Origin: a phage
DNA: 64,000 nt
Sequence record: PZ445446.1
Strand: one strand, 5' to 3'
The notes beneath the pieces are model-generated. The model saw nothing but the letters and a program-made list of their open reading frames with translations, was not told the DNA's origin and made no database searches. Of this stretch, positions 1-64,000 are shown piece by piece (positions within the stretch are counted from its first letter, which is position 1; the number at the start of each line of letters is the position of its first letter). Position numbers and translations under genes: made by a program.

Positions 1-13
1 AAGGCGGCGAGAT

Positions 14-700
14 ATGGCAGAGATTAAGTCGGATGTTAACCACATCCACACTCTGCCAGATTTTGTTCAGGGAGGTCTTGACTACCTACCTGGAGATTTT
101 CTGGCTGAGAAGGTTAATTTAGTCACATTCTTAACCGTATACCTTAAAAGGTTGGAGGATGTTGATAAGATGCTGGTAGGTTTGGCTGAAGGAAGATTGC
201 TTAACAATGCCAGCGGAAGATACCTTGACGAAGTTGGTAATCAGCTTGGTATTCTTAGGAATGGACTTTCAGATGCTGATTTTCGTGCCACACTAATTAT
301 TCAGCAGGCTGCAGCATCAAGGGGCGGGACTCGCGAAGATGTCATCTCCACCTTGCGACAATTGTTCGGAAGAGACAATTTCGATACGTGGAAAGGAGAC
401 AACTTCAGGTTTGACATAAATATTAGAAAAACTTGCTTTGACATATTGCAGTCTATCGATCAGATCTTAGATATGCTACCATTACCTTGTCATTTGCGTC
501 TTACAGAATCGCAAGGGCAAGCTTTTGGTTTTGAAGGGGACTCTACAGCTCTTGGCTTCGGATCAGTGTGGGAAGAAAGCCAATTCGGAGTTGGTGGGCT
601 GGCTACTTTGCTATATGTTCCTGACGTAAGACCTGATTGGGACACCACAACCATTTATTGTGAAAGTATTACAGTAAACGCAACTAGACAGGAGGGTTAA
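14..700 (+). CDS. putative tail/baseplate structural protein
   Basis: 228-aa ORF heading a co-directional block of fiber genes; no catalytic motif; structural role inferred from context. Confidence 0.45.
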   Translation: MAEIKSDVNHIHTLPDFVQGGLDYLPGDFLAEKVNLVTFLTVYLKRLEDVDKMLVGLAEGRLLNNASGRYLDEVGNQLGILRNGLSDADFRATLIIQQAAASRGGTREDVISTLRQLFGRDNFDTWKGDNFRFDINIRKTCFDILQSIDQILDMLPLPCHLRLTESQGQAFGFEGDSTALGFGSVWEESQFGVGGLATLLYVPDVRPDWDTTTIYCESITVNATRQEG

Positions 701-2772
701 TGGCAACAGCTGTTTTTAAACCTTACCGTGATTACTCTACAATGGCTGCACAGTTTCATTACCGAACAGTTCAGGATACTGCCGTTCCTGGTAGGGATTA
801 TAATCATGTTGAGGGCGATATAACTATCCCAGTTGGGGCAACAAGTATTGAGATCCCCGTGGAAATTGTTGACAAATTACCCAACAGGTTGCCAAGAAGC
901 TTCTTTATGGAGTTTTCATCAAAATCCCAAGGGGTAATGATTGGAACACAAAGGGCGAAATGTACAATAGTTTCAGATGAGAATCTTGACAGGATATCTT
1001 GGGATACTGTTGAGGAGAGAATGTTTCACCCAAGGTATTGGGTTACAACTACTCAGCAGACTGAAAGTACCTGTATTGTTGCAGATAACAACTGTTGTAT
1101 TAACCGTTTAGTGTCAAGAACATATGGAGGTATGGCTGGGTGTATTTGGGAAACAGTTGACAAGTATGACCATTTCGGCATTGGGTTTGATGATCACTAT
1201 GAGATGAGAAACACCAAGCTCTGGTTCAGAATGTCAATAACCAACGCCAGCAACTTCTCCACTCCTGAAAAGATGATTATGACTGTAGACCTTGTTGATG
1301 GCACAATCATCTATGTTCCTTTAGCTCAATATGCTGTCAGCATCTCAGAGGATAAGAATGTTGCAGAAATTCATATTGATTTTGAGGACTGCGTCGGGAT
1401 GGACCAGAACAACAACATGATGGGTGTTGATCCTCGGCAGGTGAGAAGGATTTTAATACCACTCATGCCTAAAGACTGGGTAAGTAATAGCACAGACCCG
1501 AGAACGGAAAATGTAGAGTGTGAGTTGCGCCTAGATCTGCTTCAGCCAGACACAGGCTGGAAAATGATGCAACTTAACAATATTCAGGTTAAAGAGCACG
1601 ACGTTGGGATCTGCACCGCATATGACGATATGTGGAACGTATCTCCTTTAAGGGTGTTGAACAATATCAAGCGTCTGGGCTATACCGGAACCATAAACCA
1701 TTATGTTGGTATGAGTCATTATTATGACTACACATGGTCAGGAACCCAATGGTCTATAAACAGAACAGGGGCGCTAAACGCTGCAGCTTATAAATGGCAT
1801 GATGATTTTATGTACAATGCCAAACGACATAACTTCGACGTTATGCAATCTGTAAGTTTTGAGCTTTTCAGCGATGCCTGCCCGTTGGAATGGACCCAAA
1901 GAGACTGGAACGATAACTACGCTAAAACAGGGTATACACCCTGTAGCTACCTCCTGTCTCCAACCATTGAAGAGGGTATGAATTTCCTTACTGCAGTATT
2001 TAAGAATTTTGCATCAGCCGCTATGAGAAACAACCTGCCAGTGATTATGCAGGTTGGTGAACCGTGGTGGTGGTACAATACCGATACTCGTAGACCTTGT
2101 ATTTATGATTACCCTACAAAACAGGCGTTTTATGATGAGACAGGAGAGTATGCATTAGATATTGGGACTATTGACGATCCTAAAACTGGCGGTGTTTACG
2201 ATAAGTATGTAGCATTTTGTCGTGGTAAGCTTGGCGCTCGTATTGCGGCTATTTCAAAGGCAATAAAGGCACACGCTGCATCAGCTCAGATGACAGCTCT
2301 GCTGTTTTTCCCAACCATTATGGAAACCGAGCTTACGCAAAAGCTTAACCTTGCTGACCAATATAAAAAGGAAGCAGGTGCTCTTGATTTCTTCTGCACC
2401 GAGTGCTACGATTGGGTGATGCAGGGAGGTATTGAAAAGGCAAAAGAGTCTGTAAACATACCTATCGTTAAGTTAGGTTGGCAACCGTCTGAAATACAAT
2501 ACCTTGCAGGGTTCGTTCCTAGTAAAGAGCTTGCTCCGGTATATGGTTACGACCCAACCAGGAATTACCAAGAATTTTTATGGAGATGTATTTGCGGAAA
2601 CATGGCAACTATAGAGTATAGATATCCTGAGGTAAAACAGTATGTGTGGGCATACCCGCAAGTAATGTCTGACAGCATCACTGTTACCGCTAGAGATTCT
2701 ACCGTGCTTCATATGGGGCAGGTTGCTCTGAAAGGGTATGTAGAAGATGTTGTCCCGCCAGACTTCTCATAA
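700..2772 (+). CDS. putative tail structural protein
   Basis: 690-aa ORF, start overlaps upstream stop; W/Y/N/T-rich composition; lies in fiber module. Confidence 0.45.
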   Translation: MATAVFKPYRDYSTMAAQFHYRTVQDTAVPGRDYNHVEGDITIPVGATSIEIPVEIVDKLPNRLPRSFFMEFSSKSQGVMIGTQRAKCTIVSDENLDRISWDTVEERMFHPRYWVTTTQQTESTCIVADNNCCINRLVSRTYGGMAGCIWETVDKYDHFGIGFDDHYEMRNTKLWFRMSITNASNFSTPEKMIMTVDLVDGTIIYVPLAQYAVSISEDKNVAEIHIDFEDCVGMDQNNNMMGVDPRQVRRILIPLMPKDWVSNSTDPRTENVECELRLDLLQPDTGWKMMQLNNIQVKEHDVGICTAYDDMWNVSPLRVLNNIKRLGYTGTINHYVGMSHYYDYTWSGTQWSINRTGALNAAAYKWHDDFMYNAKRHNFDVMQSVSFELFSDACPLEWTQRDWNDNYAKTGYTPCSYLLSPTIEEGMNFLTAVFKNFASAAMRNNLPVIMQVGEPWWWYNTDTRRPCIYDYPTKQAFYDETGEYALDIGTIDDPKTGGVYDKYVAFCRGKLGARIAAISKAIKAHAASAQMTALLFFPTIMETELTQKLNLADQYKKEAGALDFFCTECYDWVMQGGIEKAKESVNIPIVKLGWQPSEIQYLAGFVPSKELAPVYGYDPTRNYQEFLWRCICGNMATIEYRYPEVKQYVWAYPQVMSDSITVTARDSTVLHMGQVALKGYVEDVVPPDFS

Positions 2773-2784
2773 TCAGGAGATAAA

Positions 2785-3825
2785 ATGTCAAAACCTAGTT
2801 TTCCATTAGAGATTTGGGCAGAGGAGGATCAGGTTCTGCCTAACACCCACAGACAGAACAGGCTACGCCCGATTGATGATTTGTGGAGAAAAGGTTGGGA
2901 TCTTGGTCAAAAGCCCTCATGTGAAGAACTTAACTATATTTTCAATATGCTCGGAACTTGGGCAAAATACATTGCTGACGAGCAGATCCCCGCTCAAGAA
3001 GGCCGTTATCTGGTACGTGATAATAACTTGAGTGATCTTTTGAACATTCCTGTTGCCCGTAGAAACCTTGGGATTATTACTAAGGAAGAGGCAGACGCCA
3101 GGTATGTAAAAGTTACAGGTGATACAATGACAGGCCCATTGGGTTTGCAACGTATCAACTTTAAAGCTGCCGAGTCAGATAAGGCTTGGATAGAGACAAC
3201 TATTGGCCCAGATAAGACAACTCTCGACTTTGGGTTAAGTGATAATACCGGGTCGTTTGATGATGGTGGTACATCTACAGTGGATGCGTTCCGTTGGAGA
3301 TTCCAGCCAACTCAGCCGGATATTAATCCAGAGTTCACTTTGATGTACCTTAACGCGATCACGGCTAACCGTGCGCTGTTGAAAGTGGTAGGCAATGTTG
3401 AAGTTGTCGATAACATGAGGTGCAATAACCTTACTATCAGCAATACAGCGACATTCACCAACTGTAATGTGGCTAGTCAGTTGACGGCTGGGTCAGTGTA
3501 TGTTAATGGTGGTGCAAGTTGTGACAGTATGGTTGTAAGAAGCCAGCACTGTGTTGTCGGTAACAGAAATGTGGTTCGCTCTGTGAACGGAGTGACGGCT
3601 AACGGTAACGGTGATGTAACGATCACTATCCCGCAGACAGGTGTGCAAGACATCAGAATCGGTGCAAGACTTGTGGACGGAGTTTCTGAATCTCCAATCC
3701 GCAACGGCTACGTTGTCACAGGCTGGCATTTCGGTGACAAAAAAGAGATGCGTGGTTCAACCTACTGGGCAGGACCTTTACAAAAACTTGTAAATGGTCA
3801 ATGGATCACTGTTAATTATGCATAG
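2785..3825 (+). CDS. tail fiber protein (paralog A)
   Basis: 346 aa; N-terminus (FPLEIWAEEDQVL) and C-terminus (QKLVNGQWITVNYA) conserved with ORF 4837-5883; G/N/T/V-rich repeats typical of fibers. Confidence 0.6.
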   Translation: MSKPSFPLEIWAEEDQVLPNTHRQNRLRPIDDLWRKGWDLGQKPSCEELNYIFNMLGTWAKYIADEQIPAQEGRYLVRDNNLSDLLNIPVARRNLGIITKEEADARYVKVTGDTMTGPLGLQRINFKAAESDKAWIETTIGPDKTTLDFGLSDNTGSFDDGGTSTVDAFRWRFQPTQPDINPEFTLMYLNAITANRALLKVVGNVEVVDNMRCNNLTISNTATFTNCNVASQLTAGSVYVNGGASCDSMVVRSQHCVVGNRNVVRSVNGVTANGNGDVTITIPQTGVQDIRIGARLVDGVSESPIRNGYVVTGWHFGDKKEMRGSTYWAGPLQKLVNGQWITVNYA

Positions 3826-3839
3826 ATCGGAGGACTAGC

Positions 3840-4424
3840 ATGAAAATACTTCAAGAGTTTAAACTTTACCAACCGGGATCTGGCGAATACCGCACCAACA
3901 AGGAAACCAAGGAGCTGACCCCTCAAGAGGTTGAGGATTACACAGCATACACTGGGTATTTTTTACGTAATGATGATGGCGATTGGTATGTGCAGTCACG
4001 AACATTACGACAAGAAAATCCGGGGTGTATCTTCCTACTTGTTGACGAGAAGGGAATTCTTAAGACATCTACAGAAGAACCTGATGCCTTATGGCCTGCT
4101 CCAGGTCTTCGTGTGGTTATCGCCAAAAAAGAAGAGGTACCAGAAAACATTATGCTTCACCACGACGCTTTGCGTTTAGTTGGTGATGAATTTGTCACAG
4201 ACAATGAATTCTTTGTTCAACAGGCAGAGGGTGTCATAGAGACAGAACTTGCTTGGGCTACTGCTAGAATTGGTGCCTATCAAGACATGATTGACCTTGA
4301 ATATGATCTTACTGATGACCAGAAACGTAACATCAGAGATTTGAAAATGTACAGGGTAAAACTTCTTGAAATAGATACATCTAAAGCCCCTGACATTTTC
4401 TTCCCGGAGCGACCTACCCTCTAA
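3840..4424 (+). CDS. putative tail fiber assembly/chaperone protein
   Basis: 194 aa directly downstream of fiber gene; role inferred from position only. Confidence 0.35.
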   Translation: MKILQEFKLYQPGSGEYRTNKETKELTPQEVEDYTAYTGYFLRNDDGDWYVQSRTLRQENPGCIFLLVDEKGILKTSTEEPDALWPAPGLRVVIAKKEEVPENIMLHHDALRLVGDEFVTDNEFFVQQAEGVIETELAWATARIGAYQDMIDLEYDLTDDQKRNIRDLKMYRVKLLEIDTSKAPDIFFPERPTL

Positions 4425-4435
4425 GAGGAGGTGTT

Positions 4436-4750
4436 GTGGAGTTGGATTTGGCGGCATTGTACGGTATCTGCATGGGTACCGTTGTCCCGATCTGTGTATG
4501 GGCTTTCAACCAGTGGCACACCAAATGGAAAGGCATTTCCAAGAGGTTGGATGAACTGGAGAAAGACCTCATCTTAGTGAAAAACAGTATGGTTACAAAA
4601 GATAAACTTGATTCCGTTATCGAGACCCGGTTAAGCAAGCTAGAGGCCGATATTAACGACCTTAAGCAGGATGTCAGGACAGATGTCTCCGGCATCCGAG
4701 CTGATGTACAAAAGATTTTGCACATGCTCGTAGAGCATAGTAAAAGGTAA
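4436..4750 (+). CDS. membrane-anchored coiled-coil protein (GTG start)
   Basis: 104 aa; GAGGAGG RBS before GTG; N-terminal hydrophobic segment then heptad-like coiled coil; i-spanin-like or fiber-associated. Confidence 0.4.
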   Translation: MELDLAALYGICMGTVVPICVWAFNQWHTKWKGISKRLDELEKDLILVKNSMVTKDKLDSVIETRLSKLEADINDLKQDVRTDVSGIRADVQKILHMLVEHSKR

Positions 4751-4757
4751 ACAAAGG

Positions 4758-4795
4758 TCAGAACGGAAAGGACTCCGTTCTTGCATTTTGTTCTC
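4758..4795 (+). terminator. putative intrinsic terminator
   Basis: AGAACGG/CCGTTCT stem then T-rich tract after stop of 4436-4750. Confidence 0.45.
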
Positions 4796-4836
4796 TAAAG
4801 TGTTAAAATAGTCCTAAGGAATTTTCTCAGGAGAAC

Positions 4837-5883
4837 GTGATGACTAAACCAGTTATCCCTCTTGATATTTGGGCCAATCAGGATGTTGTGCTTGAAAATA
4901 CGGGAGAGTTGAATAAATCTCAACCAAAAAAAGAAGAGAGATTGAAAGGTTGGGATATGACACAAAGAATGGCATGTGAAGTTGTTAACTTTGAACTTCA
5001 CATGCTTTCTGCGTGGTTGAAGCATTTAACAGAAGATGTTGTCCCAGGATGGGATAATAGATTCTTAAGGGTCACTAATAATCTAGCAGACGTTCCAGAC
5101 AAAGCTGCTGCACGTCAAGTTCTCAATGTATACTCACCTGAAGAAATGGACGATCTATATGTTGACAAGTCTGGAGACATAATGACTCAGACTCAAACTT
5201 TAGGTCTTCAAAGAATCGAGTTTGCATCTGCGTCAACAGACAGTGCGGCAATATATACCACCATAACTCCAGACAAGACGACGATGGATTTCTGGATTAT
5301 GGACAACATCGGTGGTGCTGACGGCACAGACCTTGATGATCCTTCTCACCAAATAGATGGGTTCCGTTGGAGATTTCAACCTTCTGGTGGGCAGCCTGTG
5401 TTTTCAGCTATGAAGCTCAATGCTATAACTGCCAACCGTGCAAGACTGGCTATCCAAGGAAATCTTGAATGCAACGATGCAAAAAGTTCCTCTGCAAATG
5501 CCAATGCGGTCACGATACCAAGAGCCACTGTTAATGGACAACAATCCTGCGGAAGCGCTCAAATAGGTGGAAGAGTTGATTGTAACGATGAAACCGTCAG
5601 GGGCCAATATGCAACAGTTGGTGGAAGAAACGTGGTCCGCAGGGTAAATGGTAACGGCGCAGACAGTAGCGGTAACCTTACTATCCCTATGCCTAGCAGA
5701 GGGGTTGATGATGTAAGGATAGCAAACCGTTTTAAAACCACCTACAGAGAGTCAAGAGTCTACCCTGGACATGTGATGTGCTCTGGTAACTACGCTTATA
5801 AACACCCTTATCAAGGTGATTACTGGACAGGTGCTATCCAAAAACTTGTAAATGGTCAATGGATCACTATATCTTATGCTTAA
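4837..5883 (+). CDS. tail fiber protein (paralog B)
   Basis: 348 aa; shares N- and C-terminal segments with ORF 2785-3825 (…QKLVNGQWITISYA), central region diverged. Confidence 0.6.
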   Translation: MMTKPVIPLDIWANQDVVLENTGELNKSQPKKEERLKGWDMTQRMACEVVNFELHMLSAWLKHLTEDVVPGWDNRFLRVTNNLADVPDKAAARQVLNVYSPEEMDDLYVDKSGDIMTQTQTLGLQRIEFASASTDSAAIYTTITPDKTTMDFWIMDNIGGADGTDLDDPSHQIDGFRWRFQPSGGQPVFSAMKLNAITANRARLAIQGNLECNDAKSSSANANAVTIPRATVNGQQSCGSAQIGGRVDCNDETVRGQYATVGGRNVVRRVNGNGADSSGNLTIPMPSRGVDDVRIANRFKTTYRESRVYPGHVMCSGNYAYKHPYQGDYWTGAIQKLVNGQWITISYA

Positions 5884-5894
5884 AAAGAGGGTAA

Positions 5895-6161
5895 ATGAAA
5901 CTAACTCAGTTTTTATGGGGACTGGTTGCGGCATCTGATGACCCTACGAAAGTGTCCCAATCTAAGCTATGGTCGAACATAGGCATGGCGGTGATGACTG
6001 GGGTGTTTATTCATATGGGGTATAATGATACGCTTCCTGAATGGTATGCGTGGATATACGCGCCTTCAGTAGCTTGCCCCCAGCTTATTAGCAAATTCAT
6101 CTCGCTCCGGTGGGGTTGCCAGCACCCTGACCACGTTAAAAACGAAGAGCAAAAAGCTTAA
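5895..6161 (+). CDS. small hydrophobic protein
   Basis: 88 aa with hydrophobic stretches (MAVMTGVFIHMGY); downstream of fiber gene. Confidence 0.35.
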   Translation: MKLTQFLWGLVAASDDPTKVSQSKLWSNIGMAVMTGVFIHMGYNDTLPEWYAWIYAPSVACPQLISKFISLRWGCQHPDHVKNEEQKA

Positions 6162-6170
6162 GGAGAAATC

Positions 6171-7916
6171 ATGGCGCAAGACATGACAAGCTTTGAGCAG
6201 GCGGTAGATCAAGTAATTGTTGATTCTGAACGTTTGCACCTGATTGTCAACGGTAACGCTGTGGATGAAGTTGTCGTAGAGGATGGGACCACCATCCCTA
6301 CGGTACGAAAAGCCATGCTTGACACCCTTTATTTTAAAACGCCACCGATCCCTTGGGCGTATGGTGCATCCACAACAGTTTTTAACCAGCTGTACGAGTT
6401 TAAAGGGGACACAGGCCCTCAGTGGTGGTACGCTCCCGCAGCATCAAAATCTAACCCGGTTAGAATGCCAGCAGATCCTTCACAATCTCCAAACTGGAGA
6501 TTATATACCGATTCTGCAGTAATGGCAAAATACTACGCAAAACTTAACAGTCCGAGGTTCGAAGGTGACCCGCGAGTACCTACGCCTCCAATGGACGACA
6601 AATCCGAGTCTATAGCAAACACAGAGTTTGTTGTTGACTATGTGGATAGCATATTTGAAGCCATGGAGGGAATGAAAGTTACTGTAGGGTCTTTGGTGGT
6701 AAAAGGTCTTACAGAACTTGCTAACACTATAGTTGGTGGCACACTCACCTTACATGGGCCTGTTAATGGAGCAGATTCTACTGCACGCTTCAGGAACCTA
6801 ATCCTCACGGCAAATACTTCTACACTTACTTTTGCGTGGAGTGATCCTAAGCATGCAGACTGGAGAAGCACAGAGCTGCAACCTCATGAAGTGTCCACCC
6901 ACAGGGTTATAGCTGACACTATAACTTCTGGGAAACCAGTGGCTAATAATAACGATGTGCATTTTGATGGTCTAGGTAATAACTTTTTTGACTACGTGTA
7001 CATTCGTGGTAATGCCATGAAGGCAGCAACCGAACCGACATTGCAGGTAGATGGAACCACCAGGGTTAAGAACCTTGAGGTGACAGGCACTGTTACAGGG
7101 ATAACCTACTCTGTCGATGGCACCATGATTTACCCTAGCTATATTGAAAGCACGGGGGACGCATTAATAAATGGTGATTTAGAAGTTGGCGGATCTGTAG
7201 TTATTCGAGGTACAGCCTCTATCCAAAACATAGCTCTGAATACCCTAAGAGTCAATGAGCGTGCAACTTTTGAAGGGAAAGGGCTTACAGCCAACAAAGG
7301 TGTAATTACCGAGCTGACAACCACTACTTTAACTGCAACAACTGCAAACTCTGAAAACTGCAACGTTACCAGAAACTTACAGGTAAATGGAGATGTTAGT
7401 TTAAACGCAGCAGGGACGGGCACCACCTACCTTCACAACCTTGAAATATCCGGCACAGTGACTGGGTGGCTGCCAGACTTCTCTAATGTCAACTTTGTTT
7501 GTAATGGCATTAACTCCAGTGGCAAGATAACCACCTCTCAAGAAATTGAGGCGGGTAAAACCATTACTGCCCCTACTTTCCACGCAGGAAAGGTAGATTT
7601 TGATTTAGAGGAGGTTGACGCGTCCAGTGGGACATGGACACCTAACGGGCAGGCCAGTATGTATGTTGTCCACGCGAAAGGGGATTTTACAATAGGACAA
7701 TGGCCTGGTACATCAGCGGAAGATAAACCTTATCCATTCACTGCGGTTATCTATGTCATTCAGGATGCTGTAGGTCACAACGTGACTTTGCACGATAAGT
7801 ATGCTATCCTGTCGGCAACGCCTGTTATTAATAACAAGGCTAATAGTGTTACCTTGCTGCAATTAACATATTGTGGTGTTGGTGATATCGTAGACGTAGT
7901 AATTGCACAACGTTAA
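6171..7916 (+). CDS. tail fiber/tailspike protein
   Basis: 581 aa; long G/T/N/V-rich beta-repeat region; AGGAGA RBS. Confidence 0.55.
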   Translation: MAQDMTSFEQAVDQVIVDSERLHLIVNGNAVDEVVVEDGTTIPTVRKAMLDTLYFKTPPIPWAYGASTTVFNQLYEFKGDTGPQWWYAPAASKSNPVRMPADPSQSPNWRLYTDSAVMAKYYAKLNSPRFEGDPRVPTPPMDDKSESIANTEFVVDYVDSIFEAMEGMKVTVGSLVVKGLTELANTIVGGTLTLHGPVNGADSTARFRNLILTANTSTLTFAWSDPKHADWRSTELQPHEVSTHRVIADTITSGKPVANNNDVHFDGLGNNFFDYVYIRGNAMKAATEPTLQVDGTTRVKNLEVTGTVTGITYSVDGTMIYPSYIESTGDALINGDLEVGGSVVIRGTASIQNIALNTLRVNERATFEGKGLTANKGVITELTTTTLTATTANSENCNVTRNLQVNGDVSLNAAGTGTTYLHNLEISGTVTGWLPDFSNVNFVCNGINSSGKITTSQEIEAGKTITAPTFHAGKVDFDLEEVDASSGTWTPNGQASMYVVHAKGDFTIGQWPGTSAEDKPYPFTAVIYVIQDAVGHNVTLHDKYAILSATPVINNKANSVTLLQLTYCGVGDIVDVVIAQR

Positions 7917-7924
7917 TATATATC

Positions 7925-7955
7925 TAACCGCTCCTGACGGGGCGGTTTTCTTATC
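7925..7955 (+). terminator. putative intrinsic terminator
   Basis: AACCGCTCC-tgac-GGGGCGGTT hairpin then TTCTT between fiber gene and giant gene. Confidence 0.45.
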
Positions 7956-7966
7956 TGGAGAACACA

Positions 7967-10900
7967 ATGCTTCCAATCCCTTTGCTAAAACTTGGTCGTC
8001 ATTTCCTCGATAAGAGGGGTGGAATTAAGGAACTTGCTGTTCTGTCATACCCAATAGACAACAGTGATGGTACAAGCAACACAGTATCCTATGTAAATAG
8101 CTTAGCTATACTTTTTGATGATGGTCAGCTTAATATTACTGGCTATAATAGGTTCGGAGAGTGTCGGACTGGAGATCTTGATACAATAAACTATCCTAAT
8201 GAGGCAGCTTGGAACGTAGACCATGTTTGGAGAGCTGACCGTGCATTTGTAATCCGCACATTCGATAATAAATTTTTCTATATTGGTTGCACAGCTGGTC
8301 TTATCGGATCGGAGGCAGCAGGTGGAAACGATGTTTGTGTCAGAGAGTGGACACCTTTGCCGGAACAGATCGTAACAGGGTTGCATTTGGACACCCATCC
8401 TGAGAGACTTGTTGAAGTAATGGGTGGCGTAAACAATACAGTGTGGGTAATTGCTGCACCAGAGGCTGATGGTATGCTTCACCTGTACGGCTCTGGCAAT
8501 AATACTTACGGCTCTCTTCATGTTGACAAAAATCAGCATGCAACCCCTGTAAAGATTGGTGAGACATCGGAAAATCCTGAAACAGGTCCTTGGAAAAACC
8601 CAAGCATCAACTGCGAGGTGCATGACAACTCTGTTATTTTCGGTGGTCCTAGAGGTTTCTGGATTGCTGGATACGACTTTCTGAGAAATAACAGTAGAAA
8701 CGACCTTGTTTGGCCTCCTGTGCAGATTACTCGTAACGATTTGAGGGGCATTCCTGCAGATGAGGAGTGGAAAGGGTTTATGTGCGGTCCTAACGGGGCA
8801 ATAATTGCCACACAGAGGATGCATAGACCCGATGACCAGCAGCTTGTTAACGTATTTTATGGTCAAAACATTTGGGGAGATGATACATGGCGGGAACTGA
8901 ATATCACCTACACCCATGAGGTAATAATGGCTCGTGGGTACGGCACAAGTGGCATTTTCTTCAATAATGGCACCAAGCAGTATCGTGGATTCTCTCGCAA
9001 CTTGTGTAATGATATTGGTGCACAATCTGCAAACAATAGTCCTAGGTCCGATTTTATCCACTATCAAGCTCTTGCTACAGCTAAATATGTTGAGCAACGC
9101 CTGCCAGTTAGCTGGACAGAGAGTGTTTATTTCCAAGGCATCCATAGAGAAGGTTTCTTAGGGACCTTTACTGTTGTTAATGGTAAACTTTGGTGGTCAG
9201 GCATCCCAAGGGGAAGTTTTGCAGGCTCTAACAACCTGTTTGGAGGCAGACTTAATAGCCAGGGGTTCACAGAGGTTCCTGAGAATTGGTATAAAAATGT
9301 CCCGGTAGACAGTTGGGGTGTTGAGGATATTTTCGACGTTAACGGTGTTAGCAGCGTTAGCAATATTTACATTGGTGACACGGTCAAGATGAAGTTGAAG
9401 CCTCAGCCAGAGGGGGCTACGTTCATTATTGACAAGATTGAACTGGTAAATGCTGCAGGTACGGTTGTTACAGATGCAAATTACCAATTCTCCACCAACT
9501 GGAACCACGGCGGGGCCAACGAAGTTGTTGTTACCCAGTATAACAGAAATGTTAACAGACGTGGCCTGTACTCTGTAAAAATAACCTATCATGACAAGCA
9601 TGGCACAGGCAGAACCCATACGACAAGGACTTTGAACTGGAACACCATAGTTCCTGCGTATCCGTCCAACGGCAAGTGGCATACTGTCGGTAGAAACAAA
9701 CAGTTCCATGTCAACGATACTGTATACTTCGGGCTTAACGCAGCTCAACCTGCTGTAGAAGGCGATACATCGTATATAGTACGACTCCATAGAATGGATG
9801 CCGGGTCTGTAACCTACGATGTGACTCAGGAGATCTACGATCAGAGACGTACCACGTATGACAATGTTGTGAAAACACAAGCCTTGTGGGAGTTCAACCC
9901 TAACGGCAGAGGCGGTAAAATGTTGCAGGTCAACGAGCAAAACGGGACATCGTTGACTGTCCATGAACATCCAGATCCTTGGCCTGATCCTGGAAAACCT
10001 AACTCTGGTGCTCGTACACTGAAAATTGTTAGCCATGATGCAGGATATTTCGGAATACGCTGGGAAGCCACAGTAAGATATGCCGACGGGACAACAAACA
10101 ACATAGGGATCACCCTTGATGGCACTAGTGAGGATAACTCCCTGAAAATTGCCTACACCCCTAGGGGCATCTCTATTGACAACATAGATGTTGTTCGCAA
10201 CGGTTACGGCGATGTGAATGTCAAAGTTACTCTTGGCGAACATCTTGGTGGGGAAAGGATCATCATGTATGCCTTTGATCATGATCCGCGCACCAATGGG
10301 ACTTATGCAAATCAGGCATGGAGTTATCTGATAAATGCACCTGAGCCGAATACTAAAGAGTTCTACTACGGTATGAAGCGAGATGTGTGCAAGAAAACAG
10401 GAACACATGACTGGATTGCTATCTGCGTTAAAGATGAGCGCACAGCTTGGGATGAGCCTGTTAACAGATGGTTCATAGGTATTCCTACCAGAAGTGATAA
10501 GTATGTCGCAGAATATATTGTATGCATGGGCGGTACCAACCTAAACATGTGTTGGAACGAAGATGTAAACAAATACTCTGATTATGACTATATGAGGGAT
10601 TACTCTTGTAATTTGTGGTTTAACCAAACTACAGGTTACCCTCCGCGTCAGGCAAGGGTAAATCCTGCAATCTTTACAGATACGCAGGTTTTCTTGACAA
10701 AACAGGCCAACGAGGTCCAGACCTTCAAGAACAAATACGACCCTAATAAGTGGTTCTATAACTGCTATGGGGCATTTTTCTGGGGACCTGGAGAATTACC
10801 TGGTGGTGGCTCTTGTTTTGAGGCTGCAACTTACGCCAGTGACAGATTTATGGGCCAGGTCAAGAAATACAAGATAATTCCAGGGCCTGAAACTTTAGGC

Positions 10901-13603
10901 AACGCTGTCGACCCCTATATCATCATGAGTGATCTAAGATCGAACATGGATGGAACATCCATATCTATGCAAGTTCCGGTAACAAACGGATACAAGCGTG
11001 TTGTGATGATCATTAAGTGCGATCTGATAGGTAAGCAAGTTCTTGCAGAGAACGGAACTTCCACCCACCTATTTGAGACTGCTCTGCACTATCAGTTTGC
11101 TGATTCACCTTTTGCAGGGGATAAGAGAATATCTGACACAGACGCTGTGCGATGCAAGAAATTTATGCTAGGTGGTGGGTGGTGGTGGTATGAATTTGAC
11201 TTAACAGACAAATTCACCGACACGTCTAAAGTAGTGACGGGGCTTCGTCTAGACCTTGGCGAAAACATGCACAAAAGTGTTTGTGATGGCACCTACGGTG
11301 ACCCAACAATCTACTTAAAGTATGTCTCTTTTGAGCACCCAGAGGATGTTGTTTATGGTCCAAAACTGAGACTGTTTGGCAATTGGATTGCTAAAGACAG
11401 GGTAGGTATGGGCAAGAAGGTAAGAGGCTTCTTAATGGATGCCGGTACAGAGGACATGCTAGTCAATGCAGTGTGGCCTGAATTACCTGGGACTCAGTGG
11501 AACAACTCAGCCAAATCTATAAACTGGTTCAATATCCACAGGGCTATGTGGACAACCAACTGTTACCTGTGGAAAGAGCTGAATGACGGCGCTTTCGGGT
11601 TCACAGGCGGCAGAAGAATGGCAATCATTTGCTGGACAACGTTGCAAAGATGTTATGACCATGACTACGAGATTGGAGGTAGGGCATGGAAAAATATTAG
11701 GGATAGAATCATAACCAACTTTGCAGATCCTAACGGTGGTGGAGCGTATGGCTTCGACTGCAGCAGGCTCATCCATTTGAACGGATCCTCTGCCTACAAG
11801 AAAGAAGGTTACTCTGGGTCTATGATAGAATGGGGCCTGGTGAAAGATGCTCGCGTGCTGATGGGTCAACAACTTGCTGCTGCAATAGGTCCTAATGCAG
11901 TGCAATCTGTTAAACCTGCGTGGTTTGATATCCCATTGTGGTCATCCGGTACACCAGGAACTGCTGCAATCAACCCTACCACGGGGGATCTGGAAATCTC
12001 TTGGGAGGACTTGAAGCAGGTTGGAGGCTGGGATAAAACAGGGTATCAGGTCCAGTGGTGGAGGGCTGATGGATCTTTAGCCGCTGATGAGTTTGTTAAG
12101 GACAATTTCTACACCATGTCCTCTGCAAAAGCACAGCAATTATTTGGTCAGGCCACTCCGTCAACGATCACCATGTCTATGTGCTGTAAAGACAACAGGA
12201 CTGGAGCTTTGGGGCCAAGGGTTGCTAAGGTTTTCTCAGGTATTAAATGGAATCTCCCTGTTCAAAGTGTTTCATGGAAGCAAATAGGTGATAACAAGCT
12301 GCTGGTTACCCCTGCCTGTCAGTTCAACGCAACTCTTAACGTTGATCCTGCTGTTGCGGCAAACTCAGCTAAAGCTTCTGACTTCTCTGTGTCTAACACT
12401 GCTATGGCAGATGTGAGGAAGATTGACACACTGAACGCCAGAATTACCTGTAAAAACACTTATGGCACATTCCAAATCATCAACAACTTCACAGATGCTG
12501 ATTCTAAGGTAGTAAGGACAGCAAGCCAGACTCTGAGTTTAGGGACTCTGGCCTATGCGGCCCTGATCACCGAACAGTCGGCAACACTCCAAGGAGGCGG
12601 TGTAGGCAAGTCCATTGCAACACCTGTGTGGAAGCCGAATGAGTGGGTTGTGTTTGATTTGACTGTGGACTTCTCCAGTGATAATAACTGGACATGGGTA
12701 AGGAATTGTTTGTCACAGTTGATGGGCGGTCCAAGCTCCATTAGCGATAGTCACGACTCTACTGACCCGAGCGTGTTCCAGGTGGGTAAAACTCACCCAG
12801 AGACTGGAGAAACGTTGCCTGACAGGAAGTATGCTTTGGTTTGCATCTCTTACGGGAAGGCAGATGTCACCTTCTCAGGGACACACACTTATAACGGAAC
12901 CTACAACTTCTCAAGGAAGTATAGTCTCAAAGCAGGGAACATTGTAGACGAGGTTGGTGTGCTGTATAATCCAGGTAACGGCATAGGGATTGTGGGTGGT
13001 AAACTGCAGATGCAGGAACCTTCTATTACCCCTTCCAACGTATCCGGTATTAGAAAGACTTGGGAAAGTAGTAATACCAACATTGCAACAGTGGATGCTG
13101 CCACAGGGCTGGTAACATTTAAAGCTACTGGGAATGTCACCATAAAGTTTGTAGTTACAGATGATGCAGGGCGCAAAACGTCTTCAACATCTTTTACTGT
13201 CAAACAGATGGCACCACAGTGGAGAATGTGGATAGGTACAGCAACAAACGGGGCATACCCTAATCCGGCAGGTACTTCTGGTATGAAGACTTTCTCTACA
13301 AGCAAACCGATGGAGTACGGCAGCGGTCCTAAGGTAGGGCAGATGGTGTACTTTGGTGCGTATATTCCTGAAATTATAGGGCTTCCGAGAAGTCAGCTTC
13401 AGTTGCTGTTTGGGGCTGGTGTTGACGATCTTGCCACTTTCGGGTATAGCGACAACATCGAGGCTGCAAGGAGTTCAGGATGGGTAGGGTTCAGAATGGA
13501 GTCTGGAAAGGAAGGCAGGATTCTAGGGACAGCCTCTATAGGTGTTATGTTCCCTGGTGACCAGCAGTATCGTCTAGAAGCCTACGCAACCTTTTCTCGT
13601 TAA
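7967..13603 (+). CDS. giant tail-associated structural protein with Ig-like domain
   Basis: 1878 aa; beta-rich W/Y/N/G composition; C-proximal segment resembling bacterial Ig-like (Big_2-type) fold; followed by strong terminator. Confidence 0.55.
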   Translation: MLPIPLLKLGRHFLDKRGGIKELAVLSYPIDNSDGTSNTVSYVNSLAILFDDGQLNITGYNRFGECRTGDLDTINYPNEAAWNVDHVWRADRAFVIRTFDNKFFYIGCTAGLIGSEAAGGNDVCVREWTPLPEQIVTGLHLDTHPERLVEVMGGVNNTVWVIAAPEADGMLHLYGSGNNTYGSLHVDKNQHATPVKIGETSENPETGPWKNPSINCEVHDNSVIFGGPRGFWIAGYDFLRNNSRNDLVWPPVQITRNDLRGIPADEEWKGFMCGPNGAIIATQRMHRPDDQQLVNVFYGQNIWGDDTWRELNITYTHEVIMARGYGTSGIFFNNGTKQYRGFSRNLCNDIGAQSANNSPRSDFIHYQALATAKYVEQRLPVSWTESVYFQGIHREGFLGTFTVVNGKLWWSGIPRGSFAGSNNLFGGRLNSQGFTEVPENWYKNVPVDSWGVEDIFDVNGVSSVSNIYIGDTVKMKLKPQPEGATFIIDKIELVNAAGTVVTDANYQFSTNWNHGGANEVVVTQYNRNVNRRGLYSVKITYHDKHGTGRTHTTRTLNWNTIVPAYPSNGKWHTVGRNKQFHVNDTVYFGLNAAQPAVEGDTSYIVRLHRMDAGSVTYDVTQEIYDQRRTTYDNVVKTQALWEFNPNGRGGKMLQVNEQNGTSLTVHEHPDPWPDPGKPNSGARTLKIVSHDAGYFGIRWEATVRYADGTTNNIGITLDGTSEDNSLKIAYTPRGISIDNIDVVRNGYGDVNVKVTLGEHLGGERIIMYAFDHDPRTNGTYANQAWSYLINAPEPNTKEFYYGMKRDVCKKTGTHDWIAICVKDERTAWDEPVNRWFIGIPTRSDKYVAEYIVCMGGTNLNMCWNEDVNKYSDYDYMRDYSCNLWFNQTTGYPPRQARVNPAIFTDTQVFLTKQANEVQTFKNKYDPNKWFYNCYGAFFWGPGELPGGGSCFEAATYASDRFMGQVKKYKIIPGPETLGNAVDPYIIMSDLRSNMDGTSISMQVPVTNGYKRVVMIIKCDLIGKQVLAENGTSTHLFETALHYQFADSPFAGDKRISDTDAVRCKKFMLGGGWWWYEFDLTDKFTDTSKVVTGLRLDLGENMHKSVCDGTYGDPTIYLKYVSFEHPEDVVYGPKLRLFGNWIAKDRVGMGKKVRGFLMDAGTEDMLVNAVWPELPGTQWNNSAKSINWFNIHRAMWTTNCYLWKELNDGAFGFTGGRRMAIICWTTLQRCYDHDYEIGGRAWKNIRDRIITNFADPNGGGAYGFDCSRLIHLNGSSAYKKEGYSGSMIEWGLVKDARVLMGQQLAAAIGPNAVQSVKPAWFDIPLWSSGTPGTAAINPTTGDLEISWEDLKQVGGWDKTGYQVQWWRADGSLAADEFVKDNFYTMSSAKAQQLFGQATPSTITMSMCCKDNRTGALGPRVAKVFSGIKWNLPVQSVSWKQIGDNKLLVTPACQFNATLNVDPAVAANSAKASDFSVSNTAMADVRKIDTLNARITCKNTYGTFQIINNFTDADSKVVRTASQTLSLGTLAYAALITEQSATLQGGGVGKSIATPVWKPNEWVVFDLTVDFSSDNNWTWVRNCLSQLMGGPSSISDSHDSTDPSVFQVGKTHPETGETLPDRKYALVCISYGKADVTFSGTHTYNGTYNFSRKYSLKAGNIVDEVGVLYNPGNGIGIVGGKLQMQEPSITPSNVSGIRKTWESSNTNIATVDAATGLVTFKATGNVTIKFVVTDDAGRKTSSTSFTVKQMAPQWRMWIGTATNGAYPNPAGTSGMKTFSTSKPMEYGSGPKVGQMVYFGAYIPEIIGLPRSQLQLLFGAGVDDLATFGYSDNIEAARSSGWVGFRMESGKEGRILGTASIGVMFPGDQQYRLEAYATFSR

Positions 13604-13616
13604 CAAGGGGGTAAAT

Positions 13617-13646
13617 AAAAAGGGGCCAAACGGCCCCTTTCTTTTT
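13617..13646. terminator. bidirectional intrinsic terminator
   Basis: AAAAA-GGGGCC-aaac-GGCCCC-TTTCTTTTT between convergent genes. Confidence 0.7.
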
Positions 13647-13650
13647 ATAG

Positions 13651-13851
13651 TTAGTAATACTCCCAACATGCCCCATCTTCAGACGGCTTGACGCGCTTAC
13701 CTTTATGGTCAACATAGGTATAGCCACAACCTTCACAAATAACAGGTGCTGCATAGCCTTCCTTCCACTGATCCTCAGTGATCAATCCTTTCAGATCTCC
13801 GCAGTCACGACCAAACAACTCTTCAGAACAGTCTTTACAAAAATCAGCCAT
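13651..13851 (-). CDS. small zinc-ribbon protein
   Basis: 66 aa with CxxC…CxxC pairs (CKDC…CEGC). Confidence 0.4.
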   Translation of the reverse strand: MADFCKDCSEELFGRDCGDLKGLITEDQWKEGYAAPVICEGCGYTYVDHKGKRVKPSEDGACWEYY

Positions 13852-13920
13852 CTCTATCAGTCTCCATATTTAACCAATCTATATTACATATTGCCGAAGA
13901 AACAGTATTTCATTTCATCA

Positions 13921-14139
13921 TCACAGATCTCCAACAACTTCCCAAATACCCCAGTGAGCATCTATATCCTTGATAAAGTATCTTTCTCCACGGTTTGTCC
14001 ACACACCTATCCCAACTTTACCATCTATCCCATTGTATACATCTGCCTCATACTCTTTGCCCGGTGTAAAGTGTACACCCATCATAAGGGCTGTTATTCC
14101 ATTAGGATTTTTAAATTTAACAAATTTTACTTTGCTCAT
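13921..14139 (-). CDS. hypothetical protein
   Basis: 72-aa ORF in tight minus-strand array. Confidence 0.4.
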   Translation of the reverse strand: MSKVKFVKFKNPNGITALMMGVHFTPGKEYEADVYNGIDGKVGIGVWTNRGERYFIKDIDAHWGIWEVVGDL

Positions 14140-14140
14140 A

Positions 14141-14470
14141 TTACTTAATCCTTGCAGTTACAGTAGCGCTATACCCCATGTAGTTATGAGACATAAAGAA
14201 TGTAAGCCCTTTAAGTTCAGGATTCTTTCTAAGAAATCGTTTCAATTTTCGAATGCAATTAACACCATGATCATAGTTTGAGAAATTAAATTTAATACCC
14301 TGCTCCATCATAGTGCACACTTCTTCATGGGTATGCCATTGTCTATCGTGGTCACAAAACCAGTAACCAATACCTTCTTTTTCTTGGATATGCAATCCCC
14401 AAAATACTTTATGCATTGGATATTTTGGTTTTCTACCATGATAATGTAGTTTAATATTCACATGTGCCAT
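14141..14470 (-). CDS. hypothetical protein
   Basis: 109-aa ORF; His/Cys-rich; promoter-like region upstream on minus strand. Confidence 0.4.
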   Translation of the reverse strand: MAHVNIKLHYHGRKPKYPMHKVFWGLHIQEKEGIGYWFCDHDRQWHTHEEVCTMMEQGIKFNFSNYDHGVNCIRKLKRFLRKNPELKGLTFFMSHNYMGYSATVTARIK

Positions 14471-14639
14471 TTTTTTGTTACTCCGTTCTATATCTGTGAT
14501 AATGAGAATAGCAAACTGGGGTGTGTGCTGTCAACAACATTTTTAAGCGTTTTGGGGAAGTTTTTTGAAAGGTGGGTGTAATCACAAGAGAGGGTGGAGT
14601 TATTGAAGGCACAGGCCTCTTTTGAGGCCTTAAAATCGA

Positions 14640-15020
14640 TTATGACACTTTGACGTAGCGCTCTGACAGAGCTGGAAAGCCAAAAGCAGTACCTATACTA
14701 CCGTATGCTACCCACCATTGAAGTTCATCGTGACACCATTTTCCGATCAGGAAGGTGCTGGGGTAGCGGGTCAGTATTTTGGCATAAGCTTTAGGGTCTG
14801 CATCTTCTGGGATAATGATACTTGGAACATCTTTGTTATGGCCACAGCAGCAGTTTAGAGTTTTCAATCCTGCCGCCCATAGACTCATGATAGGCTTAGC
14901 CATGCACTTATCAAGGCACACACGTTTTTTGCCGTCACGGAGCTTTTTAGGCACATCAACGATAACATTTTGATGCTTGGCACCTTTCACTTTCCAATTA
15001 TAGGATTTACACTTGCACAT
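14640..15020 (-). CDS. hypothetical Cys-rich protein
   Basis: 126 aa with several Cys clusters (CKCK, CLDKC, NCCCGH); possible metal-binding. Confidence 0.4.
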   Translation of the reverse strand: MCKCKSYNWKVKGAKHQNVIVDVPKKLRDGKKRVCLDKCMAKPIMSLWAAGLKTLNCCCGHNKDVPSIIIPEDADPKAYAKILTRYPSTFLIGKWCHDELQWWVAYGSIGTAFGFPALSERYVKVS

Positions 15021-15217
15021 TTAATCAGTCTCCATCTAGAAAGCAATACTTTACTTAAAATCTTTGTCACCTATTACGATTGCACGAATCCACTCATTGT
15101 GATGTTCAATGGCGGTAAGGTGTAACATAATGCAGTGATTGTCATTACCAAACACGGTGCGGTAAGCTTTAGCAGCACCATGATATAACTTCCACATCAG
15201 GTAATGATATCTTCGCC

Positions 15218-15697
15218 TCATGGCTCTTTCTCCGGTTCAGGATCTGGGTAATCTTCAATAATAAAGGGCCATCCGTTCCGCTTAGCCTCAGACTTGTACT
15301 CAATCTCCTTCATTGCAAACTCTAACTGATTTTTAGCCGGAATACATGCCGGAGAATCATCAACCCAGATATCTGGGTAGATATCAAACTGCGCCAGGTA
15401 GGCTGCCTTCTGAACACCGCCAGTATAAAACACACCAACATCGAGCTCCTTGCGCCAATACTCAATGTCCACATTGTCTTGAGTAATGAATCGGAAAGTC
15501 ACAAGGTATACTGTCCACCCCTCCTTCTTCAGGTCCCTGATCAGGCGGGAGAAGATGAAAGGGCTCGCATTAAACGTTCCATCAAAGTCAATGGCAATGA
15601 TGTGAGTGCCGTGGCGAGTCTCATATGGATTGCTTGTGGTAAGATTGCTGTAGTTAAAAGGGACCTCTTCCCCGCAGTAGCTGTAGTCCATATTCAC
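15218..15697 (-). CDS. HAD-superfamily phosphatase (5'-nucleotidase-like)
   Basis: 159 aa; motif I IAIDFDGT (DxDGT) and C-terminal WVDD; HAD-type nucleotidase pattern. Confidence 0.55.
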   Translation of the reverse strand: MNMDYSYCGEEVPFNYSNLTTSNPYETRHGTHIIAIDFDGTFNASPFIFSRLIRDLKKEGWTVYLVTFRFITQDNVDIEYWRKELDVGVFYTGGVQKAAYLAQFDIYPDIWVDDSPACIPAKNQLEFAMKEIEYKSEAKRNGWPFIIEDYPDPEPEKEP

Positions 15698-15969
15698 ACC
15701 TTCTCGTTGATAAATTTACGGGCGGTTTGGTGAGTTGTTTCTGCTGTCTTCAGAATAATATTAATTTTATCGTCAAGATCATTCATCTCAGCAGTTAATT
15801 CAGGAATCTCTCCGGCATGCATAGTGAAATCATACATAGACATGCCAAGAATCTCATTGATTCGGCGGTTGCATTCTGCAGCACGCTGGTTCATTTTCCA
15901 AGCTAACACCAGAGCCTCTTGCGTAGCCTCCAGTGCAAAGTCTAATACGTCAGCTTCTTCTTTCGTCAT
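15694..15969 (-). CDS. hypothetical protein
   Basis: 91-aa ORF, stop/start overlap with neighbour. Confidence 0.4.
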   Translation of the reverse strand: MTKEEADVLDFALEATQEALVLAWKMNQRAAECNRRINEILGMSMYDFTMHAGEIPELTAEMNDLDDKINIILKTAETTHQTARKFINEKV

Positions 15970-16024
15970 CTCAGTCTCTCTTGTTGTATTGTTGGTAGGT
16001 GCATGAACACCTTATATCTCACTT

Positions 16025-16591
16025 TTATTCAAACTGCAATAGTAAGTCCACCACCGCGCTAGGTCTGTCAACAAATTCCCCAGGTCCACATGCCCACAGA
16101 GGGTATCCGTCTACATACCGCCAAATCCAACCTGCAGTGTGTAGCTCAAGCAGGGCAGTACCGTCCTTACTGTCAACCACTCTTTCCCACAGTGTTGGGC
16201 AGCGAAGCTTGAGAATCGGATCACCTCCCTTATACCCGTCCATATAGATACCCATTGCAAAGTTCAGCATCATCTTTTTGTGCACTGATCTCTTACTGAG
16301 AGTGCTCATCACTTCCTCTTTGTGAATGTTTGTAAGCTTCTCTTTGGCTACCCGCAGATCGTTGCAACCATTGTTCAGCAGATCTTCCAGACACTTGATC
16401 CGAAGGTCGTGAATGTCTTTGTCGTGTACCGTTGGCACAGGGTCGTAGCGGTATAGCACTGTTGATACAAGGTTGCTCGGGTGTGGGTCTGACAGCAACC
16501 CATAACCCCAATACTCTTCTGTATCTGAAAGGACAAGACACCCAATGTCTCTGTCAAGCTTTCCTGTGTTGTAAGCCACATTGACCGCCAT
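16025..16591 (-). CDS. hypothetical protein
   Basis: 188-aa ORF in minus-strand array. Confidence 0.45.
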   Translation of the reverse strand: MAVNVAYNTGKLDRDIGCLVLSDTEEYWGYGLLSDPHPSNLVSTVLYRYDPVPTVHDKDIHDLRIKCLEDLLNNGCNDLRVAKEKLTNIHKEEVMSTLSKRSVHKKMMLNFAMGIYMDGYKGGDPILKLRCPTLWERVVDSKDGTALLELHTAGWIWRYVDGYPLWACGPGEFVDRPSAVVDLLLQFE

Positions 16592-16593
16592 GA

Positions 16594-16839
16594 CTATAGC
16601 TCCACTAACAAAGTGCTTTCAAAGTGCCGTTCATGCAGACCGTTGTAAGGGACCACTTCTACAACGCCATCACGGACATATGGGGCCATCATGGTGGTAT
16701 AATCTCCAAACGGGTTGGTATTGTCACTAACCACAACCACCTTCTGCCCTTCCTTGGCAGAGTGCCAAATAGATCTGCACTTCATCAGGTGTTCTAGAGC
16801 TCCAGGTAAAATTTTGTTACGTTCTTTACGGGTCTTCAT
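16594..16839 (-). CDS. hypothetical protein
   Basis: 81-aa ORF, tightly packed. Confidence 0.4.
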   Translation of the reverse strand: MKTRKERNKILPGALEHLMKCRSIWHSAKEGQKVVVVSDNTNPFGDYTTMMAPYVRDGVVEVVPYNGLHERHFESTLLVEL

Positions 16840-17285
16840 AACAGGTATAGCTCCTTATGAAAGTGGTCTTTTAATTTCTCACTGAGAAACCTCTTGATAC
16901 CTTCCTCTAAAGTGTTTTCGATGTAGTCCAGCTTAACCGCTTCGATGGACATATCATAGATCGCCAGCTCTAAGCTGTCAAGTCCCATCATAGCATGAAC
17001 CATAAGATTTTCATCTTCAGATACATTCAGGGGACTTCCTATAACATCTGTAGGTAGGATAGTTTCCCAATTATTCTGGGGGGTAGTTCTCCCACCCTCC
17101 ACTTTACGGCGCAGTTCGAAGGTGTTCTTAGTGTAGAACACTTCATAAGAAACGATACGACTATCGCTCTCATAATAAACGAAGTTCAGGTAGGAGCCTA
17201 GCCGCAGTCGGCAAACTTCTACCCCAAACCATTGTTTCTTATAAGAATTCAGGCTAATGCTGTCGCATTCACGCTTGCTCAACAC
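16836..17285 (-). CDS. hypothetical protein
   Basis: 149-aa ORF, overlapping stop/start. Confidence 0.45.
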   Translation of the reverse strand: MLSKRECDSISLNSYKKQWFGVEVCRLRLGSYLNFVYYESDSRIVSYEVFYTKNTFELRRKVEGGRTTPQNNWETILPTDVIGSPLNVSEDENLMVHAMMGLDSLELAIYDMSIEAVKLDYIENTLEEGIKRFLSEKLKDHFHKELYLL

Positions 17286-17301
17286 GGCTATCTCCTTTTT
17301 G

Positions 17302-17535
17302 TTAATCTTCGTAAATCAGGATCTCTGCTTTAGGTTTTCGTGCTTTCAGGTCCAGCTCTATCCAGTGCACCATAGCTGTTTCAAGAAAAACAGCCTGTAT
17401 GCATCCGTCTTCAGCGTGCCCTACCAGCATAACAAGATCTTCACCTTCATCATCTGCATCACGAACATACAAAATCTCTCCAGATTCAAAGTCTTTCACA
17501 ACCTGATTGCTGGATAATTTACGAATTTTTGCCAT
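17302..17535 (-). CDS. hypothetical small acidic protein
   Basis: 77-aa ORF. Confidence 0.4.
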   Translation of the reverse strand: MAKIRKLSSNQVVKDFESGEILYVRDADDEGEDLVMLVGHAEDGCIQAVFLETAMVHWIELDLKARKPKAEILIYED

Positions 17536-17536
17536 A

Positions 17537-17800
17537 TCAGAAACCCTCTAAAAAGCTCTTGTAGAAAATAATCTCAGTATCCACACCAGTCACGATCTTG
17601 TCGTTCCTGATTTCATCTGTAAGATAGGTGTCAAAACGCAGCACCTGTGTGGTATTGTCACACATCCACTCGGCTGTGACCATGGCAAAAATCTTAGCAT
17701 CTTCATTATCCGGTGTGAATGTTACCACCTCACCGCATTTAAACTTTTCGATAGGTTGCGTGTTAGCTTTTGGTTCTGCAATAGTGATTTTTGTAGTCAT
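17537..17800 (-). CDS. hypothetical small protein
   Basis: 87-aa ORF. Confidence 0.4.
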   Translation of the reverse strand: MTTKITIAEPKANTQPIEKFKCGEVVTFTPDNEDAKIFAMVTAEWMCDNTTQVLRFDTYLTDEIRNDKIVTGVDTEIIFYKSFLEGF

Positions 17801-18066
17801 TACTCTTCCTTCATAGTTTCACCAAATACTTCGATACGAGCGTCAAGCTCTGTTGCTTTCAGCTCCCCAACAAAATCTTTTAGTTCTTTCTCGTCCAGAT
17901 CGTAAGCCCACACACAAGAAGAACATGCAGATTTCACAATCAGCAGCGTAGATACACGACCTGACTCTGTGATCATGCTCACAATGGTTCCCACAGGGAA
18001 CGTGTTGATAGCTTTTTTAACTGGGCGTTCAGCTTTAATTACTACCTCTGTTGCCATAAATAACAT
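17800..18066 (-). CDS. hypothetical small protein
   Basis: 88-aa ORF. Confidence 0.4.
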   Translation of the reverse strand: MLFMATEVVIKAERPVKKAINTFPVGTIVSMITESGRVSTLLIVKSACSSCVWAYDLDEKELKDFVGELKATELDARIEVFGETMKEE

Positions 18067-18072
18067 CCTCTC

Positions 18073-19554
18073 TTACTTAGCGTACTCGATTAATTCCACA
18101 GTTTTACCAAAGCTAGGGATATAATTTTTATTATACCCTTCGGTGAGAACCCATAAAGTATCGTACTTTTTCCACTTGTTGTCAACAGCCTTTTGTTCAA
18201 AGTTATGCTCAAAGTATAGGTCGGTCAGGACGATGACATCTTTTGCATTTGGTATGTTGGCATCTAGATACTCGAACACGCAAGCAGCTGTTGTGCCCCA
18301 TGTTGAGTGGACCTCATAGTTGATCATTTCGTCTATGTTGCCGCGAGTATATACTTTAACCTCTCCGACTTCAGTTGACCAACAGAACATTGTAACCTTA
18401 AACTCTTTATACAGATTGCACAATCCGGTGATTTCATTGAACATTTTCTTTAAAGTTCTTTGAGAGATTGAGCCAGAAACGTCTAAAGCTACCACAATAT
18501 CTATGGTGTTTTCCGGATTACGACCAGGAACAATAACGTGCTGGTTCTTGTTTATAGCCCCAACTTTTCGCATTGTGCTGGTCAAAGACCCAGATCGGCG
18601 ACCAGGTTTTCTGTAGGTCAGTTCAGCCTTTCGTTTAGACAATATGCGTTGCTTAATAATGTCTATATAGTTGATTACAGGCTTACCTCTGTTCTTGACG
18701 AACTCACGCACCGCCTCAGGGCAACGACCTCCGGAAGCTTGCATTGCTGCCTCCAGCATGTCACCAGAGTCCTGCATGGCCTGATCTTTATCAGATTGGC
18801 TGATTACAGGTTGTGGCTGATCATACCCCATAGCCTTTCCAAGATCATCACTGGTGCCACCGTTCCCACTCATGTGATCATCGGTTTGTCGCTTATCCCC
18901 TTGAGAGTTCTCACCTTTACCGCTCTTACTTTTACCGTTATTCTGATCTCTTTGCTTATCAAGAACTGCATAAACGTTCTCAGCAATCCATCCATGAAAC
19001 TTCATGTCGCAGTAGCAGCTGGCTAAGAAGCCAAAAGGCTTACCTTCCACAAACGTAGTGCTTTTCCCCTTCGGGAAGAAAACACAAGGAGGCTTACTAA
19101 AGTCAACCACAAGACCTGTGTTGATAACGTGATCACAAGCAATATTGAACAGTTCCGGCTCAAAACTTTTACCACGGACCAGGTGATCACAGATAATATG
19201 CCCCACCTCATGTGACAGAAGAAAGGCCACCTCCTTCACAGATTTGGGGGAATAGAAAACCTCAGCCATCCCAAACTGTTCGTCAGTTAGAGAAGCCTTA
19301 AGAATAGCCCTGCGTTCATCAGCCAATCCCATAATGAACTCAGGACTGTAATAGATGCGTTTATGGTCGGTTGCCATGGTAGAGCACCATGTGTGGTTTT
19401 CTACAAACTGCAACCCTGACAGTAGCGTGCCATAAAACGGCAGCTTTTCAAGGAGATACATACGTGCAGCCTGCAACATTCTCAGGGCATCATCTTTCTG
19501 TGAGGCAATGATTTCTGAACTTCTGCTATCCATTAAAACTCCAGAAGGGGCCAA
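18073..19554 (-). CDS. zincin-like metallopeptidase / von Willebrand factor A domain protein
   Basis: 493 aa; HExxH (HEVGHIICDH) in N-terminal half; MIDAS-like VVALDVSGSIS in C-terminal half. Confidence 0.6.
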   Translation of the reverse strand: MAPSGVLMDSRSSEIIASQKDDALRMLQAARMYLLEKLPFYGTLLSGLQFVENHTWCSTMATDHKRIYYSPEFIMGLADERRAILKASLTDEQFGMAEVFYSPKSVKEVAFLLSHEVGHIICDHLVRGKSFEPELFNIACDHVINTGLVVDFSKPPCVFFPKGKSTTFVEGKPFGFLASCYCDMKFHGWIAENVYAVLDKQRDQNNGKSKSGKGENSQGDKRQTDDHMSGNGGTSDDLGKAMGYDQPQPVISQSDKDQAMQDSGDMLEAAMQASGGRCPEAVREFVKNRGKPVINYIDIIKQRILSKRKAELTYRKPGRRSGSLTSTMRKVGAINKNQHVIVPGRNPENTIDIVVALDVSGSISQRTLKKMFNEITGLCNLYKEFKVTMFCWSTEVGEVKVYTRGNIDEMINYEVHSTWGTTAACVFEYLDANIPNAKDVIVLTDLYFEHNFEQKAVDNKWKKYDTLWVLTEGYNKNYIPSFGKTVELIEYAK

Positions 19555-19566
19555 TGGCCCCTGTCA

Positions 19567-20610
19567 TTATTTAACGTGTTTGAAAATACCTGCCAACTCG
19601 GTCATTGTCATGCGGGTGGTCTTCATAAGATCTGTCATAGCTTTCTCCATAATTGGAGATACTACCATAAAGTTACCTTTGGTGAAACCTTTATTCCAGT
19701 CGGTCACTAACAGGGGCTTAAGTCCAGCTCCGAGACGTTCACCAGTTAAAGCACAGCATTTGCGAACATACGAACTCTTAAATTGGCTGAACGACAGATC
19801 AACTTTCATACCTGCATCGTAGAACGTTTGACAATAGAAAGTGTAAGCCTTAGCAACCTCAACATCATCAGGCAGTGCAGGAACCTCTTCTGCAATCTCC
19901 TCTTCGACCTCCTGAGGCTCTTTTTCCTCTTCAGAGTTCTGTTCTCCAATTTCTTCTGTCACAGTTTCGTTTACGATGTCTGAAATGTGTTTGTTGGCTG
20001 CACGATCAGCCATGAAATTTTTAAAGTCCTGCATTGGTGACATATCTTCTTCCTCTTCGTCAAAAAGTGCTAGTTTATCTTCTTCTGTCCCGTATTGCAA
20101 GATGAAATCTTCAAAAGTATAATCACCTTTCAATTTCTCCATACGCTCTTCGCTCAGGTGAAGCATCATCTGCTGGACAATTTTTCGATCAGTTTTGTCT
20201 TTTATCAATATTGCAGTCTTTTTATCTACCAGACAGTCTTTCAGAGCGTTGCACCTCAACCCTACCACACAACAATTGTCAATTGCGTAAGGACCTTCAT
20301 CATCTATCCGCTCCAGAGATGGGTAGAAAGGATTCCCCAGCCCGTTTTCATCTGTGTGCATGTCGAAAGGTATAAGAGTATAGTCGCATACCCCCTCTCC
20401 TAAAAGTTTTTTACCAAATAGGAGGTATTCTTCCCATGACAGGTTGAACTCTATATCTCGTTTCCGTGCATTATTTTGTTTGCGTCTGTATTTTTTGAGC
20501 AGGCGCTCTAACTCTTCTGGTGTATAATATTTTTCAAGATTCATGAGTTGTCTCTCGTGCTCTGTAGGTGAAGAAATCTTATCAAGTGCCTCGACAGATG
20601 TCAACCTCAA
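19567..20610 (-). CDS. hypothetical protein with acidic central region (possible His-Me finger nuclease-like motif)
   Basis: 347 aa; Glu/Asp-rich low-complexity centre; segment …NPFYPSLERIDDEGPYAIDNC… faintly HNH-like (uncertain). Confidence 0.4.
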   Translation of the reverse strand: MRLTSVEALDKISSPTEHERQLMNLEKYYTPEELERLLKKYRRKQNNARKRDIEFNLSWEEYLLFGKKLLGEGVCDYTLIPFDMHTDENGLGNPFYPSLERIDDEGPYAIDNCCVVGLRCNALKDCLVDKKTAILIKDKTDRKIVQQMMLHLSEERMEKLKGDYTFEDFILQYGTEEDKLALFDEEEEDMSPMQDFKNFMADRAANKHISDIVNETVTEEIGEQNSEEEKEPQEVEEEIAEEVPALPDDVEVAKAYTFYCQTFYDAGMKVDLSFSQFKSSYVRKCCALTGERLGAGLKPLLVTDWNKGFTKGNFMVVSPIMEKAMTDLMKTTRMTMTELAGIFKHVK

Positions 20611-20617
20611 AAACGTG

Positions 20618-20646
20618 TTGACTTTACTATAAATCTACGATATAGT
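20618..20646 (+). promoter_or_regulatory. sigma70-type promoter TTGACT-N17-TATAGT
   Basis: In divergent intergenic region before the first rightward gene. Confidence 0.55.
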
Positions 20647-20686
20647 GCACCCATTCGAAAGAAAACGAACACAGGAGCACTTAATC

Positions 20687-21586
20687 ATGGCAAATCTTAA
20701 CAGCTTTAGCACTCGGTGGAAACAAGATATCACAACCAATCTCTCAGCAGGTGATATCCTTTCTGCAATTTACGAGGCTTTGGATGATAAAGCTACTTCA
20801 AAATCGGTTTGTACCAACCCGCTAATTCCTATAGTAATGAAGGTTATTGAGCGTAGGCTGGTATCCGGATCTGATAAGTGGACATATCTGGATAATGGAG
20901 GCCACACTTACTCCAACGGCTATGTCGATATAAAAGTAGAATATGCGGTATCATATCGCCGGAGCGGCTCTGTAACTTTCAACTTTTCTGGAGGTTTCCG
21001 ATCTCTGGCAACTTCACCTTTTGTTTCCTCAGAGGAGAGGTTTGAACTTCCGTTCCTTTGGATGATGGCTAACGCGACAGGCAAAACCCCTGTAAGCATT
21101 CGCGTAAAATACAACTACAACGGATCTAGTAAGATCTATGCCGAGAGTGTCTCAGCAAGTTTTTATTTTGTGATGGGGGATGGAATCCTCAAACATATAA
21201 AGATGTGTGATATGCATGATGTTATAAATGAAGTGACTGATAAGAATGTTCTGGTGAAGGATCTCAACAATTTTTATACACCGGGAGACTATTACGTCAA
21301 CCGTCCACTGTGCATCTTTAATGCTGCACACCCTTTAGGTGAGTATTTGATTGCCAATAGTGATATTGCCAATAACCGCTTCGAGGTAGCAAGAGTACAG
21401 AATGAGGTATTGACATCTTGCAAGAGTGGTGATAAGTTCACCGAAGAAGAGATGGGCGTTTTAGAAATGATGGGATATAAGTGTAGCCTTTGGGTAGATG
21501 AGGTGTTTAATGACGGCATCTATGGACAGGATATTTACCCGTTAAAGAAGTATACTGATTCCAGTTTAATTTACGCGGAGATTTGA
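20687..21586 (+). CDS. hypothetical protein
   Basis: ATG with AGGAG RBS downstream of TTGACT-N17-TATAGT promoter; track ORF extends upstream to GTG 20645 but that overlaps the -10. Confidence 0.5.
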   Translation: MANLNSFSTRWKQDITTNLSAGDILSAIYEALDDKATSKSVCTNPLIPIVMKVIERRLVSGSDKWTYLDNGGHTYSNGYVDIKVEYAVSYRRSGSVTFNFSGGFRSLATSPFVSSEERFELPFLWMMANATGKTPVSIRVKYNYNGSSKIYAESVSASFYFVMGDGILKHIKMCDMHDVINEVTDKNVLVKDLNNFYTPGDYYVNRPLCIFNAAHPLGEYLIANSDIANNRFEVARVQNEVLTSCKSGDKFTEEEMGVLEMMGYKCSLWVDEVFNDGIYGQDIYPLKKYTDSSLIYAEI

Positions 21587-21861
21587 CTATGATGAAGGCA
21601 TGTGGTAATGTATATTACGTCGGTGAACATGTTCAGGCAGACAGTGTGTGGAAATCTATTAAGTCCACCACTGACGATGCCTTTCTGAGTGGACTATGTT
21701 TCCCCAACCCTGGAGACATCCTCCCTCACCCTGGAGATTTTGTTGTTAACAAGATGGACGGTTATACCGTGTGCCTGATGGTTGAAAAAATCTTTTTAGA
21801 CACTAGACACAATCACCGTCTTGTGTTAAAATTTCAAGAATGTAAAATGACAATTGCCTAA
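21583..21861 (+). CDS. hypothetical protein
   Basis: 92-aa ORF, ATGA stop/start overlap. Confidence 0.4.
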   Translation: MTMMKACGNVYYVGEHVQADSVWKSIKSTTDDAFLSGLCFPNPGDILPHPGDFVVNKMDGYTVCLMVEKIFLDTRHNHRLVLKFQECKMTIA

Positions 21862-21874
21862 GGAGGCCTTACCG

Positions 21875-22231
21875 ATGTCTAAAGTTACTTATCGTGCAGC
21901 TATTTACTGCAATGAACACCCAATCAATAATGATGGTCACTGTCTTTTTAAAGAAAATCAGTTGGGCTGTATTGTCCTCCCTGATGAAGGGAAAGGTTAT
22001 CTGATTGCATTGACAGGGTTTGAGCCTGAAGCTTTGGAAGCCAATCTGGACTACCTGGTAGAAGAGGGTGCTGCAGACCTGGTTGCCAATGGCCTCTCCA
22101 TAAACCTTGACGAAGTGGAGCGCTTCATGGGCAATTACCGTGTAGTGCGTGAGTTCACTATCGAGGTGGAAACTCCAGAGTGGGGTAGCTCTGAAACTAA
22201 TGCCGAAGAAAAAGAAGAGGAGGTAGAATAA
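21875..22231 (+). CDS. hypothetical protein, acidic C-terminus
   Basis: Internal ATG with AAGGAGG RBS chosen over track start 21854; ends EEKEEEVE. Confidence 0.45.
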   Translation: MSKVTYRAAIYCNEHPINNDGHCLFKENQLGCIVLPDEGKGYLIALTGFEPEALEANLDYLVEEGAADLVANGLSINLDEVERFMGNYRVVREFTIEVETPEWGSSETNAEEKEEEVE

Positions 22232-22488
22232 TGAAAGTGCAGATCTTGACCAATGCCGAGAAGATGTTTATTGAAGATACACCTTTTGAAGCTGGTGAGC
22301 TACAGTTCATTTATTTTGTTGACTTAGATAAGGTGTTCCCTGCACTGAATATGGGTCTGGATGAAGTTCCTCATAAGGTTTTGTGCCAAGTTGTTCGTGC
22401 CTTAGCGGCAGATGGGGAGTTCCACACTCTTGAAGATATCCAGACCTACGGGTATCTTGAACTACAACGAGAAGAAGAGGTGGACTGA
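22231..22488 (+). CDS. hypothetical acidic protein
   Basis: 85-aa ORF, stop/start overlap. Confidence 0.45.
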   Translation: MKVQILTNAEKMFIEDTPFEAGELQFIYFVDLDKVFPALNMGLDEVPHKVLCQVVRALAADGEFHTLEDIQTYGYLELQREEEVD

Positions 22489-22490
22489 TA

Positions 22491-22871
22491 ATGGCCCGGT
22501 GGAAGACAACAGTTGACCTGCATGATCAGTGGTTAGGACGCATCACTGAAGACGGGAAGCTAGTGGAGTGGGACAATAAGCATGTTAGCGAGTTGGCAAG
22601 TATTGTGGCTGGTAAGTTACGCTCCAAGTTCCCTGAACAACTGGATCCTGATAGTTCAAAGTTCGATCCTGAGTTGGAGGATGTTGTATACTACTTCGAT
22701 ACCGTGGATGACTACGATGCGTGGTTTGCAGCACGGGAGCTTTACCCACAAGGCTCTGCTATGCGCCAGATGGAAGAAGATTATCCTCCGTGTGAGCAAT
22801 TCAATAGTGCAATGACTTGCCTCTATGATTGGGCAGATAAGAACCTTGTCTGGATTCGGACTGCATTCTAG
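22491..22871 (+). CDS. hypothetical protein
   Basis: 126-aa ORF. Confidence 0.45.
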   Translation: MARWKTTVDLHDQWLGRITEDGKLVEWDNKHVSELASIVAGKLRSKFPEQLDPDSSKFDPELEDVVYYFDTVDDYDAWFAARELYPQGSAMRQMEEDYPPCEQFNSAMTCLYDWADKNLVWIRTAF

Positions 22872-22915
22872 TGGGCAGGAATGGCGGCAAGGATGCTGCT
22901 TAAGGAGTAGTAGAG

Positions 22916-23185
22916 ATGTTATACCAGCAATATGAACTTCGTGCAGAAAAAGAGTTAAATTTTGACAAAGATATTCACAGATATTATTATGGGAAAGTTA
23001 GAGGGCAAGCAAGAAAGTGTACTCCAACACTCTTTTATGCCAGCAGACGACTAGCGCCAGAAGAGGCAACAGCAGAAAGGGTTGCGTTCAACTGGAAAGT
23101 CACGTATAATATTGACAGATCCGATGTGATATCTGTTTTGGAAAACTTTGAAAACACTTACACACAAGTAGAGGACTTTTACTAA
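22916..23185 (+). CDS. hypothetical protein
   Basis: 89-aa ORF. Confidence 0.4.
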   Translation: MLYQQYELRAEKELNFDKDIHRYYYGKVRGQARKCTPTLFYASRRLAPEEATAERVAFNWKVTYNIDRSDVISVLENFENTYTQVEDFY

Positions 23186-24369
23186 TGTCAAGAAACGTAT
23201 TCGAAAGTGGTCAAATCACTGTCCGTGAGTTGCCAGCTATTATTCAGTTTGCCCAACGTCATAGCCGATCTGTCCTAATTTTGGGACCAATGGGTGTGGG
23301 TAAAAGCCAGGTGATGAAGCAGATCGCTGATAATATGTTCGGTGAGCGAGATGACAACCTTGTTGACGTGCGACTGTCAGATAAAGATCCTGCCGACTTA
23401 TCTGGGCTACCTATCCCTGTAGAAGCGGATGGAACTACACGTACAGTGTTTGCAATTCCAGAATTTTGGCCTGCGGATCCTGACTGGAGCGGAATTATCT
23501 TTCTGGATGAGCTCACTCATGCAGATAACTACCTGCAAAAGGTTGCAATGCAAATTATGCTTGACCACAAGTGCGGCACCTATGCATTCCCTAAGGGTTC
23601 TGTTTTTGTGGCTGCGGGTAACCGTTCTACAGATGGTGCGGTTCTTTCGGCGCTCGAAGCCCCTCTGGCTAACCGTTTTATCATTGTAGAAGTTACAAGC
23701 AATGCAGAGGTGTTTATTGAGGACTACGCATTCCTCAATGGGGTGCACTCCTCTGTAATTGGGTATCTGAAAAGAGTTCCATCAGCTATCGATAATTATG
23801 AGGCTATGGCTGAGATTAATTGTCCATCTTTTGCCACACCGCGATCTTGGGTTGCTGCATCTGACATCTTGCACGATTTTGACAGCGGTATTATTTCTGA
23901 CGCTATGGCCCGTGTTCTTCTGCAAGGTGCTATTGGTCACACTGCAGCGGTAGAGATCTGGACCTACCACACCAAGAAACGCAACTTACCGGAAATCGGT
24001 CGGATTATGGCAGGGGGTTGCAAAGAATACATAGGTCCTAAACAGCCAGACATCTTGTGGATTCTTGGGTCTGAAGGTTGTATCGCTATTCGTAATATGA
24101 TGGAAAATGCAAGTATCTCCGACGAAGATCTTGTTAGCTGTGTAGCAAACTTCCTCGATTTCCTTTGGGAAAATTTCAAGGACGAGAACCGAGATTTTGT
24201 ATTCTCAGTCTTTATGGCGATGATGAAACCTAATGCCTTAGGAAATGCCTTGCTTATCGGTAAAGGGCGTGACAAGATCGTTGCTCAACTGATCAAAGCG
24301 TACCCAAACCTGATGAAGATTGTAAAAGAGTTTGGTGAAGAGTTTAGCGCCATTTTAGCTAAAGCTTAA
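23185..24369 (+). CDS. AAA+ ATPase (MoxR/CobS-like)
   Basis: 394 aa; Walker A LILGPMGVGKSQ, Walker B IIFLDELTHAD. Confidence 0.65.
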   Translation: MSRNVFESGQITVRELPAIIQFAQRHSRSVLILGPMGVGKSQVMKQIADNMFGERDDNLVDVRLSDKDPADLSGLPIPVEADGTTRTVFAIPEFWPADPDWSGIIFLDELTHADNYLQKVAMQIMLDHKCGTYAFPKGSVFVAAGNRSTDGAVLSALEAPLANRFIIVEVTSNAEVFIEDYAFLNGVHSSVIGYLKRVPSAIDNYEAMAEINCPSFATPRSWVAASDILHDFDSGIISDAMARVLLQGAIGHTAAVEIWTYHTKKRNLPEIGRIMAGGCKEYIGPKQPDILWILGSEGCIAIRNMMENASISDEDLVSCVANFLDFLWENFKDENRDFVFSVFMAMMKPNALGNALLIGKGRDKIVAQLIKAYPNLMKIVKEFGEEFSAILAKA

Positions 24370-24378
24370 GGGGGTTGT

Positions 24379-24759
24379 ATGGCTAAAGTAGGTAAGCGGG
24401 GAAATTACCGGGTGGTATTGACCGAGGAGCCGGAGAAGGAGTACGAATGCAGCTCCACTTGCGTGATTGATATCCGAGAAAAAGGTGTAGATGAAATCTG
24501 GTTTAAAATATTGGACGCTTGCGATAGCAGTGATTATTTCTTCATCTATGTCAACGATAAGGCTGGGTTCTTCCATGACGACGGAGAGTTGCCGTATGAA
24601 ATCTATGAACTTGTAGAGGCTTGCCATCGTGGAGATGCGGAGTTGTTTGGCTTACGGCTGAAAAGCGGTAAATTCTTCTATCAAGATGAGTGCATGAATC
24701 TTCATAACTTTGTAGAGGGAACTTGCAACGATGGAGAGATTTTGGCACACTACGATTAA
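24379..24759 (+). CDS. hypothetical protein
   Basis: 126-aa ORF followed by hairpin terminator. Confidence 0.45.
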   Translation: MAKVGKRGNYRVVLTEEPEKEYECSSTCVIDIREKGVDEIWFKILDACDSSDYFFIYVNDKAGFFHDDGELPYEIYELVEACHRGDAELFGLRLKSGKFFYQDECMNLHNFVEGTCNDGEILAHYD

Positions 24760-24771
24760 TTTCTAAGACCT

Positions 24772-24795
24772 CCCCCGCTTCGGCGGGGATTTTCT
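24772..24795 (+). terminator. intrinsic terminator (UUCG tetraloop)
   Basis: CCCCGC-ttcg-GCGGGG then ATTTT after stop 24759. Confidence 0.55.
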
Positions 24796-24808
24796 ATTTG
24801 GAGTCATT

Positions 24809-25309
24809 GTGAAAATTAAGATCTTTGCTATTATTTTGAGCGCACTTTTATCGCTACCTGTTGTTGCAGCACCAAAACAAAAAGTATATCATACTTGCAA
24901 GCCATCAGATACTAAGGAAAACATTCTGGCATGCAATATCTACAGGGAAGCTAGAGGAGATGGCACGATGGGTATGCTGGCATCTGGGTTTGCCACACTA
25001 AACAGGAAATCCCACCCTAAATACCCAGACACTATAAGAAAGATTGTCTACCAACCTAACCAGTTTTCGTGGACAAACCACGGCAAAACTTTTAAGGTGA
25101 CAGAAAAAGATTCATGGGATCACGCTAAAAGTCTTGCAAAGATGCTTCTAAAGGTCTATAATAACAACCATGTTGCATACATGGCTATGGATATAACAGG
25201 TGGAGCAACACACTACCATACAACCAAAGTACGACCGAAGTGGGCAAAAAAGATGCAGAGGACAGCTCAATTCGGGAGTCATATCTACTACAAGGAGCGC
25301 AATAAATGA
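24809..25309 (+). CDS. secreted cell-wall hydrolase (SleB/CwlJ-like), candidate endolysin
   Basis: GTG start after GGAG; N-terminal signal peptide (MKIKIFAIILSALLSLPVVAA); NIYREARGDG…TLNR…QPNQFSWTN resembles Hydrolase_2 family. Confidence 0.55.
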   Translation: MKIKIFAIILSALLSLPVVAAPKQKVYHTCKPSDTKENILACNIYREARGDGTMGMLASGFATLNRKSHPKYPDTIRKIVYQPNQFSWTNHGKTFKVTEKDSWDHAKSLAKMLLKVYNNNHVAYMAMDITGGATHYHTTKVRPKWAKKMQRTAQFGSHIYYKERNK

Positions 25310-27288
25310 TTGTAAACAGTAATGAAACTAAAGCGGTACTGACCGGGAATATGGAGGTCACCAGGGGCTCAATTTCTCTGAACAAAGAGACTTTTGGGCT
25401 AATCATTAAAGGGATTTACGAAGACAAGGTGCTGGCAAGCTGCCGTGAACCAATCTTCAATGCCGTGGACTCTCATGTTGAGTCTGGACGGGGTGATGTA
25501 CCGATCATCATTCACTCTCCTACAGACCTTGAACCATACTTCTTTGTGCAGGACGTTGGATTGGGCATGTCAGAAGAGATGGTCCGCAACACTTTCATGA
25601 ACCTCGGGGAGTCAACCAAGCGCAACAGCAACGCTCTGGTAGGTAATAAAGGTGTTGGTTCAAAGGCTCCGTTCAGCATGGTGGACACTTTCGATGTTAT
25701 CAGTGTGCACAATGGTGTTGAAAGCACATATCTATTGTTCTTGGATCAGGGTATCCCAAACGTTACCAAGATCCGTGAGCGGAAGACTGAAGAGCACAAC
25801 GGGGTAAAAGTTCAGTTCCATGTTAAGAAAGAGCATGTCCTGAAATATCGCACTGCTATTGCATCGTGCTTACGCTATGCGAAGTTTCCGTTCATCGTCA
25901 CCGATCCTATGACCAGTAAGATGTTAGAAGGTGACAAGGTTGAGGCACAGTATCATTACGAGAAGGATGGCTGGAAAATGACCATCCTGAAAGGTTATAC
26001 CAGTTCTGATGAGAGCCGTGTTGTGATGGGTCACCAACCTTACCGCTCCAAGTTCCTGGAGACATTGACCGATTACCCTGCAATCTGCGTGGAAATTCCT
26101 ATTGGGGATTGCAATATTAACCCTGGGCGTGAATGGACCATAGAGGGCCATGACGACGGTGGATTCCAGGATCGCCTGGAGGCCTTTGTCAAAGAAGGTA
26201 TACGTCTTCGCGGGGCAGAAGTTGTTGCAGAACTGGAGACGGCAAAAACCTCCGCAGAAGCACGTGAAATGATGAAGAATAGTGGAGTGTTCGGACACAT
26301 CTTCGGCAAAAACTTTATGTGGAACCGTTGGGAAGAAACAGGGCTTGGCGACTTAGGCGATTGTGAAATTTTCGCTGGCGGCTTAAATAAAGGCCGCATA
26401 GGCTATGCTCGTTACGGAAAGTCGGAGTTCTTACGAGGTGTATACCTTGTATTTAACGACGGAGACGGCAAATATAACCGGAATAAGTGTAACTACTTAA
26501 GCGAGATCACCGGACGCAACGTTTTCTATTGCCGGAACACGGATCTGGTGAAAGAGTTTAAAGAGGCGGCACACCATCCGTTCTTTGCAGATACGGTCAA
26601 ATTGTTATCGGAGCTTCCACGCCGACCTGCGAAGAAAGGTGAAACCAAAACTCGTTACGAGCCAGGCTACTGGGTTAAGAAGCTTAGAGAGGATGGCTAC
26701 TTCCATCGTGAGCGCCTCACGAAGGCAGAGTTCAAGAAGATTAAGCATTGCATCCCTTATGAGGGGGATATCCAACGGGGAAGCTGCTGGCTGGGCCAGA
26801 TGAGTAACATCTACCAGCAAAATTATGACCGTGTGCGTGCTGCACTCCAGATTCCTGAAGGTGAAGATCTGTACCTGGTATCAGAATCTCGTCTGCTTTG
26901 GACTGATCCTGATTGCCAGTATGTTACAGAGAAGAATGTGGAACATTTGTTGAAAGAGGATGCTTGGAAATTCTTACTGACTCGCGCAGCAAATGAAACT
27001 TCATATGACAGCCTGTATAGACAATTAGGGAAAATTATCCCCATGCAGGATTTTGGAAATTATCGGCCACATTTCCACAAGTGGGAAGGTAACACCGCGT
27101 GGAAGCACAGTGAGCTAAATCATCGTGCCAAAATCTTAATCGCCAACCGGGTTAAGTGCGGGAAGGCCTATATTGCAAGATTGGAAAAGAAATATCCACT
27201 TTTGAAGCATGTGGGCTTGAAATATTGGGACACTCCTGCTATGATTGAATACCGTGAACTGATTGATACAAAGAATAACATCAAATAA
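25306..27288 (+). CDS. GHKL-type ATPase, rIIA-like
   Basis: 660 aa; N-box EPIFNAVDS, G1 DVGLGM, G2 GNKGVGSKAPF of HATPase_c fold at N-terminus, as in phage rIIA. Confidence 0.5.
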   Translation: MIVNSNETKAVLTGNMEVTRGSISLNKETFGLIIKGIYEDKVLASCREPIFNAVDSHVESGRGDVPIIIHSPTDLEPYFFVQDVGLGMSEEMVRNTFMNLGESTKRNSNALVGNKGVGSKAPFSMVDTFDVISVHNGVESTYLLFLDQGIPNVTKIRERKTEEHNGVKVQFHVKKEHVLKYRTAIASCLRYAKFPFIVTDPMTSKMLEGDKVEAQYHYEKDGWKMTILKGYTSSDESRVVMGHQPYRSKFLETLTDYPAICVEIPIGDCNINPGREWTIEGHDDGGFQDRLEAFVKEGIRLRGAEVVAELETAKTSAEAREMMKNSGVFGHIFGKNFMWNRWEETGLGDLGDCEIFAGGLNKGRIGYARYGKSEFLRGVYLVFNDGDGKYNRNKCNYLSEITGRNVFYCRNTDLVKEFKEAAHHPFFADTVKLLSELPRRPAKKGETKTRYEPGYWVKKLREDGYFHRERLTKAEFKKIKHCIPYEGDIQRGSCWLGQMSNIYQQNYDRVRAALQIPEGEDLYLVSESRLLWTDPDCQYVTEKNVEHLLKEDAWKFLLTRAANETSYDSLYRQLGKIIPMQDFGNYRPHFHKWEGNTAWKHSELNHRAKILIANRVKCGKAYIARLEKKYPLLKHVGLKYWDTPAMIEYRELIDTKNNIK

Positions 27289-27298
27289 GGAGACCAAG

Positions 27299-28504
27299 AT
27301 GATTTTCATTTACGAACACTTCAAAACTCGTAAAGAAGCACGTGACCGCCGTGCAGAACTTGAGAAGAAGGGTTTCACATGTGCCATTGAGAAAGGTGAC
27401 ACAACCTGGACACTGGCAGTGGGTGCCCCAGAGTTGTTCGATCCTGACCGTGACAGCGTCTGCTACACCCGTGAGGATTTTGAAACCCGTGAAGAGGCCC
27501 GTTTATTTCGATATGGGCTGGAAGATAACGGTAAGTACGCCATGATCTTAGACTTGGGCGAAGGTTCCGTTAAACGTTGGGGCGTGGTATACCCACTGTG
27601 TGTTGTTCACGGTGTGGGGTTCACTGGGGTGGCAATCAAGTCAGAAGGACCTTTAGTAGAAGTCAAAGATCCGGTGCTGGAGGTGGTGAGCAGTGTGTCT
27701 CAGCAACAGACTCGAAGCATCGAGCCTTTAGTAGTTATTTGTGGAGAACTCCTCCAGATCACCTGCAACGAAGGTATTTTTGAAATTCGCCGCAGTGAAA
27801 GTGAGGAAGTTTACCAGAAAGTCTTCGACCATATCTCTGTTCAGGAATATGACGAGGCAATTGGTGAAATCCTTGTCTGGTTGGAACGCAAGAATGAGTT
27901 CACCACACTTGCAGACAACCTGATCATGAAGGATGGTAAGCTCTACTACTACGGTGTAGAGATGCGATCCACCATTGCAAAGAAAATTGAGAAAGATTAT
28001 GCAGACGGAACACTGGATGACCGCTATGTGAAATTCCTAGTTCGCCTGCTACGCAATCCTTCTGCAAAATCTGTAAACATGCTCTACGATTTTATGCAGG
28101 CCAACGATATCCAGATTGCAGAAGATGGTCGAATCATTTGCTACAAAGGGGTTCAGTTTAACGGCAGCAAGTGGGTGGATTGGCACAGTGGTAAAGTTCC
28201 ACAATACCAGGGTGCTTTTGTATCCATGCCTCGTAACTTTGTAGAGGATGATCCGGAAGCTGCGTGCTCCTATGGCTTACACTGCGCCAGCAAAGAGTAT
28301 GCAAAGAGCTACGGCACTGTAATGACTGTTATGGTTGATCCTGCAGATGTGGTTAGTGTGCCATACCAACACAATAGCGCTAAGTGCCGTGCATGCCGCT
28401 ATGAGATTGTGGTAGCTCCGGAAGCACGCAAAGATGGAGACCCTATTGAATATGTAGTTGATCGTGACGGCAACACTATCGACATTCTTTACGAGGAGGC
28501 GTAA
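27299..28504 (+). CDS. hypothetical protein (possible rIIB-like partner)
   Basis: ATG with AAGGAGA RBS just after rIIA-like stop; rIIB assignment rests on adjacency only. Confidence 0.35.
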   Translation: MIFIYEHFKTRKEARDRRAELEKKGFTCAIEKGDTTWTLAVGAPELFDPDRDSVCYTREDFETREEARLFRYGLEDNGKYAMILDLGEGSVKRWGVVYPLCVVHGVGFTGVAIKSEGPLVEVKDPVLEVVSSVSQQQTRSIEPLVVICGELLQITCNEGIFEIRRSESEEVYQKVFDHISVQEYDEAIGEILVWLERKNEFTTLADNLIMKDGKLYYYGVEMRSTIAKKIEKDYADGTLDDRYVKFLVRLLRNPSAKSVNMLYDFMQANDIQIAEDGRIICYKGVQFNGSKWVDWHSGKVPQYQGAFVSMPRNFVEDDPEAACSYGLHCASKEYAKSYGTVMTVMVDPADVVSVPYQHNSAKCRACRYEIVVAPEARKDGDPIEYVVDRDGNTIDILYEEA

Positions 28505-29874
28505 TGGAAAAAGGGCAGTATGATGTAGGCACAGATGCTGCCCTCGTTGCAATCATGAGCGGTGAGAATGTCTTCGTTTCAGGACCCGCAGGTTGTGGGA
28601 AGACGTACCTCATCAACATGATCCAGTCAATGTATGGAGACTCTTGCATAACGGTTGCCCCGACAGGGGTTGCCGCTTTAAACGTTAATGGAGCAACAGC
28701 ACACCGAACCTTCGATCTTGCAGCAGGTGTGAGCATGGAGTCAGACTGGACTGCAATAAGGGCAAAAACAGCAAAGCCTTTGAAAAGCAAGGCATTTACC
28801 ATCCTAATTATCGATGAAATCTCTATGATCCGTGCTGATAAGTTTATAGAGATGGATAGGAAACTCCGCTTCCTTCGAAAAAATGACAAACCTTTCGGAG
28901 GCATACAGGTCATATTGTTTGGCGATTTTTACCAGGCACCTCCTGTTGTCTCTTCTATGGAGAAGGAAGCCTACTTCAACTTCTACCATACGGATCTGTG
29001 TTGCTATACCGAATCTTGGAAAGAGCTTGACCTCCACAACATAGCCCTAATAGATCAGTTCCGACAGGAGTCTATTCGATTTGCCACAATGCTCAACTGT
29101 GTTCGTGAAGGTCGCCGCATAAAAGAGGTTGTAGCAGAACTTAATGCTCGCTGTTACAAAGGTGGTGTACCAACAGATGCTCTCACAATTTGCGCCACCA
29201 ACAAACAAGCAGAGGAAGTGAACAGAAGGTTCTATGATGCCATCAACGCCCCAGAGAAGGTATACACTGGGGAAATGAAGGGTAAGTTTCCCTCCACCCT
29301 GCCAGTTGAGCAGGAGATGAAGTTGAAAATTGGCATGAAAGTTATGATAACCGCCAACGATGTTGACCCGACGCACAAAGTACCTTATTATGTTAACGGA
29401 ACACGTGCCACAATTGTTAAATTTAAGAACAAGGCGGTGGTGGTAGAGCTTGAAGATGGAACACAGGTTGACATAGAGCAGAGGTTGTGGGAGAATAACG
29501 AGTATAAGCCCTCTCAGAGATACAACATTGCAGAAAGGAAGATGGAGAAGTTTATAGAGAGGGTGGTGATTGGGTCATACAAGCAACTTCCTCTAAAATC
29601 CGGGTACGCCGTAACATCTCATAAAAGTCAAGGACTTACGCTAGATTGTTACAACCTAGACCTTGGAAAGAACGGAGCTTTCTCTCCTGGGATGACGTAT
29701 GTTGCTTTGAGTCGAGTTAAGACAATACAAGGAATAAACTTGTTGCGTCCACTAAGAGAAGTTGACATTATTGTTGACCCGCGAGTCGTAGAGTTTTACA
29801 ATACAACATTCCCTGACTTAGACAAAATTGTCAGGAAAGATTTTGAAACCAGAGCTGAAGAGGGGGACGTATGA
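28504..29874 (+). CDS. SF1B DNA helicase (Dda/RecD/Pif1-like)
   Basis: 456 aa; Walker A VSGPAGCGKTY, Walker B LIIDEISM, C-terminal AVTSHKSQGLTLD. Confidence 0.7.
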   Translation: MEKGQYDVGTDAALVAIMSGENVFVSGPAGCGKTYLINMIQSMYGDSCITVAPTGVAALNVNGATAHRTFDLAAGVSMESDWTAIRAKTAKPLKSKAFTILIIDEISMIRADKFIEMDRKLRFLRKNDKPFGGIQVILFGDFYQAPPVVSSMEKEAYFNFYHTDLCCYTESWKELDLHNIALIDQFRQESIRFATMLNCVREGRRIKEVVAELNARCYKGGVPTDALTICATNKQAEEVNRRFYDAINAPEKVYTGEMKGKFPSTLPVEQEMKLKIGMKVMITANDVDPTHKVPYYVNGTRATIVKFKNKAVVVELEDGTQVDIEQRLWENNEYKPSQRYNIAERKMEKFIERVVIGSYKQLPLKSGYAVTSHKSQGLTLDCYNLDLGKNGAFSPGMTYVALSRVKTIQGINLLRPLREVDIIVDPRVVEFYNTTFPDLDKIVRKDFETRAEEGDV

Positions 29875-30212
29875 GTTTGTGGAGAAATATAGTTAACTAC
29901 GTGTGTGGCAATCCAACTCCTGAAGAGAAGGATGTTGTGATTCACGATTTTACTAAAAGATCCCGTGAAAAAGATCTACTGTTAACAAAGGTGACTGATA
30001 AAGACCCTGCAGTAGGGGACTGGGCAGGTTTTGCGTTTACATCGGACAAATACACCTTTAACAAAGGTGACTACCTTGTTGTGGATTTTAACGAAGACAT
30101 TGAGGGTGCTGAACCTTACTATCAGACCCTTATTGTTGCAGGGTGTGTTGATCTCTCTGCAGGTATGCACAGTTTGATTCTTTTTGAGCTTGACTCTGAA
30201 GACCTCCAGTAG
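29871..30212 (+). CDS. hypothetical protein
   Basis: 113-aa ORF followed by GGGGAGG/CCTCCCC hairpin. Confidence 0.4.
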   Translation: MSLWRNIVNYVCGNPTPEEKDVVIHDFTKRSREKDLLLTKVTDKDPAVGDWAGFAFTSDKYTFNKGDYLVVDFNEDIEGAEPYYQTLIVAGCVDLSAGMHSLILFELDSEDLQ

Positions 30213-30273
30213 TAAGATGTAAGTATAAAGGGGAGGCACTCCTCCCCACAAAAACTAAGGAGAGCACCAAACG

Positions 30274-31599
30274 ATGAGTAAAACCAAATTAGAACTTACC
30301 TGGATAGGTAAAAACGAGCGCAAAAAGTTAGAGCCGCACATTTTGTTAGAAGATTCTAGCAAGTCTTACCACAGCCAGAAAGTGACCGAAAACGATATTT
30401 TTGATAATAAACTGATTTTTGGAGATAACTTATTAGCATTGAAGGCGCTAGAGCAAGAGTACGCAGGCAAAGTGAAGTGTGTTTACATAGACCCACCATT
30501 CAATACCGGGAGGGCTTTTGAGCACTACGATGATAGCCTGGAGCATTCCATTTGGCTGGGCTTAATGAGGGATAGGTTAGAAATAATTCGTAATCTTCTA
30601 AGTGATGATGGGGTAATATTCGTTCACTTAGATGATTGCGAAATGGCGTATTTAAAAGTTTTGATGGACGAGATTTTTGGTCGTGCAAATCAGTTAAATA
30701 CCATATCGATGACCACAAATTCCCCTTCGGGATTTAAGGCAACGGGAGCCACAGTTTTCTCCACAGCAAACTTTTTGCTTGTATATGCAAAAGATCGCAC
30801 CCAGAAACCGCTTAACAAAATCTATATACCTAAAGGGTATGATACCGGATATAACAAATACCTATTAAACCCGGATGATCATTATAAAAATTGGACGTGG
30901 TGCGGTATTGCCGATGCGTTTGCAAAGGCCAATGGCTATAAAGATGCAAAAGAAGCCAAGAAAAAACTGCCTGACACATTCGATGATGAATTAGCACAAT
31001 TTGCAATTGATAATGCAGAACGTGTATTTCAATCTGTTGCAATTGGTGGTGGTGCTAAAATAAAGAGAAAAGAAACTATAGAGAAGTCAAAGAAAGATAG
31101 GGATAAGGTTTATGTACATCCAAATGAGGATGTTGAAGGATTTTATATCGCAAATGGTAGGCAAATGGTCTTTTACTCCAACAGGCTTTTGGAAATTGAC
31201 GGTGATATGCAACCTGCGGAACTAATAACTGATGTTTGGACAGACATTAGTTGGAATGGAATAGCAAATGAAGGCGGCGTTAGTTTCAAAAATGGGAAAA
31301 AACCAGAAGCGCTTTTGAAGCGGATTTTCGAAATGTGTACGCGAGAAGGTGATTTGGTATTGGATTCATTCGGTGGTTCGGGAACTACTGCCGCTGTAGC
31401 TCACAAGATGAAAAGACGTTGGATCTCCATCGAGATTGGTGATCATTGCCATACCCATATTATTCCGCGCTTGGAAAAAGTGATCGATGGGGAAGATCAA
31501 GGTGGTATTTCTAAGTCTGTAAACTGGCAAGGTGGTGGTGGCTTCCGTTATTACAAACTTGCCCCGACCTTAATTGCGAAAGATAAGTCTGATCAATAA
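30274..31599 (+). CDS. DNA N6-adenine (or N4-cytosine) methyltransferase
   Basis: 441 aa; catalytic DPPF (YIDPPFNTG) precedes SAM motif VLDSFGGSGTT (beta-class order). Confidence 0.7.
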   Translation: MSKTKLELTWIGKNERKKLEPHILLEDSSKSYHSQKVTENDIFDNKLIFGDNLLALKALEQEYAGKVKCVYIDPPFNTGRAFEHYDDSLEHSIWLGLMRDRLEIIRNLLSDDGVIFVHLDDCEMAYLKVLMDEIFGRANQLNTISMTTNSPSGFKATGATVFSTANFLLVYAKDRTQKPLNKIYIPKGYDTGYNKYLLNPDDHYKNWTWCGIADAFAKANGYKDAKEAKKKLPDTFDDELAQFAIDNAERVFQSVAIGGGAKIKRKETIEKSKKDRDKVYVHPNEDVEGFYIANGRQMVFYSNRLLEIDGDMQPAELITDVWTDISWNGIANEGGVSFKNGKKPEALLKRIFEMCTREGDLVLDSFGGSGTTAAVAHKMKRRWISIEIGDHCHTHIIPRLEKVIDGEDQGGISKSVNWQGGGGFRYYKLAPTLIAKDKSDQ

Positions 31600-31918
31600 A
31601 GAGTACAATCAAATGATGAAACGTTATAAACCATACACTTTTGAAATCGATTTCGAACTTGACGATATGTTCACTGTAGAAGCTCAGGCAGTTGTCCAGT
31701 TGCCAGACCCGGAGTGCCGTGATTCTGATGTTGACTATTACGGATTTAGACAGATCACTGATGTGCATGTTTACCACAACGGTGAAGAGGTGGACTTCCA
31801 CCAACTGCCAAACGATATTCGCCACTCAATTTACAAACGTGCAGCCCGTGAACTAGAGTCCTATCTGGATGCAGCGACGACAGCAGCTGCATTTGCCGAA
31901 GAAGTGGGAGGTTTCTGA
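31574..31918 (+). CDS. hypothetical protein (start uncertain)
   Basis: Track ORF overlaps MTase 3' end; internal ATG near 31613 may be true start. Confidence 0.35.
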   Translation: MRKISLINKEYNQMMKRYKPYTFEIDFELDDMFTVEAQAVVQLPDPECRDSDVDYYGFRQITDVHVYHNGEEVDFHQLPNDIRHSIYKRAARELESYLDAATTAAAFAEEVGGF

Positions 31919-32316
31919 TGATTACAGGTGTGAAGATTCTCCAATACCACTTAACCAAATTGGAAGATGCTGAAAAAGAGCTTGCAGAAGTTCTGAATAG
32001 TGGATATACTTTGCTATCATGCGCCTGCTCAGACACCTACGTTGTGTGGACACTTATCCGGAAGGAAGAGCCTGCAGGGATCTTGGTGCCAAACCCTAAG
32101 ATTATTAGTGAGGTGGATGACTATTCCCAGGACGGCCTGCCAGAAGGCTGGGAAGTATGGGAAGGTGGTGAAAACCCTGCACCAGGTAAGTGGGTAAAAT
32201 ATAAACTACGTAGTGGTGCACAGTACGCTGACTACTCTGATGACCTAGACTGGAGTCATTCTTCACCAGGATCGTCTGCAAGTTCATATGATATCGTTGC
32301 TTTTCAGGAAGAATAA
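31918..32316 (+). CDS. hypothetical protein
   Basis: 132-aa ORF, ATGA overlap. Confidence 0.4.
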   Translation: MITGVKILQYHLTKLEDAEKELAEVLNSGYTLLSCACSDTYVVWTLIRKEEPAGILVPNPKIISEVDDYSQDGLPEGWEVWEGGENPAPGKWVKYKLRSGAQYADYSDDLDWSHSSPGSSASSYDIVAFQEE

Positions 32317-32328
32317 GGAGATAGTGTT

Positions 32329-32811
32329 ATGTCAGATTTTATGTGGAAAGTAGGTTACGCAGCTCCTGAAATGTGTGAGGCTTGCTTTGTGAAAATAGGC
32401 CGCGAGGATATCGACAAAGTGATCCTTAAGTTTCGTGATGTGGCTGTGATCGGCAACCGAGTGCTTAAGCACTTAAAGAATCTGAAGCTCACTAAAAAGA
32501 AATTCTTCGGGCTTTTCGAAGAGAAAGTTGATGCTTGGACCCATTGCATTCAGGAAGCTAAATCTCACTACAGTGCTATCGTTACCCCAGAACGGGTAGC
32601 CAAGATGGAAGGACTCATCAACAGCACAGAGTTTGAGTGTCTGAAAGCTGCACTCGATAGTTATCCGAAATGCCTCAAGCACTTGGACAAGTATGTAGAA
32701 AAGGATGGGGAAATGTATCTCACCCTGAACGCATATTATGAGATGCAAGAAATTTTAAATTTAGATTTGACATTGGTATCCACCGAGTATACAATAGGTA
32801 TCCGGGTTTAA
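32329..32811 (+). CDS. hypothetical protein
   Basis: 160-aa ORF followed by GAAA-tetraloop terminator. Confidence 0.45.
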   Translation: MSDFMWKVGYAAPEMCEACFVKIGREDIDKVILKFRDVAVIGNRVLKHLKNLKLTKKKFFGLFEEKVDAWTHCIQEAKSHYSAIVTPERVAKMEGLINSTEFECLKAALDSYPKCLKHLDKYVEKDGEMYLTLNAYYEMQEILNLDLTLVSTEYTIGIRV

Positions 32812-32817
32812 CACTAG

Positions 32818-32844
32818 GCCCTGCCCGAAAGGGTGGGGCTTTTT
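32818..32844 (+). terminator. intrinsic terminator (GAAA tetraloop), copy 1
   Basis: gccctgcccGAAAgggtggggc + TTTTT; same 22-nt hairpin recurs at 42964. Confidence 0.65.
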
Positions 32845-32862
32845 GCATTAGGAGACAGCAAA

Positions 32863-33627
32863 TTGAAATTTATCTACAAAGAACACTACCACAAAGGTGT
32901 TGTGTGGAGCCTATTTGACGGATCTGGTGGTGCAGTCATTGACTGGGCAAAAGCTGGATATCTGTGCCTGTGCTTTAACGCAAAAGGTGCTGACCACGGC
33001 AGTTATGCAGAGGTGATCACCGATCATCCAAATATTCACTATGTAGATTATTGGATTGATCCATGGTTCCCTCAGGAAACTTTCTGCATGTACCCAGCTC
33101 CGGACTTTGTTCTTGCATTTCCTCCGTGCACCCACTTAGCGGTGTCAGGTGCTGCACACTTTAAGAAGAAGCTGGCTAAGGACCCGTTGATCCAGATTAA
33201 TGCTGTAAAGGATGCTCGGGTTGCAGAAGAGTTGGGAGAGATTTACGATTGCCCGTGGCATGTAGAGAATCCTGTGGGTGTTATGTCCACACTGTGGCGC
33301 AAACCTGATTACCGTTTTCACCCTTCTGACTATGGCGGGTATTTACCGGAGGATGATGTAAACCCCTGGTTTCCTGAATTTATAGCTCCACGTGATGCCT
33401 ATCCAAAAATAACTTGCGGCTGGATAGGTAATGGATTTATAATCCCGGCCACAAAACCTGTCCCGCAAATAGTTGACGCGGTTAGCGGGTATTCCATGCA
33501 ACACGCCAAGCTGGGTGGAAAGAGTGCAAGAACGAAGATGATCCGAAGCCTCACACCACGTGGCTGGGCAAAAGCCGTATTCTTAGCAAACGAGCCTGTA
33601 GTAAGGAGCAGAATTAATGGGAAGTAA
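32863..33627 (+). CDS. DNA cytosine-5 methyltransferase-like protein
   Basis: Motif I LFDGSGGAVIDWAKAG, PC motif FPPCTHLAVSG, ENV-like HVENPVG; TTG start after AGGAGA chosen because track GTG 32833 lies inside the upstream terminator. Confidence 0.45.
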   Translation: MKFIYKEHYHKGVVWSLFDGSGGAVIDWAKAGYLCLCFNAKGADHGSYAEVITDHPNIHYVDYWIDPWFPQETFCMYPAPDFVLAFPPCTHLAVSGAAHFKKKLAKDPLIQINAVKDARVAEELGEIYDCPWHVENPVGVMSTLWRKPDYRFHPSDYGGYLPEDDVNPWFPEFIAPRDAYPKITCGWIGNGFIIPATKPVPQIVDAVSGYSMQHAKLGGKSARTKMIRSLTPRGWAKAVFLANEPVVRSRINGK

Positions 33628-35695
33628 ATTTATGGCATCTGCATACAACCGTTTCGGTGAGCCAAACCCGAAAGCAACTAAGTATAAAAGTGGGGGAAGT
33701 GTGAAACGAGACTATCGTGATGAAAAAGAGGTTGAAACTGTAGAGACTGTTTTAGAAAATACTAAAATTGTCCCTGTTCCACAACAAAATATCGGTCTGA
33801 TGGCTGCACAATATTTTGGTGTGCGATCAGCATTGTCTCAAGAAGACGGTGTGACAGTTACTGCAACATATTTCCCATATTACGACCGCTACGGAAATCT
33901 GTCAGGTTTCAAAAAGCGTGACTGGACGATTCCTAAAGAGCAAAGGGGCCATTTCTCAGTTGTTGGCATAGTAAAGGCTAACTCTCAGATGTTTGGGCAA
34001 AAGCTGTGTGCATCTTCCAACAACCGTAAGCAAATTAACGTTTGTGAGGGGGAAGGTGATGTTATTGCAGCATGGCAGGCTGCATATCAGATACAAGTAA
34101 AAGGGATTCTCACCAACGCTAAAGCCCCGGCAAAGGTGAAGCAGTGGGCTAAAGAGGTCCAGGACGGGATCGATGCAGTTATCAACGGTGGTGATCTGGC
34201 AGGAAAACCCTGCCTACCTTTTGTTGGAATTAACTGTGGATGTGCAAACGCAGTAGATACTTTTGCAAACAATGAGAAGTTTATCCGTAGCTATGGAACA
34301 GTTGTGCTGGCAATGGATAACGATGCAGCTAACGAGGTAGAGAAGCAAAAACACGTCATTAAAGGTGTCGAGGCCACGCACAATATCGCAGCATTTTTGA
34401 TGGCTGATAACGTTTACCACGTAGAATACCCTGGTGAAGTAAACGACCCTGACGGTGTAAAAGATATCCGAGACATGCTGAAGGCTAAAAAGCTGGAAGA
34501 TATTGTCAACATGTTCCGGCATCCTGTTAAATATGTGCCTGATGCTGTGTCGGATTTAGAAGACTTCTCTATCGAGTCTTTGCGGAAAAAGACTTCCAAC
34601 GGGGTAGATATCAGCGCAGAGTTCCCAAAACTGCAAAAAATGCTAAAAGGCTTGCACAAAGGTACACTCGTAATGCTTACAGGCCCATCAGGTGGCGGTA
34701 AAACAACCGTAGCTAAAAAACTGGAACACTGTATTGCAAGATACCTAATGGACCCGACATGCCCGAAGGCTGATGACTATGAAGAGGATGATCGTCTATG
34801 TATGATCCATCTTGAGGAGGACCCAGAGGAAGCAATTAACTCCTTGTATGCAAACCAGTTAGGGTTTGATGTTAAAGAGTTTGTTGAAGATCCTAGCCAG
34901 TTTTTAACTGATCAAGAACACGCAGAGATTCATCAGTCATGGGCAAAAGCTGGAAAAATCAAAGTGTTCAAACATTTCGGGTCTATTCCGGTGGATGAGT
35001 TGATTACCAAGCTTAAGCAAATGGTTTGCCTGTACCATTGCCGTTATATTGTGCTGGATCACCTGTCCATGGTAATTTCAGGGCTTAATGTTAAGGATGA
35101 GCGAAAAGAACTGGACATGGCTATGACCCAACTGGCTGCGTTTTGTAAGCAGTTTAATGTGTTTATCTTGGTGATCGCTCACCTCAAACGTACAGAGATT
35201 GTGCCTCCTAAGGACAAGGATGGTAACCCGTTACCTTTCTGGTATCCTGTGCGAAAAGAGAATTTGCGAGGATCGGCTGGGCTTGAACAGTTGAGTTGGG
35301 TAGTTATAGGTGTCGAGGCCGAAGAAATGGTGGATCGTTCTCGTGGGCGTGTCCGTCTGGTAGGTCTTAAAAACCGTCCAGCAAAAACTTTAGGTATTGC
35401 TGACACTTTAGTTATGGACCCGCACACAGGTAAGTTCCATGATGCCAGTAACTGGTACTGGGACAAAGAAATGCAAATGTTTACAGACGGAGAAGGTGGG
35501 GAGGTTGTTTGGAGACCTCAGGCTATGTTTGAGGATCAGGAGCATGCAGTTGTAGAAACACCTATGGGCAAGGTTGTGGCTGATAAGGTTGTAACTCCTA
35601 CTGTTAAGCCTGTTGACACGCAGGAAGACCTCCAGTACGATGATCCGTCCTCTGACCATGTTCCTGGTTTTGAGGATGATGAAACACCTTTTTAA
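33617..35695 (+). CDS. DNA primase/helicase (Toprim + DnaB-family helicase)
   Basis: 692 aa; Toprim-like CEGEGD and LAMDNDAAN; Walker A LTGPSGGGKTT, Walker B IVLDHLSM. Confidence 0.7.
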   Translation: MGSKFMASAYNRFGEPNPKATKYKSGGSVKRDYRDEKEVETVETVLENTKIVPVPQQNIGLMAAQYFGVRSALSQEDGVTVTATYFPYYDRYGNLSGFKKRDWTIPKEQRGHFSVVGIVKANSQMFGQKLCASSNNRKQINVCEGEGDVIAAWQAAYQIQVKGILTNAKAPAKVKQWAKEVQDGIDAVINGGDLAGKPCLPFVGINCGCANAVDTFANNEKFIRSYGTVVLAMDNDAANEVEKQKHVIKGVEATHNIAAFLMADNVYHVEYPGEVNDPDGVKDIRDMLKAKKLEDIVNMFRHPVKYVPDAVSDLEDFSIESLRKKTSNGVDISAEFPKLQKMLKGLHKGTLVMLTGPSGGGKTTVAKKLEHCIARYLMDPTCPKADDYEEDDRLCMIHLEEDPEEAINSLYANQLGFDVKEFVEDPSQFLTDQEHAEIHQSWAKAGKIKVFKHFGSIPVDELITKLKQMVCLYHCRYIVLDHLSMVISGLNVKDERKELDMAMTQLAAFCKQFNVFILVIAHLKRTEIVPPKDKDGNPLPFWYPVRKENLRGSAGLEQLSWVVIGVEAEEMVDRSRGRVRLVGLKNRPAKTLGIADTLVMDPHTGKFHDASNWYWDKEMQMFTDGEGGEVVWRPQAMFEDQEHAVVETPMGKVVADKVVTPTVKPVDTQEDLQYDDPSSDHVPGFEDDETPF

Positions 35696-35753
35696 TGTTT
35701 AACAAAGAGTGGGAGGGGTAGTACAACCGCCTCCCCTTTAAGGAGAACTGTAT

Positions 35754-38531
35754 ATGAGCATGTGGTCGTTCGATTTTGAGTCATCCGGTTTGCTGGAAGA
35801 CCCAGATCTTTATTATCACTGCGGCCTGTTTAAAGAGCTGAATAAGAACCGTTTTATGCTGTTCCTTCCTCTGAATGACCGCACACACTACTCCGAGGAG
35901 GATATAGAGAAGGCCAAGAACTTTATTCTGGCAAAGAAAACTCTTTATAAGGATTTTGAAGTTCGCATAGCAGATTTTTCGGAGTTGGAAGGTTGGCTTA
36001 CAGGAAATTCTGACTGGTCACCAACAGCTTTGAACTGCCATAACTGCTACAGTTATGACTTTATGCTGATGGAGAGATTATCCGGTATTCATTTTGATAT
36101 GTTCCGTGATCCTAAATGCATGGGGACTATCAACGACCACCAGGTTAACCTGTTTGATACGTTGGCGATGAGCAGAATCTTGTGGCCTGATCGCCCTTTA
36201 CCAAAAGGTTGTCCGGACTCTGTATTCAACCCGGTTACTAAGAAAATGCAGCCTGTTGGTCCTCACGGCCTTATGGCATGGGGCTACGCCCTTGGTAACC
36301 AGAAAGTTCAAATTGATGACTGGCGCGATCTTCCGTTGTGGAAGTATGTGGATCGTGTATTCGAGGACGTTATCATCCAGGAGCTGCTCTGGAAAGAGCT
36401 GGTAGCGGAATCAAAAGGTGTATTCTACGGCAAATCTGACATGCAGAACTTTATGTACGATCCAGCCAAAGAGAAGCCGAAAGGGTTCAAGAAAATCACC
36501 TGGAAGAACGCATTACGCCGAGGCATGCTGCAGCACTTCCTGATGGAGCTGCAGGCCCGTCAGGGTGTGTATTTCGACATAGATGGGGCTATTGCTTTAC
36601 GTGACCGTTGCGATGCGTGGATGAAAGAGATCGCTGATCGTGTTGAACCTCAACTTCCTTTAAAAGAGTTGTCAATGTCTCAGCGACCCAAGTTCCCTGA
36701 AAAGCCGTTTAACCAAGATGGGACAATCTCCAATAATGGTTGGAAATGGTTAAAAGATAAGCTTGGCTATCCTGTAGACATGAGCGCTTTAGAATTCAAA
36801 GCCCCGCCTAAGCGAGCATTTACCTCCACAGGAGATGTCAGCAAGATGGGGATAAAATGGTGCGAAGAGATGGGCTGCAAAGACCCCGACAAGATGGCTG
36901 ATTTCTTGAGAGGTTATATTAAGGGCACCTCCACACCACAACCTTTACCTAAAGAGCTGATGGATCAGGCAATAAGTGATCTGCAGCAGAAGCGAATGCC
37001 TGACTGCAAGATACCTATGAAAATCAGCAATCAGGACGACATTAAGCGATACCTGATCAGTGCTGGTTGGCTTCCGACAATGTGGAGAACTAAGGATGTA
37101 ACTAAGGACAGCAAGAAGAAAGCTCTACCTGATGCAGATGTTGATGCACGAGTATATGCATACATGGACGAGCTTTTAGAGTCAGAGTATTGTGACCTAA
37201 TTATCAACTTCTGGAACAAAACTGATGCTAAGTTTCAGACAACAGTGCACAAGTTCCGAAGCTTTCCTAACTCCGAAAGGATTAAAAAGGAAGTGTTCGG
37301 GAAAATACGCAGAAAAGCCAGGGCACTTATTACTTCTCCGCAACTGAAAGATACGTTTGGACACCTATGTCCGAATCTTGAAAAATTGAACGGAGAGATG
37401 GCTAAAGATATCGTCTTGTGGTTATCATTGCGAAACCGCAGATCGGTCCTTGATCCAATCAAGGAGGATAAGGTTGATACTGGTCTTCTTAATCACCCAC
37501 GTTTGAAGATTGACCATAAGCTTCCTGCTAAAAGCTCTGGATTAACAAACACTTCCCGACAGAAACACAGTATTTGTGCAAACATGCCTAAACCATCTCC
37601 TAAAGTGGTTATGGGTAAAGAGATGCGTAGCTTGTGGGGTGTTCCTCCTGGATATTTTGAGATCGGTATTGACGGGTCCAACTTAGAGCAGCTTATCGGG
37701 GCTTGGGGTGCCTTTGAGTTCGACAACGGCTTGTACTATGATGTTGTAAGTAACGGAGACGCACACCAAAACAATGCTGAGGCATATACAAAAGTAGCAG
37801 GCAGAGAGGTGTCTCGTAACGACGGTAAACCTATCACGTATGGGGTTATGTACGGGGCACAAAAAGATAAAGTTGCAGATATGCTGGATATCTCCCCAGA
37901 GTTGGGGCAAAGGGTGATCGATGCACTTTGGGATGCCAACCCCGGTCTTAAGGGGCGCAAAGAGGATCTGGAGAAATTCTGGGAAGCAACAGGTAAGAAG
38001 TTTATCTACTCTTTTGATGGTCATGCTATCTGGACCCGATCTAAACACTCTTTACTTAATGCATACCAACAAAATGGTGGTGCATCGCTGTGTGACTTAG
38101 TTGGGATACTCATGCACCACCAAATGGTGAAGCGTGGGTGGTACGATGAAGGTGTCCGTCGTATTATTTATTACCATGATGAGTACCAACTTCAGGTCCC
38201 TGACACACCTAAGTATAAGACTGTGTACACCTTCGACACAATTGAAGAATTGGAAGCATTTAAGGCAGAGCAGGAGGCCAAACTTCATGTGTTCGACGGT
38301 CATAAGTACAAAAAGGCACGCAAGGATGAAAACGGAAACGAAGTGGTTGACAGAGACGGAAACACGGTGTACGATCCTATCCTGAACGATGACGGAAAGC
38401 TTGAACTTATCTGGAGCCCTGTGGGTGAAATGGTGGTGCATTGCTTCTGGCAAGCTTCTAAAATGATGGGCGTTCCATTCCAGATCACAGGTGAATACTT
38501 GTGCGGTCGTAACTGGGGTGATTGTCACTAA
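35754..38531 (+). CDS. DNA polymerase, family A, with 3'-5' exonuclease domain
   Basis: 925 aa; Exo I FDFESSG; Pol motif A DGSNLEQ, motif B RNDGKPITYGVMYGA, motif C YHDEYQL. Confidence 0.85.
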   Translation: MSMWSFDFESSGLLEDPDLYYHCGLFKELNKNRFMLFLPLNDRTHYSEEDIEKAKNFILAKKTLYKDFEVRIADFSELEGWLTGNSDWSPTALNCHNCYSYDFMLMERLSGIHFDMFRDPKCMGTINDHQVNLFDTLAMSRILWPDRPLPKGCPDSVFNPVTKKMQPVGPHGLMAWGYALGNQKVQIDDWRDLPLWKYVDRVFEDVIIQELLWKELVAESKGVFYGKSDMQNFMYDPAKEKPKGFKKITWKNALRRGMLQHFLMELQARQGVYFDIDGAIALRDRCDAWMKEIADRVEPQLPLKELSMSQRPKFPEKPFNQDGTISNNGWKWLKDKLGYPVDMSALEFKAPPKRAFTSTGDVSKMGIKWCEEMGCKDPDKMADFLRGYIKGTSTPQPLPKELMDQAISDLQQKRMPDCKIPMKISNQDDIKRYLISAGWLPTMWRTKDVTKDSKKKALPDADVDARVYAYMDELLESEYCDLIINFWNKTDAKFQTTVHKFRSFPNSERIKKEVFGKIRRKARALITSPQLKDTFGHLCPNLEKLNGEMAKDIVLWLSLRNRRSVLDPIKEDKVDTGLLNHPRLKIDHKLPAKSSGLTNTSRQKHSICANMPKPSPKVVMGKEMRSLWGVPPGYFEIGIDGSNLEQLIGAWGAFEFDNGLYYDVVSNGDAHQNNAEAYTKVAGREVSRNDGKPITYGVMYGAQKDKVADMLDISPELGQRVIDALWDANPGLKGRKEDLEKFWEATGKKFIYSFDGHAIWTRSKHSLLNAYQQNGGASLCDLVGILMHHQMVKRGWYDEGVRRIIYYHDEYQLQVPDTPKYKTVYTFDTIEELEAFKAEQEAKLHVFDGHKYKKARKDENGNEVVDRDGNTVYDPILNDDGKLELIWSPVGEMVVHCFWQASKMMGVPFQITGEYLCGRNWGDCH

Positions 38532-38580
38532 TGTAAACTATCAGCACAGGGAGGTGCTGTTGAGCAAAGAGGAGACTTTT

Positions 38581-38865
38581 ATGGTAGTAGAGCCAACAAA
38601 AACATTTACATCCATGACCATTCCTGTTATTATGCAGGTGGAGTGTGTTCAGGTATCTCAAGTGTGGCCTGGCACCAAAATCCCAACAGGGCCTGATTTC
38701 TTTCAGGTTGGGAAAGTGTACAATGTCTGGAAGGCACCAGATTGTTACCCTTTCATTAAAGATGACCGTGGGATGCTGTGGTATCTTGGAAATGACTTGA
38801 CACTGCACCTTGGGAATGCTATTATTGCAGTATTCAGACTTAACAAGAAGGAGACCGATCAATGA
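38581..38865 (+). CDS. small protein, KDDxGxxW paralog family
   Basis: ATG after AGGAGA RBS; C-terminal IKDDRGMLWYLGNDL shared with neighbours. Confidence 0.45.
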   Translation: MVVEPTKTFTSMTIPVIMQVECVQVSQVWPGTKIPTGPDFFQVGKVYNVWKAPDCYPFIKDDRGMLWYLGNDLTLHLGNAIIAVFRLNKKETDQ

Positions 38866-39089
38866 CGACTTTGGTTAAAGCTACCTTTGTAGAAGAAAAG
38901 ATGACAGACCTGTCATTCTTTAAAGAAGGAAAGACCTACGAGGTTTATTACGATAAAGCTCGTGCAAACAAAATGATTAAAGACGAGGAAGGGGTTGCCT
39001 GGTATATCTCTCACCTGGCAAACGGTGAGTATCATATCTACGGAACCACTTTGCTTGCCAAGTTTGTAGTTGTTGAAGAGGACCTATGA
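38862..39089 (+). CDS. small protein, KDDxGxxW paralog family
   Basis: 75 aa; IKDEEGVAWYISHLANG; ATGA overlap. Confidence 0.45.
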   Translation: MTTLVKATFVEEKMTDLSFFKEGKTYEVYYDKARANKMIKDEEGVAWYISHLANGEYHIYGTTLLAKFVVVEEDL

Positions 39090-39280
39090 AAGTAAAGTAT
39101 CTTGCTGAAGGTATGAATAGGTATTTTACCCTTGGTGAAGAATATTGGCCCTTTACAAACAACGGTGATGTCTACGTGAAAGATAATTTCGGCACGCCGT
39201 GGTTTCTGCACTCTAATGGGCTGGGATACTCCATTTACTGCGGTGCAGTGAACAACACAACTCTTGCAGAGTTCGTTTAG
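39086..39280 (+). CDS. small protein, KDDxGxxW paralog family
   Basis: 64 aa; VKDNFGTPWFLHSNGLG. Confidence 0.45.
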   Translation: MKVKYLAEGMNRYFTLGEEYWPFTNNGDVYVKDNFGTPWFLHSNGLGYSIYCGAVNNTTLAEFV

Positions 39281-39290
39281 AGGAGGTAGG

Positions 39291-39662
39291 ATGTTAGTAA
39301 AAGGTACCCATACAGTCAAACAACGTATTGAAGTTGAGATTGATGATTGTGAGCTGAAGCATATTTTACGGTCATGCTCCAACGTTTTGCTCCTTAGTAT
39401 TCTCCAGGAGCGAGCGGAGAACGAGTTCTTAAATGCACTGGCAGGCCGCCCTGGTGATTTCTGTGTGCGTAAGCGTGGTGACAACAAGTCATGGCTGTGG
39501 GAGATAGACGCAGAATGGGATTACCATAAAAATGAGGGTATAGATGAACCTATTCGTGAATTGACGGACAACGAGGTTCAGATGTACAATGAAGTTTGTC
39601 AGTGGGCAAAAAGTCAACAAACTTATCTTGATCCTTGGTGGATGATCGAAAATAGTCGTTGA
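39291..39662 (+). CDS. hypothetical protein
   Basis: ATG after GAGGAGG RBS (track start 39264 trimmed); weak variant RKRGDNKSWLWEID. Confidence 0.45.
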   Translation: MLVKGTHTVKQRIEVEIDDCELKHILRSCSNVLLLSILQERAENEFLNALAGRPGDFCVRKRGDNKSWLWEIDAEWDYHKNEGIDEPIRELTDNEVQMYNEVCQWAKSQQTYLDPWWMIENSR

Positions 39663-39738
39663 CAGGAAGTAAGATTAGATATAAGATGCTTCACACAAAC
39701 AGAGCGTTGATTGTTTAACACTTAAGGAGACCGCTAAG

Positions 39739-39993
39739 ATGAAAATTACTCTGAAGCCAGAATGCGTTGAAAATGACCGAGCTTTTAAAGATTGCACAAT
39801 CGGTGCAATTTATGAAGCAGAGTTTTGTGAGAACCCTTTGGTAAAAGCCCTTCTGGAAGAAGGAGCTCCTCTATCACAGGAAGAGCTTGATGAGTTGGAA
39901 AACTCAGCACAGTGCCTTACCTTTAAAGATGATGAAGGAGACTCTGTCTGGTGCACTGTTAATGAAGTAGTTTTTGTAAAACCTGAACATTAA
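39739..39993 (+). CDS. small protein, KDDxGxxW paralog family
   Basis: 84 aa; FKDCTIGAIY … FKDDEGDSVWCTV; paralog of 40057-40329. Confidence 0.5.
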   Translation: MKITLKPECVENDRAFKDCTIGAIYEAEFCENPLVKALLEEGAPLSQEELDELENSAQCLTFKDDEGDSVWCTVNEVVFVKPEH

Positions 39994-40056
39994 TGCTTGA
40001 CAACAGTCATAGGGCCTACTATAATGGCCCTATCAAAACGGAAGGGGACCACAGCA

Positions 40057-40329
40057 ATGACCAAACAATATCAACGAATTAAAGCCAAGGTTAAGCCAGA
40101 CTATCTGGAGAAGGACTCTGCTTTTCGGGACTGCACAGCTGACAAAGTTTACACAGGGGCCGTCCTGTTGAACGATGAACTTGAAGTAGATATTCTGGGT
40201 AAAGAGGCCACTATTAAGGACGACCAAGGCGATTATGTTTGCTGCACCACACGTGAGCTAGAAATCTTAGAATACTTCGGTGAAATCTTCACCTCTCTTG
40301 ATGATTACTTAGATGATGAGGAAGCGTGA
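40057..40329 (+). CDS. small protein, KDDxGxxW paralog family
   Basis: Internal ATG after GGAAGGGG; FRDCTADKVY … IKDDQGDYVCCTT. Confidence 0.45.
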   Translation: MTKQYQRIKAKVKPDYLEKDSAFRDCTADKVYTGAVLLNDELEVDILGKEATIKDDQGDYVCCTTRELEILEYFGEIFTSLDDYLDDEEA

Positions 40330-40718
40330 TGAAAAATATTTGGGATATCGATATCTTTGAAGCCTCTAAGCTTGATGGTGCTGATGGAGTGATTATGGTG
40401 TCTGATGGCAAGGCAACACTAACTTCTGGGGATATCATCTATGCCTTGGACGAGCTGGCGCTTCTGAAATCTACCGGTAACACTTTAGAGGAGCGTCTTC
40501 AAGGCTTCGCCTTCAAAGAAGGCACAAATACCGCCATGATGTGCACCACACGGACAGTTCAAGTTGGTAACGGTGTCTATATGATCATTGCTGTGTGTCC
40601 TAAATTCAGCAACGTCAACAAAGATGATGCTGACGCTGTCAACGATGTGGTTGTTCTCTTCGTGGGTGACGCTATGGCAGATCTGATGAATGCAGGAGAA
40701 GCAGCAAATGAAGACTGA
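40326..40718 (+). CDS. hypothetical protein
   Basis: 130-aa ORF, ATGA overlap. Confidence 0.45.
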   Translation: MMKNIWDIDIFEASKLDGADGVIMVSDGKATLTSGDIIYALDELALLKSTGNTLEERLQGFAFKEGTNTAMMCTTRTVQVGNGVYMIIAVCPKFSNVNKDDADAVNDVVVLFVGDAMADLMNAGEAANED

Positions 40719-41010
40719 AAACATCACCCCCGCAGGGTTCTTAAAAGTATACCGTGAACTGCTATATACTACAGAGGACAGTGTTCTAGAGTATCCAGAA
40801 TATCTTTTGCTGTATAAGTATCTGCAGGAGGCTGGTGAAAATCTGCCAGTTAGTGCAGAAGGTGGTCCGAACTGGATATACAGCGCATGGAGAAAGGTTG
40901 ACATTCTCCCCGACCCAGGTAAAGATATGGTAGTTTGGCAGCTTATTAACAACATCGGGATTCCAATCTTTGATGAAGCTGTTAAAATCTATTTTGAACT
41001 TGACGATTAA
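40708..41010 (+). CDS. hypothetical protein
   Basis: ATG after AGGAGAAG (track start 40690 trimmed). Confidence 0.4.
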   Translation: MKTENITPAGFLKVYRELLYTTEDSVLEYPEYLLLYKYLQEAGENLPVSAEGGPNWIYSAWRKVDILPDPGKDMVVWQLINNIGIPIFDEAVKIYFELDD

Positions 41011-41027
41011 TATCAGGAGACCTTAAG

Positions 41028-41273
41028 ATGACTGAAGTAGTTGCTCGCGCAGGACAGAAAGTACGTTGTGTTGAAGTAGGTTTTGGTGGCAAAGGGTGTC
41101 AAAACTTGACTCAAGGTAAGGAATACGCTGTTATTTCTGGTGGTGGCGACGAAAGTATTGTGTTCGAGGGCCACATCCTGGATGCTGAAAACTTTGAAAT
41201 CTTTGACGACGATGGAGATCCGATCACCTGCCTGCTGGACGGGAATTGGGGAACTTTCGAAGTGATTGGCTAA
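41028..41273 (+). CDS. hypothetical small protein
   Basis: 81 aa; AGGAGA RBS; FDDDGDPITCLLDGNWG weakly related to paralog family. Confidence 0.45.
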   Translation: MTEVVARAGQKVRCVEVGFGGKGCQNLTQGKEYAVISGGGDESIVFEGHILDAENFEIFDDDGDPITCLLDGNWGTFEVIG

Positions 41274-41356
41274 CAAATACCTATTGTAATTTACAGAAGG
41301 GGATGCTAAAATAGTGTCTCCTTCTATGTTGTTCAAATAAAATCGGAGATTCCATA

Positions 41357-41722
41357 ATGGAACAAATGAACGATCAAGCGTCGGTTGCGATGAACGAGCA
41401 AGAACAACCTCAAGAATTTTTCTTAGGGTTAAGTAAAGATCAAGTGTCTCTTCTGCTAGTGCTTTCTTCTTTCATGGGAAGACTTCAGGAGCTCACACAA
41501 CAGCCAGAGGCTGAACAATTATTCCAAGCTTTGCGTGAAGAAGAAAAATATCGTCGTTTGGACTATGCCTTAGGTTGGGTAGCTCAACAACGAGATATGC
41601 TGATGGCCCTCTCTGGGACCACAAGTTTTGCAATGGGCCTGCTGGCTCAAGTTCAGGACAAATTAATTCAAGCAGGGTTTGCACACACGGCAAACACTAA
41701 CGAAGAACAAGGAGACAAATAA
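41357..41722 (+). CDS. hypothetical protein
   Basis: 121-aa ORF with RBS. Confidence 0.45.
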   Translation: MEQMNDQASVAMNEQEQPQEFFLGLSKDQVSLLLVLSSFMGRLQELTQQPEAEQLFQALREEEKYRRLDYALGWVAQQRDMLMALSGTTSFAMGLLAQVQDKLIQAGFAHTANTNEEQGDK

Positions 41723-42948
41723 TGAGCGTTATTCAACAATTTGCTAACCCGATGAATCCGCGTGAAACTGTTTTACTGGCTCACGGCATGATTAAACGTG
41801 TCAGCATCAAACCTATCAAAGGTGCTGATCCTACAACAGGTATTAAAACCACTGTGTGGCAAGGTAAGAAAATTGAGTCCAGCCACACCATCTCTTTACT
41901 GATTTCTGAACTGGATTCCTCTGATAACCTGCTTCAAGGTGGTGAAGAAGTCTGGATCAGTATGGGTGATAAACTGCTTAAACCGGGTCATCAAGACTCT
42001 GTCTCTGTTAAAATTGATGACAAGTGGGAAACCGTAACACCGGGATGGATCGTAAATATCCCTTTGAAGGCAAACGAGCATAACGGTAAGACCTATTACA
42101 AAGGCTCACTGGCTAAGATGGTCAAGCTGGGGGCAGGAGAGGCTCCAGCAGCGACTCAGCAGCAAAAACAGCAACAAGGTGCACAATCACAAGGCCAGAA
42201 GCAGAAACCTCAGCAGAATGCCAATCAGGACGTTTTACGCATCTATGGTGATGTGACTCAGATTGTTGGCAACGTGGTTACTGTTAATGACCACAAGATT
42301 GGCGAAGGTGCTATGGTTGTCACTGATGAGCAGCTTAAAGACCTGGTGGTAGGTGGTCGTGTTGCAGCCATTGTTGACAAAGACACCGGAAACATTATCA
42401 GTGGTTTCAAAGCCTATCCACCTAAGTCAGAGAACGGCACCCAAGGCTCTGGTGGCAAGCGTAAATCCTCTTACGACCCTATTGGTGTGGAGACGGGACA
42501 TAGCATCAATGCGTTGCAAATCATCCTAGATCGCGGGTTTAAGGTGGACGACCCACTAAGCGTGGCTAAAACACTGCACGTAGTCACCATTGAGCTTAAG
42601 AAAGAGTATGCTCAAGCCACCAACCGAACTGAGGATGAAGTAGGTGCCAGTGTCGGTAATGCGGTGTTGAACGCTTGTCGCCGTATTGACAAGAAAACGA
42701 AAGTTGATGATTTTGCAGCGGCAATTACTGCAGAAGCAAAAGATGTCTTGACTAATCTGGCTGAGCCGTTGTACGATTGGATCAAGAACGGTGCTGGGTC
42801 AACTGACCATCAAGAACCTCAGGCTGCCAAACAGGAAGCAGCTCCACAGCAAAATACTGTAGACGCTCCTCCTGTAAATGATGAGGAAGATGACCCGATG
42901 GATCAGAATCCAGCACAGTACGCCTTTGATGATGACATCCCATTCTAA
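41722..42948 (+). CDS. ssb: single-stranded DNA-binding protein with acidic C-terminal tip
   Basis: 408 aa; Q-rich linker; terminal …AFDDDIPF matches the bacterial SSB C-terminal tip; OB-fold assumed N-terminal. Confidence 0.6.
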   Translation: MSVIQQFANPMNPRETVLLAHGMIKRVSIKPIKGADPTTGIKTTVWQGKKIESSHTISLLISELDSSDNLLQGGEEVWISMGDKLLKPGHQDSVSVKIDDKWETVTPGWIVNIPLKANEHNGKTYYKGSLAKMVKLGAGEAPAATQQQKQQQGAQSQGQKQKPQQNANQDVLRIYGDVTQIVGNVVTVNDHKIGEGAMVVTDEQLKDLVVGGRVAAIVDKDTGNIISGFKAYPPKSENGTQGSGGKRKSSYDPIGVETGHSINALQIILDRGFKVDDPLSVAKTLHVVTIELKKEYAQATNRTEDEVGASVGNAVLNACRRIDKKTKVDDFAAAITAEAKDVLTNLAEPLYDWIKNGAGSTDHQEPQAAKQEAAPQQNTVDAPPVNDEEDDPMDQNPAQYAFDDDIPF

Positions 42949-42963
42949 CATATAGTTAACATA

Positions 42964-42991
42964 GCCCTGCCCGAAAGGGTGGGGCATTTTT
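42964..42991 (+). terminator. intrinsic terminator (GAAA tetraloop), copy 2
   Basis: Same hairpin after SSB stop, then ATTTTTG. Confidence 0.65.
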
Positions 42992-43010
42992 GTATAAGGA
43001 GATCTGAAAA

Positions 43011-43427
43011 ATGACATTAGAAGATATCATTGTTAAGCCTGAGAACTATGACCAATACAACCTGTCAACTCAATCTGTAGACCTTGGATGCGCCACGGTC
43101 AGTGCGTGGCTGGTTAACGGAAAAGAGCTGGATAAATGCTTAGAAGCTCACATGTCTATTAACAAGTTTCTGGATGAAAATACTCACTGGCTTGAGGGTG
43201 CAGGCGTATATGCTTCATGGTTGGAGAGTATGGGATTCGACTACCAATCTGAAGAGGGGTGGTGGAGCTATTTAGCTATCTGCCCAGAGACGCTGCAATG
43301 CTTCATGAAATATTCTGAAGATTTAGAGTATCGCGCTGTGGTTGACAGTGCTATTGCCCGTTATAGCCGTAAACCTTTTTCCCACGACATTAAAACTGTG
43401 GAAGAATTTGTTGAAGTTTTCTGTTGA
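43011..43427 (+). CDS. hypothetical protein
   Basis: 138-aa ORF after terminator and AGGAGA RBS. Confidence 0.45.
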   Translation: MTLEDIIVKPENYDQYNLSTQSVDLGCATVSAWLVNGKELDKCLEAHMSINKFLDENTHWLEGAGVYASWLESMGFDYQSEEGWWSYLAICPETLQCFMKYSEDLEYRAVVDSAIARYSRKPFSHDIKTVEEFVEVFC

Positions 43428-43523
43428 CACAGGTTGAAAGGTGTGCAATTATAACTTCATAGAACGGGAGGACGTGATGAACGAAGAAAACTGGGATGTA
43501 TAACTAACAGGAGGCCACTGCCC

Positions 43524-43721
43524 ATGATTTATCGAATCCGTGTAAGAGAAGATGCACCAGGCTGTTACTTTGACTGGCGTGGGTGGTGGTTTCTCCACCC
43601 GATGGATGGACTCACAGATAGAATGCTGGATGCTGCCCTTTATACAGATACCGACATAGAATATAATCTCTATCTGAAGGACGGTATAGATAACGGTCTA
43701 TTTGAAGCAATTCCTGTGTAA
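43524..43721 (+). CDS. hypothetical small protein
   Basis: 65 aa; AGGAGG RBS. Confidence 0.4.
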   Translation: MIYRIRVREDAPGCYFDWRGWWFLHPMDGLTDRMLDAALYTDTDIEYNLYLKDGIDNGLFEAIPV

Positions 43722-43789
43722 GAGACTGTGATAGCCATGTTTTATGATCTTCCTGTAGCACCACCACCTGTTGAACCTGGAGAACTAAG

Positions 43790-44215
43790 ATGATCTATGA
43801 AATGCCAAAACTGATTCGTGACGATGCCCAAAACGCTCACACCATTATTATGGGCAAACGCATGGATATTATTTGTCATAAAGATTTCTGGGAAGGAAGT
43901 TACTTCACAGAGTATTTTGGTAAACTGGACAATGGTCTGCTGATCCAGTTCTACACCGATGCGGAAAACAACATTCACTGGGAGTTCGAAACTGAAGATA
44001 TCCATAAACTTTTCACCTTCCTCGGTATTAAGGTTGAGGCCAAGTTTGAAGAAGGTGAGTGCGACGATTGTGGATTCTATGAGGTAACAGATTTCTACCT
44101 TCCAAGTGGTAAAAATCTCTACTACGAAAGCCACTTCGGCAACTCAAATATGCCACAGGGTTGGGATGAGTTTTTGGAAATTGCAGAAGAGGAGCTGAAA
44201 TACCGTGATTATTGA
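43790..44215 (+). CDS. hypothetical protein
   Basis: 141-aa ORF, overlaps next gene start. Confidence 0.45.
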   Translation: MIYEMPKLIRDDAQNAHTIIMGKRMDIICHKDFWEGSYFTEYFGKLDNGLLIQFYTDAENNIHWEFETEDIHKLFTFLGIKVEAKFEEGECDDCGFYEVTDFYLPSGKNLYYESHFGNSNMPQGWDEFLEIAEEELKYRDY

Positions 44216-44663
44216 TACTGTAAAGGGAGATCTAATCTCCATTTTCAAGAAAGGGTCAGGCCACATGATCCACGGTTGTAACTGCTTTCACACAATGGGT
44301 GCAGGTATAGCGAAAGATATTGCCCGTGAGTTCCCTCAAGCACTGGCAGCCGACAAAGAGACTGCTTATGGTAATCTAGACAAGCTGGGTATGTTTTCTT
44401 GTTGGGAGCATTTTGCCAAGACCAGGGTCGTATATGGAATCAACCTGTATACCCAGTTCTACCCAGGGCCCAATGCTGAATACTTCTCAATCATGAAAGG
44501 TTTTGAGCGAGTCAACGAGGTATTCAAAGGTATGTCATTGCCGTTCTACATTCCTAAAATCGGATGCGGTATTGGAGGTCTAAAGTGGGAACATGTAGAA
44601 GATGTAATTAATCTTGCAACCACAGATATTGATGTGGTTGTAGTAGAGTACAAAAAGTGTTGA
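44205..44663 (+). CDS. macrodomain protein (TARG1/DarG-like ADP-ribose hydrolase fold)
   Basis: 152 aa; HGCNCFHTMGAGIAKDIA and PKIGCGIGGLKWEHV resemble the glycine-rich ADP-ribose-binding loops of TARG1/OARD1-type macrodomains. Confidence 0.55.
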   Translation: MIIDTVKGDLISIFKKGSGHMIHGCNCFHTMGAGIAKDIAREFPQALAADKETAYGNLDKLGMFSCWEHFAKTRVVYGINLYTQFYPGPNAEYFSIMKGFERVNEVFKGMSLPFYIPKIGCGIGGLKWEHVEDVINLATTDIDVVVVEYKKC

Positions 44664-44717
44664 CGACCATCTTCTGAGGTGATATAGTTTCCACAACAAC
44701 TAAAAGAGGAGAGCACT

Positions 44718-44888
44718 GTGGAGACTAAAATCTTAATTCTTGCTGTGGTAGATACAACCGAAGGAGCTATATTCGAATCTGCAGGAGGGTATTTCTACCT
44801 ACCATACGGAAAAAGAACTTCCGAGCCAAGTAAAGATTCAATCCTCAAAGTGTTCCCGTGTGCTTTCTGGCTGGAGATTTTGGTATAA
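44718..44888 (+). CDS. hypothetical small protein (below 60-aa track cutoff)
   Basis: 56 codons from GTG, preceded by AGAGGAGAG RBS; fills gap between annotated ORFs. Confidence 0.35.
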   Translation: METKILILAVVDTTEGAIFESAGGYFYLPYGKRTSEPSKDSILKVFPCAFWLEILV

Positions 44889-44914
44889 GATTGCAGATGA
44901 TTTGGGAGAGAATT

Positions 44915-45109
44915 ATGAGAAACAAGAAAGAACTTTACTCTGGTGAGTGGATCAACGATCAACAGGTGGGAGAGGTAACCTGCTTCCGATGTTTTACCAG
45001 GTACAATCTTAAAACTGCACCAAAAAGTGTTCCAAAGACTGATGGTTATTATATAAAAGAACCTCATTGCCCAAAATGTAAATGCCGATTGTACTGGAGC
45101 AATCTGTAA
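44915..45109 (+). CDS. small zinc-ribbon protein
   Basis: ATG after GGGAGAG; CFRC…CPKCKC Cys pairs. Confidence 0.45.
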   Translation: MRNKKELYSGEWINDQQVGEVTCFRCFTRYNLKTAPKSVPKTDGYYIKEPHCPKCKCRLYWSNL

Positions 45110-45112
45110 GAG

Positions 45113-45141
45113 GTTGACATCTGAAAACTGCAGTGTATAAT
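45113..45141 (+). promoter_or_regulatory. sigma70-type promoter TTGACA-N17-TATAAT
   Basis: Consensus hexamers about 30 nt upstream of ATG 45173. Confidence 0.6.
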
Positions 45142-45172
45142 ATACGCATAAACTAACAGAGAGCGATGTATT

Positions 45173-45364
45173 ATGGTAATTTTTAACCGGGATGGTATCA
45201 TAGTTAGACAGCACCCGTTCCTTGAATACTATCAAATTGAGCAATGGTGCTACGGGGATTGCAGTCACTCCTATGGGCAAAGTTGGGGATACCGTACAGT
45301 TTTTGAATCCACAGACCTTGACAAAGTAAGACAGAAAGTTTTAGAACTTATTAACAACAAGTGA
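45173..45364 (+). CDS. hypothetical small protein
   Basis: 63 aa; downstream of TTGACA-N17-TATAAT promoter. Confidence 0.5.
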   Translation: MVIFNRDGIIVRQHPFLEYYQIEQWCYGDCSHSYGQSWGYRTVFESTDLDKVRQKVLELINNK

Positions 45365-45371
45365 GTATGAT

Positions 45372-45704
45372 ATGGTAACATTAGAAAGACGTAAAGCTAT
45401 TGCCGCCACACTGGCAGACATCTTTTGGGATTGTAATTTAAAATCTACCCGAAATTGTGGCGCATCTGTAGATGTATTATTCCCACGGCCTACTATTGTT
45501 GCAATGGGCAACCTTCTTGATGTGGTATATGGAGCATGGGACAAGGAAGGTGGATTCTATATCTGGCAACCTGACTACGGGACTTGGAAAGAGGTTAGTG
45601 GTTCTACGGACTTCACTCCTGCAGTGGCTAAAATGGATGGCTGGAAAATCTATGTCGGTAACGACATGGAACTGAAAGGCGAAATTGTTTACTGGTTACC
45701 TTAA
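45372..45704 (+). CDS. hypothetical protein
   Basis: 110-aa ORF. Confidence 0.45.
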   Translation: MVTLERRKAIAATLADIFWDCNLKSTRNCGASVDVLFPRPTIVAMGNLLDVVYGAWDKEGGFYIWQPDYGTWKEVSGSTDFTPAVAKMDGWKIYVGNDMELKGEIVYWLP

Positions 45705-45724
45705 GAAAGTGCAGGAGATAAAGT

Positions 45725-45970
45725 ATGAACAAAGGGTGGACATTTGTAGACGGCGTTGAAAACATGCCTCTAGGAAAGTATATTGTAGCCATGGCAGATG
45801 AGAATGGCAAGGTTGATTTCGGAGCTTGCGAGATTGTTCTTGCAGGATCTGGTGACCATGTGCACAAAACTGGGATAATTAACGGTCATTTCTACTTTGA
45901 TTACAACCCTGTTGTGGCGTATATGGCTATGCCAGAGTTAGAGCTCCCAAAGGAGGGTGCAGATGTTTAA
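45725..45970 (+). CDS. hypothetical small protein
   Basis: 81 aa; AGGAGA RBS. Confidence 0.45.
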   Translation: MNKGWTFVDGVENMPLGKYIVAMADENGKVDFGACEIVLAGSGDHVHKTGIINGHFYFDYNPVVAYMAMPELELPKEGADV

Positions 45971-46160
45971 GCTTAAATCTGCATGGAACATCGCTGTGGG
46001 GGATGAGATCCGCATCCCAGGTGGAAAGACCATTATGAAGATATCACGTATCGAGTATGAAGGTGATCGTGTATTTCATATCTTTGCAGAAGATGGTCGA
46101 GAAATTTATATACAGGCAGGCTCTCACATCTATATCAGTAAGAAAGGGGACGACAAATGA
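45957..46160 (+). CDS. hypothetical small protein
   Basis: 67 aa, overlaps neighbours. Confidence 0.4.
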   Translation: MQMFKLKSAWNIAVGDEIRIPGGKTIMKISRIEYEGDRVFHIFAEDGREIYIQAGSHIYISKKGDDK

Positions 46161-46489
46161 CAGAGATCATCGTTTCAACTGCAGGGTATGTATTCCTGAC
46201 AATCATTGCGTTGGCTATTCTGGTGGCGGTGTATGGATTTGTTATCCTGCCTATTCTTGAGACATTTAGCTTGTGTCGGTGTTGGAGAAAAGCTTACGGA
46301 CCACAACCGTGGAAAGACTGGTTTCATTTGGTGCGTATAGCGTTCTCTTATGCCTATGATCACTCCAGCAGTGCATGCGTAACCGGGTACCATGCCTACA
46401 ACTGGAACTGGGAAGGGCTTGGGAGATGGACTGTTACAAAAACTATACCCTTACGGTTGTATAAAGGAAAGAACACACTGGGAGCCTGA
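46157..46489 (+). CDS. membrane protein
   Basis: 110 aa; N-terminal hydrophobic helices (YVFLTIIALAILVAVYGFVILPIL). Confidence 0.45.
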   Translation: MTEIIVSTAGYVFLTIIALAILVAVYGFVILPILETFSLCRCWRKAYGPQPWKDWFHLVRIAFSYAYDHSSSACVTGYHAYNWNWEGLGRWTVTKTIPLRLYKGKNTLGA

Positions 46490-46799
46490 TATTTTAAGTT
46501 ATCAGATTGCCAGAGATCAGGAGGATTTCTAAAATGGATTTCCTCCTTTTGATATTTTACCTACCAGGATATTTTAAAATCCTTAGAAAATCAGAAAATG
46601 GATCGAAAACTAAAATGGATTTTTCAGAGCAGGCACGACGAGATGAACCACTCATCCTATCGTCTGCACCATATTCCAGACCACCATTACAGATTTCCCG
46701 CACATGCTCACACCCTTCTACTAGAACTTCCCCCACTTACCCTTGACCTTTTATAGTAATAATCCAACCACTACCTTGAAGTTGTGGCGCAGCTTTCCA

Positions 46800-46887
46800 A
46801 GTACTCGATCTGTTTTTCGTTTCAAAGATTGAATTTTCTGAAAATTTTTCTCGATAAATTTCTCAGTACTCGATCTGTTTTTCGTTT
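46800..46887. repeat. 23-bp perfect direct repeat pair (agtactcgatctgtttttcgttt)
   Basis: Copies at 46800-46822 and 46865-46887; partial third copy near 46947-46963. Confidence 0.65.
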
Positions 46888-47090
46888 TCTGAATCGGATT
46901 TTCTGGAAATCGTTCCGGCTCTCGACCTGAAATTTTTGGGGACGAAATCGATTTTTCGTTTTCAGAAATGGATTTTTAAAATTTCTATATGGGAATATTT
47001 TAGTGGATACTATTTTATAGGAAATTGTTACGGAGGATAATTAGCGTGCTAATTAAATTTATTAAATGCGAGGAGTTCTCATTTAGAATT

Positions 47091-47109
47091 TTGAATGATA
47101 ATCATTCTC
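47091..47109. promoter_or_regulatory. Fur-box-like operator (15 of 19 to GATAATGATAATCATTATC)
   Basis: ttgaatgataatcattctc; overlaps candidate -10 hexamers. Confidence 0.5.
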
Positions 47110-47122
47110 GTTTGCAGAATAA

Positions 47123-47165
47123 CGGGCAGGCCCGGTGATTGTCTCCCGGCCCCTACTGCCCCGGC
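47123..47165. repeat. GC-rich structured repeat, copy 1 (core CCGGTGATTGTCTCCC)
   Basis: Follows Fur box A; flanking GGGCAG/CTGCCC can pair around core. Confidence 0.5.
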
Positions 47166-47226
47166 TTGTTATTATAGTAACACACAGGACAAAGAAAGCA
47201 AGAAGTTTTTGCATAAATTTTTAGAC

Positions 47227-47245
47227 GATAATGATAATCGTTCTC
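47227..47245. promoter_or_regulatory. Fur-box-like operator (17 of 19 to consensus)
   Basis: gataatgataatcgttctc; preceded by TTGCAT about 17 nt upstream, so box overlaps a candidate -10. Confidence 0.55.
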
Positions 47246-47254
47246 ATTTCATGC

Positions 47255-47300
47255 AGCGCCCATCCCCGGTGGTTGTCTCCCCCGTCACCGGTGCCTGCCG
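47255..47300. repeat. GC-rich structured repeat, copy 2 (core CCGGTGGTTGTCTCCC)
   Basis: Follows Fur box B; CCGGTG/CACCGG stem. Confidence 0.5.
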
Positions 47301-47509
47301 TCCTTTCGATAGGTATATTTTGCCACCTGGCGGGGCCGCTGTCAACACTTTTCAAAAAAAAAAAAAATTCTAACCTGATGCGCTGACCGCTGCAACCTGG
47401 CGGGGCCAGCCTGGCAGGGCCTAACTGACCAGGTAGGAGAGAATGAAGGCTTGCAAACCTGGTGGGCCTATGCTATAGGATAGGTAACAATTGAAGAGGA
47501 GGTACAAAA

Positions 47510-47647
47510 ATGGAAGGTAATATGATCCCCCTGGTTGAAAAGGCTATGGCGGGAGCGTTGGAACATAAAGAAGAGTACGAAAAAATGATGGTTAACCTGG
47601 CAGGGGCGGCGGCTGGAGAATTCTACCCAAAAAATAATTTTAACTAA
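47510..47647 (+). CDS. hypothetical small protein (45 aa)
   Basis: ATG 7 nt after GAAGAGGAGG RBS; first gene after the 1-kb noncoding region; absent from track. Confidence 0.35.
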   Translation: MEGNMIPLVEKAMAGALEHKEEYEKMMVNLAGAAAGEFYPKNNFN

Positions 47648-47650
47648 TGG

Positions 47651-47679
47651 TTGACAGCTCGGACAGTTCTTGTTATTCT
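47651..47679 (+). promoter_or_regulatory. sigma70-type promoter TTGACA-N17-TATTCT
   Basis: Just after stop of 47510-47647, upstream of 47733. Confidence 0.5.
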
Positions 47680-47732
47680 TATCCTCACAAGGTGAACAAC
47701 ACCACACCAATTAACAGAGAGGATAAAAAATC

Positions 47733-47930
47733 ATGAACGCCTACGGAATTAAAGTACGTCGCAACACTCGCCAGGTGGTCACCAATCAAGTGATTTGCCG
47801 GGTGGATGTAACCATCAACAACGGGCAAGGCCTTTATAAATTTCGTCGCGGTCATAGCTATACCCTGCAACAGCTTAACCGTTGCGCCCTGACAAAAGGT
47901 CAGATCAACCACTGGTTTAATAAAAAATAA
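47733..47930 (+). CDS. hypothetical small basic protein
   Basis: 65 aa; promoter upstream. Confidence 0.45.
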   Translation: MNAYGIKVRRNTRQVVTNQVICRVDVTINNGQGLYKFRRGHSYTLQQLNRCALTKGQINHWFNKK

Positions 47931-47932
47931 TG

Positions 47933-47961
47933 TTGACATATGGTCTGACACAAAATACACT
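47933..47961 (+). promoter_or_regulatory. sigma70-type promoter TTGACA-N17-TACACT
   Basis: 3 nt after stop at 47930; gene starts 47994. Confidence 0.55.
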
Positions 47962-47993
47962 GAAATCACAAAAGACACTAAGAGGATAAAATC

Positions 47994-48392
47994 ATGAAAA
48001 CCACTACCTTTAATTTTGATAATGCGGACTTTTCTTTTTCTGATGTCAAGAACTGCCGCCGTGATCGTGGATTTTACAAGGCTTATAATCTGGTGGGCCT
48101 GGACGATGACAATAATTTGCACGAAGTAGCTGAGATCCGGTATTATGCCGCCGCCAGTGGTAACACTCACTACTGCGTGTTTTGGATTCACGACAACAAG
48201 AACAATAAGTACGGTTATACTGGCGGCAAGGCGAGCGGTCACGGTTACGATAAAGCTAACGCAGCACTTGAGAGCGCATTAAATGCTATGGGGATCACTG
48301 CCGACGGCTGGATCTACGAAGAAGAGTTTTTGTCGGCACTTGCTGACCACCTGGGCTATAAAAAGCACATTGTGACATGCGCCCACGAATAA
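47994..48392 (+). CDS. hypothetical protein
   Basis: 132 aa; AAGAGGA RBS after TTGACA-N17-TACACT promoter. Confidence 0.5.
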   Translation: MKTTTFNFDNADFSFSDVKNCRRDRGFYKAYNLVGLDDDNNLHEVAEIRYYAAASGNTHYCVFWIHDNKNNKYGYTGGKASGHGYDKANAALESALNAMGITADGWIYEEEFLSALADHLGYKKHIVTCAHE

Positions 48393-48398
48393 AAATCA

Positions 48399-48426
48399 TT
48401 GACACGCTGCAAAATTTAAGTAAACT
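48399..48426 (+). promoter_or_regulatory. sigma70-type promoter TTGACA-N16-TAAACT with leader hairpin
   Basis: Followed by GGCGGGAA/TTCCCGCC hairpin (about 48437-48455) before ATG 48476. Confidence 0.5.
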
Positions 48427-48475
48427 AGACACAAAAGGCGGGAATGTTTCCCGCCAGCACAAAGGAAAAAAGATC

Positions 48476-48871
48476 ATGAATAAGAACGTACGCCGCATCA
48501 TGAACGAACTGGCAAACGATGAAAAAATTATTGACATGCATTTAGTCAACATTTGCCGCCGTTGTGTAACATATAACAACCGCGCCGCAAAAGCGCGTGA
48601 GATGAACGCAAAAGGCACCTTAAAGCCCTTTCAGGTGGTTGTAAAATCTATAACCAGTGCAGCAGGCCAGGCGCATGACCACAACAACGGGAGCACTAAT
48701 ATTGATCCGTCTTACGTAATGAAACGGATCCGGACTTGCAAGAATAAAGAGCAGGTGTATAATGTCATAGACTGGTTGGATTCTATGGGCGATGTGGTTT
48801 ACAATAGGTTTTCTGCAGCTATCGAGATCCAGCTTGACAGGTTGGACGGTAAAGTACTGAAAACTTACTAA
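48476..48871 (+). CDS. hypothetical protein
   Basis: Internal ATG chosen because track start 48377 overlaps promoter and leader hairpin. Confidence 0.45.
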   Translation: MNKNVRRIMNELANDEKIIDMHLVNICRRCVTYNNRAAKAREMNAKGTLKPFQVVVKSITSAAGQAHDHNNGSTNIDPSYVMKRIRTCKNKEQVYNVIDWLDSMGDVVYNRFSAAIEIQLDRLDGKVLKTY

Positions 48872-48919
48872 GATTATTTTTAGATGGCCTTGACTTCAGG
48901 GCCATCAATAAAGTAAACT
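48872..48919 (+). repeat. 48-bp inverted-repeat element, copy 1 (GATGGCC-N10-GGCCATC with embedded TTGACT-N18-TAAACT)
   Basis: Starts at stop codon of 48476-48871; near-identical to copies at 49503 and 53243. Confidence 0.7.
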
Positions 48920-48951
48920 AATCCCAGTTAAGCGAAAAAGGAGGCTTGAAG

Positions 48952-49071
48952 ATGAGCACTACACGCCAACACACAAAGGTAACGATTATCGTTTGCATCA
49001 TTGGTTACATCCTGGCGCAAATGTTGATGGGTAGCGCCAATGATTTCGCAAAATTTTTCTTAGACTTTTAA
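48952..49071 (+). CDS. small hydrophobic peptide (39 aa)
   Basis: ATG after AAAAAGGAGG RBS, downstream of repeat element 1; hydrophobic core TIIVCIIGYILAQMLMG; absent from track. Confidence 0.35.
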   Translation: MSTTRQHTKVTIIVCIIGYILAQMLMGSANDFAKFFLDF

Positions 49072-49099
49072 TTGACAAGCTAACTTAAATCAGTATAAT
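49072..49099 (+). promoter_or_regulatory. sigma70-type promoter TTGACA-N16-TATAAT with leader hairpin
   Basis: Consensus hexamers; GGGAAAACTTCCC hairpin in leader before ATG 49152. Confidence 0.6.
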
Positions 49100-49151
49100 A
49101 CTAAGCACATAAACGGGAAAACTTCCCAGAACACCAAAAGGAGAAAACATT

Positions 49152-49502
49152 ATGAATACTTCCATCACTATGACCGCCGAAGAAAAAGCCCTGCAGATCG
49201 CCGCTCTGAAAAAACAGATTGCAGAACTTGAAGACAAGATCGACAATTTTGAAATCGACGAAGACAAGTACGACGATAAATATGATGAATGGTTAGACGA
49301 GATCTACGGCGAAATTATGATCGGAAACATTTCTTTTCTTCCGTCGCGTATCCTCAAGGAGCTAGATCCTATCGCTTACCGCTGCGGATTTAGCGACTAC
49401 ATCGACAGCCTGGATATTGAGGACGATGAAGAATACCAGGAATTACAGACAGAGTTAGAAGAAGCAAAAGAAGAGCTTGCAGAACTGGAAGAAAACGAGT
49501 AA
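49152..49502 (+). CDS. highly acidic protein (DNA-mimic candidate)
   Basis: 116 aa; Asp/Glu-rich, coiled-coil-like ends; TTGACA-N16-TATAAT promoter upstream. Confidence 0.5.
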   Translation: MNTSITMTAEEKALQIAALKKQIAELEDKIDNFEIDEDKYDDKYDEWLDEIYGEIMIGNISFLPSRILKELDPIAYRCGFSDYIDSLDIEDDEEYQELQTELEEAKEELAELEENE

Positions 49503-49550
49503 GATTATTTTTAGATGGCCTTGACTCCAGGGCCATCAATAAAGTAAACT
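49503..49550 (+). repeat. 48-bp inverted-repeat element, copy 2
   Basis: Immediately after stop of 49152-49502; identical core to copy 3. Confidence 0.7.
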
Positions 49551-49591
49551 TTATACTGTTAACACTGAACTAATGCATAGGAGTTAAAACC

Positions 49592-49837
49592 ATGGCAGCA
49601 CTAATCACCAAATATTATGCCCCTACCAACACCAAAAGCGCCCGTATCATGGTAAAAGGCTTCGGACGTAAAAAGGTGTACACCTGGGATTATGCCTTAG
49701 ACACGGAAGACAACTACACCAACGCGATGACCGATTTTATTAATGATCTGAACACGCGGATCTTGACAAATTATAAAATTACCGATATTGCCTATATAGG
49801 GGAAGGCGGGATCTGTTTTGTCGGTATCGTCAAATAA
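49592..49837 (+). CDS. hypothetical small protein
   Basis: 81 aa; downstream of repeat element 2. Confidence 0.5.
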   Translation: MAALITKYYAPTNTKSARIMVKGFGRKKVYTWDYALDTEDNYTNAMTDFINDLNTRILTNYKITDIAYIGEGGICFVGIVK

Positions 49838-49845
49838 GCTGTTTT

Positions 49846-49892
49846 TTCGGTGGTCCTGGTAGCAGGGCCATCTATAAAGATAGTTTATCAAT
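49846..49892 (+). repeat. degenerate fourth copy of inverted-repeat element
   Basis: ggtggtcctggtagcagggccatctataaagatagtttat keeps the 3' arm and AATAAAG-like tail but lacks TTGAC. Confidence 0.4.
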
Positions 49893-49912
49893 ACAATGAA
49901 AGGAGAAAGTAC

Positions 49913-50266
49913 ATGATCAGCGGGGCAAGTTTTATTATTGGCGCTATTGCTACGGCTTTAATTGTAAACAAGATCCAATCTAAAAACGAAAAAGATAGCA
50001 ACGCCCTTACAGAATACCCGTTTTGGGTATTCAACGACAATGAAGACTATATTATCAAGTACAAGAATGAGAAGGGCGACCAGGTAACACCGCGACCGAT
50101 CCCGGCTTACAAGATGCAAGAAACACTATACCGCCTAAAGGCTGGAGGCGCAAAAATCGTAGACTTTTGGGGATACGATCACACAGATCAGGAAGTTATA
50201 AAGCGCCGTATCCGGGCTATTCAGGCCAATATTGAAGTTAGCAAGGGGGGAATATATGAAGATTAA
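49913..50266 (+). CDS. membrane-anchored protein
   Basis: ATG after AAAGGAGAAAG; N-terminal TM (ISGASFIIGAIATALIV); track start 49850 trimmed. Confidence 0.45.
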   Translation: MISGASFIIGAIATALIVNKIQSKNEKDSNALTEYPFWVFNDNEDYIIKYKNEKGDQVTPRPIPAYKMQETLYRLKAGGAKIVDFWGYDHTDQEVIKRRIRAIQANIEVSKGGIYED

Positions 50267-50453
50267 TTTTGAGAAGATTGTAAAGCGATCTCATGCTTCC
50301 GAAGAGCTGCCGGAACGCCGCCAGCGCAACAATAAACTGAATAAGCCAAAAAGATTTGGGAAGATCTGGCGGAATCATTATGATCGCAAATTACCGGGCC
50401 TGCTTTTGGAACGTGAACGACAGGCGGAACGATACCGCCACAAAGGCAAATAA
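50256..50453 (+). CDS. hypothetical small basic protein
   Basis: ATG after AAGGGGGG; Arg/Lys-rich; followed by terminator. Confidence 0.35.
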   Translation: MKINFEKIVKRSHASEELPERRQRNNKLNKPKRFGKIWRNHYDRKLPGLLLERERQAERYRHKGK

Positions 50454-50462
50454 CAACCAACG

Positions 50463-50490
50463 CCCCGCCATTGTGCGGGGCTTTTTATTT
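50463..50490 (+). terminator. intrinsic terminator
   Basis: GCCCCGC-cattgt-GCGGGGC + TTTTTATTT. Confidence 0.65.
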
Positions 50491-50694
50491 CTATCCTACA
50501 AATAGCGCCCCTGGTTGGCCCTGTAAGCGCCAAAAAGGCCCCACCTATGCAATCGCCCCCCTTTAACCTGAAAACATCGCTTAGGGCCGTTTTATGGCGT
50601 TAAAAATATCATTGACAGTGATTTTATTTAAAGCTTGACATCTTAAACAGGTTAGCTATACTAACCACATCAAAGAGAGAAAGGAGTAAACGCC

Positions 50695-50943
50695 ATGCGT
50701 AAATTAAAAAATTTTGATAAAGTTGATGTTGTCCTGAATAATTTTTACTACTGCAACAACAAGGCCATTTGGTGGCGTGATAGTTCCACCGATAAAGTCA
50801 AGGCGCGCTTTCTCCAGGGGCACTGGCAAGGCCGCCCAGTGATTAAAATCATGGGGCAATTGGTAGCGTTTAAAAATTGCCGCCGTGTTGATGACGTTGA
50901 AGAGATCTTGAATATTTTACGCCACAATAATTTAAAAAAATAG
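50695..50943 (+). CDS. hypothetical small protein
   Basis: 82 aa; AAGGAG RBS. Confidence 0.5.
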   Translation: MRKLKNFDKVDVVLNNFYYCNNKAIWWRDSSTDKVKARFLQGHWQGRPVIKIMGQLVAFKNCRRVDDVEEILNILRHNNLKK

Positions 50944-50945
50944 TG

Positions 50946-50973
50946 TTGACAAGTAAATCTCAATAAGTATACT
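50946..50973 (+). promoter_or_regulatory. sigma70-type promoter TTGACA-N16-TATACT with leader hairpin
   Basis: Followed by GGCGGGAAGTTTTCCCGCC hairpin (50984-51002) before ATG 51031. Confidence 0.55.
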
Positions 50974-51030
50974 TAAGCACACAGGCGGGAAGTTTTCCCG
51001 CCACTAACAAAGAAAATAGGAGAAAATATC

Positions 51031-51654
51031 ATGACCACCGTTAACATTACCACAGGTTGCAATTTATCTTTCGACGTGCTGACCGATGAACAAAAAGAAA
51101 AAGCTATTGAAATGGTCCGCGAAAGAGAAGAACACAGCGGAGAGGATTTTTTCGCAGAAAGTGTAATTGAATATTATAAAGAACAAGTTTTTCCAGAGTA
51201 CGGCCTTGAAGATACCGATGTACATTGGTCCGGCTTTTGGTGTCAAGGCGATGGCGCGTCAATTAGTGCTGAAAATGTAGACTTAGAGAAATTCTTGCGT
51301 AAAGTCAAGGCCCTGACCAAGTTCCGATCAATTCGTCACTTGTTCGGAACAATGCACGATGGCGAACTATCAGCCAGTGTTGAACGCGACAAGTACAGCC
51401 ATTACAGCCATGAAAACACTGTAAGCGGATATATTGATACTACCTGGCTAGATCTGACCGCAAAACAAGAAAATAAAGTAGAAGATCTGGAAGAGCTGAT
51501 CACCGAGACGGTACGGGAGCTATCCCGCAAGGTTTATGTAGACCTGGAGGAGGCCTATCTTGAACAGTTTACTACCGAAAACCTGATCGGCCTTATTGAA
51601 GCCAATGATTGGCGGTTTGATGTGGATGAATATGGAGAAATGAGTTTTTCATAA
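51031..51654 (+). CDS. hypothetical protein
   Basis: 207 aa; promoter and leader hairpin upstream. Confidence 0.5.
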   Translation: MTTVNITTGCNLSFDVLTDEQKEKAIEMVREREEHSGEDFFAESVIEYYKEQVFPEYGLEDTDVHWSGFWCQGDGASISAENVDLEKFLRKVKALTKFRSIRHLFGTMHDGELSASVERDKYSHYSHENTVSGYIDTTWLDLTAKQENKVEDLEELITETVRELSRKVYVDLEEAYLEQFTTENLIGLIEANDWRFDVDEYGEMSFS

Positions 51655-51745
51655 ATAAAGTGTTGCAATAATCTAAAAACCTGCTATATTAAAACTTAAG
51701 GGGGAGAGATGACTTGCCCCCACACAAAACAAAGAGGAAAACATC

Positions 51746-52126
51746 ATGAAAAACACTACTAAAGCTATTGACACCGTTATGTTTAACCTGGTTACATTCC
51801 GTGAAGATATGAAAGATCTTCCACGTGAAACAGTGTGCGACCATATCGAAAACTATCGCAAACTAATCAAAGAGTTGCCTTTAAAACGTGACCAGTACGC
51901 GGCTAACGCTATGCTTAACGCCATGATCAAGAAAATGATTCAGTGCGATTTGACTTTAGCTTATGATTATGCAGGTGGTCGTTTTGCAGTATACAATCAG
52001 CCCGTGCCTGGTATGAGCACCACAGAAGAATTGCACGCGTTAAATCTAAAACAAGACGTATGGGATAACATGCCCCGCGTGGTGGTGTGGGCAGAAAGCG
52101 GAAAGATTTACGGCGATAATTTTTAA
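51746..52126 (+). CDS. hypothetical protein
   Basis: 126 aa; AGAGGAAAA RBS; terminator downstream. Confidence 0.5.
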   Translation: MKNTTKAIDTVMFNLVTFREDMKDLPRETVCDHIENYRKLIKELPLKRDQYAANAMLNAMIKKMIQCDLTLAYDYAGGRFAVYNQPVPGMSTTEELHALNLKQDVWDNMPRVVVWAESGKIYGDNF

Positions 52127-52135
52127 TCAGGTAAC

Positions 52136-52163
52136 AGGCGGCATATTTGCCGCCTTATTGTTA
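52136..52163 (+). terminator. intrinsic terminator
   Basis: AGGCGGCA-tatt-TGCCGCCT + TATTGTT. Confidence 0.55.
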
Positions 52164-52190
52164 AACAGAACTGCAAAAGAGGTACATAGA

Positions 52191-52562
52191 ATGGAATTTA
52201 TTATTTTGGCTGTAGTAGTTGCCTTGTTCAACGCCTGGATCGCTGGCAAGATGGGTAGATCCGCTTTTCTATGGTTTGTTATATCTATTTTCCTGGGAGT
52301 GGTTGCAACTATTGTATTGGTTATCCTTGCAATTGTTGACAAGGGGAATAATAGAAAGGGTAAAGTATTTTCAGACCTGTACGACGCTCAAACGTTTGTC
52401 AACGCCTATTATAGTGATCTTCCAGTCTCCCTACGCTGCAGCCTGGCACAACAGGTTTTTGATGAGGCTAAAACCAGAGACCAAGCCCATGAGATATGTT
52501 TAACTGAGGCGGATCGCCTATTTGAGAGGAATAGAAAATATGTGGACCAGCCGTTTAAATAA
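52191..52562 (+). CDS. membrane protein
   Basis: ATG after AAGAGG; two hydrophobic helices; track start 52158 trimmed. Confidence 0.45.
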   Translation: MEFIILAVVVALFNAWIAGKMGRSAFLWFVISIFLGVVATIVLVILAIVDKGNNRKGKVFSDLYDAQTFVNAYYSDLPVSLRCSLAQQVFDEAKTRDQAHEICLTEADRLFERNRKYVDQPFK

Positions 52563-52761
52563 TGCCACGTTAATTAACCCCTTTAGTGAAGATTTGAAGC
52601 CAGCCGCCTGGCGGGATGGATTCAATAACGAAAGCTTTATTTTCAGGCCTGATCTTAAGGAATTTTATAACAATGGATCGAACAACGACAGAGATAATTT
52701 TTCTTGTAATGTGCGTGGTGATAATACTCCTGGGGGCCATTGCAAACCACGTCACTGCTAA
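52540..52761 (+). CDS. hypothetical small protein (uncertain)
   Basis: ATG after GAGAGGA, overlaps upstream gene 3' end; alternative frame 52616-52798 also open. Confidence 0.3.
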   Translation: MWTSRLNNATLINPFSEDLKPAAWRDGFNNESFIFRPDLKEFYNNGSNNDRDNFSCNVRGDNTPGGHCKPRHC

Positions 52762-52781
52762 CAGGAGGAAAGGGGGAGACG

Positions 52782-52901
52782 ATGACACCCAAGGATAAGC
52801 CCCGCACCGATAAGGCGCGCCGTGTTATGGTATGGCTTGAGATCATCGCCCTTGAAATATTGTTAGGCGTAGGGATGTATTTTATCGCTGTAAGTAACTG
52901 A
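52782..52901 (+). CDS. small membrane peptide (39 aa)
   Basis: ATG after CAGGAGGAAAGGGGGAG RBS; hydrophobic WLEIIALEILLGVGMYFIAV; absent from track. Confidence 0.4.
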   Translation: MTPKDKPRTDKARRVMVWLEIIALEILLGVGMYFIAVSN

Positions 52902-53040
52902 TAACGGCCCCGATCCCTGGGGCCTAACTTTTCAAATTTTTTCTCCCTGAGTGTTGCAATCCGATCCAGAATATGGATAATAACAATCAACGGGGAGACA
53001 CTCCCCACCGCATAGACAAAGTTCCAAAAGGAGAAACAAA

Positions 53041-53241
53041 ATGAGCAACAATATCCGCGTTATTAACTTCAAAAAAGAAGAAAAAATTGCCGTGCTGATT
53101 GACGGTCAAGAAATCTTTAAAGGTGATTATGAAGATCATCAAACGGCGATTAGTATCACTCGCGTGATTGGTTACCATAATTTTTACCCTCAAGGCGCTG
53201 AGGCAGCAGTAAAACGAATTAAAGAGATTGTAGGCCTGTAA
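53041..53241 (+). CDS. hypothetical small protein
   Basis: 66 aa; AAGGAGAAA RBS; followed by repeat element 3. Confidence 0.45.
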   Translation: MSNNIRVINFKKEEKIAVLIDGQEIFKGDYEDHQTAISITRVIGYHNFYPQGAEAAVKRIKEIVGL

Positions 53242-53242
53242 A

Positions 53243-53290
53243 ATTTATTTTTAGATGGCCTTGACTCCAGGGCCATCAATAAAGTAAATT
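53243..53290 (+). repeat. 48-bp inverted-repeat element, copy 3
   Basis: Immediately after stop of 53041-53241. Confidence 0.7.
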
Positions 53291-53332
53291 TAAACCCTGT
53301 TAAAATAATCAGTGCAAAAAGGAGTAATGATC

Positions 53333-53632
53333 ATGTTTATCCAGGCTAATAATCTTTATTTCTTTGATGGTCAGATCGTAGACGGCGTGGAGGTGGAAAT
53401 CACCGGGTGCCCTGGCGGTCAGGTTATGACTTTTCGGAATAATGCCTTTGATGATTCTCATATCGTTATGAGAATGGAAGTTAGTAAGCTGGATGACAAG
53501 AAAACACTTATCGACTATTCCGTCAAAGATCATCCAGACTACCACATGATCTATGGTGATTTGTGCATTGTTGACCGTGACAAGGTGGGCGGCATTGTGA
53601 TCGCTATTGTGAACGATGTTTTCTCAAACTAA
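53333..53632 (+). CDS. hypothetical protein
   Basis: ATG 8 nt after AAAGGAG; downstream of repeat element 3. Confidence 0.45.
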   Translation: MFIQANNLYFFDGQIVDGVEVEITGCPGGQVMTFRNNAFDDSHIVMRMEVSKLDDKKTLIDYSVKDHPDYHMIYGDLCIVDRDKVGGIVIAIVNDVFSN

Positions 53633-53649
53633 TTTCAGCAGGTGATTTT

Positions 53650-54000
53650 ATGAAAGTAAAACTATATTACCTTAATGAGCTTAACCCCCTTGCCCAGGTC
53701 CGCGCCCTGGCTAATACCTTGATTTGTGAGAAATCTGTATATTGTGTTGAGCTTAACGCCATGCGTGAACGTCTCAAAGGTGGTTACTTTGACATCCATG
53801 CTGCAATCAACGGCCTGAATATGGAATTTATCCGCTTACGTAACAGCCGCCAGAATCTGGCAAGAATGGAACAAGATCCGGCCCACCTTCGTAAGCTGGT
53901 TATTGAAAATCATCTGATGTTTAATGCCGATGGTGATTATTACCATTTTCACCGCAAACGCTGGTACCGTGGCGGCAATACAGGCAAGAATGCAAAATAA
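53650..54000 (+). CDS. hypothetical protein
   Basis: 116-aa ORF followed by hairpins and terminator. Confidence 0.5.
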   Translation: MKVKLYYLNELNPLAQVRALANTLICEKSVYCVELNAMRERLKGGYFDIHAAINGLNMEFIRLRNSRQNLARMEQDPAHLRKLVIENHLMFNADGDYYHFHRKRWYRGGNTGKNAK

Positions 54001-54037
54001 GGCCCCAGGCAGGGCCTGCAGCGATATAATCACATAA

Positions 54038-54070
54038 AGGCTATGCGGTTGCATGGCCTTTATTATTTTA
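54038..54070 (+). terminator. intrinsic terminator
   Basis: AAGGCTATGC-ggtt-GCATGGCCTT + TATTATTTT. Confidence 0.55.
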
Positions 54071-54201
54071 GCGTTACAGCGGCCCCAAGGCGCTTAAAAA
54101 ATTTTTAAAGAAGTACTTGCATCAAGTCCTACAATATGGATAATAGGACGTGTCAGGGGGGCGGCCCCCAATCATTAACCGGATAGATAGGAGTTAAAAT
54201 C

Positions 54202-54486
54202 ATGGCTATTGTCACCGTTGGCGATGTAGTGGAAATGGAAGCAAAATACTTAAAAGCGGGTATGCATATCCTACGGAATGATCAAGAATTGTTATTAACG
54301 ATGGTAGACTATAATCCCGGCCAGGATTATCCAAGCATCGACTACTTTTTTGAGTATGTTGATGAAGAATTGAAAGAGGATGAGGCTTATCAGGGTGAAT
54401 TCTGCAATTTCTTTTGCCCTGATGAGGTTGTAAAAGTTATCTATCAACCTGGAGTACCTTTCCCGCTGCACGCTATCAATAAATAA
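54202..54486 (+). CDS. hypothetical acidic protein
   Basis: 94 aa; TAGGAG RBS. Confidence 0.5.
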   Translation: MAIVTVGDVVEMEAKYLKAGMHILRNDQELLLTMVDYNPGQDYPSIDYFFEYVDEELKEDEAYQGEFCNFFCPDEVVKVIYQPGVPFPLHAINK

Positions 54487-54540
54487 ACCTGGTGGGGCCG
54501 AAAAGGCCCCAATTATGAAAATAAAGAGAGGTAAATCATC

Positions 54541-54774
54541 ATGATGGAACAAATTAAACGCGCTGAGTCTATTAATGGCAATGTGATCTATTTTGTCAGC
54601 AAAAACGAAAAAGGCGTACCATATGCGGCGGTAATAGTACAACCTGACGGCGATTATTGGTTTACTGTGTACGGCGCTTATTCTTTTGGGCGTCCGGTGC
54701 ATGATAGAATTTTGAAAGTAGCGAACCCTACCGGGAAAAATATTACAGCAGAAAAATTTTTTGAAAATAGTTGA
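54541..54774 (+). CDS. hypothetical small protein
   Basis: 77 aa; AGAGAGG RBS. Confidence 0.5.
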   Translation: MMEQIKRAESINGNVIYFVSKNEKGVPYAAVIVQPDGDYWFTVYGAYSFGRPVHDRILKVANPTGKNITAEKFFENS

Positions 54775-54798
54775 CATGACCATATAAGACTGTAGAAT
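54771..54798 (+). promoter_or_regulatory. sigma70-type promoter TTGACA-N16-TAGAAT
   Basis: Overlaps stop of 54541-54774; leader hairpin GGGGCaacaaGCCCC follows. Confidence 0.5.
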
Positions 54799-54850
54799 AT
54801 AAATCAAAGGGGGCAACAAGCCCCACCAACCACAAAGAGGATAAAAAATC

Positions 54851-55030
54851 ATGGCTATTATTGCAAAGACTGAGATCGTAGGCTTAGATTCTATTCTCCT
54901 CGCATATGAGGAAGCTATAGAAATGTATGTGGTTTCCTATGGTGAATATATCCGTGAATATAAATCTATTGATCTGGCTTTTGAATGTTATATTCGCCAG
55001 GTTAATAAAGCGTACGATGATTATCGTTAA
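54851..55030 (+). CDS. hypothetical small protein (59 aa)
   Basis: ATG after AAAGAGGA, downstream of TTGACA-N16-TAGAAT promoter and GGGGC/GCCCC leader hairpin; below track cutoff. Confidence 0.45.
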   Translation: MAIIAKTEIVGLDSILLAYEEAIEMYVVSYGEYIREYKSIDLAFECYIRQVNKAYDDYR

Positions 55031-55120
55031 AATAGCTTGACAACAAACAACCATCTAACAAAGCATAATACATAAGGCGGTGGAATGGTCCGCCACCTGG
55101 AACAAGAAGAGGAAAACAAG

Positions 55121-55225
55121 ATGAAACAGAAATTAATTGATGCGGTGATCCTGGTTATTGCCCTGGGTATTGGCCTGATTGCAACCATGTCTAATATGAT
55201 CTTGTCTTCCAACGGTATCGGGTGA
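55121..55225 (+). CDS. small membrane peptide (34 aa)
   Basis: ATG after AAGAAGAGGAAAA; single hydrophobic helix; absent from track. Confidence 0.4.
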   Translation: MKQKLIDAVILVIALGIGLIATMSNMILSSNGIG

Positions 55226-55234
55226 GGTTGGCAA

Positions 55235-55450
55235 ATGATCACTAACAAAACAGGCAAAACAGAATTTTTACGCAACTTACAGATCGGCAAGCCTGAGATC
55301 TGGTATTGCACTAAAACACCACGTGACGAAATGAAAGACTTCACCGCCACGCTGCAACGGGTAAAGATATCCATCACGCAGAAAAAGGCCTTATTAGTGG
55401 TGGAAGGTGAGATCCCCCAAACCGTTGTTATAGTTGGGCGTACAGCATAG
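55235..55450 (+). CDS. hypothetical small protein
   Basis: 71 aa; GAGGT RBS. Confidence 0.45.
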   Translation: MITNKTGKTEFLRNLQIGKPEIWYCTKTPRDEMKDFTATLQRVKISITQKKALLVVEGEIPQTVVIVGRTA

Positions 55451-55541
55451 TTTAATTTATACCGATACCCGAAAATTAACCAACAAAGCATAAACAGGCG
55501 GTTACCGCCGCCTTAAACGTAGCAGAAAGAGGATAGACACA

Positions 55542-55826
55542 ATGAAAAAGATGATCGCAGTGGTTGCCCTGGTTGTTGGACTTAATGCGCCTGTAATGGC
55601 TAAAGAGCTGGCAAAAGAGGTTAATCTAACGGATATTCATGCCGTCAATCAAATAGGGGTTACTTATCGCTTATGCCTTGCCGCTAAAACTTTTAAGGAC
55701 GGCACGACAGAGTACTACGGATTCGAGGGTATCCGGTGCGGTGAGCTTGCTCGCGACCTTAAGGAAGATCCAGACCTGGAAGATCTGCCCATAACCGTGA
55801 ACGGGAAAACTTACGTAAACCGTTAA
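55542..55826 (+). CDS. secreted/periplasmic small protein
   Basis: 94 aa; signal-peptide-like N-terminus (MKKMIAVVALVVGLNAPVMA); AGAGGA RBS. Confidence 0.5.
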   Translation: MKKMIAVVALVVGLNAPVMAKELAKEVNLTDIHAVNQIGVTYRLCLAAKTFKDGTTEYYGFEGIRCGELARDLKEDPDLEDLPITVNGKTYVNR

Positions 55827-55828
55827 CC

Positions 55829-55963
55829 ATGAGAAAGATAATTATCACCTTGGGGATTGTGGCGGGATCGCTGGCGCTCTTTCCCCTTATGGTTAGATAT
55901 GTGCTGATCAGTATTGTCCTGATAGTCAGTGATCTATTGGAAACGGTTGGCACCTTGTTTTAA
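55829..55963 (+). CDS. small membrane peptide (44 aa, uncertain)
   Basis: Hydrophobic ORF right after upstream stop; weak RBS. Confidence 0.3.
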   Translation: MRKIIITLGIVAGSLALFPLMVRYVLISIVLIVSDLLETVGTLF

Positions 55964-55975
55964 AGAGCGGTAAAA

Positions 55976-56167
55976 ATGAATATCGAACAAGTTAGAAAGG
56001 TATTAGCAGTACTGCGTTATCATAATCATAGAAAGGTTATAGACGATCCTGATTATGTTGATTCAAGTCTGGAAGGGGATACACTGCAAGCCATAAGCAA
56101 CATGCAAGAATTGCTAAAGCGCATGACAGAGAAAAACCGACCGGACTACATAGGCGAAAAAATATAA
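55976..56167 (+). CDS. hypothetical small protein
   Basis: 63 aa; terminator downstream. Confidence 0.45.
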   Translation: MNIEQVRKVLAVLRYHNHRKVIDDPDYVDSSLEGDTLQAISNMQELLKRMTEKNRPDYIGEKI

Positions 56168-56226
56168 TCCTTATAAACTACAAAACAGGGCTTGCAATGG
56201 TCCTGTTTTTTGTTATACTTGTTTCA

Positions 56227-56273
56227 CGGCAGGCACCTGGCGACGGGGGGAGACAATCACCGGGTGTGCCTGC
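56227..56273. repeat. GC-rich structured repeat, copy 3 (inverted orientation)
   Basis: Reverse complement gives cacccggtgattgtctcccccc…ggtgcctgccg, matching copy 2; GGCAGGCAC/GTGCCTGC stem. Confidence 0.5.
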
Positions 56274-56295
56274 TATATAAAAATTATAAAAACCG

Positions 56296-56324
56296 TTGAC
56301 ATCTGCCAGGTGGTGGGGTAGCAT
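56296..56324 (+). promoter_or_regulatory. sigma70-type promoter TTGACA-N17-TAGCAT
   Basis: Upstream of ATG 56380; leader GGGGGCaaaaGCGCCC hairpin. Confidence 0.5.
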
Positions 56325-56379
56325 TTATCTCGAAGGGGGCAAAAGCGCCCACACAACAACCGGAAGAGAGGAAAACGCC

Positions 56380-56652
56380 ATGTTAAGCTGGATTAACCAA
56401 GAAGTTGAATCACGTTTTAATGCTATTTGGGATCTCATCGAAAAAGAGGACGGAACATCAAGCCCTTATCTCAATAATCTTGAATTCCATTTCGTGGAAG
56501 CGATGAACGCAGAACATGATCACGAAGGTGGTGCGGATGAATTCGCTAAAGGATATGGCTTCAACAATGCCAACGAAATGATCGAGGCGGTTGTACTCCA
56601 GGCTGAGGAAGATTATCAATTAAAAACGCTTGAATTCTGCCGCCGTAAGTAA
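56380..56652 (+). CDS. hypothetical acidic protein
   Basis: Internal ATG after GGAAGAGAGGAAAA; track start 56296 coincides with the promoter -35. Confidence 0.5.
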   Translation: MLSWINQEVESRFNAIWDLIEKEDGTSSPYLNNLEFHFVEAMNAEHDHEGGADEFAKGYGFNNANEMIEAVVLQAEEDYQLKTLEFCRRK

Positions 56653-56712
56653 TAAGATAATGACACGGGCCAAAAGGCCCACTAATCAGAACCGCACAAA
56701 GAGGTAAACATC

Positions 56713-56976
56713 ATGAAACGTCTTGATCAGCTCAAATTAGTTCAATATATGGCTTATCGTGTTCTTGAAGTCCAGAAAGGTAGCAAAAAAGAGGTTTGCG
56801 AGAAAGCTTATAAGATCTTCACTCGCAAAAAAGATGACTGGATGCTGCGCCAGACTAAAAAGGCTGACATCTTGGGGTACCTGGAAGAAGAGATCCGCCT
56901 TGAAGAGCAAGAAGAGATCCGCCGTAGTGAGGCAGATTATCAGGCAGCTTGGGAAAACTGGATGAGCAACAAATAA
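56713..56976 (+). CDS. hypothetical small protein
   Basis: 87 aa; AAGAGG RBS. Confidence 0.5.
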   Translation: MKRLDQLKLVQYMAYRVLEVQKGSKKEVCEKAYKIFTRKKDDWMLRQTKKADILGYLEEEIRLEEQEEIRRSEADYQAAWENWMSNK

Positions 56977-57042
56977 TACAACAAGTTACATGGTCAGGGG
57001 CAATAAAGCCCCTTGATCACATAAAAATTATGCTATCCCTGG

Positions 57043-57071
57043 TTGACAGGGATCGGCAGTTTTGCTATATT
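57043..57071 (+). promoter_or_regulatory. sigma70-type promoter TTGACA-N17-TATATT
   Basis: 78 nt upstream of ATG 57121. Confidence 0.55.
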
Positions 57072-57120
57072 CTTTTTTGAAGGGAAGTTGTAAGAAAATT
57101 AACTAAGAGGTAAAAACACC

Positions 57121-57540
57121 ATGAACATTAAATCTAATAATCCGGCATATAGCTTTGATAACGCTTTTTGTCACGGTCCGGCGGCGAAAGGATTCGAAAT
57201 CGATGGTAAACTAATTATTGTCAATGTTGACGGGGAAGAGGTTGCAGTATATCCGGTGGCAGACGTAAAAAGCCGTTTACAATGCCGCATGGATGTTACC
57301 GCCTATCAGCTTGATCCGGTCCGCATAGTTGCCCTGGTCCTGGAAGAAGAAATTAAAGCCATGCACCATAGCAACAGATTTATTGGTGACGCGCAGGATA
57401 ATATGAAAGTATGCCGCCATAAAGTTAATGAAGTGCTTAAAGAGTACGGCTATAAAGATCTTATGATCAAACGTGAGGAAAAATTCCGCTACCGTAACGA
57501 CCTGGCAAATCGGATTTTTGAAATATACGAATCATTATAA
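57121..57540 (+). CDS. hypothetical protein
   Basis: 139 aa; AAGAGG RBS after TTGACA-N17-TATATT promoter; strong terminator follows. Confidence 0.5.
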   Translation: MNIKSNNPAYSFDNAFCHGPAAKGFEIDGKLIIVNVDGEEVAVYPVADVKSRLQCRMDVTAYQLDPVRIVALVLEEEIKAMHHSNRFIGDAQDNMKVCRHKVNEVLKEYGYKDLMIKREEKFRYRNDLANRIFEIYESL

Positions 57541-57557
57541 TTTTTTAACTGAATTAT

Positions 57558-57586
57558 CAAGGGGCTTAGGCCCCTTTCTTTTTGTC
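57558..57586 (+). terminator. intrinsic terminator ending rightward small-gene module
   Basis: AAGGGGC-ttag-GCCCCTT + TCTTTTTG after stop 57540. Confidence 0.7.
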
Positions 57587-58200
57587 TGCTCTTCTCCTAC
57601 CATAAACGGCCCTACCTGGCAAGTGGAATAATTGACTAGCCATCAATCCCACATACTGTACAAATATACATGGAAAATAACTATTGCATAATTTTTCATT
57701 GTGTGGTAGCAAGTCCATTTTTACCCGTTTTCTCTCCCAAAAGTGCACGTAATGCCGCTATTGCACAAATTTTAACCTGATGCACATCTCCAATATCTTG
57801 TCAACAACTAAAAATCTTTATAAGTCATACACTTACACAGCATCGAAAGCGTGTTCTACGCGAAAAATCGAGTATAACTATAGCCGCCAGATCTCAGAAT
57901 TCACGTACGCACGCCATTCTATAGCCTGCAAAGTATTTATTCCAACCACAGAATAACGGAATAGTCAATACCTGCATAAAATAATTATTCGTGTAAACTG
58001 CATAACATAAATCAGCTCAGGTGTCAACATTTTTCGTAAACAGTCCGAAATTATCACGATGAGCTATCATAAACAGAGAAATATTTAGTCGTCTAATGTT
58101 TACTGTACATTACTATACTGACTGGAATCATTAGATGACTAAGAGAAAGATAAGAAATAATTAATAATGTAATTATTTTACCTGTAACAATAAGGCAACT

Positions 58201-58494
58201 ATGCAAACGAATGGCATGGCGCGACGGAGTCGCGACATAATATAAAAGCAGTAACCATCACCCCCGTGATAGTTTGTCTGCAAACTATTAATCAGATCAT
58301 AGTTGCCTTGTATTTAGTTAATCATGACATAACAAGCAAGGCAACTATAGATCTTCTAATAGTTGCCCTGCTTTTATATTATGTCATAGGAACGCCCGAA
58401 GGGGTGACCTAGTCACCTGGTATAGCCAGCGAAAGATTATTAACTTGTCGATTGTTATCTTGTTAATTGTTTTCATGCAAACGAATGGCATGGC
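58201..58494. repeat. 20-bp direct repeat pair (atgcaaacgaatggcatggc)
   Basis: Copies at 58201-58220 and 58475-58494. Confidence 0.6.
58234..58387. repeat. 18-bp perfect inverted repeat pair (gacataatataaaagcag / ctgcttttatattatgtc)
   Basis: Arms at 58234-58251 and 58370-58387. Confidence 0.6.
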
Positions 58495-60060
58495 TTATCA
58501 TCTATGCGTGAACAGTGAGGCATGCAATAGTAACAATTGTTATTGTATCCAGTGTGTTGAGTATGCCCAGTGTGTCACTATTATGTCATATTATGTCACA
58601 GTATGTCAGACAAGTTTTCCTCCTCTTTGTCAAGTGCTGCATGAAAAATTTACAAGCTTGTATGGTAGCATTTTTGCGGCCCTGTTTACATTCAGTGTTG
58701 TATGTATAATCCTTGTTGTGTGGGCGTTTAGACGTCTGGACGGTCAGAAGTTTGCAGGTCAATATCTAATCTATTGGCTGCTAACTATATCCCCCACAAA
58801 TAATAAGAAATATAATTGTTATGTGCGTAAACAGTAACCCATGTTATCAATCCCTGTATGTATCGCCAGTGGTGCGCATAATGGGTATTATGTTAAATTG
58901 CCCGTAATGATAACAGTTCTCACAATGATAGGTATTCTCATTCATCCACACAAAATAGGTTGCAAATGTTGTGCCACTGTGTGAACGGCCTGGCCTATTA
59001 ATTTCTCTCACTGCCTCGATATTTGAGAATTGTTATAAGAATGAGAAGTATTCCCATTCCGTCCGCCTGGCAGCACTCCAGTAGCTACCGGCTCCTGACA
59101 GGGCAGCACTCCTGTAGGTCAGGTCAAAATCGTGGTAGAATTGGGCCTGTTCAGATATTTCTGACTGACTCTTCAGATCTGTGTGGGAAAAGCCAACCTC
59201 TCCGGAGGGGCAGGGGAGGTCAATTAAAAAATTTACGTGGTGTATGAAGCGCTCTTCAGGTAAGGCATGTATTATGGGATGAAACCCTCTTCAGGCAATG
59301 ATATTTGTGGGTGTGATATTTGCTGGAAAGCCAGATATGACGGGACTCCCGGCGGGGATGGGGTAGTACAGACAGGGAAAATATGGGGATGTAGTTGGGT
59401 AAATTGATCAGACAGGTAGAGTATGGAATATGTTACAAGTATGTTAAATAGGGAGGATGAATATCTGCAGGATTTGTGTGTAAAATCAAAGACTTAAGTG
59501 GTGTTGTGGTATTTTCTATAAATAATTCAAGTTTAATAGGTAATATTTGTCTCTATCCACTTTGTGTGGTAAACAGATTCAGATGAAATTGGTTTACAAG
59601 TGTATACATAATATACAAATTAAAGATACAAGAAACCCCCCTCCCCCTTCGGCTACCATTCACCTTTTCCTCTGACTGGTACTTAAACACTTATTCAGAC
59701 TCTTCAGGTTATCACCCATATATCATATGGCAGTGACTGGTGTCCTCCGGCCCCTCTTTCGTCACCCGTCCGCTTCGCCATGCTAATGCCATAGCCAATG
59801 GTTCGGTTGTTCACTCTGTTCACTCAGGTGTATCTCCATACCCCTTCAAACCGAAGAGAACAGAAAACCCGAATTACTCGGTAAAAGAAAAGAGAAGAAC
59901 TTAATTTTATCAGGATAGGCAAGAATGTCAAGGCATGACTGCTCACTAAACAAGCAAACAGTCATGTGTGGAAGGTAAGTGATTGTGGTGGTGGGAAATT
60001 TAGTTGAAAGATGTGTTATAGGTGCGCTTCCAGCACTTTGGCCGGGCAGCTAATTGTGTG

Positions 60061-60276
60061 TCAGTCCAGCGGTTCATCCTCTACTTCACTGAAATCAATG
60101 TTCATGGTCTCCTCCCAACCATCGATCTCAGCACAAGAGTGGAGTTCTTTAGGGTTTACTCCCAAAGCCTCAGCAACAGAGTCTATATTTAACACCTCTG
60201 GCAGGTATGATTCATCGAATTCAAGGTAAATCAGGCCACGAGTGTTGTCAGCTCCACCAAATATCTCTATCTTCAT
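60061..60276 (-). CDS. small acidic protein
   Basis: 71 aa, Asp/Glu-rich; last gene of leftward array. Confidence 0.45.
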   Translation of the reverse strand: MKIEIFGGADNTRGLIYLEFDESYLPEVLNIDSVAEALGVNPKELHSCAEIDGWEETMNIDFSEVEDEPLD

Positions 60277-60397
60277 GAAATCTCCTCTGGAAATGAGAGT
60301 GTGAACAGGGTTTTATACGTTCTAATGCACAGGAATTATACACGTTTGCCTCTTCAGGCCATGCTTTAGCATGAGGAACCTGTGTGGGCTCGGTGCT

Positions 60398-60610
60398 TCA
60401 TAGTCTACCACCTCTGAACTCTTCGTGCTCAGGCATAATAGAGAACCAGATATCTACGATGTCCTCCCACGTCAGGTCATCAGCCTCAGGATCTGTCTGG
60501 GACGAAGATGAAGAGTCCTCAGAATCTAAGTTTTCCTCTTTAACTGGCTCATCCAAGGGACATATGGTCACTCCTTCGGATGTCTCTTCAGATGCATGTG
60601 TGTTGATCAT
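60398..60610 (-). CDS. small acidic Ser-rich protein
   Basis: 70 aa; poly-Ser and D/E-rich. Confidence 0.45.
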   Translation of the reverse strand: MINTHASEETSEGVTICPLDEPVKEENLDSEDSSSSSQTDPEADDLTWEDIVDIWFSIMPEHEEFRGGRL

Positions 60611-60708
60611 GTTCCCCCCGTGAGTATTCCGGCAACAGCCGCTATGGAAGTAATGATCATCAGGATCACCACTAAAACTTCAGACAATGTTCTCATTGTA
60701 TATTCCAT
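60607..60708 (-). CDS. small membrane peptide (33 aa, uncertain)
   Basis: Hydrophobic ORF whose TGA overlaps the ATG of the next gene (ATGA); GGAGA upstream; minus-strand promoter just upstream. Confidence 0.3.
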   Translation of the reverse strand: MEYTMRTLSEVLVVILMIITSIAAVAGILTGGT

Positions 60709-60728
60709 ATTCTCCAAACTGTGTGTGG

Positions 60729-60757
60729 ATACTATCACGGGAGCGGTAATGTGTCAA
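60729..60757 (-). promoter_or_regulatory. sigma70-type promoter (minus strand) TTGACA-N17-TAGTAT
   Basis: Read on minus strand; upstream of the 60607-60708 / 60398-60610 pair; overlaps the GTGGATACTAT 11-mer. Confidence 0.45.
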
Positions 60758-60916
60758 CAGCAACGCCGCGAGGGTTTGGTTAAAATCCGAGCGTATGGTG
60801 ATTTGGGTCAAAACGGACGTGCGTTCTCGCTACGCTCGAAAGAGAGACTTGTTTGTAGAAAGCTCTTAAACGCTCTGTAACGAGATTATCTGTCCAAGGT
60901 ATGCAATCGTGCACCA

Positions 60917-60946
60917 GATAAAGAAAAGGACGCCACAGAGCGTCCT
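60917..60946 (-). terminator. intrinsic terminator (minus strand)
   Basis: On minus strand AGGACGC-tctgtg-GCGTCCT + TTTTCTTTAT downstream of 60971-61282. Confidence 0.55.
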
Positions 60947-60970
60947 AGGTGTCTTAAATTTGATATTTTG

Positions 60971-61282
60971 CTATACCCATGAGGGCTTATCAAGGTTGGA
61001 GTAGCTGAAAGGTGTCAAAAGGTGACTGTCAAAATCCCTCAAACTATCCAAATCTTTTTCCTCGTCCTGACACCATCTGTGCCTACATTTATTGTTGTAG
61101 TGCATAGAATGCATAGCGTTCTGCAACTTAACAGGTACAAGTGATTCAGGAGTAGATAGTATTGTTGGGTATGCCAGAATCACCTCAAACAGTGGAAACA
61201 CATCGAAACTAAAGTCTATCTCTGCAGAGGTTGATGGCATATAGGAGTATTTAGCCGCCTTTGTAGACATAATCCACCTCAC
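60971..61282 (-). CDS. hypothetical protein
   Basis: 103-aa ORF followed on minus strand by hairpin/U-tract terminator. Confidence 0.45.
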   Translation of the reverse strand: MRWIMSTKAAKYSYMPSTSAEIDFSFDVFPLFEVILAYPTILSTPESLVPVKLQNAMHSMHYNNKCRHRWCQDEEKDLDSLRDFDSHLLTPFSYSNLDKPSWV

Positions 61283-61605
61283 ACAGGTTTGATAATACCT
61301 TTACCGAATAATTCTTCGTATCTAATCTTATCCGGATCCCACTCTTGGATAATTTCGAAGACAATATCCAACCCAGGGATAATCACTTCTCCAGTGTCAA
61401 GTTTGGCAAGAACAAAACCAGAAGGCTGAATGGTTTCCCAGTTGCGCCGATTGGAATAGAAGACCTCGAAAATATCGCCGACCTTTATCTGTTGATCAAG
61501 ATGTTCAAGATTCTCTTTCATATAGACGCAGCGGATTTTTCGTGCAGGCCAGAGACCACCTGCATCACGTTCATTTAGCTCTTTTACAGTAATCGGTATA
61601 CCCAT
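61279..61605 (-). CDS. hypothetical protein
   Basis: 108-aa ORF, overlaps neighbour. Confidence 0.45.
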   Translation of the reverse strand: MGIPITVKELNERDAGGLWPARKIRCVYMKENLEHLDQQIKVGDIFEVFYSNRRNWETIQPSGFVLAKLDTGEVIIPGLDIVFEIIQEWDPDKIRYEELFGKGIIKPV

Positions 61606-61627
61606 CTCAAATCTCCTTCATAGATAG

Positions 61628-61655
61628 TAAAAAGAGGGGCCCAAGCCCCCCTCTT
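61628..61655 (-). terminator. putative hairpin terminator/attenuator (minus strand)
   Basis: GAGGGGCC…GCCCCCCTC hairpin between two leftward genes; weak U-tract. Confidence 0.35.
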
Positions 61656-61660
61656 TGTCA

Positions 61661-61966
61661 TTATTCTACAGAGCGTTTGAACAGAATGTCTGCCTCAGAC
61701 ATGTGCTCAACCTCTTCTTCGATTTTAGCGCGACGTTTTTCAGCCTCATAGCGAATATCGAACTCGGTAGCCACCAGAGATTTGATGAATTTAGGAGAAT
61801 ACAGGTGATCCTGCTTCTCAACGAGAATGATATCCTTAATGGCATCTTTCAGATCTTTAATCTGAAGTTGGAGTTCTACCAGTTCTTCGATTGTTTTGCG
61901 AAGGCGATCACGCTCTGCAGTGTCAGAAGGAAGAGAGGTGAACAGTTCAACTTTAGATTTAGCCAT
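61661..61966 (-). CDS. hypothetical coiled-coil protein
   Basis: 101 aa, charged heptad-like sequence. Confidence 0.45.
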   Translation of the reverse strand: MAKSKVELFTSLPSDTAERDRLRKTIEELVELQLQIKDLKDAIKDIILVEKQDHLYSPKFIKSLVATEFDIRYEAEKRRAKIEEEVEHMSEADILFKRSVE

Positions 61967-61994
61967 AGTAAGAGTCTCCTTATGTTGTTTTAAA

Positions 61995-62246
61995 TTAACG
62001 TTCTACAAAAATACCGTTCAGTTCAATAACCAGGAATTTCTGGTCTTCACTATCGTCTCGTGCCAGCACCTCACAGACGTATCGGTCATCCCCATCATCA
62101 TCGCAGTCAAATACAAGACTGAGGACTTTATCATGGTAAACCTTCGCCACTACCGCCTCGTAAGTATTGCCGATTGTGAATCCAAGATAATCTCCGATGC
62201 ATTTGACAACAACATGGTCTCCAGCATTTAAGTCAATCTTCGTCAT
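61995..62246 (-). CDS. hypothetical small acidic protein
   Basis: Internal ATG after AAGGAGCG RBS chosen over track start 62312. Confidence 0.45.
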   Translation of the reverse strand: MTKIDLNAGDHVVVKCIGDYLGFTIGNTYEAVVAKVYHDKVLSLVFDCDDDGDDRYVCEVLARDDSEDQKFLVIELNGIFVER

Positions 62247-62373
62247 TACTGCGCTCCTTGGGTAATAATACTGTATGTAAAACTTTAACCAGAGATGTGA
62301 ATAACGCCCCAAAACACACCGATAGCGCTAAAACAGACAAGGCCATCATTAAAGCTTCAGTAAAATCAGTCAT
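62233..62373 (-). CDS. small membrane peptide (46 aa, uncertain)
   Basis: ATG after AAGAGGTGAGGA; hydrophobic MMALSVLALSVCFGALF; 3' end overlaps next gene start; absent from track. Confidence 0.3.
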   Translation of the reverse strand: MTDFTEALMMALSVLALSVCFGALFTSLVKVLHTVLLPKERSNDED

Positions 62374-62401
62374 TCCTCACCTCTTGTTAGTCACTGTACT
62401 A

Positions 62402-62665
62402 TCATTTATCCTTGTCGTCAAGAACTTTTTTAAATCTTTCAGGGATATCTCCCGTTCTTAGATAGTTCATGACCTCGCAAGGTTCCCACTTGAATTTCTT
62501 ACAGAGCAGGGCGGCTGAGATTGTTTCATTGCGAAAAGAAAGGATATTAATATCCCACTCTGAGAACCCCAACTTCCGAAGGGTAGCTACAGAAATCCTC
62601 ACCGCAACCCAGCAGCAAAAACATGCAACAAACGCCACTGCTACAACCCACATCAGGATGTTCAT
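62402..62665 (-). CDS. membrane protein
   Basis: 87 aa; N-terminal TM (ILMWVVAVAFVACFCCWVAV). Confidence 0.4.
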   Translation of the reverse strand: MNILMWVVAVAFVACFCCWVAVRISVATLRKLGFSEWDINILSFRNETISAALLCKKFKWEPCEVMNYLRTGDIPERFKKVLDDKDK

Positions 62666-62754
62666 ATAAGCACCTTACTGAAATACAAGACACAGTGTTA
62701 AGGTTACTGACCAGCAAATAATTAACAGTGCCGTTGCAACCTTTGCAAGATTTA

Positions 62755-63042
62755 TCATAGTGCCTCTAAGATTTCATATCCTTCGGGTCGGAATACAAGC
62801 CACTCCGTGGCTCCGTTTGGTCGATACGCTTTATACAGAACAACCTGGTCTCGGCACATGCACATGGCTACATAGTTTTCATCCACACCTGCAGCCTGCA
62901 TTGCATCTTCTTCTCCGGCAACTGCTTTGCTTACAACTTCCTTGGTAGGCAGGTGTGCGATCAGCTCGTCACCATCATTAATTCCAAAATGGCTGAGTTC
63001 GCCGTTGGTATCTTTAATCTTAATCTTAACCAGATCTTTCAT
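62755..63042 (-). CDS. hypothetical small protein
   Basis: 95-aa ORF. Confidence 0.45.
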   Translation of the reverse strand: MKDLVKIKIKDTNGELSHFGINDGDELIAHLPTKEVVSKAVAGEEDAMQAAGVDENYVAMCMCRDQVVLYKAYRPNGATEWLVFRPEGYEILEAL

Positions 63043-63371
63043 TAGTCTTCCCCCAGGTTCAAAGGTCCTAAGATTTCATATGCCAGATTAGAAGTTACAA
63101 GAGGGTCTTCTGCGTCTTTAGTATTATACCACCCGTGAATGACCAGAGTCCCACTTTGTTTCATGTCCAACTGGAACTCTTCTGCCGTTTCCTCATCCAG
63201 CTCCAAGATTTCCATAAGGTATTTGATGTTAGGGAGGTATGCAGCTGTTACAGTCCCCTCTACCAGACCTTCAGGCCAACCTACATCTGGATGACAAGTA
63301 GGAACCAGGTTGGTCAGCTTAATGGTGTACGCTTTTTCTGCACGAGCCTTCAGTAACGGGTCAATCTTCAT
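63042..63371 (-). CDS. hypothetical protein
   Basis: 109-aa ORF, start/stop overlap. Confidence 0.45.
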   Translation of the reverse strand: MKIDPLLKARAEKAYTIKLTNLVPTCHPDVGWPEGLVEGTVTAAYLPNIKYLMEILELDEETAEEFQLDMKQSGTLVIHGWYNTKDAEDPLVTSNLAYEILGPLNLGED

Positions 63372-63721
63372 TATTCGTCCTCCTCTTCGGTACCTGCTTC
63401 CAGTAATAAGTTAAGAATATCTTCTGCACAAGGTTCATAGAACTCTTGGCCTTCATTATCGATGATTTTGTAGTCATCTCCACGAATAATCAGGGGATCA
63501 CTATCAAAATTATCGAGACCTTTAACAACGACAACACGATCGATTGCCATCATTGTAAGAACTTTATCGACATCTTCCTCTGCTACACCATACTGCAGCA
63601 GAATGTCTTTGGTAGGAGGAACAGCATCCACCACAACGCCGTTACCAAAACCTTCTGGAAGTTTAGCTAAAATATCTTCCGGAACCACATTCACATCAAA
63701 ACCGGTAATTTCTACTTTCAT
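63371..63721 (-). CDS. hypothetical acidic protein
   Basis: 116 aa; resembles neighbour 63722-63982. Confidence 0.45.
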   Translation of the reverse strand: MKVEITGFDVNVVPEDILAKLPEGFGNGVVVDAVPPTKDILLQYGVAEEDVDKVLTMMAIDRVVVVKGLDNFDSDPLIIRGDDYKIIDNEGQEFYEPCAEDILNLLLEAGTEEEDE

Positions 63722-63982
63722 TTACAGCACCTCTTCGTCAACTACTTCATAAAAATGGCCTGGGATTGCAATAGCGTTCTCACCTTCACCTACAAACACA
63801 GTTCCGTCAAGAATCAACATCATAAGAATTTCTGTAATATCCTCTTCCGGAACGTTGCCAAAACCTTTAATCAGCTCGTAGGTTGGAATATTTACCTCTA
63901 AGATGTCACCATCTTTAGAACGGAAATCAACACCGTCCTGAATCTCTGCCGTTTCAAGGTTTTTCAATTTAATCTTCATCAA
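63722..63982 (-). CDS. hypothetical acidic protein
   Basis: 86 aa; array continues beyond window. Confidence 0.45.
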   Translation of the reverse strand: MMKIKLKNLETAEIQDGVDFRSKDGDILEVNIPTYELIKGFGNVPEEDITEILMMLILDGTVFVGEGENAIAIPGHFYEVVDEEVL

Positions 63983-64000
63983 TCGGTCCCCTGTCTTGTT

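What the first reader, a model, noticed from the sequence alone, without database searches (positions are those of the whole stretch)
46500..47040. Iteron-like AT-rich repeat region downstream of the replication module (candidate origin or regulatory hub)
Seen in sequence: about 540 bp with no convincing gene, multiple AAAAT(G/C)GATTT(T) units, a perfect 23-bp direct repeat (46800-46822, 46865-46887) with a partial third copy, and a DnaA-box-like GTGGATAC at 47003-47013. Iterons plus AT-rich DNA next to the replication genes is the classic origin architecture.
Basis: partly seen in the sequence, partly recalled or inferred. Interest (0 to 1): 0.6.

Follow-up and report, generated by a model that had tools for sequence, protein, structure and literature searches.

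The report
Conserved iteron-like module in rV5 phages
A gene-free stretch of about 550 bp in an rV5-like coliphage carries direct repeats that are kept unit for unit across several related phage genera and lie next to binding sites for the host iron sensor Fur; it is a real, unannotated DNA control region and a reasonable but unproven candidate for the phage's replication origin.

Summary
The window is an rV5-like Vequintavirus, 99.7% identical to phage MaxBurger. The repeats are real: there are two exact 23-mers where chance gives 0, a degenerate third unit, and four AAATSGATTT sites where 0.46 are expected in the whole 64 kb. The small ORFs annotated here are not credible. The DnaA-like box is a 7/9 match that relatives do not keep.

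The new result is that the whole architecture recurs in Seunavirus, Mydovirus, Certrevirus, an Erwinia phage (Hena1) and an Av-05-like contig. In order it has TGATATTT x3, an A-rich block, a variable spacer, three 65-76 bp units (core GGTWCTCGATC...TTTTC plus an AnTn tract), an AT-rich low-stability segment, and then Fur-box palindromes. Phapecoctavirus has different repeats at the same position. Two conserved leftward sigma-70 promoters, each followed by a GC hairpin, point at the module.

There is no RNA-structure signal, no Rfam hit, no plasmid homology and no identifiable initiator protein. Cumulative GC skew has no inflection here. Its maximum lies in a separate 2.5 kb non-coding region, which corresponds to the terminal repeat of phage KPP-1.

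Verdict: this is a conserved DNA-level protein-binding module. A replication origin is the best single reading (about 0.4). A transcription-control hub is the main rival. The Fur boxes in a virulent phage are the most surprising element.

The parts
46519..46550 (+). Hairpin (AGGAGGA...TCCTCCT) plus T-run: intrinsic terminator that closes the upstream + strand operon. A promoter-like TTGCCA-17-TAAAAT (46507-46535) overlaps it.
   Evidence: Sequence. The stem is kept through changes on both sides in relatives: GGAGAA/TTCTCC in L012 and L013, GGGAAAA/TTTTCCC in L014. Promoter scan.
46487..46574 (+). Three copies of (T/G)GATATTT, at 46487, 46550 and 46567.
   Evidence: The same triplet follows the upstream gene in 4MG, GAP31, Mydo, CB7, F4M1E and L021. 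TRF reports period 12 x 2.7 copies in 4MG.
46583..46624 (+). A-rich block (TTAGAAAATCAGAAAATGGATCGAAAACTAAAATGGATTTTT), nearly invariant in 10 Vequintavirus genomes; holds one of the AAATGGATTT sites.
   Evidence: 19/20 invariant columns in each of two consecutive 20-bp bins. A homologous GAAATCAAAATGAAAATCGAAATGG block is present in 4MG and CB7.
46626..46795 (+). Variable spacer. Its length is kept (169-171 nt) but its sequence is free. It is C-rich and G-poor on the + strand.
   Evidence: 3-10 of 20 columns invariant per bin. GC skew is -0.29 to -0.47 in all 10 Vequintavirus genomes but -0.22 to +0.19 in other genera.
46791..46855 (+). Repeat unit 1: box 1 GTACTCGATCTGTTTTTCG (contains GATC), box 2 GATTGAATTTTCT, and an AnTn tract GAAAATTTTTC.
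46856..46929 (+). Repeat unit 2, the best conserved copy: box 1 GTACTCGATCTGTTTTTCG, box 2 AATCGGATTTTCT, then GAAATTTTTGGGG at the junction with unit 3.
46930..47002 (+). Repeat unit 3, degenerate. Box 1 has changed into the palindrome ACGAAATCGATTTTTCGT, which gives a + strand hairpin with a T-run at 46932-46969. Box 2 is AAATGGATTTTTA.
46967..47067 (.). AT-rich, least stable duplex segment of the locus (candidate DNA unwinding element). It includes the perfect palindrome TAATTAGC-GT-GCTAATTA (47038-47055) and the non-conserved DnaA-like 47002-47010.
   Evidence: Nearest-neighbour stability places it 4th of all 100-bp segments in the 136 kb genome, z = 4.0. GC is 0.20-0.33. Conservation.
47065..47113 (.). 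Fur-box palindromes A (degenerate, 47065-47086) and B (AATGATAATCATTCTCGTT from 47094; 2 mismatches to the 9-1-9 consensus).
   Evidence: A box with 0-2 mismatches sits at the same place in every genus examined; phage 4MG has a perfect one.
47124..47201 (-). Leftward promoter PA (-35 TTGCTT 47196-47201, 16-nt spacer, -10 TACTAT 47174-47179) followed by GC hairpin A (47124-47162, loop GAGACAATCACC) and a U-rich tail.
   Evidence: A promoter with correct spacing is kept in GAP31, PVP-SE1, 4MG, KpS11, F4M1E, Hena1, anhysbys and L021.
47224..47249 (.). Fur box C (GATAATGATAATCGTTCTC; 17/19 to the classical consensus).
   Evidence: 2 mismatches, with 0.02 matches expected per window. Also.
47253..47345 (-). 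Leftward promoter PB (-35 TTGACA 47340-47345, 17-nt spacer, TGn + CAAAAT 47317-47322) followed by GC hairpin B (47253-47299).

Best explanation
Window 46487-47067 is a non-coding module that works at the DNA level. It is a scaffold on which proteins assemble, and the most likely role is the phage's internal replication origin. SHOWN: it is gene-free; it is conserved more strongly than the flanking genes; and its parts recur in the same order across Vequintavirinae genera. The order is TGATATTT x3, an A-rich block, a spacer, three 65-76 bp units each with a GGTWCTCGATC..TTTTC box, a second box and an AnTn tract, and then an AT-rich segment of very low duplex stability. INFERRED mechanism: a still unidentified phage or host protein binds the repeated boxes, with the AnTn tracts helping the DNA to bend or wrap. 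This strains the adjacent AT-rich segment (46967-47067) open, and the phage's T7-type primase-helicase and DNA polymerase load there. An intrinsic terminator at 46519-46550 shields the module from rightward read-through; in Vequintavirus a C-rich, G-poor spacer that resembles a Rho loading site may add to this. Two tandem, conserved leftward sigma-70 promoters (PA, PB) point at the AT-rich segment, as the tandem promoters of the T7 primary origin do. Each is followed by a hairpin and then by Fur boxes. How much transcription reaches the module could therefore be set by termination and by iron-loaded host Fur acting as a roadblock or operator.
For: Repeats are far beyond chance. There is no coding signal and annotation is inconsistent between genomes. 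Within Vequintavirus, 16-18 of 20 columns are invariant across most bins of the unit region, against 4-8 in the upstream gene end. Across genera the order of elements is kept, with three units spaced 74-76 and 67-69 bp in Seunavirus, Mydovirus, the Av-05-like contig and Hena1, 5-6 shorter units in Certrevirus, and different repeats at the same locus in Phapecoctavirus. That pattern is what is seen when binding sites co-evolve with their binding protein. GATC is clustered in the units of other genera, 6 sites in about 200 bp. Segment 46967-47067 is the 4th least stable 100-bp segment of the genome. RNA folds of both strands are no better than shuffles (z = -1.73 to +0.71) and Rfam gives nothing, which favours a DNA-level role. 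PB and one site inside a gene (45810-45782) are the only - strand sites among the 26 scoring 10 or more of 12 in the 37.6-57.5 kb + strand block; PA was not picked up by that scan and was identified by eye. PA's counterpart is conserved in every genus examined. A T7-type primase/helicase and a DNA polymerase are encoded in the window. The module is not the packaging end: the 514-bp terminal repeat of KPP-1 lies 8.3 kb from its copy of the module.
Against: There is no experimental datum. Cumulative GC skew shows no inflection at the module, though the rV5 authors found that skew follows transcription direction. No initiator-like protein was found: flanking genes have no Pfam or NCBIfam hit, their PHROG families have no known function, and the one neighbouring protein checked against the PDB gave only coiled-coil matches. 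Unit spacing of 65-76 bp differs from classical 17-22 bp iterons. The DnaA-like box is not conserved. The module is 8.6 kb from the polymerase gene. Each leftward promoter is followed at once by a terminator-like hairpin, so little transcription may reach the module. At least three other places are as unstable or more so, among them the 2.5 kb non-coding region that also holds the skew maximum. No plasmid origin resembles it.
Confidence: 0.4

Rival explanations
1. A transcription-control and insulator hub with no replication role. The repeated boxes are operators for a phage regulator, and the Fur boxes are operators for host Fur. Together with the terminator they separate two sets of early genes and control the leftward small RNAs and/or a weak rightward Fur-repressed promoter (TTGAAT-18-CAGAAT, which overlaps Fur box B).
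For: A terminator with compensatory changes lies at the left edge. Conserved promoters and Fur boxes lie at the right edge. Sigma-70-like promoters are dense on both sides of the module. Fur boxes classically overlap promoters, and the TTGAAT...GAAT arrangement is kept in most genera.
Against: The three units lie 150-400 bp from the nearest candidate promoter, which is far for operators. The AnTn tracts, the GATC clusters and the adjoining low-stability segment have no obvious role in this reading. The putative rightward promoter matches only 8/12 and falls below the scan threshold.
Confidence: 0.3
2. A non-coding RNA locus. One option is a + strand RNA of about 420 nt running from the promoter-like site at 46507-46535 to the hairpin and T-run at 46932-46969. 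The other is a leftward read-through RNA from PA/PB. In either case the repeats would act in the RNA, for example as protein-binding motifs.
For: A 10/12 promoter match at 46507 and a + strand hairpin with a T-run at 46932-46969 bracket the region. GGA-containing AAAUGGAUUU motifs recur on the + strand.
Against: Fold energies are no better than shuffles on either strand. Rfam has no hit at gathering threshold or down to E = 10. The 46507 promoter is not kept in L008, L010 and L011. The 46932 hairpin and the GGA motifs are absent from the homologous units of other genera. The features that are conserved (direct repeats, AnTn tracts, GATC) are DNA features.
Confidence: 0.1
3. A packaging (pac) or site-specific recombination site, in the manner of the GATC-hexamer pac site of P1.
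For: Repeated GATC-containing boxes and intrinsic-bend tracts; rV5 was described as circularly permuted.
Against: In the Mydovirus KPP-1 the physical ends (514-bp direct terminal repeat, 116316-116829) lie in the large convergent non-coding region, 8.3 kb from the module at 125107-125744. The module is far from the terminase gene, which is at MaxBurger 683-3113 while the module is at about 81.2 kb.
Confidence: 0.06
4. Small real proteins, with the repeats being codon repeats (ORF 46507-46746, or the annotated 48-aa and 34-aa ORFs).
For: GenBank records annotate several 'hypothetical proteins' here. A PHROG family exists for the - strand ORF.
Against: Substitutions show no periodicity of three. 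ORF 46507-46746 is truncated and others shift between relatives. One-base indels occur. There is no ribosome-binding site that I could see. Different genomes annotate different frames and strands, or none. No Pfam hit. The PHROG family only mirrors those same annotations.
Confidence: 0.02

Closest known systems
Iteron-type origins (lambda ori; P1 oriR; plasmids RK2, F, pPS10)
   Same: Several direct repeats of a protein-binding-type box, intrinsic-bend tracts, an adjoining AT-rich easily melted segment, and GATC sites inside repeats (as in P1 oriR). Repeat sequence diverges between lineages while the architecture stays the same.
   Different: Units are 65-76 bp apart and composite (two boxes plus an AnTn tract), not 17-22 bp sites in helical phase. 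No Rep/O-type initiator gene is recognisable nearby. There is no conserved DnaA box. There is no sequence similarity to any PLSDB plasmid apart from a phage genome that was filed as a plasmid.
Primary origin of phage T7 (tandem promoters phi1.1A/B followed by an AT-rich region; from my own knowledge of the literature)
   Same: Two tandem promoters about 145 bp apart (PA, PB) read toward an AT-rich low-stability segment. The phage has a T7-type primase-helicase and a PolA-type polymerase. A relative (KPP-1) has T7-like direct terminal repeats, and the module lies 8-12 kb from the equivalent region.
   Different: The promoters are host sigma-70 type. Each is followed at once by a terminator-like hairpin and then by Fur boxes. 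T7 has no repeated protein-binding units at its origin.
Fur boxes of the enterobacterial Fur regulon, including tandem Fur-controlled sRNA loci such as ryhB and prrF1/prrF2
   Same: 19-bp 9-1-9 inverted repeats match AATGATAATnATTATCATT with 0-2 mismatches. They occur in clusters of 2-5, as in natural Fur sites (for the model). They stand next to small promoter-plus-hairpin units that are duplicated in tandem.
   Different: They lie in the genome of a virulent phage, downstream (+50 to +95) of the clear promoters rather than over them. No similarity to RyhB, PrrF or any Rfam family was found.
oriC 13-mer / GATC cluster (consensus GATCTnTTnTTTT, recalled from memory; a lead, not a test)
   Same: Box 1 reads GATCTGTTTTTCG in the window and GATCgnnTTTTCa in other genera. 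It starts with GATC, is T-rich on one strand, and is repeated three times.
   Different: oriC 13-mers are contiguous and are themselves the unwinding element. Here the boxes are 65-76 bp apart and the least stable DNA lies beside them, not in them.

Membership tests
Iteron-type replication origin | Three or more direct repeats of one protein-binding sequence | tested here: met
   2 exact copies plus 1 degenerate copy in the window; 3 in Seunavirus, Mydovirus, the Av-05-like contig and Hena1; 5-6 in Certrevirus.
Iteron-type replication origin | Repeats of 17-22 bp spaced in helical register (about 22 bp) | tested here: not met
   Start-to-start spacing is 65 and 74 bp in the window and 74-76 / 67-69 bp elsewhere; units are composite.
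Iteron-type replication origin | Adjacent AT-rich DNA unwinding element | tested here: met
   46967-47067 is the 4th least stable 100-bp segment of 136 kb, z = 4.0.
Iteron-type replication origin | Cognate initiator protein encoded at or next to the repeats | tested here: inconclusive
   Neighbouring proteins have no Pfam or NCBIfam hit, and their PHROG families have no known function. The 274-aa protein upstream of the module in other genera gave only coiled-coil PDB matches and has no homologue in the window.
Iteron-type replication origin | Conserved host-factor site (DnaA box) | tested here: not met
   AGTGGATAC at 47002-47010 matches 7/9 and varies among close relatives.
Iteron-type replication origin | Supports initiation in vivo (coverage peak, ori-test plasmid) | not testable with these tools
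   No read data available. GC skew shows no inflection, but in rV5 skew follows transcription direction.
T7-type transcription-activated origin | Promoter(s) reading into an AT-rich region, with a T7-type replisome | tested here: inconclusive
   PA and PB read toward the AT-rich segment, and primase/helicase plus polymerase are present. However, a terminator-like hairpin follows each start site.
Fur operator | 19-bp 9-1-9 inverted repeat close to AATGATAATnATTATCATT, often clustered | tested here: met
   Window 47094 and 47230 have 2 mismatches each. A 17/19 match to GATAATGATAATCATTATC occurs where 0.02 are expected. Every genus examined has a box with 0-2 mismatches.
Fur operator | Bound by Fur-Fe2+ and confers iron-dependent regulation | not testable with these tools
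   Needs EMSA, ChIP, or infection of a fur mutant.
P1-type pac site | Marks the packaging start or genome end | tested here: not met
   The terminal repeat of KPP-1 is 8.3 kb from the module. The terminase gene is about 78 kb away in the MaxBurger record.
Known RNA families (Rfam 15) | Covariance-model match at gathering score | tested here: not met
   0 matches in the window. Only sub-threshold chance hits in 46300-47800.
CRISPR array | Identical repeats separated by unique spacers that vary between genomes | tested here: not met
   There are only 2-3 units, and the inter-repeat DNA is itself conserved between genomes and carries further boxes. No cas gene appears in the MaxBurger annotation tables I retrieved.

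The most novel reading that the evidence does not exclude
The module together with its Fur boxes is an iron-gated switch for phage DNA replication or for episomal persistence. Host Fur-Fe2+ would sit between the conserved leftward promoters and the repeat/unwinding module, and also in the terminal non-coding region. In this way the cell's iron status would decide whether the phage genome fires its origin or idles. That would couple replication to the supply of iron for the iron-dependent ribonucleotide reductases the phage encodes. It might also underlie the carrier state for which Vequintavirinae are the most frequent 'persistent virulent phages' in Escherichia assemblies.
Probability: 0.12. 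Interest if true: 0.85.

Novelty: new variant of a known kind. Interest (0 to 1): 0.6.

Why it matters
No origin of replication is known for rV5-like phages. The rV5 genome paper tried GC and AT skew and obtained only transcription-linked signals. These phages are widely isolated, are used for therapy and biocontrol, and are the largest group of virulent phages found persisting inside Escherichia isolates. A conserved cis-acting module, now delimited to a few hundred base pairs, gives a concrete target for marker-frequency sequencing, deletion, ori-test plasmids and protein pull-downs. The finding that near-consensus Fur boxes are kept at two non-coding loci across at least six genera of virulent phages infecting Enterobacterales suggests that these phages read host iron status directly, or titrate Fur. 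I found no report of this in the searchable literature. The locus is also mis-annotated with spurious small ORFs in many GenBank records.

Tried and rejected
1. Coding potential of every ORF in 46500-47373 was rejected. Substitutions show no periodicity of three, frames shift between relatives, and there is no Pfam hit. The two PHROG hits only reflect earlier automatic annotation of the same locus.
2. Rfam at gathering and at permissive thresholds gave nothing.
3. Structured RNA across the repeats: z-scores of -0.14, +0.71, -1.73 and -0.12.
4. A CsrA-sponge idea (GGA motifs on the + strand) was dropped because the motifs are absent from homologous units in other genera.
5. The rut-site or R-loop reading of the C-rich spacer holds only within Vequintavirus. 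The skew is not kept in other genera.
6. RNAalifold on 15 homologues of the GC hairpin found no consensus stem. Single-sequence folds do give a common hairpin, but folding energies do not tell the strands apart. The strand was assigned from the promoters instead.
7. Packaging site: rejected using the KPP-1 terminal repeat.
8. Homology to plasmid origins: none. The single PLSDB hit is a phage genome.
9. Similarity of the Fur-box region to E. coli chromosomes: nothing significant.
10. A search for an initiator protein among neighbours gave nothing: Pfam, PHROGs and NCBIfam for the neighbours, PDB for the 274-aa 4MG protein, and tblastn of that protein against the window.
11. A scan of 185,579 representative bacterial genomes for two spaced iteron boxes gave 84 hits. 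None is in an enterobacterial genome and most are in metagenome-assembled genomes of distant phyla. I take these as chance matches, so there is no sign of a satellite or island carrying the module.
12. IMG/VR added only a few relatives.
13. The conserved second element of other genera (CTACCGGCGATCCACCTTCC...) has no counterpart in the window, and the 4MG + strand RNA shows no fold signal.
Full report
IDENTITY AND SETTING. The window is an rV5-like myovirus (Vequintavirus). It is 99.7% identical over the test stretch to Escherichia phage MaxBurger, MZ501093; window coordinate x corresponds to about x + 34691 in that record. The finding lies inside a 37 kb block transcribed on the + strand. The helicase (27862-29232), primase/helicase (32975-35053) and DNA polymerase (35112-37889) genes are followed by more than 20 small genes of unknown function. 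The last credible upstream gene ends at 46489. The next credible gene is 47510-47647; it has a strong ribosome-binding site and an excess of third-position substitutions. So about 1 kb is gene-poor, and the finding covers its left half.

CHECK OF THE OBSERVATION. The 23-mer AGTACTCGATCTGTTTTTCGTTT occurs exactly at 46800 and 46865 and nowhere else in the window even with 3 mismatches allowed; none is expected by chance. The copies belong to units of 47-57 nt that are 77-79% alike, and a third unit at 46930 is 74% alike. Spacing is 65 and 74 bp. AAATSGATTT occurs four times in the region against 0.46 expected in the whole window. An alignment of ten Vequintavirus genomes was used to test the ORFs. 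None of the ORFs in 46507-47373 shows the codon-position pattern of a coding sequence. ORF 46507-46746 is truncated in several genomes, and single-base indels occur. GenBank annotators place different ORFs on different strands here, or none at all. None has a Pfam hit. The DnaA-like sequence is a 7/9 match, by my own count against the consensus as I recall it, and it sits in variable columns. I therefore do not count it.

CONSERVATION WITHIN THE GENUS. The alignment resolves the region into blocks.
- 46519-46550: a hairpin plus T-run whose stem is kept through changes on both sides (GGAGGA/TCCTCC, GGAGAA/TTCTCC, GGGAAAA/TTTTCCC). It is an intrinsic terminator for the upstream genes.
- 46583-46624: a nearly invariant A-rich block.
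- 46626-46795: a spacer of fixed length (169-171 nt) but free sequence, C-rich and G-poor on the + strand (GC skew -0.29 to -0.47 in all ten genomes).
- 46796-47000: the three repeat units, with 16-18 of 20 columns invariant in most bins. This is better conserved than the end of the upstream gene (4-8 of 20).
- 47020-47360: a nearly invariant stretch.

CONSERVATION ACROSS GENERA (the main new result). Distant BLAST at first showed only window 47049-47202 conserved outside the genus. Reading the loci directly showed that the whole architecture is kept. The phages examined were 4MG, GAP31 and PVP-SE1 (Seunavirus), KpS11, Mydo and KPP-1 (Mydovirus), CB7 and F4M1E (Certrevirus), Hena1, and an Av-05-like contig. 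After the upstream gene come, in order:
- three TGATATTT repeats;
- an A-rich GAAATCAAAATGAAAATCGAAA block;
- a spacer of about 190 nt;
- three units spaced 74-76 and 67-69 bp (5-6 shorter units in Certrevirus);
- an AT-rich stretch;
- palindromes that match the Fur box.
The unit consensus is gGT(t/a)CTCGATCga.TTTTC..ttTC.AaAtCGTATTTttTct......aaaAAATTTTT. That is two boxes plus an AnTn tract of the kind that bends DNA. In Hena1, box 1 has drifted (GGAGACTTGAGGGGTTTTTC) and box 2 reads AAAATGGATTTTC, like the window. In several of these genomes annotated ORFs overlie the repeats; one GAP31 ORF carries the annotator's own note 'poor ribosome-binding site'. Phapecoctavirus (a different subfamily) has unrelated AT-rich direct repeats (72 nt, 138 bp apart) at the same position upstream of its Fur boxes. 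Orthologous units resemble each other more than units within one genome do, so each unit is individually constrained.

DNA OR RNA? Folding 46540-46800 and 46790-47010 on both strands gives energies no better than shuffles (z = -1.73, -0.12, -0.14, +0.71). Rfam finds nothing. The only robust local structure is a + strand hairpin with a T-run at 46932-46969, and it is specific to Vequintavirus. The conserved features are direct repeats, AnTn tracts and GATC sites (6 in about 200 bp in Seunavirus, Mydovirus and Certrevirus). These are DNA features. I conclude that the module works as DNA that binds protein.

THE RIGHT-HAND NEIGHBOURS. Just beyond the finding lie Fur-box palindromes. AATGATAATCATTCTCGTT at 47094 and AATGATAATCGTTCTCATT at 47230 each have 2 mismatches to the 9-1-9 consensus. 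The second also matches the classical 19-mer at 17/19, where 0.02 matches are expected per window. Every genus examined has a box with 0-2 mismatches at this place, 4MG has a perfect one, and clusters of 2-5 boxes are common. A second cluster lies in the large non-coding region (window 58905-59060; in KPP-1, five boxes in and beside the terminal repeat).

Between and beside the boxes are two copies of a GC-rich hairpin with the loop GAGACAAnCACC. A third copy lies at 56228-56273 on the other strand. Each copy is preceded, in one consistent orientation, by a good sigma-70 promoter: TTGCTT-16-TACTAT, TTGACA-17-CAAAAT with TGn, and TTGCAA-17-TATACT. In the 47 kb region that orientation is leftward, toward the AT-rich segment and the repeats. 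The leftward promoter is kept with correct spacing in all genera examined. PB is one of only two - strand sites among the 26 scoring 10 or more of 12 in the 37.6-57.5 kb scan; the other (45810-45782) lies inside a gene. PA itself was not picked up by that scan and was identified by eye. Single-sequence folds give the same hairpin architecture with different outer stems, followed by a U-rich tail, so much of this transcription may terminate early. RNAalifold on a crude alignment did not recover a consensus.

TESTS BEARING ON AN ORIGIN. I rebuilt the whole MaxBurger-like genome from the window and its flanks. Cumulative GC skew rises to a maximum at 94-96 kb (window about 59-61 kb) and shows no inflection at the module, only a flatter slope. 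The rV5 authors had already found that skew changes track changes in transcription direction, so this is weak negative evidence. Nearest-neighbour duplex stability ranks 46967-47067, directly beside unit 3, as the 4th least stable 100-bp segment of 136 kb (z = 4.0). The large non-coding region (window 57560-60070) and a site near 132.7 kb rank as high or higher. No initiator-like protein is recognisable. The 274-aa protein that precedes the module in other genera has no homologue in the window. No plasmid origin resembles the module. The module is not the packaging end: the published 514-bp direct terminal repeat of KPP-1 (PMC9862379) maps to the convergent non-coding region, 8.3 kb from KPP-1's copy of the module.

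INTERPRETATION. That this is a conserved, non-coding, DNA-level protein-binding module is well supported (about 0.85). For its function I commit to an internal replication origin (about 0.4). The arrangement is repeated binding units with bend tracts, then an easily melted segment, then tandem promoters aimed at it, in a phage with a T7-type replisome and, in a relative, T7-like terminal repeats. It combines features of iteron origins and of the T7 primary origin. A terminator on the upstream side would shield such a complex from read-through. The main rival (about 0.3) is a purely transcriptional control and insulator hub. An RNA locus, a packaging site and small proteins are less likely, for the reasons given under each rival.

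The Fur boxes may act in several ways. They may be roadblocks or operators for the leftward transcripts. They may be operators of a weak rightward promoter (TTGAAT-18-CAGAAT). Or they may simply titrate Fur. None of this is tested. Membership in the classical iteron-origin family is not claimed: the spacing criterion and the DnaA-box criterion were tested and not met, and the initiator criterion is unresolved.

NOVELTY. I found no description of these repeats, of an origin, or of Fur boxes in rV5-like phages in the searchable literature. The rV5 paper only marks a 'non-coding' box on its map, which is probably the 2.5 kb region. I rate the module as a new variant of a known kind (a repeat-organised cis-acting region, candidate origin). 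Its unusual feature is host Fur sites conserved across genera of virulent phages.

Noticed in passing
window 47065-47113 and 47224-47249; also 58905-59060: Near-consensus Fur boxes in a virulent phage: 2 mismatches to the 9-1-9 consensus at 47094 and 47230, 17/19 to the classical 19-mer, with 0.02 expected per window. They are conserved at the same place in every related genus examined (perfect in 4MG). A second cluster lies in the large non-coding region. KPP-1 has five boxes in and next to its terminal repeat. No report was found in the searchable literature.
   Followed up: partly
window 47124-47162 (-), 47253-47299 (-), 56228-56273 (+): Three copies of a GC-rich hairpin with conserved loop GAGACAAnCACC. 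Each lies a few bases downstream of its own sigma-70 promoter (PA 47174-47201, PB 47317-47345, PC 56192-56219). This is a likely small RNA or 5' leader element. Homologues with a conserved promoter are present in all genera examined. There is no Rfam match.
   Followed up: partly
window 57560-60070: A 2.5 kb gene-free region where the + and - strand gene blocks converge. It holds the global maximum of cumulative GC skew, several of the least stable segments of the genome, a 20-nt exact direct repeat (58201 and 58475), an 18-nt perfect inverted repeat (58234/58368), TGATATTT x2 (59299, 59314) and Fur-like boxes. Its counterpart in KPP-1 contains the 514-bp direct terminal repeat. It is a rival site for an origin and/or the genome ends.
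   Followed up: partly
PLSDB record CP057073.1 (matches window 46480-47060 at 99.5%): A 137,565-bp 'non-mobilizable plasmid' from an E. coli culture (cattle faeces) appears to be an rV5-like phage genome. A preprint (10.1101/2024.12.31.630880) reports Vequintavirinae as the largest cluster of 'persistent virulent phages' in Escherichia assemblies.
   Followed up: partly
L033 1045-1232, L030 1045-1240, L015 7300-7530, L004 2030-2225: The spacer of non-Vequintavirus genera, Phapecoctavirus included, carries 2-3 copies of TTATCTCAAA. The window's spacer lacks this motif and is C-rich and G-poor instead.
   Followed up: no
L005 2640-2760, L006 2620-2740, L033 1640-1765, L029 1610-1730: In Seunavirus, Mydovirus, Certrevirus and Phapecoctavirus the Fur-box/hairpin unit is followed by a second conserved element (CTACCGGCGATCCACCTTCC ... 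GTTAGCCCCGCCTTTTCGCCGTGGGGTGGCG plus a T-run), and often by a small - strand gene of family DUF7170. The window has neither; it has a second Fur-box/hairpin unit instead.
   Followed up: partly
window 47324-47466 and 47586: The motif AACCTGGCGGGGCC recurs 4-5 times (47324, 47394, 47408, 47456, and 47586 inside the 45-aa gene) in a stretch that is variable and rich in indels among relatives.
   Followed up: no
GenBank records MG0656xx listed: 16-17 records named 'Campylobacter phage' (host given as C. jejuni) match this rV5-like locus at about 92-98% identity and look like rV5-like coliphage genomes, most without annotation. The naming or host assignment looks doubtful.
   Followed up: no
window 47510-47647: The 45-aa gene after the module is shorter than in nine of the ten relatives. 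An in-frame stretch of about 39 nt (..CCCTGGAAAATGTAGCTATTAATGACGCTGAGGCTATCG..) present in them is missing here.
   Followed up: no

Follow-up and report, generated by a model that had tools for sequence, protein, structure and literature searches.

The question raised by this locus is what two close matches to the Fur box are doing in a stretch of virulent-phage DNA that carries no genes. The locus lies in PZ445446.1, a 64,000-nt window (the whole stretch of DNA analysed) that is from an rV5-like Vequintavirus, a virulent coliphage. A preliminary description had reported matches of 15/19 and 17/19 positions to the enterobacterial Fur consensus GATAATGATAATCATTATC at positions 47091-47109 (ttgaatgataatcattctc) and 47227-47245 (gataatgataatcgttctc), and both sequences and coordinates proved exact. 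The two sites are the top two consensus matches in the window on both strands (the next is 14/19), and they compare with best matches of 12-16/19 at eight E. coli K-12 Fur promoters (fepA-fes 13, entS 16, entC 15, fhuA 14, ryhB 16, fecI 15, fecA 12, and cirA 14). The same description had proposed matrix scoring as a check, and we used a palindromic, 19-bp Fur matrix built from the eight K-12 promoters. In a 9-1-9 register, box 1 (AATGATAATCATTCTCGTT, 47094..47112) and box 2 (AATGATAATCGTTCTCATT, 47230..47248) score 24.6 bits each, as compared to 12.4-25.2 bits for the training sites (5.7-23.9 bits in leave-one-out), on a matrix that serves as a calibration, not as an independent model, because it derives from only eight promoters and is consensus-seeded. 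Both sites score above the best site of every one of 200 shuffled windows (mean 15.1 +/- 2.0 bits; maximum 23.4 bits).

Further features of the two sites are those of Fur operators. The likeness to the E. coli fhuA and ryhB operators (fhuA, TATAATAATCATTCTCGTT; ryhB, AATAATAATCATTCTCATT; compared to AATGATAATCATTCTCGTT of the phage) extends across the 19-bp dyad and includes the right half ATTCTC of box 1, which is the half-site of both K-12 boxes, and the phage scores are equal or higher; Chen et al. report that Fur shifts oligonucleotides bearing the predicted fhuA and ryhB sites in gels (PMC2189734). Box 2 is overlapped by a second site at a 6-bp offset (47224-47242; 16.1 bits), an arrangement also shown by natural Fur clusters (PMC2189734); at the same offset, box 1 has only a weak site (47088; 11.9 bits). 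A degenerate box, AATGCGAGGAGTTCTCATT (47065..47083; 10.1 bits), is located exactly 29 bp upstream of box 1, in phase with the box arrays of relatives. The boxes and their surroundings are imperfect direct repeats about 130 bp apart, as had been claimed: one repeat pair, 47094-47113 and 47230-47249, is 90% identical with a spacing of 136 bp, and a second pair, 47131-47147 and 47265-47281, is 94% identical with a spacing of 134 bp. Eight of the 11 positions in the window that score at least 14 bits fall inside two gene-free regions that comprise ~4% of the window; three weaker Fur-like boxes (16-17 bits; 58906, 58924, and 59040, within 58906..59058) lie in a direct terminal repeat of 459 bp inferred by homology mapping to the repeat_region of phage Gotham. 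We conclude that, by all sequence tests available, both sites are Fur-type operators and not chance AT-rich matches.

The description of the surroundings as a 1-kb noncoding region was also borne out: no credible ORF is present at 46490-47509, and genes are likewise lacking from the counterpart of this region in every relative. The reading that the matches are chance AT-rich matches or belong to a real coding gene centers on ORF 47095-47373 (92 aa). This frame runs through both units and is also open in the close relative L019, and the annotation of BASEL phage MaxBurger, with 99.7% identity here, lists it as a hypothetical protein, one of four CDS placed across the region. However, conservation peaks at the boxes, not along the ORF, and the ORF was rejected as a gene on further grounds: no ribosome-binding site precedes its ATG, which falls inside box 1; the indels that distinguish relatives are not multiples of three nucleotides; and other annotators placed no genes here. 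We give the chance-or-coding reading next to no credence.

Comparison with related phages, another check that had been proposed, showed that box position is kept across distantly related virulent phages. Box 1 is conserved in all relatives. Across Vequintavirinae and Stephanstirmvirinae, no other non-coding block is as conserved as box 1 together with its GC-rich neighbor (hereafter ‘module’), and the two are still alignable in Certrevirus, Seunavirus, Mydovirus, Phapecoctavirus, and Serratia and Aeromonas phages, with 70-88% identity of module copy 1 in distant genera. The box-to-module distance shows no indels in ~20 distinct full-length units aligned. The number of boxes ranges from one to 4-5 per relative, with a spacing of exactly 29 bp (phiTE, phAPEC8, CR8, KaOmega, BIS47, Kashira, and EC152) and unrelated 10-bp spacers, and the sites at the 29-bp-phased positions score 18-23 bits. 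Box 2 in other rV5-like phages has GATAAC and still scores 22.7 and 19.6 bits (overlapping pair of L019); the box of W70 scores only 15.5 bits. The family consensus, AATGAgAATCATTCTCATT, given also as AATGA(T/G)AATCATTCTCATT, is dyad-symmetric and occurs in over 20 lineages. It is identical to the Fur consensus published for Xanthomonas (AATGAgAATcATTctCATT; PMC1790865), and the Fur box of Enterococcus faecalis (TGAGAATGATTCTCA; PMC6056675) lies within it.

A phage-encoded dimeric DNA-binding protein could also use palindromic AT-rich sites, in which case the likeness to Fur boxes would reflect convergence. Conservation of a palindrome does not identify its binder, the family consensus favors GAGAAT whereas the enterobacterial optimum is GATAAT, and many neighboring early ORFs have no assigned function (Pfam and PHROGs returned nothing useful for 19 flanking proteins of the window and relatives). 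However, the match covers the full 19 bp and is identical to published Fur consensus sequences, and the same boxes also occur in unrelated phages that share hosts and are not expected to share regulators (T5 and a 345,809-bp contig). In addition, tblastn searches detected no Fur homologue in any Vequintavirinae or Stephanstirmvirinae record, and, since these phages encode no Fur, any Fur-family binder would be the host's. We regard the reading as operators for a phage-encoded protein as decidedly improbable, and we favor the reading as predicted operators for host Fur, kept by selection, to which host Fur would bind. Capture of the unit from a host was considered and rejected: none of 5,426 E. 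coli genomes has sequence similar to the unit, and a search of 185,579 species-representative genomes of bacteria and archaea did not find the box-module junction pattern.

The modules are ~55 nt in length, and each box lies 5-10 bp past the 3' side of its module. Module copy 1 (47115..47167, minus strand; inferred sense strand ...CCGGGAGACAATCACCGGGCCTGCCCGTTATTCTG) scores 47.9 bits with a profile whose training set includes this sequence, and module copy 2 (47255..47301, minus strand) scores 27.3 bits (E = 2.7e-7). A third unit (56192..56276, plus strand) comprises a promoter, TTGCAA-16-TATACT (56192-56219), followed by module copy 3 (56238-56276; 27.6 bits; E = 2.3e-7), which was absent from the training set and after which there is no Fur box. 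The preliminary description had called the elements that follow the boxes GC-rich and structured. The first attribute stands (66-72% GC, in conserved elements), and the second stands only for copy 2, which folds modestly better than shuffled sequences (hairpin z = -2.33 for the minus strand and -1.89 for the plus strand); copy 1 does not fold better than shuffles (z = -0.71 for the minus strand and +0.15 for the plus strand). The copy 3 hairpin has z = -3.35, and module z-scores overall range from -3.4 to +0.7. At the level of the family, no consensus structure was obtained by RNAalifold, with the MAFFT alignment or with the profile alignment, and no covariation was obtained with a hand-drawn two-helix model, for which 69.4% of cells are paired, as compared to 69.0% in shuffles. 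Because structure is weak, the module could act as DNA.

A known RNA family was rejected for the modules: Rfam, at E <= 1, has no match over either module or either box, on either strand, and no match at all in seven relatives. The only two Rfam matches in this region of the window are at 49824-49885 and 46892-46981. A mimic of the pseudo-ToxI type, suggested by kinship to phiTE and by a ToxI-like loop, GGTGATTGTCTCC, was ruled out by position: the phiTE escape locus is at 106.7 kb, and the phiTE homologue of the box region is at 39.6 kb.

The direction in which the modules are transcribed bears directly on what the boxes would control. The preliminary description had read the boxes as overlapping iron-responsive plus-strand promoters that drive short, structured, RyhB-style RNAs rightward, de-repressed at low iron. 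The statement that each box overlaps a plausible -10 element is literally true, because GATAAT hexamers belong to any Fur box, but a sigma-70 scan returned no promoter that overlaps a box. The two plus-strand candidates, TTGAAT-18-CAGAAT (47091..47120), the spacer of which is filled by box 1, and TTGCAT-18-GATAAT (47209..47238), the -10 element of which lies inside box 2, both match at 8/12 positions and were not reported by the scan. In favor of the RyhB-style reading, GATAAT hexamers are present in both boxes with -35-like TTGAAT and TTGCAT 18 bp upstream, TTG just outside the proximal box is kept in most relatives, TTGCAT is kept in paralogous copies (Mydovirus and L030), and a very similar box at K-12 ryhB abuts the annotated 5' end of the RNA. 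However, the putative -10 elements are not kept: position 2 at box 1 varies among relatives (CGGAAT, CTGAAT, and TGGAAT in place of CAGAAT), and the -10 element at box 2 is replaced by GAGAGT, GCGAGT, or GATAAC. In addition, a start 7 nt past CAGAAT would land inside the outer stem of the hairpin, no terminator-like site adjoins either module on either strand, no Rfam family is matched, and, in box-free module copies, the promoter is on the other side. The likeness to RyhB and PrrF thus extends to a Fur box (here high-scoring and predicted) beside a short conserved non-coding segment, but not to sequence or Rfam kinship, a terminator, or conserved structure, and promoter placement suggests transcription toward the box. 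We consider the RyhB-style reading unlikely.

Placement of promoters points instead to leftward transcription. Module copy 3, which is box-free and lies in the opposite orientation behind a plus-strand promoter, fixes the sense strand of the module, and, taken together with the sigma-70 promoters that all relatives have on the far side of the module, makes it most likely that modules 1 and 2 are transcribed leftward. Among the 23 confirmed module copies listed (relatives plus window), 20 have a sigma-70-like promoter, on the strand on which motif GGAGACAAWCACC reads, whose -10 element ends 24-29 nt ahead of the motif; in the remaining three, this distance is 36 or 49 nt. For three of three window copies, folding is more favorable by 2.2-3.5 kcal/mol on the inferred sense strand, and, in the outer helix on that strand, G-U pairs outnumber A-C pairs 23 to 12, a weak strand signal. 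For unit 2, a minus-strand sigma-70 promoter, TTGACA-17-CAAAAT with TG (47317..47345; 10/12 in the scan), with a T14 tract upstream, aims at module 2 and box 2, and its equivalent is found in relatives with differing spacers. Transcription is predicted to start near 47310, which would place box 2 at about +62 to +80. For unit 1, a weaker minus-strand promoter, TTGCTT-19-TATAAT or TTGCTT-17-ACTATA (47171..47201), aims at module 1 and box 1. This promoter is poor here, having a 19-nt spacer; relatives have TTGCAA-17-TATATT, TTGATC-16-TATTAT, and similar sequences at the same place, with unrelated spacers. A predicted start near 47165 would place box 1 at about +53 to +71. The modules are thus most likely transcribed on the minus strand, from 47345..47317 and ~47201..47171, into the boxes. 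Downstream of the modules, the minus strand has no gene and no terminator. In unit 2, the overlap of the converging promoters would be ~65 bp.

The best model we can offer for these observations is that Fur gates transcription through the gene-free region, by roadblock and/or by repression of weak antisense promoters, a model that we hold tentatively, at somewhat less than an even chance. According to the model, host RNA polymerase would transcribe each module on the minus strand from a sigma-70 promoter belonging to that module. In iron-replete cells, Fur-Fe2+ occupying about +53 to +80 would stop or shorten the leftward non-coding transcripts, and the weak rightward promoters, which overlap the boxes and are directed against those of the modules, would be silenced as well. 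Under iron limitation, transcription would pass the boxes into the iteron-like repeats to their left, and/or antisense transcription would start. Such iron-dependent read-through or antisense initiation would couple the early program of the phage to the iron status of the host.

The geometry proposed differs from that of host operators. Host Fur boxes overlap the -35 element, the -10 element, or the +1 position of the repressed gene. At ryhB, the box adjoins the annotated RNA 5' end, whereas the phage boxes overlap no convincing promoter, lie ~53-80 bp downstream of opposite-strand promoters, and have counterparts in relatives that form 29-bp-phased arrays, unlike fhuA and ryhB. Roadblock repression is established for lac O2, for PurR at purB, and for CodY, and a face-to-face promoter switch is established for pR and pL of coliphage 186; the likeness to these systems (an operator tens of bp past the start, and promoters that converge) is one of geometry only, and we know of no precedent for roadblock repression by Fur.

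The second part of the preliminary interpretation, that the boxes are Fur decoys, would give them no role in cis: the boxes would soak up Fur during phage replication and thereby de-repress host iron uptake. The site scores match those of the best host operators, relatives have up to 4-5 boxes per array, and the terminal repeat, like intergenic regions elsewhere, contains more boxes. Stojiljkovic et al. (1994) reportedly found, with the Fur titration assay, that a single box on a multicopy plasmid suffices to de-repress the regulon. Iron taken up as a result could, for example, feed the iron-dependent ribonucleotide reductases that rV5-like phages encode. However, a decoy needs no fixed neighbor, yet the box-module distance is indel-free in ~20 units and the 29-bp phasing is kept; the window has just two strong boxes; and Fur, with thousands of copies in each cell, is an abundant protein. 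We think it unlikely that the boxes are decoys and nothing else. Under the Fur-gating model, titration would probably occur as a side effect: boxes that score like the best host sites and that multiply with the replicating genome should titrate Fur, which would partly de-repress the host iron regulon.

A further possibility arises from where the region lies. The gene-free region is ~1 kb in length, repeat-rich, and syntenic across the family, and, by homology mapping, it lies ~12 kb (~8.8% of the genome) from the terminal-repeat genome end. To the left of the boxes are three iteron-like direct repeats of 65-74 bp (46791..46976; core GTACTCGATCTGTTTTTCGTTT), and repeats akin to iterons, CTCGATCG followed by T-tracts, are present at the equivalent place in all relatives. 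The module promoters would face the boxes and be directed inward, with the nearer genome end behind them. These features suggest that the boxes could belong to a nucleoprotein site that acts in cis in DNA handling (an entry stop or checkpoint, or a replication origin) and not in transcription, and that is assembled from pre-existing host proteins. Such a site would resemble the untranslated injection-stop (iss) region of T5. The T5 region is likewise a large, gene-free, repeat-rich region at a conserved place, ~8-9% from the genome end (stop region at 7.9%), and likewise contains an array of high-scoring Fur-type boxes beside other repeats: positions 9473-9636, annotated only as repeats and palindromes, contain Fur-type boxes of 21.9, 26.6, and 21.7 bits, on a level with the scores observed here. 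The same Fur-box array is present in two contigs that look T5-like by size and by their paired DnaA boxes, and Fur-type boxes are also present in the 345,809-bp contig. In T5, DnaA boxes are paired and the terminal repeat is 10 kb long, and the paper that describes these features makes no mention of Fur (10.1101/866236). In contrast, there is no DnaA box (TTWTNCACA) at 46.5-47.5 kb, and the whole window has three, as compared to 8.6 expected by chance; the terminal repeat here is ~459 bp, as compared to 10 kb; and two-step entry is a feature of T5. The likeness is positional only. No link is known between Fur and DNA entry or replication. We judge the DNA-handling reading to be improbable.

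A bolder proposal would join the two systems: Fur-box arrays might be a shared, unrecognised block of cis-acting untranslated regions in unrelated virulent phages (rV5-like phages, T5 and its relatives, and the 345,809-bp contig, among others), at which pre-existing host Fur would act as a checkpoint on entering DNA, stopping inward transcription from facing sigma-70 promoters, and possibly entry itself, until conditions or early products release it, such that T5 and the rV5-like phages would have one iron-gated device. We regard this proposal as a long shot. What stops T5 DNA entry is a question about fifty years old, and the match of the T5 iss repeats and palindromes to Fur boxes would offer a candidate host factor for the entry stop.

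Fur operators are textbook bacterial elements, and, to our knowledge, phage-borne Fur operators are known only before prophage cargo genes. Shiga-toxin phages have a Fur box before stx1. Lambdoid coliphages have a Fur box before the cargo genes sitABCD (PMC6969025). The likeness of those boxes to the ones analysed here is that of a host Fur operator on phage DNA, through which a phage-borne function follows host iron; there, the operators serve accessory, host-benefit genes at ordinary promoters of temperate phages, whereas the boxes of the virulent phage analysed here control no protein gene and lie in a conserved gene-free control region. The searchable literature yielded nothing relevant on Fur boxes in rV5-like, lytic, or T5 phages or on Vequintavirus transcriptomes, in keeping with the view of the preliminary description that a link to iron and Fur, itself predicted, would be unusual for a lytic phage. 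Here, predicted Fur boxes that score as high as the best host sites recur across several genera of virulent phages, in phased arrays and tied to a small non-coding promoter unit.

The phage may, by this analysis, read or perturb the iron status of its host. If Fur binds, the boxes would link the early program of a lytic phage directly to the iron status of its host or, alternatively, would let the phage induce iron uptake by the host. Because gut iron is limiting and rV5-like phages are candidates for therapy, either outcome is relevant. The tandem arrangement is dispensable: phage AlexBoehm, which has lost one unit through recombination between two modules, is viable with the unit that remains, and it offers a natural single-unit variant.

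The two 19-mers at 47091-47109 (box 1; 9-1-9 register 47094-47112) and 47227-47245 (box 2; 47230-47248), positioned exactly as in the preliminary description, are the top two matches in the window to GATAATGATAATCATTATC (15/19 and 17/19, respectively; runner-up, 14/19). For calibration, eight E. coli K-12 promoter regions under Fur control have best consensus matches of 12-16/19. On a palindromic matrix derived from the top site of each of these eight K-12 promoters, both phage boxes score 24.6 bits, compared with 12.4-25.2 bits for the training sites (5.7-23.9 bits leave-one-out); the best sites in 200 shuffled windows score 15.1 ± 2.0 bits on average, with a maximum of 23.4 bits. The right half-site of the phage box, ATTCTC, which had initially been tallied as a mismatch, is the half-site used by the K-12 fhuA and ryhB operators, and oligonucleotides carrying predicted fhuA and ryhB sites gel-shift with Fur (Chen et al., PMC2189734). 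The two units, each consisting of a box and its adjoining GC-rich module, are, as had been noticed, direct repeats; they are paralogous, with a spacing of 134-136 bp. A decayed box (10.1 bits) is present exactly at -29 from box 1. The results confirm the original Fur-box observation overall and show matches far above chance.

A sensitive BLAST search with 47040-47330 matched 250 phage records. For distant genera, the alignment is limited to box 1 and the start of the GC-rich segment (47091 to ~47150; 70-88% identity); the aligning phages are Certrevirus, Seunavirus, Mydovirus, Phapecoctavirus (Stephanstirmvirinae), and Serratia and Aeromonas phages. Comparison of loci from ten distant relatives obtained by BLAST, and further ones from IMG/VR, shows that the element is located in a ~1-kb gene-free region, downstream of iteron-like repeats, in all compared loci. 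In the relatives, the proximal box is AATGA(T/G)AATCATTCTCATT, and the distance between the proximal box and the GC-rich segment is free of insertions. One to four boxes are present per relative, with a start-to-start spacing of exactly 29 bp: three each in phiTE (1446/1475/1504), phAPEC8 (1483/1512/1541) and CR8 (1446/1475/1504), and two each in BIS47, Kashira and EC152. These phased sites score 18-23 bits, and the 10-bp spacers between them are unrelated in sequence. The palindrome recurs among published Fur boxes: AATGAgAATcATTctCATT is the consensus for Xanthomonas campestris (PMC1790865), and TGAGAATGATTCTCA is the box given upstream of Fur-regulated E. faecalis operons (PMC6056675). We conclude, from sequence and conservation, which support the Fur part of the preliminary interpretation well, that the boxes are Fur-type operators under selection. 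No Fur homologue is encoded in the related phages, any Fur-family binder of the boxes would be the host's, and the box-module unit was not found in E. coli genomes or in one genome per bacterial species. In phage AlexBoehm (L037), compared with window positions 47139-47272, a natural deletion joins module 1 to module 2, taking out box 2 and the inter-unit sequence and retaining one box; the units are fused through recombination within the modules. Because AlexBoehm keeps a single unit, the tandem arrangement is dispensable, and AlexBoehm constitutes a ready-made single-unit variant.

The boxes had also been proposed to act as promoters that fire to the right, into the GC-rich elements, which is contradicted on three grounds. 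First, the plus-strand candidates, TTGAAT-18-CAGAAT and TTGCAT-18-GATAAT, match at 8/12 each and are absent from the output of a promoter scan, and the critical second position of the putative plus-strand -10 is variable in relatives; the scan reports a minus-strand promoter, TTGACA-17-CAAAAT with TG (47345..47317), directly right of module 2. Second, a module-profile search of the window finds exactly three copies: copies 1 (47115-47167) and 2 (47255-47301), both on the minus strand, and copy 3 (56238-56276; E = 2.3e-7, outside the set from which the profile was built), which is on the plus strand, opposite to copies 1 and 2, has no Fur box, and starts 18 bp past the plus-strand promoter TTGCAA-16-TATACT (56192-56219). 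Third, for 20 of 23 confirmed copies in relatives and window, two of them box-free, the conserved motif GGAGACAAWCACC is preceded on the motif-reading strand by a sigma-70-like promoter whose end is 24-29 nt away (36 or 49 nt for the remaining three); the hexamers of the module promoters are conserved and the spacers divergent. These findings indicate that modules 1 and 2 most probably have the minus strand as their sense strand; the boxes would then lie downstream on that strand, at ~+53 to +71 (unit 1) and ~+62 to +80 (unit 2). Folding favours the same sense strand by 2.2-3.5 kcal/mol in all three window copies, a small but consistent difference.

The module is not well supported as an RNA structure: folding z-scores range from -3.4 to +0.7 (the copy 3 hairpin being the most stable of the three, z = -3.35), RNAalifold yields no consensus structure for the module, module covariation does not exceed that in shuffles, Rfam has no match over modules or boxes, and a terminator scan finds none at the modules. 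The part of the preliminary description that invoked promoters with small RNAs is not supported, and its direction is probably reversed. The promoter-proximal module has the motif GGAGACAATCACC, and a second promoter, TTGACA-17-TAGCAT (56296-56324), follows copy 3. Mydovirus and some other relatives (L014, L024, L029/L025, L030, L017, L022) carry an inverted paralogous module ~7 kb away (loop GGAGGAAAGCCACC), behind TTGCTT-17-TATTCT and with a weak Fur-like box after it (10.1-13.4 bits in Mydovirus loci L014, L024 and L029; 21.7 bits in L030); more box-free copies are present behind strong promoters at position 428 of L014 and position 3926 of L030.

Host Fur quite likely binds the phage boxes. 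The boxes may serve as Fur decoys, as had also been suggested, and whichever role is primary, the replicating genome is likely to titrate Fur as a result. We think that Fur binding is selected for a local, cis-acting effect; a cis-acting role is favoured by the conservation of both the box-module distance and the 29-bp phasing. According to one cis-acting mechanism, Fur would block leftward RNA polymerase started at the module promoters; according to another, Fur would repress weak promoters overlapping the boxes and directed rightward, against the module promoters. The two mechanisms would be compatible, both would be allowed by the geometry (in unit 2, opposing start sites would be ~65 bp apart), and either would render the output of the non-coding units iron-dependent. 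Leftward read-through past the boxes would meet nothing but an AT-rich hairpin, the iterons and the upstream gene's 3' end.

Positions 46500-47520 share 99.7% identity with Escherichia phage MaxBurger and match 121 phage records, chiefly rV5-like Vequintavirus; rV5 has been described as lytic, with a "box" of ORF-free DNA (PMC3606486). The gene-free stretch spans 46490-47509, and the credible genes flanking it are all small plus-strand ORFs of unassigned function. The MaxBurger annotation places four hypothetical CDS over this region, probably an over-annotation, and 16-18 records titled 'Campylobacter phage', 94-100% identical to this coliphage region by BLAST, probably represent mislabelled or contaminant assemblies. 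Iteron-like repeats of 65-74 bp (GTACTCGATCTGTTTTTCGTTT...) occur three times and TTTCTAAAATGGATTT four times (46791-46976 and 46526-46622), with related CTCGATCG/T-tract repeats at the same place in all relatives; the iteron-like repeats may belong, as binding sites, to an origin or other cis-acting site. A further motif, (A/C)CCTGGCGGGGCC, occurs at 47324-47472, 47594-47610 and 56300-56320 (five copies are to the right of unit 2) and also within sigma-70-like promoter spacers on both strands (e.g. TTGACAgcggccccgccaggtggCAAAAT, TTGACAtctgccaggtggtggggTAGCAT); it contains CCWGG, the Dcm methylation site. In the majority of distant relatives (L002-L008, L010 and L011), a second conserved non-coding element of ~110 nt (ACCGGCGATCCACCTTCCGACCTGG...GTTAGCCCCGCCTTTTCGCCGTGGGGTGGCG), with its own minus-strand promoter, two TCTTTACA repeats and no Rfam match, lies to the right of the box-module unit at a distance of ~100-250 bp; in Vequintavirus, the second box-module unit replaces it.

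A search for perfect 9-1-9 boxes in IMG/VR returned at least 120 loci; among the matches listed, Fur-box arrays occur in two contigs resembling T5 in size and in paired DnaA boxes, a 345,809-bp contig, and others. In the T5-like-looking contigs (L052, L063), paired DnaA boxes adjoin arrays of 5-7 Fur boxes. In the untranslated injection-stop region of T5 itself (AY587007.1), strong Fur-type boxes make up the annotated palindromes E, G, H and I and copies 1-4 of 'direct repeat C'; at 9473-9636 they score 21.9, 26.6 and 21.7 bits, with additional overlapping sites, and the 7.9% nick lies immediately to their right. A detailed published study of the region treats DnaA boxes and nowhere mentions Fur (10.1101/866236). 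DnaA boxes were not found at 46.5-47.5 kb of the window, so the parallel with T5 is partial.

Homology with the 459-bp repeat_region in phage Gotham puts the inferred direct terminal repeat at ~58609-59067, inside the window's second gene-free region (~57960-59700). With the terminal repeat mapped there, ~12 kb (~8.8% of genome length) separates the Fur/iteron region from that end, in agreement with its location at 11-13 kb in several rV5-like records besides this one. The terminal repeat has weaker Fur-like boxes (16-17 bits) at 58906, 58924 and 59040, and several public rV5-like records begin or finish within 57960-59700.

Follow-up and report, generated by a model that had tools for sequence, protein, structure and literature searches.

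A short GC-rich repeat of rV5-like phages, its recurrence downstream of predicted promoters in other phages and its possible role as a leader element

Three GC-rich repeats in the genome of an rV5-like phage are true copies of a short motif that has no earlier description. We tentatively suggest that these repeats form a promoter-proximal leader element, acting in cis on the transcript of its own promoter, within early cassettes that resemble the PeSLs of T4-type phages. An earlier note on the repeats, made from sequence alone, had shortlisted a small RNA family, a protein-binding motif or an RNA processing signal; the family is real, non-coding and conserved and keeps its place among regulatory signals, but the orientation assumed for it is probably wrong.

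The window (the whole 64,000-nt stretch of phage DNA that was analyzed) shows 99.6% identity to Escherichia phage MaxBurger across positions 46500-48000; this segment has matches in 121 phage records, nearly all of them rV5-like Vequintavirus, as is the window itself. The 16-nt core CCGGTG(A/G)TTGTCTCCC occurs exactly three times, at 47132-47147 (plus strand, copy 1), 47266-47281 (plus strand, copy 2) and 56248-56263 (minus strand, copy 3), and the 15-mer GGAGACAANCACCGG gave three exact matches in the window versus 0.00 in 100 shuffles. The genome-wide search advised earlier was run with a profile of the three copies over the window and the rest of MaxBurger (1-35000 and 90000-136346), and it returned these three copies and none besides; in most Vequintavirus genomes a 34-nt query likewise matches three places per record. 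Copy 2 (element B; 47254-47301, minus strand in RNA sense) and the reverse complement of copy 3 (element C; 56226-56274, plus strand in RNA sense, with core GGGAGACAATCACCGG) agree over about 40 nt, as had been noticed, including the 3' block GGTGCCTGCCGT at 47290-47301 of copy 2. Given the exact cores, the three-only profile result and the neighboring Fur boxes and promoter, the sequence-level observations of the earlier note were correct.

Conservation in relatives, on which the earlier note had let the elements stand or fall, was found in several genera. Orthologues of all three copies occupy the corresponding positions in Certrevirus, Seunavirus, Mydovirus, Phapecoctavirus and an Aeromonas phage, in a set that combines blastn loci with pattern matches in viral and metagenome contigs. 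Outside the genus, sensitive blastn aligned the intergenic queries in short pieces only, namely element and Fur-box segments at 78-88% identity. In Seunavirus, Certrevirus, Mydovirus and the Aeromonas phage the aligned piece was the Fur box together with the first half of copy 1 (80-88%); in Phapecoctavirus and the Cronobacter and Salmonella phages it was the terminator together with copy 3 (78-83%); and in Pectobacterium phage DU_PP_IV and an Enterobacter phage it was a shorter copy-3 stretch without the terminator (query 57-127; 79-82%). The block orthologous to copy 1 (element A; 47116-47147, minus strand, RNA-sense conserved block GGGAGACAATCACCGGGCCTGCCCGTTATTC) is present in about 20 distinct phages from at least six genera. 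Ahead of element A stand an iteron-like repeat array and between one and four Fur boxes, a terminator precedes element C, and the copy-2 position is occupied in other genera by a diverged block (CCGGCGATCCACCTTCC...) whose upstream sequence is shared with copy 2. The invariant part of the element is GGTGnTTGTCTC; to its left about 15 nt are conserved (GAAT(A/G)(G/A)C(G/A)GGCA..), the right side varies by lineage, and the conserved sequence in RNA sense is GGAGACAAnCACCGG with about 15 flanking nt. The flanking genes of the cassette differ between genera while its position is constant, and in genera that share no other alignable intergenic DNA the box has changed less than the promoter hexamers.

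Predicted promoters point to a consistent reading direction. Nearly all copies, read on the GGAGACAA strand, follow a predicted sigma70 -10 at a distance of 22-36 nt, those of three unrelated lineages included. A strict sigma70 scan of 41 distinct element contexts on both strands found promoters on this strand in 29 of the 41, with the -10 mostly ending 25-35 nt from the core, compared with nine of 41 at scattered distances on the opposite strand. The promoter predicted for copy 2 (47317-47345, minus strand; TTGACA, 17 nt, TG-extended CAAAAT; 10/12 with TG) would start transcripts at ~47310. The candidate promoter of copy 1 (47174-47201, minus strand; predicted start ~47167) combines the -35 TTGCTT (47201-47196), a 16-nt spacer and a TG-extended -10 TACTAT (47179-47174), and with TTGCTT matching at three of six positions it fails the strict scan; this weak promoter, which relies on its TG-extended -10, counts against a leader element at copy 1 in the window. 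In copy 1 orthologues, TTGCAA, TTGATC, TTGACC or TTGACA is followed after 16-17 nt by TATATT, TATTAT, GATAAT or TATAAT at an equal distance. Upstream of copy 3, the promoter scan identified a composite terminator/promoter (56182-56219, plus strand), in which the loop of a terminator hairpin (56182-56209) holds the -35 TTGCAA (56192-97), a 16-nt spacer leads to a TG-extended -10 TATACT (56214-19), and the whole promoter (56192-56219) has its predicted start at A56226. In Phapecoctavirus, Seunavirus and Certrevirus this hairpin shows C-G to T-A compensatory changes with TTGnnn...TGtTATnCT kept.

These predicted promoters vary in the way that functional ones would: their hexamers persist between genera while the GC-rich spacers change freely, and the copy-2 -10 varies in relatives (CAAAAT, CATAAT, CACAAT) at position 3 alone, the least important one. 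The earlier note had implied a plus-strand direction for copies 1 and 2, with the Fur box first and the element after it; with conserved sigma70 promoters on the other strand, that direction is probably wrong. Of the three copies, only copy 3 is oriented like the genes around it. Copies 1 and 2 face left, toward Fur boxes, iterons and the 3' end of plus-strand genes, and the lack of any annotated gene in this direction also speaks against a leader.

The same arrangement recurs in phages unrelated to rV5. Tighter pattern scans placed the box in three further lineages: a 46.8-kb viral contig that matches no INPHARED phage at the DNA level and has no PHROG hits, a 168-kb contig, and the PA5oct group of Pseudomonas jumbo phages. 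The 46.8-kb contig carries at least five copies in both orientations, in which a terminator is followed by a -10 (TATAAT or TATACT, with TG-extended TATAAT in three of the five), a predicted A start and, 12-16 nt on, the box. In four of these copies the box is followed after 60-100 nt by a second promoter and a co-directional gene, and the fifth is a stand-alone unit of ~92 nt that runs from the promoter to its own terminator. Box, second promoter and gene also follow TTGACA-17-TATGAT in the 168-kb contig and TTGCAT-16-TATTAT in the PA5oct group (PA5oct, MK797984, ~31,955-32,255, minus strand; box sequence GGGGGAGACAATCACC). The PA5oct transcripts ncRNA001 and ncRNA002 were rejected as the element, the box being absent from both. 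None of the cassettes in unrelated phages has Fur boxes, and their box is always co-directional with the first promoter. Copy 3 has exactly this layout: as noticed earlier, it adjoins on the upstream side a TTGACA-17-TAGCAT promoter (56296-56324, plus strand; annotated as promoter P168 in rV5), and the gene that this second promoter would serve starts at 56380. The best description of the element is thus a transcribed box close to a promoter, with copies 1 and 2 read leftwards.

In RNA or non-template sense this leader box would read 5'-(G)GGAGACAAnCACCGG-3', followed by nnCTGCCCGCTATTC in rV5-like phages. Each copy is situated within a composite terminator/promoter cassette, ~15-30 nt past the predicted start of its own sigma70 promoter, and would therefore be transcribed as part of the 5' end of a short leader or non-coding RNA. 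There the box would most likely act in cis, as a sequence-specific signal in nascent RNA or non-template DNA and not as a hairpin, with possible roles in stability or processing, in read-through or antitermination, or as a factor-binding site. In rV5-like phages, the transcript would next meet one to four Fur boxes.

The putative Fur boxes are near-consensus and are separated by 18-22 nt from copies 1 and 2 on their right. Fur box 1 (47093-47111, GAATGATAATCATTCTCGT) includes an exact 7-1-7 type match (TGATAATCATTCTC, 47096-47109) and is conserved in all genera examined, and Fur box 2 (47227-47245, GATAATGATAATCGTTCTC, with TGATAATCGTTCTC at 47232-47245) agrees at 17 of 19 positions with what we take to be the Fur consensus. 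The earlier statement that two copies sit right after Fur boxes thus holds for the adjacency but probably not for the order: given conserved promoters on the opposite strand, the Fur boxes come after the predicted starts, at ~+55 to +140. Their centers are ~65 nt (Fur box 1) and ~74 nt (Fur box 2) downstream of the predicted minus-strand starts of copies 1 and 2, ~55-75 nt from the predicted start for elements A and B overall, and at ~+95 to +140 for element C of Seunavirus and Certrevirus. Such downstream Fur boxes accompany A in all genera, B in Vequintavirus and C in Seunavirus and Certrevirus, and the module that recurs in rV5-like phages is promoter, box and Fur box(es), beyond which lie iteron-like repeats (A, B) or the next promoter and gene (C). 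It is tempting to speculate that Fe-Fur binds these sites and blocks the leader transcripts as a roadblock or gate, in which case it could control onward transcription into the iteron region (copies 1 and 2) or the next gene (Seunavirus and Certrevirus copy-3 orthologues). A Fur roadblock placed at +55 to +140 would be an uncommon way for Fur to act, which weighs against this part of the leader reading; we know of no established precedent, and our literature searches returned none for such positions.

A hairpin role for the family was considered together with the folding results. Copy 3, with the plus-strand arms GGCAGGCAC (56228-36) and GTGCCTGC (56266-73), was alone among the three copies in folding better than dinucleotide shuffles (z -3.9 on the minus strand, -2.7 to -4.0 on the plus strand, with a plus-strand MFE of -24.2 kcal/mol at z -3.97), whereas copy 1 (z -0.5 and -1.2) and copy 2 (z -1.3 and -1.9), the latter with its inner inverted repeat of CCGGTG (47266-71) and CACCGG (47286-91), were at shuffle level. 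The description of the elements as hairpin-forming consequently suits copy 3 but not the family, and the lack of a stable predicted structure, named earlier as counting against the proposal, is what copies 1 and 2 and most orthologues display. Among 15 predicted leader RNAs from different phages, three beat their shuffles (copy 3, z -3.97; element A of CR8, z -2.78; one copy of the 46.8-kb contig, z -3.2), and these three favor a functional stem, such as an RNase III or other processing site, a terminator or a 5' stabilizer; the other 12 do not fold better than shuffles. The fold-and-covariation check that had been suggested yielded neither a consensus structure nor a compensatory pair across orthologues: RNAalifold returned no consensus for 18 distinct element A sequences, and 5-11 weak pairs on either strand with zero compensatory pairs for 10 element C sequences. 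When all copies were anchored on AGACAAnCA and scored for flank pairing against shifted controls, the universal pairs were the invariant GG/CC around AGACAAnCA only, and positions beyond them were paired in 25-43% of sequences, the same as in the controls, so the stems said to close around the core are not conserved. The covariance models of Rfam 15 gave no match in the window at gathering score, and at E<=10 sub-threshold, off-target matches only. Taken together, the RNAalifold, flank-pairing, leader-folding and Rfam results indicate that the element is conserved as a sequence and not as a hairpin; a functional stem is quite improbable, and structure as a whole-family property is largely refuted. 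Pairing variants are divided between the strands. Where the copy-3 stem has a naturally occurring G-to-A change at its base, pairing (G.U) is kept in plus-strand RNA only, while wobble pairs in phiTE (CCTGG/CCGGG) and SSE121 (GCGGG/CCTCGC) favor the strand opposite to the leader, as does the B-type block of other genera, which has a plus-strand hairpin with three invariant G.U pairs and a U-rich tail. These few wobble pairs and the B-type hairpin are evidence against the leader reading, and because of them convergent transcription across the element, which may occur, is kept in view.

Alternatively, the repeats could be Fur-repressed small RNAs on the CCGGTG strand, in the orientation originally proposed, with a Fur box over a TTGAAT-18 nt-CAGAAT promoter, a start just before the core and CCGGUGAUUGUCUCC as a single-stranded seed. 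We consider this unlikely. In that direction, every genus does have a Fur box directly upstream of A, and Vequintavirus has one upstream of B as well; one lineage (L043, L267 and L271), the only one in which a -10 candidate at this place passes the strict scan, has a 9/12 promoter (TTTAAA or TTAAAA, 18 nt, TATATT) that ends 11 nt before the core; the minus strand of copy 3 runs into a hairpin followed by UUUUGU; and the strand-specific hairpin of the B-type block with its U-rich tail fits the same orientation. However, the critical second base of the candidate -10 is unstable among genera (CAGAAT, CGGAAT, CTGAAT, GAGAAC), promoters of this sense were the nine of 41 with scattered distances in the strict scan, and the scan found no plus-strand terminator after copy 1 or copy 2. 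In Certrevirus copy-3 orthologues, moreover, the Fur box is >30 nt from any -10-like hexamer and the minus-strand hairpin has no U tail, and in unrelated phages the box follows its first promoter with no Fur box at all. The Fur-regulated small RNAs RyhB and PrrF offer a likeness in the near-consensus Fur boxes beside a short conserved non-coding sequence, but the repeats share no sequence similarity with them and have no Rfam match, their Fur boxes have no convincing overlapping promoter, the conserved promoters face the opposite way, and copies 1 and 2 lack a terminator. It is also conceivable, though doubtful, that the box is a double-stranded DNA operator through which a phage or host protein controls the three first promoters from ~+15 to +40, or organizes the iteron/Fur region, for example at a replication origin. 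Conservation at the level of sequence and not structure, a fixed position relative to the promoter, and the placement of copies 1 and 2 beside iteron-like repeats that differ between lineages as origin iterons do are all consistent with an operator, but the core has neither dyad nor direct-repeat symmetry, GC-skew is unchanged at 47 kb, and the box occurs in unrelated phages, Pseudomonas ones included, that have no obvious common regulator. Its strictly kept orientation relative to the promoter, needed for transcribed signals and not for operators, again favors the leader reading.

The cassettes could also be passive homology patches, in which case mobile PeSL-like units would be maintained by recombination or horizontal transfer and the box would have no sequence-specific job. 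PeSLs are composite promoter/terminator cassettes of T4-type phages (Arbiol et al. 2010, PMC2839356; PMC4122927), in which a strong sigma70-type early promoter carries a GC-rich stem-loop over its -35, spacer or -10 (PMC2839356). They stand before small ORFans in an early hypervariable region with shuffled flanking genes and number ~50 per genome (PMC2839356). PeSLs also mediate recombination and the formation of mini-circles, for which the differing flanking genes of the present cassettes would be at most an indirect sign. The cassettes described here are similar in their predicted sigma70-type promoters (copies 1, 2 and 3 and orthologues), in the copy-3 terminator loop that carries the -35, in the GC-rich hairpin spacers of copy-2 promoters, in the terminator-then-promoter order of copy 3 and the 46.8-kb contig (terminators being predicted), and in the small ORFans ahead of them and the flanking genes that differ between relatives. 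They differ in that a conserved transcribed box after the start is no part of the PeSL definition, in that rV5-like phages are not T4-type, and in that the box occurs three times per genome at orthologous positions, a count of boxes and not of box-less promoter/stem-loop units. Passive spread would account for promoters with embedded GC-rich stem-loops like those of PeSLs (PMC2839356), for a cassette that stays while its neighbors vary between genera and for its presence in unrelated phages; it is improbable, given that the box outlasts the promoter hexamers where intergenic DNA no longer aligns, and given three copies at orthologous sites against ~50 PeSLs per genome. Finally, copies 1 and 2 could belong to a protein-coding gene, ORF198 (phrog_14993; 47095-47373, 92 aa), which covers both, carries a CDS annotation in rV5 and MaxBurger among others, and has a hit to its own PHROG family. 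This is barely credible: the relative L263 has two in-frame stops, C-termini are variable, the ORF is absent from other genera that keep both elements, no Pfam match was found, and the start would fall inside a Fur box. ORF198 is not coding, and ORF198-type annotations over this region are spurious.

Promoter-proximal, cis-acting transcript signals include nutL and nutR of lambda, putL and putR of HK022 and the ops element of RfaH. A leader box would share with these its few copies per genome, its place in a predicted untranslated leader soon after the promoter, an orientation locked to transcription, and copies that face opposite genome directions (copies 1 and 2 leftward, copy 3 rightward). 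The copies themselves contain no boxA/boxB, two-stem put fold or ops sequence (GGCGGTAGnnTG), and, unlike in these systems, antitermination at copies 1 and 2 would have no genes to reach further downstream. Pseudo-ToxI, an antitoxin-mimic RNA of the related Certrevirus phiTE (PMC3475682), is likewise a short non-coding repeat of an rV5-like phage. It was rejected as the element: it maps to phiTE 106,714-106,772, whereas the element is at ~39.6 kb, the copies are single and dispersed with no tandem 36-nt repeats, and their likely RNA sense is the opposite strand. ToxI itself, which we take to be AGGTGATTTGCTACC, superficially resembles CGGTGATTGTCTCC.

With 13-16 nt kept at three orthologous sites in at least six genera, and with its return behind promoters of unrelated phages, the box is a strong candidate general regulatory signal, and it could be used to look for the factor that recognizes it. 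We regard it as a long shot that the box is a widespread cis signal of phage early transcription which rV5-like phages wire to host Fur. If this were true, the reader would be RNA polymerase or a host factor common to enterobacteria and Pseudomonas, acting on nascent RNA or the non-template strand, and the iron level would set the balance between short transcripts and extension into the iteron-bearing, origin-like region and early genes, which would amount to an iron-sensing switch in a strictly virulent phage. The early regions of large virulent phages consist mostly of ORFans and their regulation is barely studied. In the searchable literature we found no report of host-iron sensing by virulent phages, and the fixed coupling of box and Fur box in rV5-like phages, which are in wide therapeutic and biocontrol use, suggests that these may sense host iron status. 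The genome papers on rV5, Certrevirus and PA5oct do not mention the element, and literature searches, including literal motif searches, returned nothing relevant to it.

Several other identities for the box were tried and rejected. Copies 1 or 2 and copy 3 are not an sRNA/target pair, because complementarity is not maintained between the Phapecoctavirus A and C cores, which differ at three of 13 positions. For a sense-strand peptide that begins with M(I/F/V)VS, third codon positions would have to be invariant, and lengths range from 7 to >100 aa (hand translation); an antisense-frame peptide has TAA immediately upstream in the window (hand translation). As a sigma70 pause element, with GACAAT as a -10-like hexamer, the box would have its variable base at the essential last T, and as an upstream activator site of the second promoter it would stand at distances from ~-76 to ~-130 (hand count). 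Beside element B, the small minus-strand ORFs of other genera fall into different families and thus offer no shared regulator. Resemblance to what we take to be the consensus sequences of IHF, DnaA, CRP, Tus/Ter, Chi and CRISPR repeats was partial only. Host origin was rejected as well: in a blastn search of 5,426 complete E. coli genomes, 47085-47320 had one marginal 26-nt match, in its Fur-box part. Scans of 185,579 bacterial and archaeal genomes and IMG/VR with the 16-mer gave mostly chance or in-CDS matches that lack the element flanks; one example of an in-CDS match is a lambdoid prophage gene that contains ...CTGCCGGTGATTGTCTCCCAGTAC...

The promoter-plus-box cassette, in which a copy of the conserved leader box follows its own predicted sigma70 promoter, is shared with three unrelated phage lineages: a 46.8-kb viral contig, a 168-kb contig, and the PA5oct-group Pseudomonas jumbo phages. 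Within these lineages, cassettes lie at L276 1730-1858 and at 2703, 3334 and 5873 of the same locus, at L091 463, at L282 705-721, and on the - strand of PA5oct at L294 640-730 (MK797984 ~31955-32255). In the 46.8-kb contig, one of the copies forms a self-contained unit of ~92 nt comprising predicted promoter, box and terminator. Public RNA-seq data exist for PA5oct (GSE130190).

The motif CCTGG(C/T)GGGGCC recurs in the window, with seven matches at no more than one mismatch where about one is expected (47321-47421, 47458-47468 and 54488-54498). Most copies fall within or adjoin sigma70 promoter spacers, which indicates that the predicted early promoters of the rV5-like family have GC-rich, partly hairpin-forming spacers. 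Such spacers are common to these promoters and to the promoter-early stem-loops (PeSLs), the composite promoter/terminator cassettes of T4-type phages. The copy 2 promoter is separated from the next CCTGGCGGGGCC motifs by a run of ~14 A residues (47356-47369) that varies in length among relatives; rV5 has AAAATTTT... instead.

At the copy 2 position, Certre-, Seuna-, Mydo- and Phapecoctavirus carry a near-invariant block of ~85 nt, CCGGCGATCCACCTTCC...GCCCCGCCTTTTCGCCGTGGGGTGGCG (related-phage loci L245 1353-1450, L246 1355-1450 and L243 13610-13700). Its + strand contains a hairpin in which three G.U pairs are invariant, with a U-rich tail next to it; to the right of the block, a conserved - strand promoter is predicted. 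The block may encode a + strand small RNA or serve as a terminator. Directly to its right, every non-Vequintavirus genus has a small - strand ORF (L243 13729-13995, L247 1519-1710, L248 1524-1709, L249 1356-1550 and L244 1476-1907), from differing families (DUF7170/phrog_4653, phrog_19316, phrog_33408 and phrog_37537); the window has no such ORF. The site resembles a hot spot for insertions.

The window has two Fur boxes close to the consensus, both of 7-1-7 type and reading TGATAATC(A/G)TTCTC, at 47093-47111 and 47227-47245. Orthologous regions of the other genera contain one to four boxes of this type, frequently in the perfectly palindromic form AATGAGAATCATTCTCATT. For virulent phages, the searchable literature yielded no description of Fur boxes. 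Immediately left of the first box are three iteron-like direct repeats of ~47-65 nt each (46791-46976), and the arrays at the equivalent position differ among relatives, as in L271, where ~5-6 repeats of ACTATWAATCACCGTGCGTTATTA span 1890-2080. Together, these repeats and their differing counterparts suggest an origin or initiator-binding region; GC skew does not change at 46791-46976.

A stretch of ~2.5 kb without annotated CDS in MaxBurger (~58100-60600) is located where + strand genes give way to - strand genes; the rV5 paper shows it as a 'non-coding' box. Within it are several repeats, direct as well as inverted, including a 20-nt sequence repeated exactly (58201 and 58475) and a perfect 18-nt inverted repeat (58234 and 58368).

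Among the relatives, ~17 GenBank records (MG0656xx) are titled 'Campylobacter phage', with C. jejuni listed as host. These records share 94-100% identity with E. coli rV5-like phages over the region of the box copies, and are probably mislabelled or derived from contaminating coliphages.
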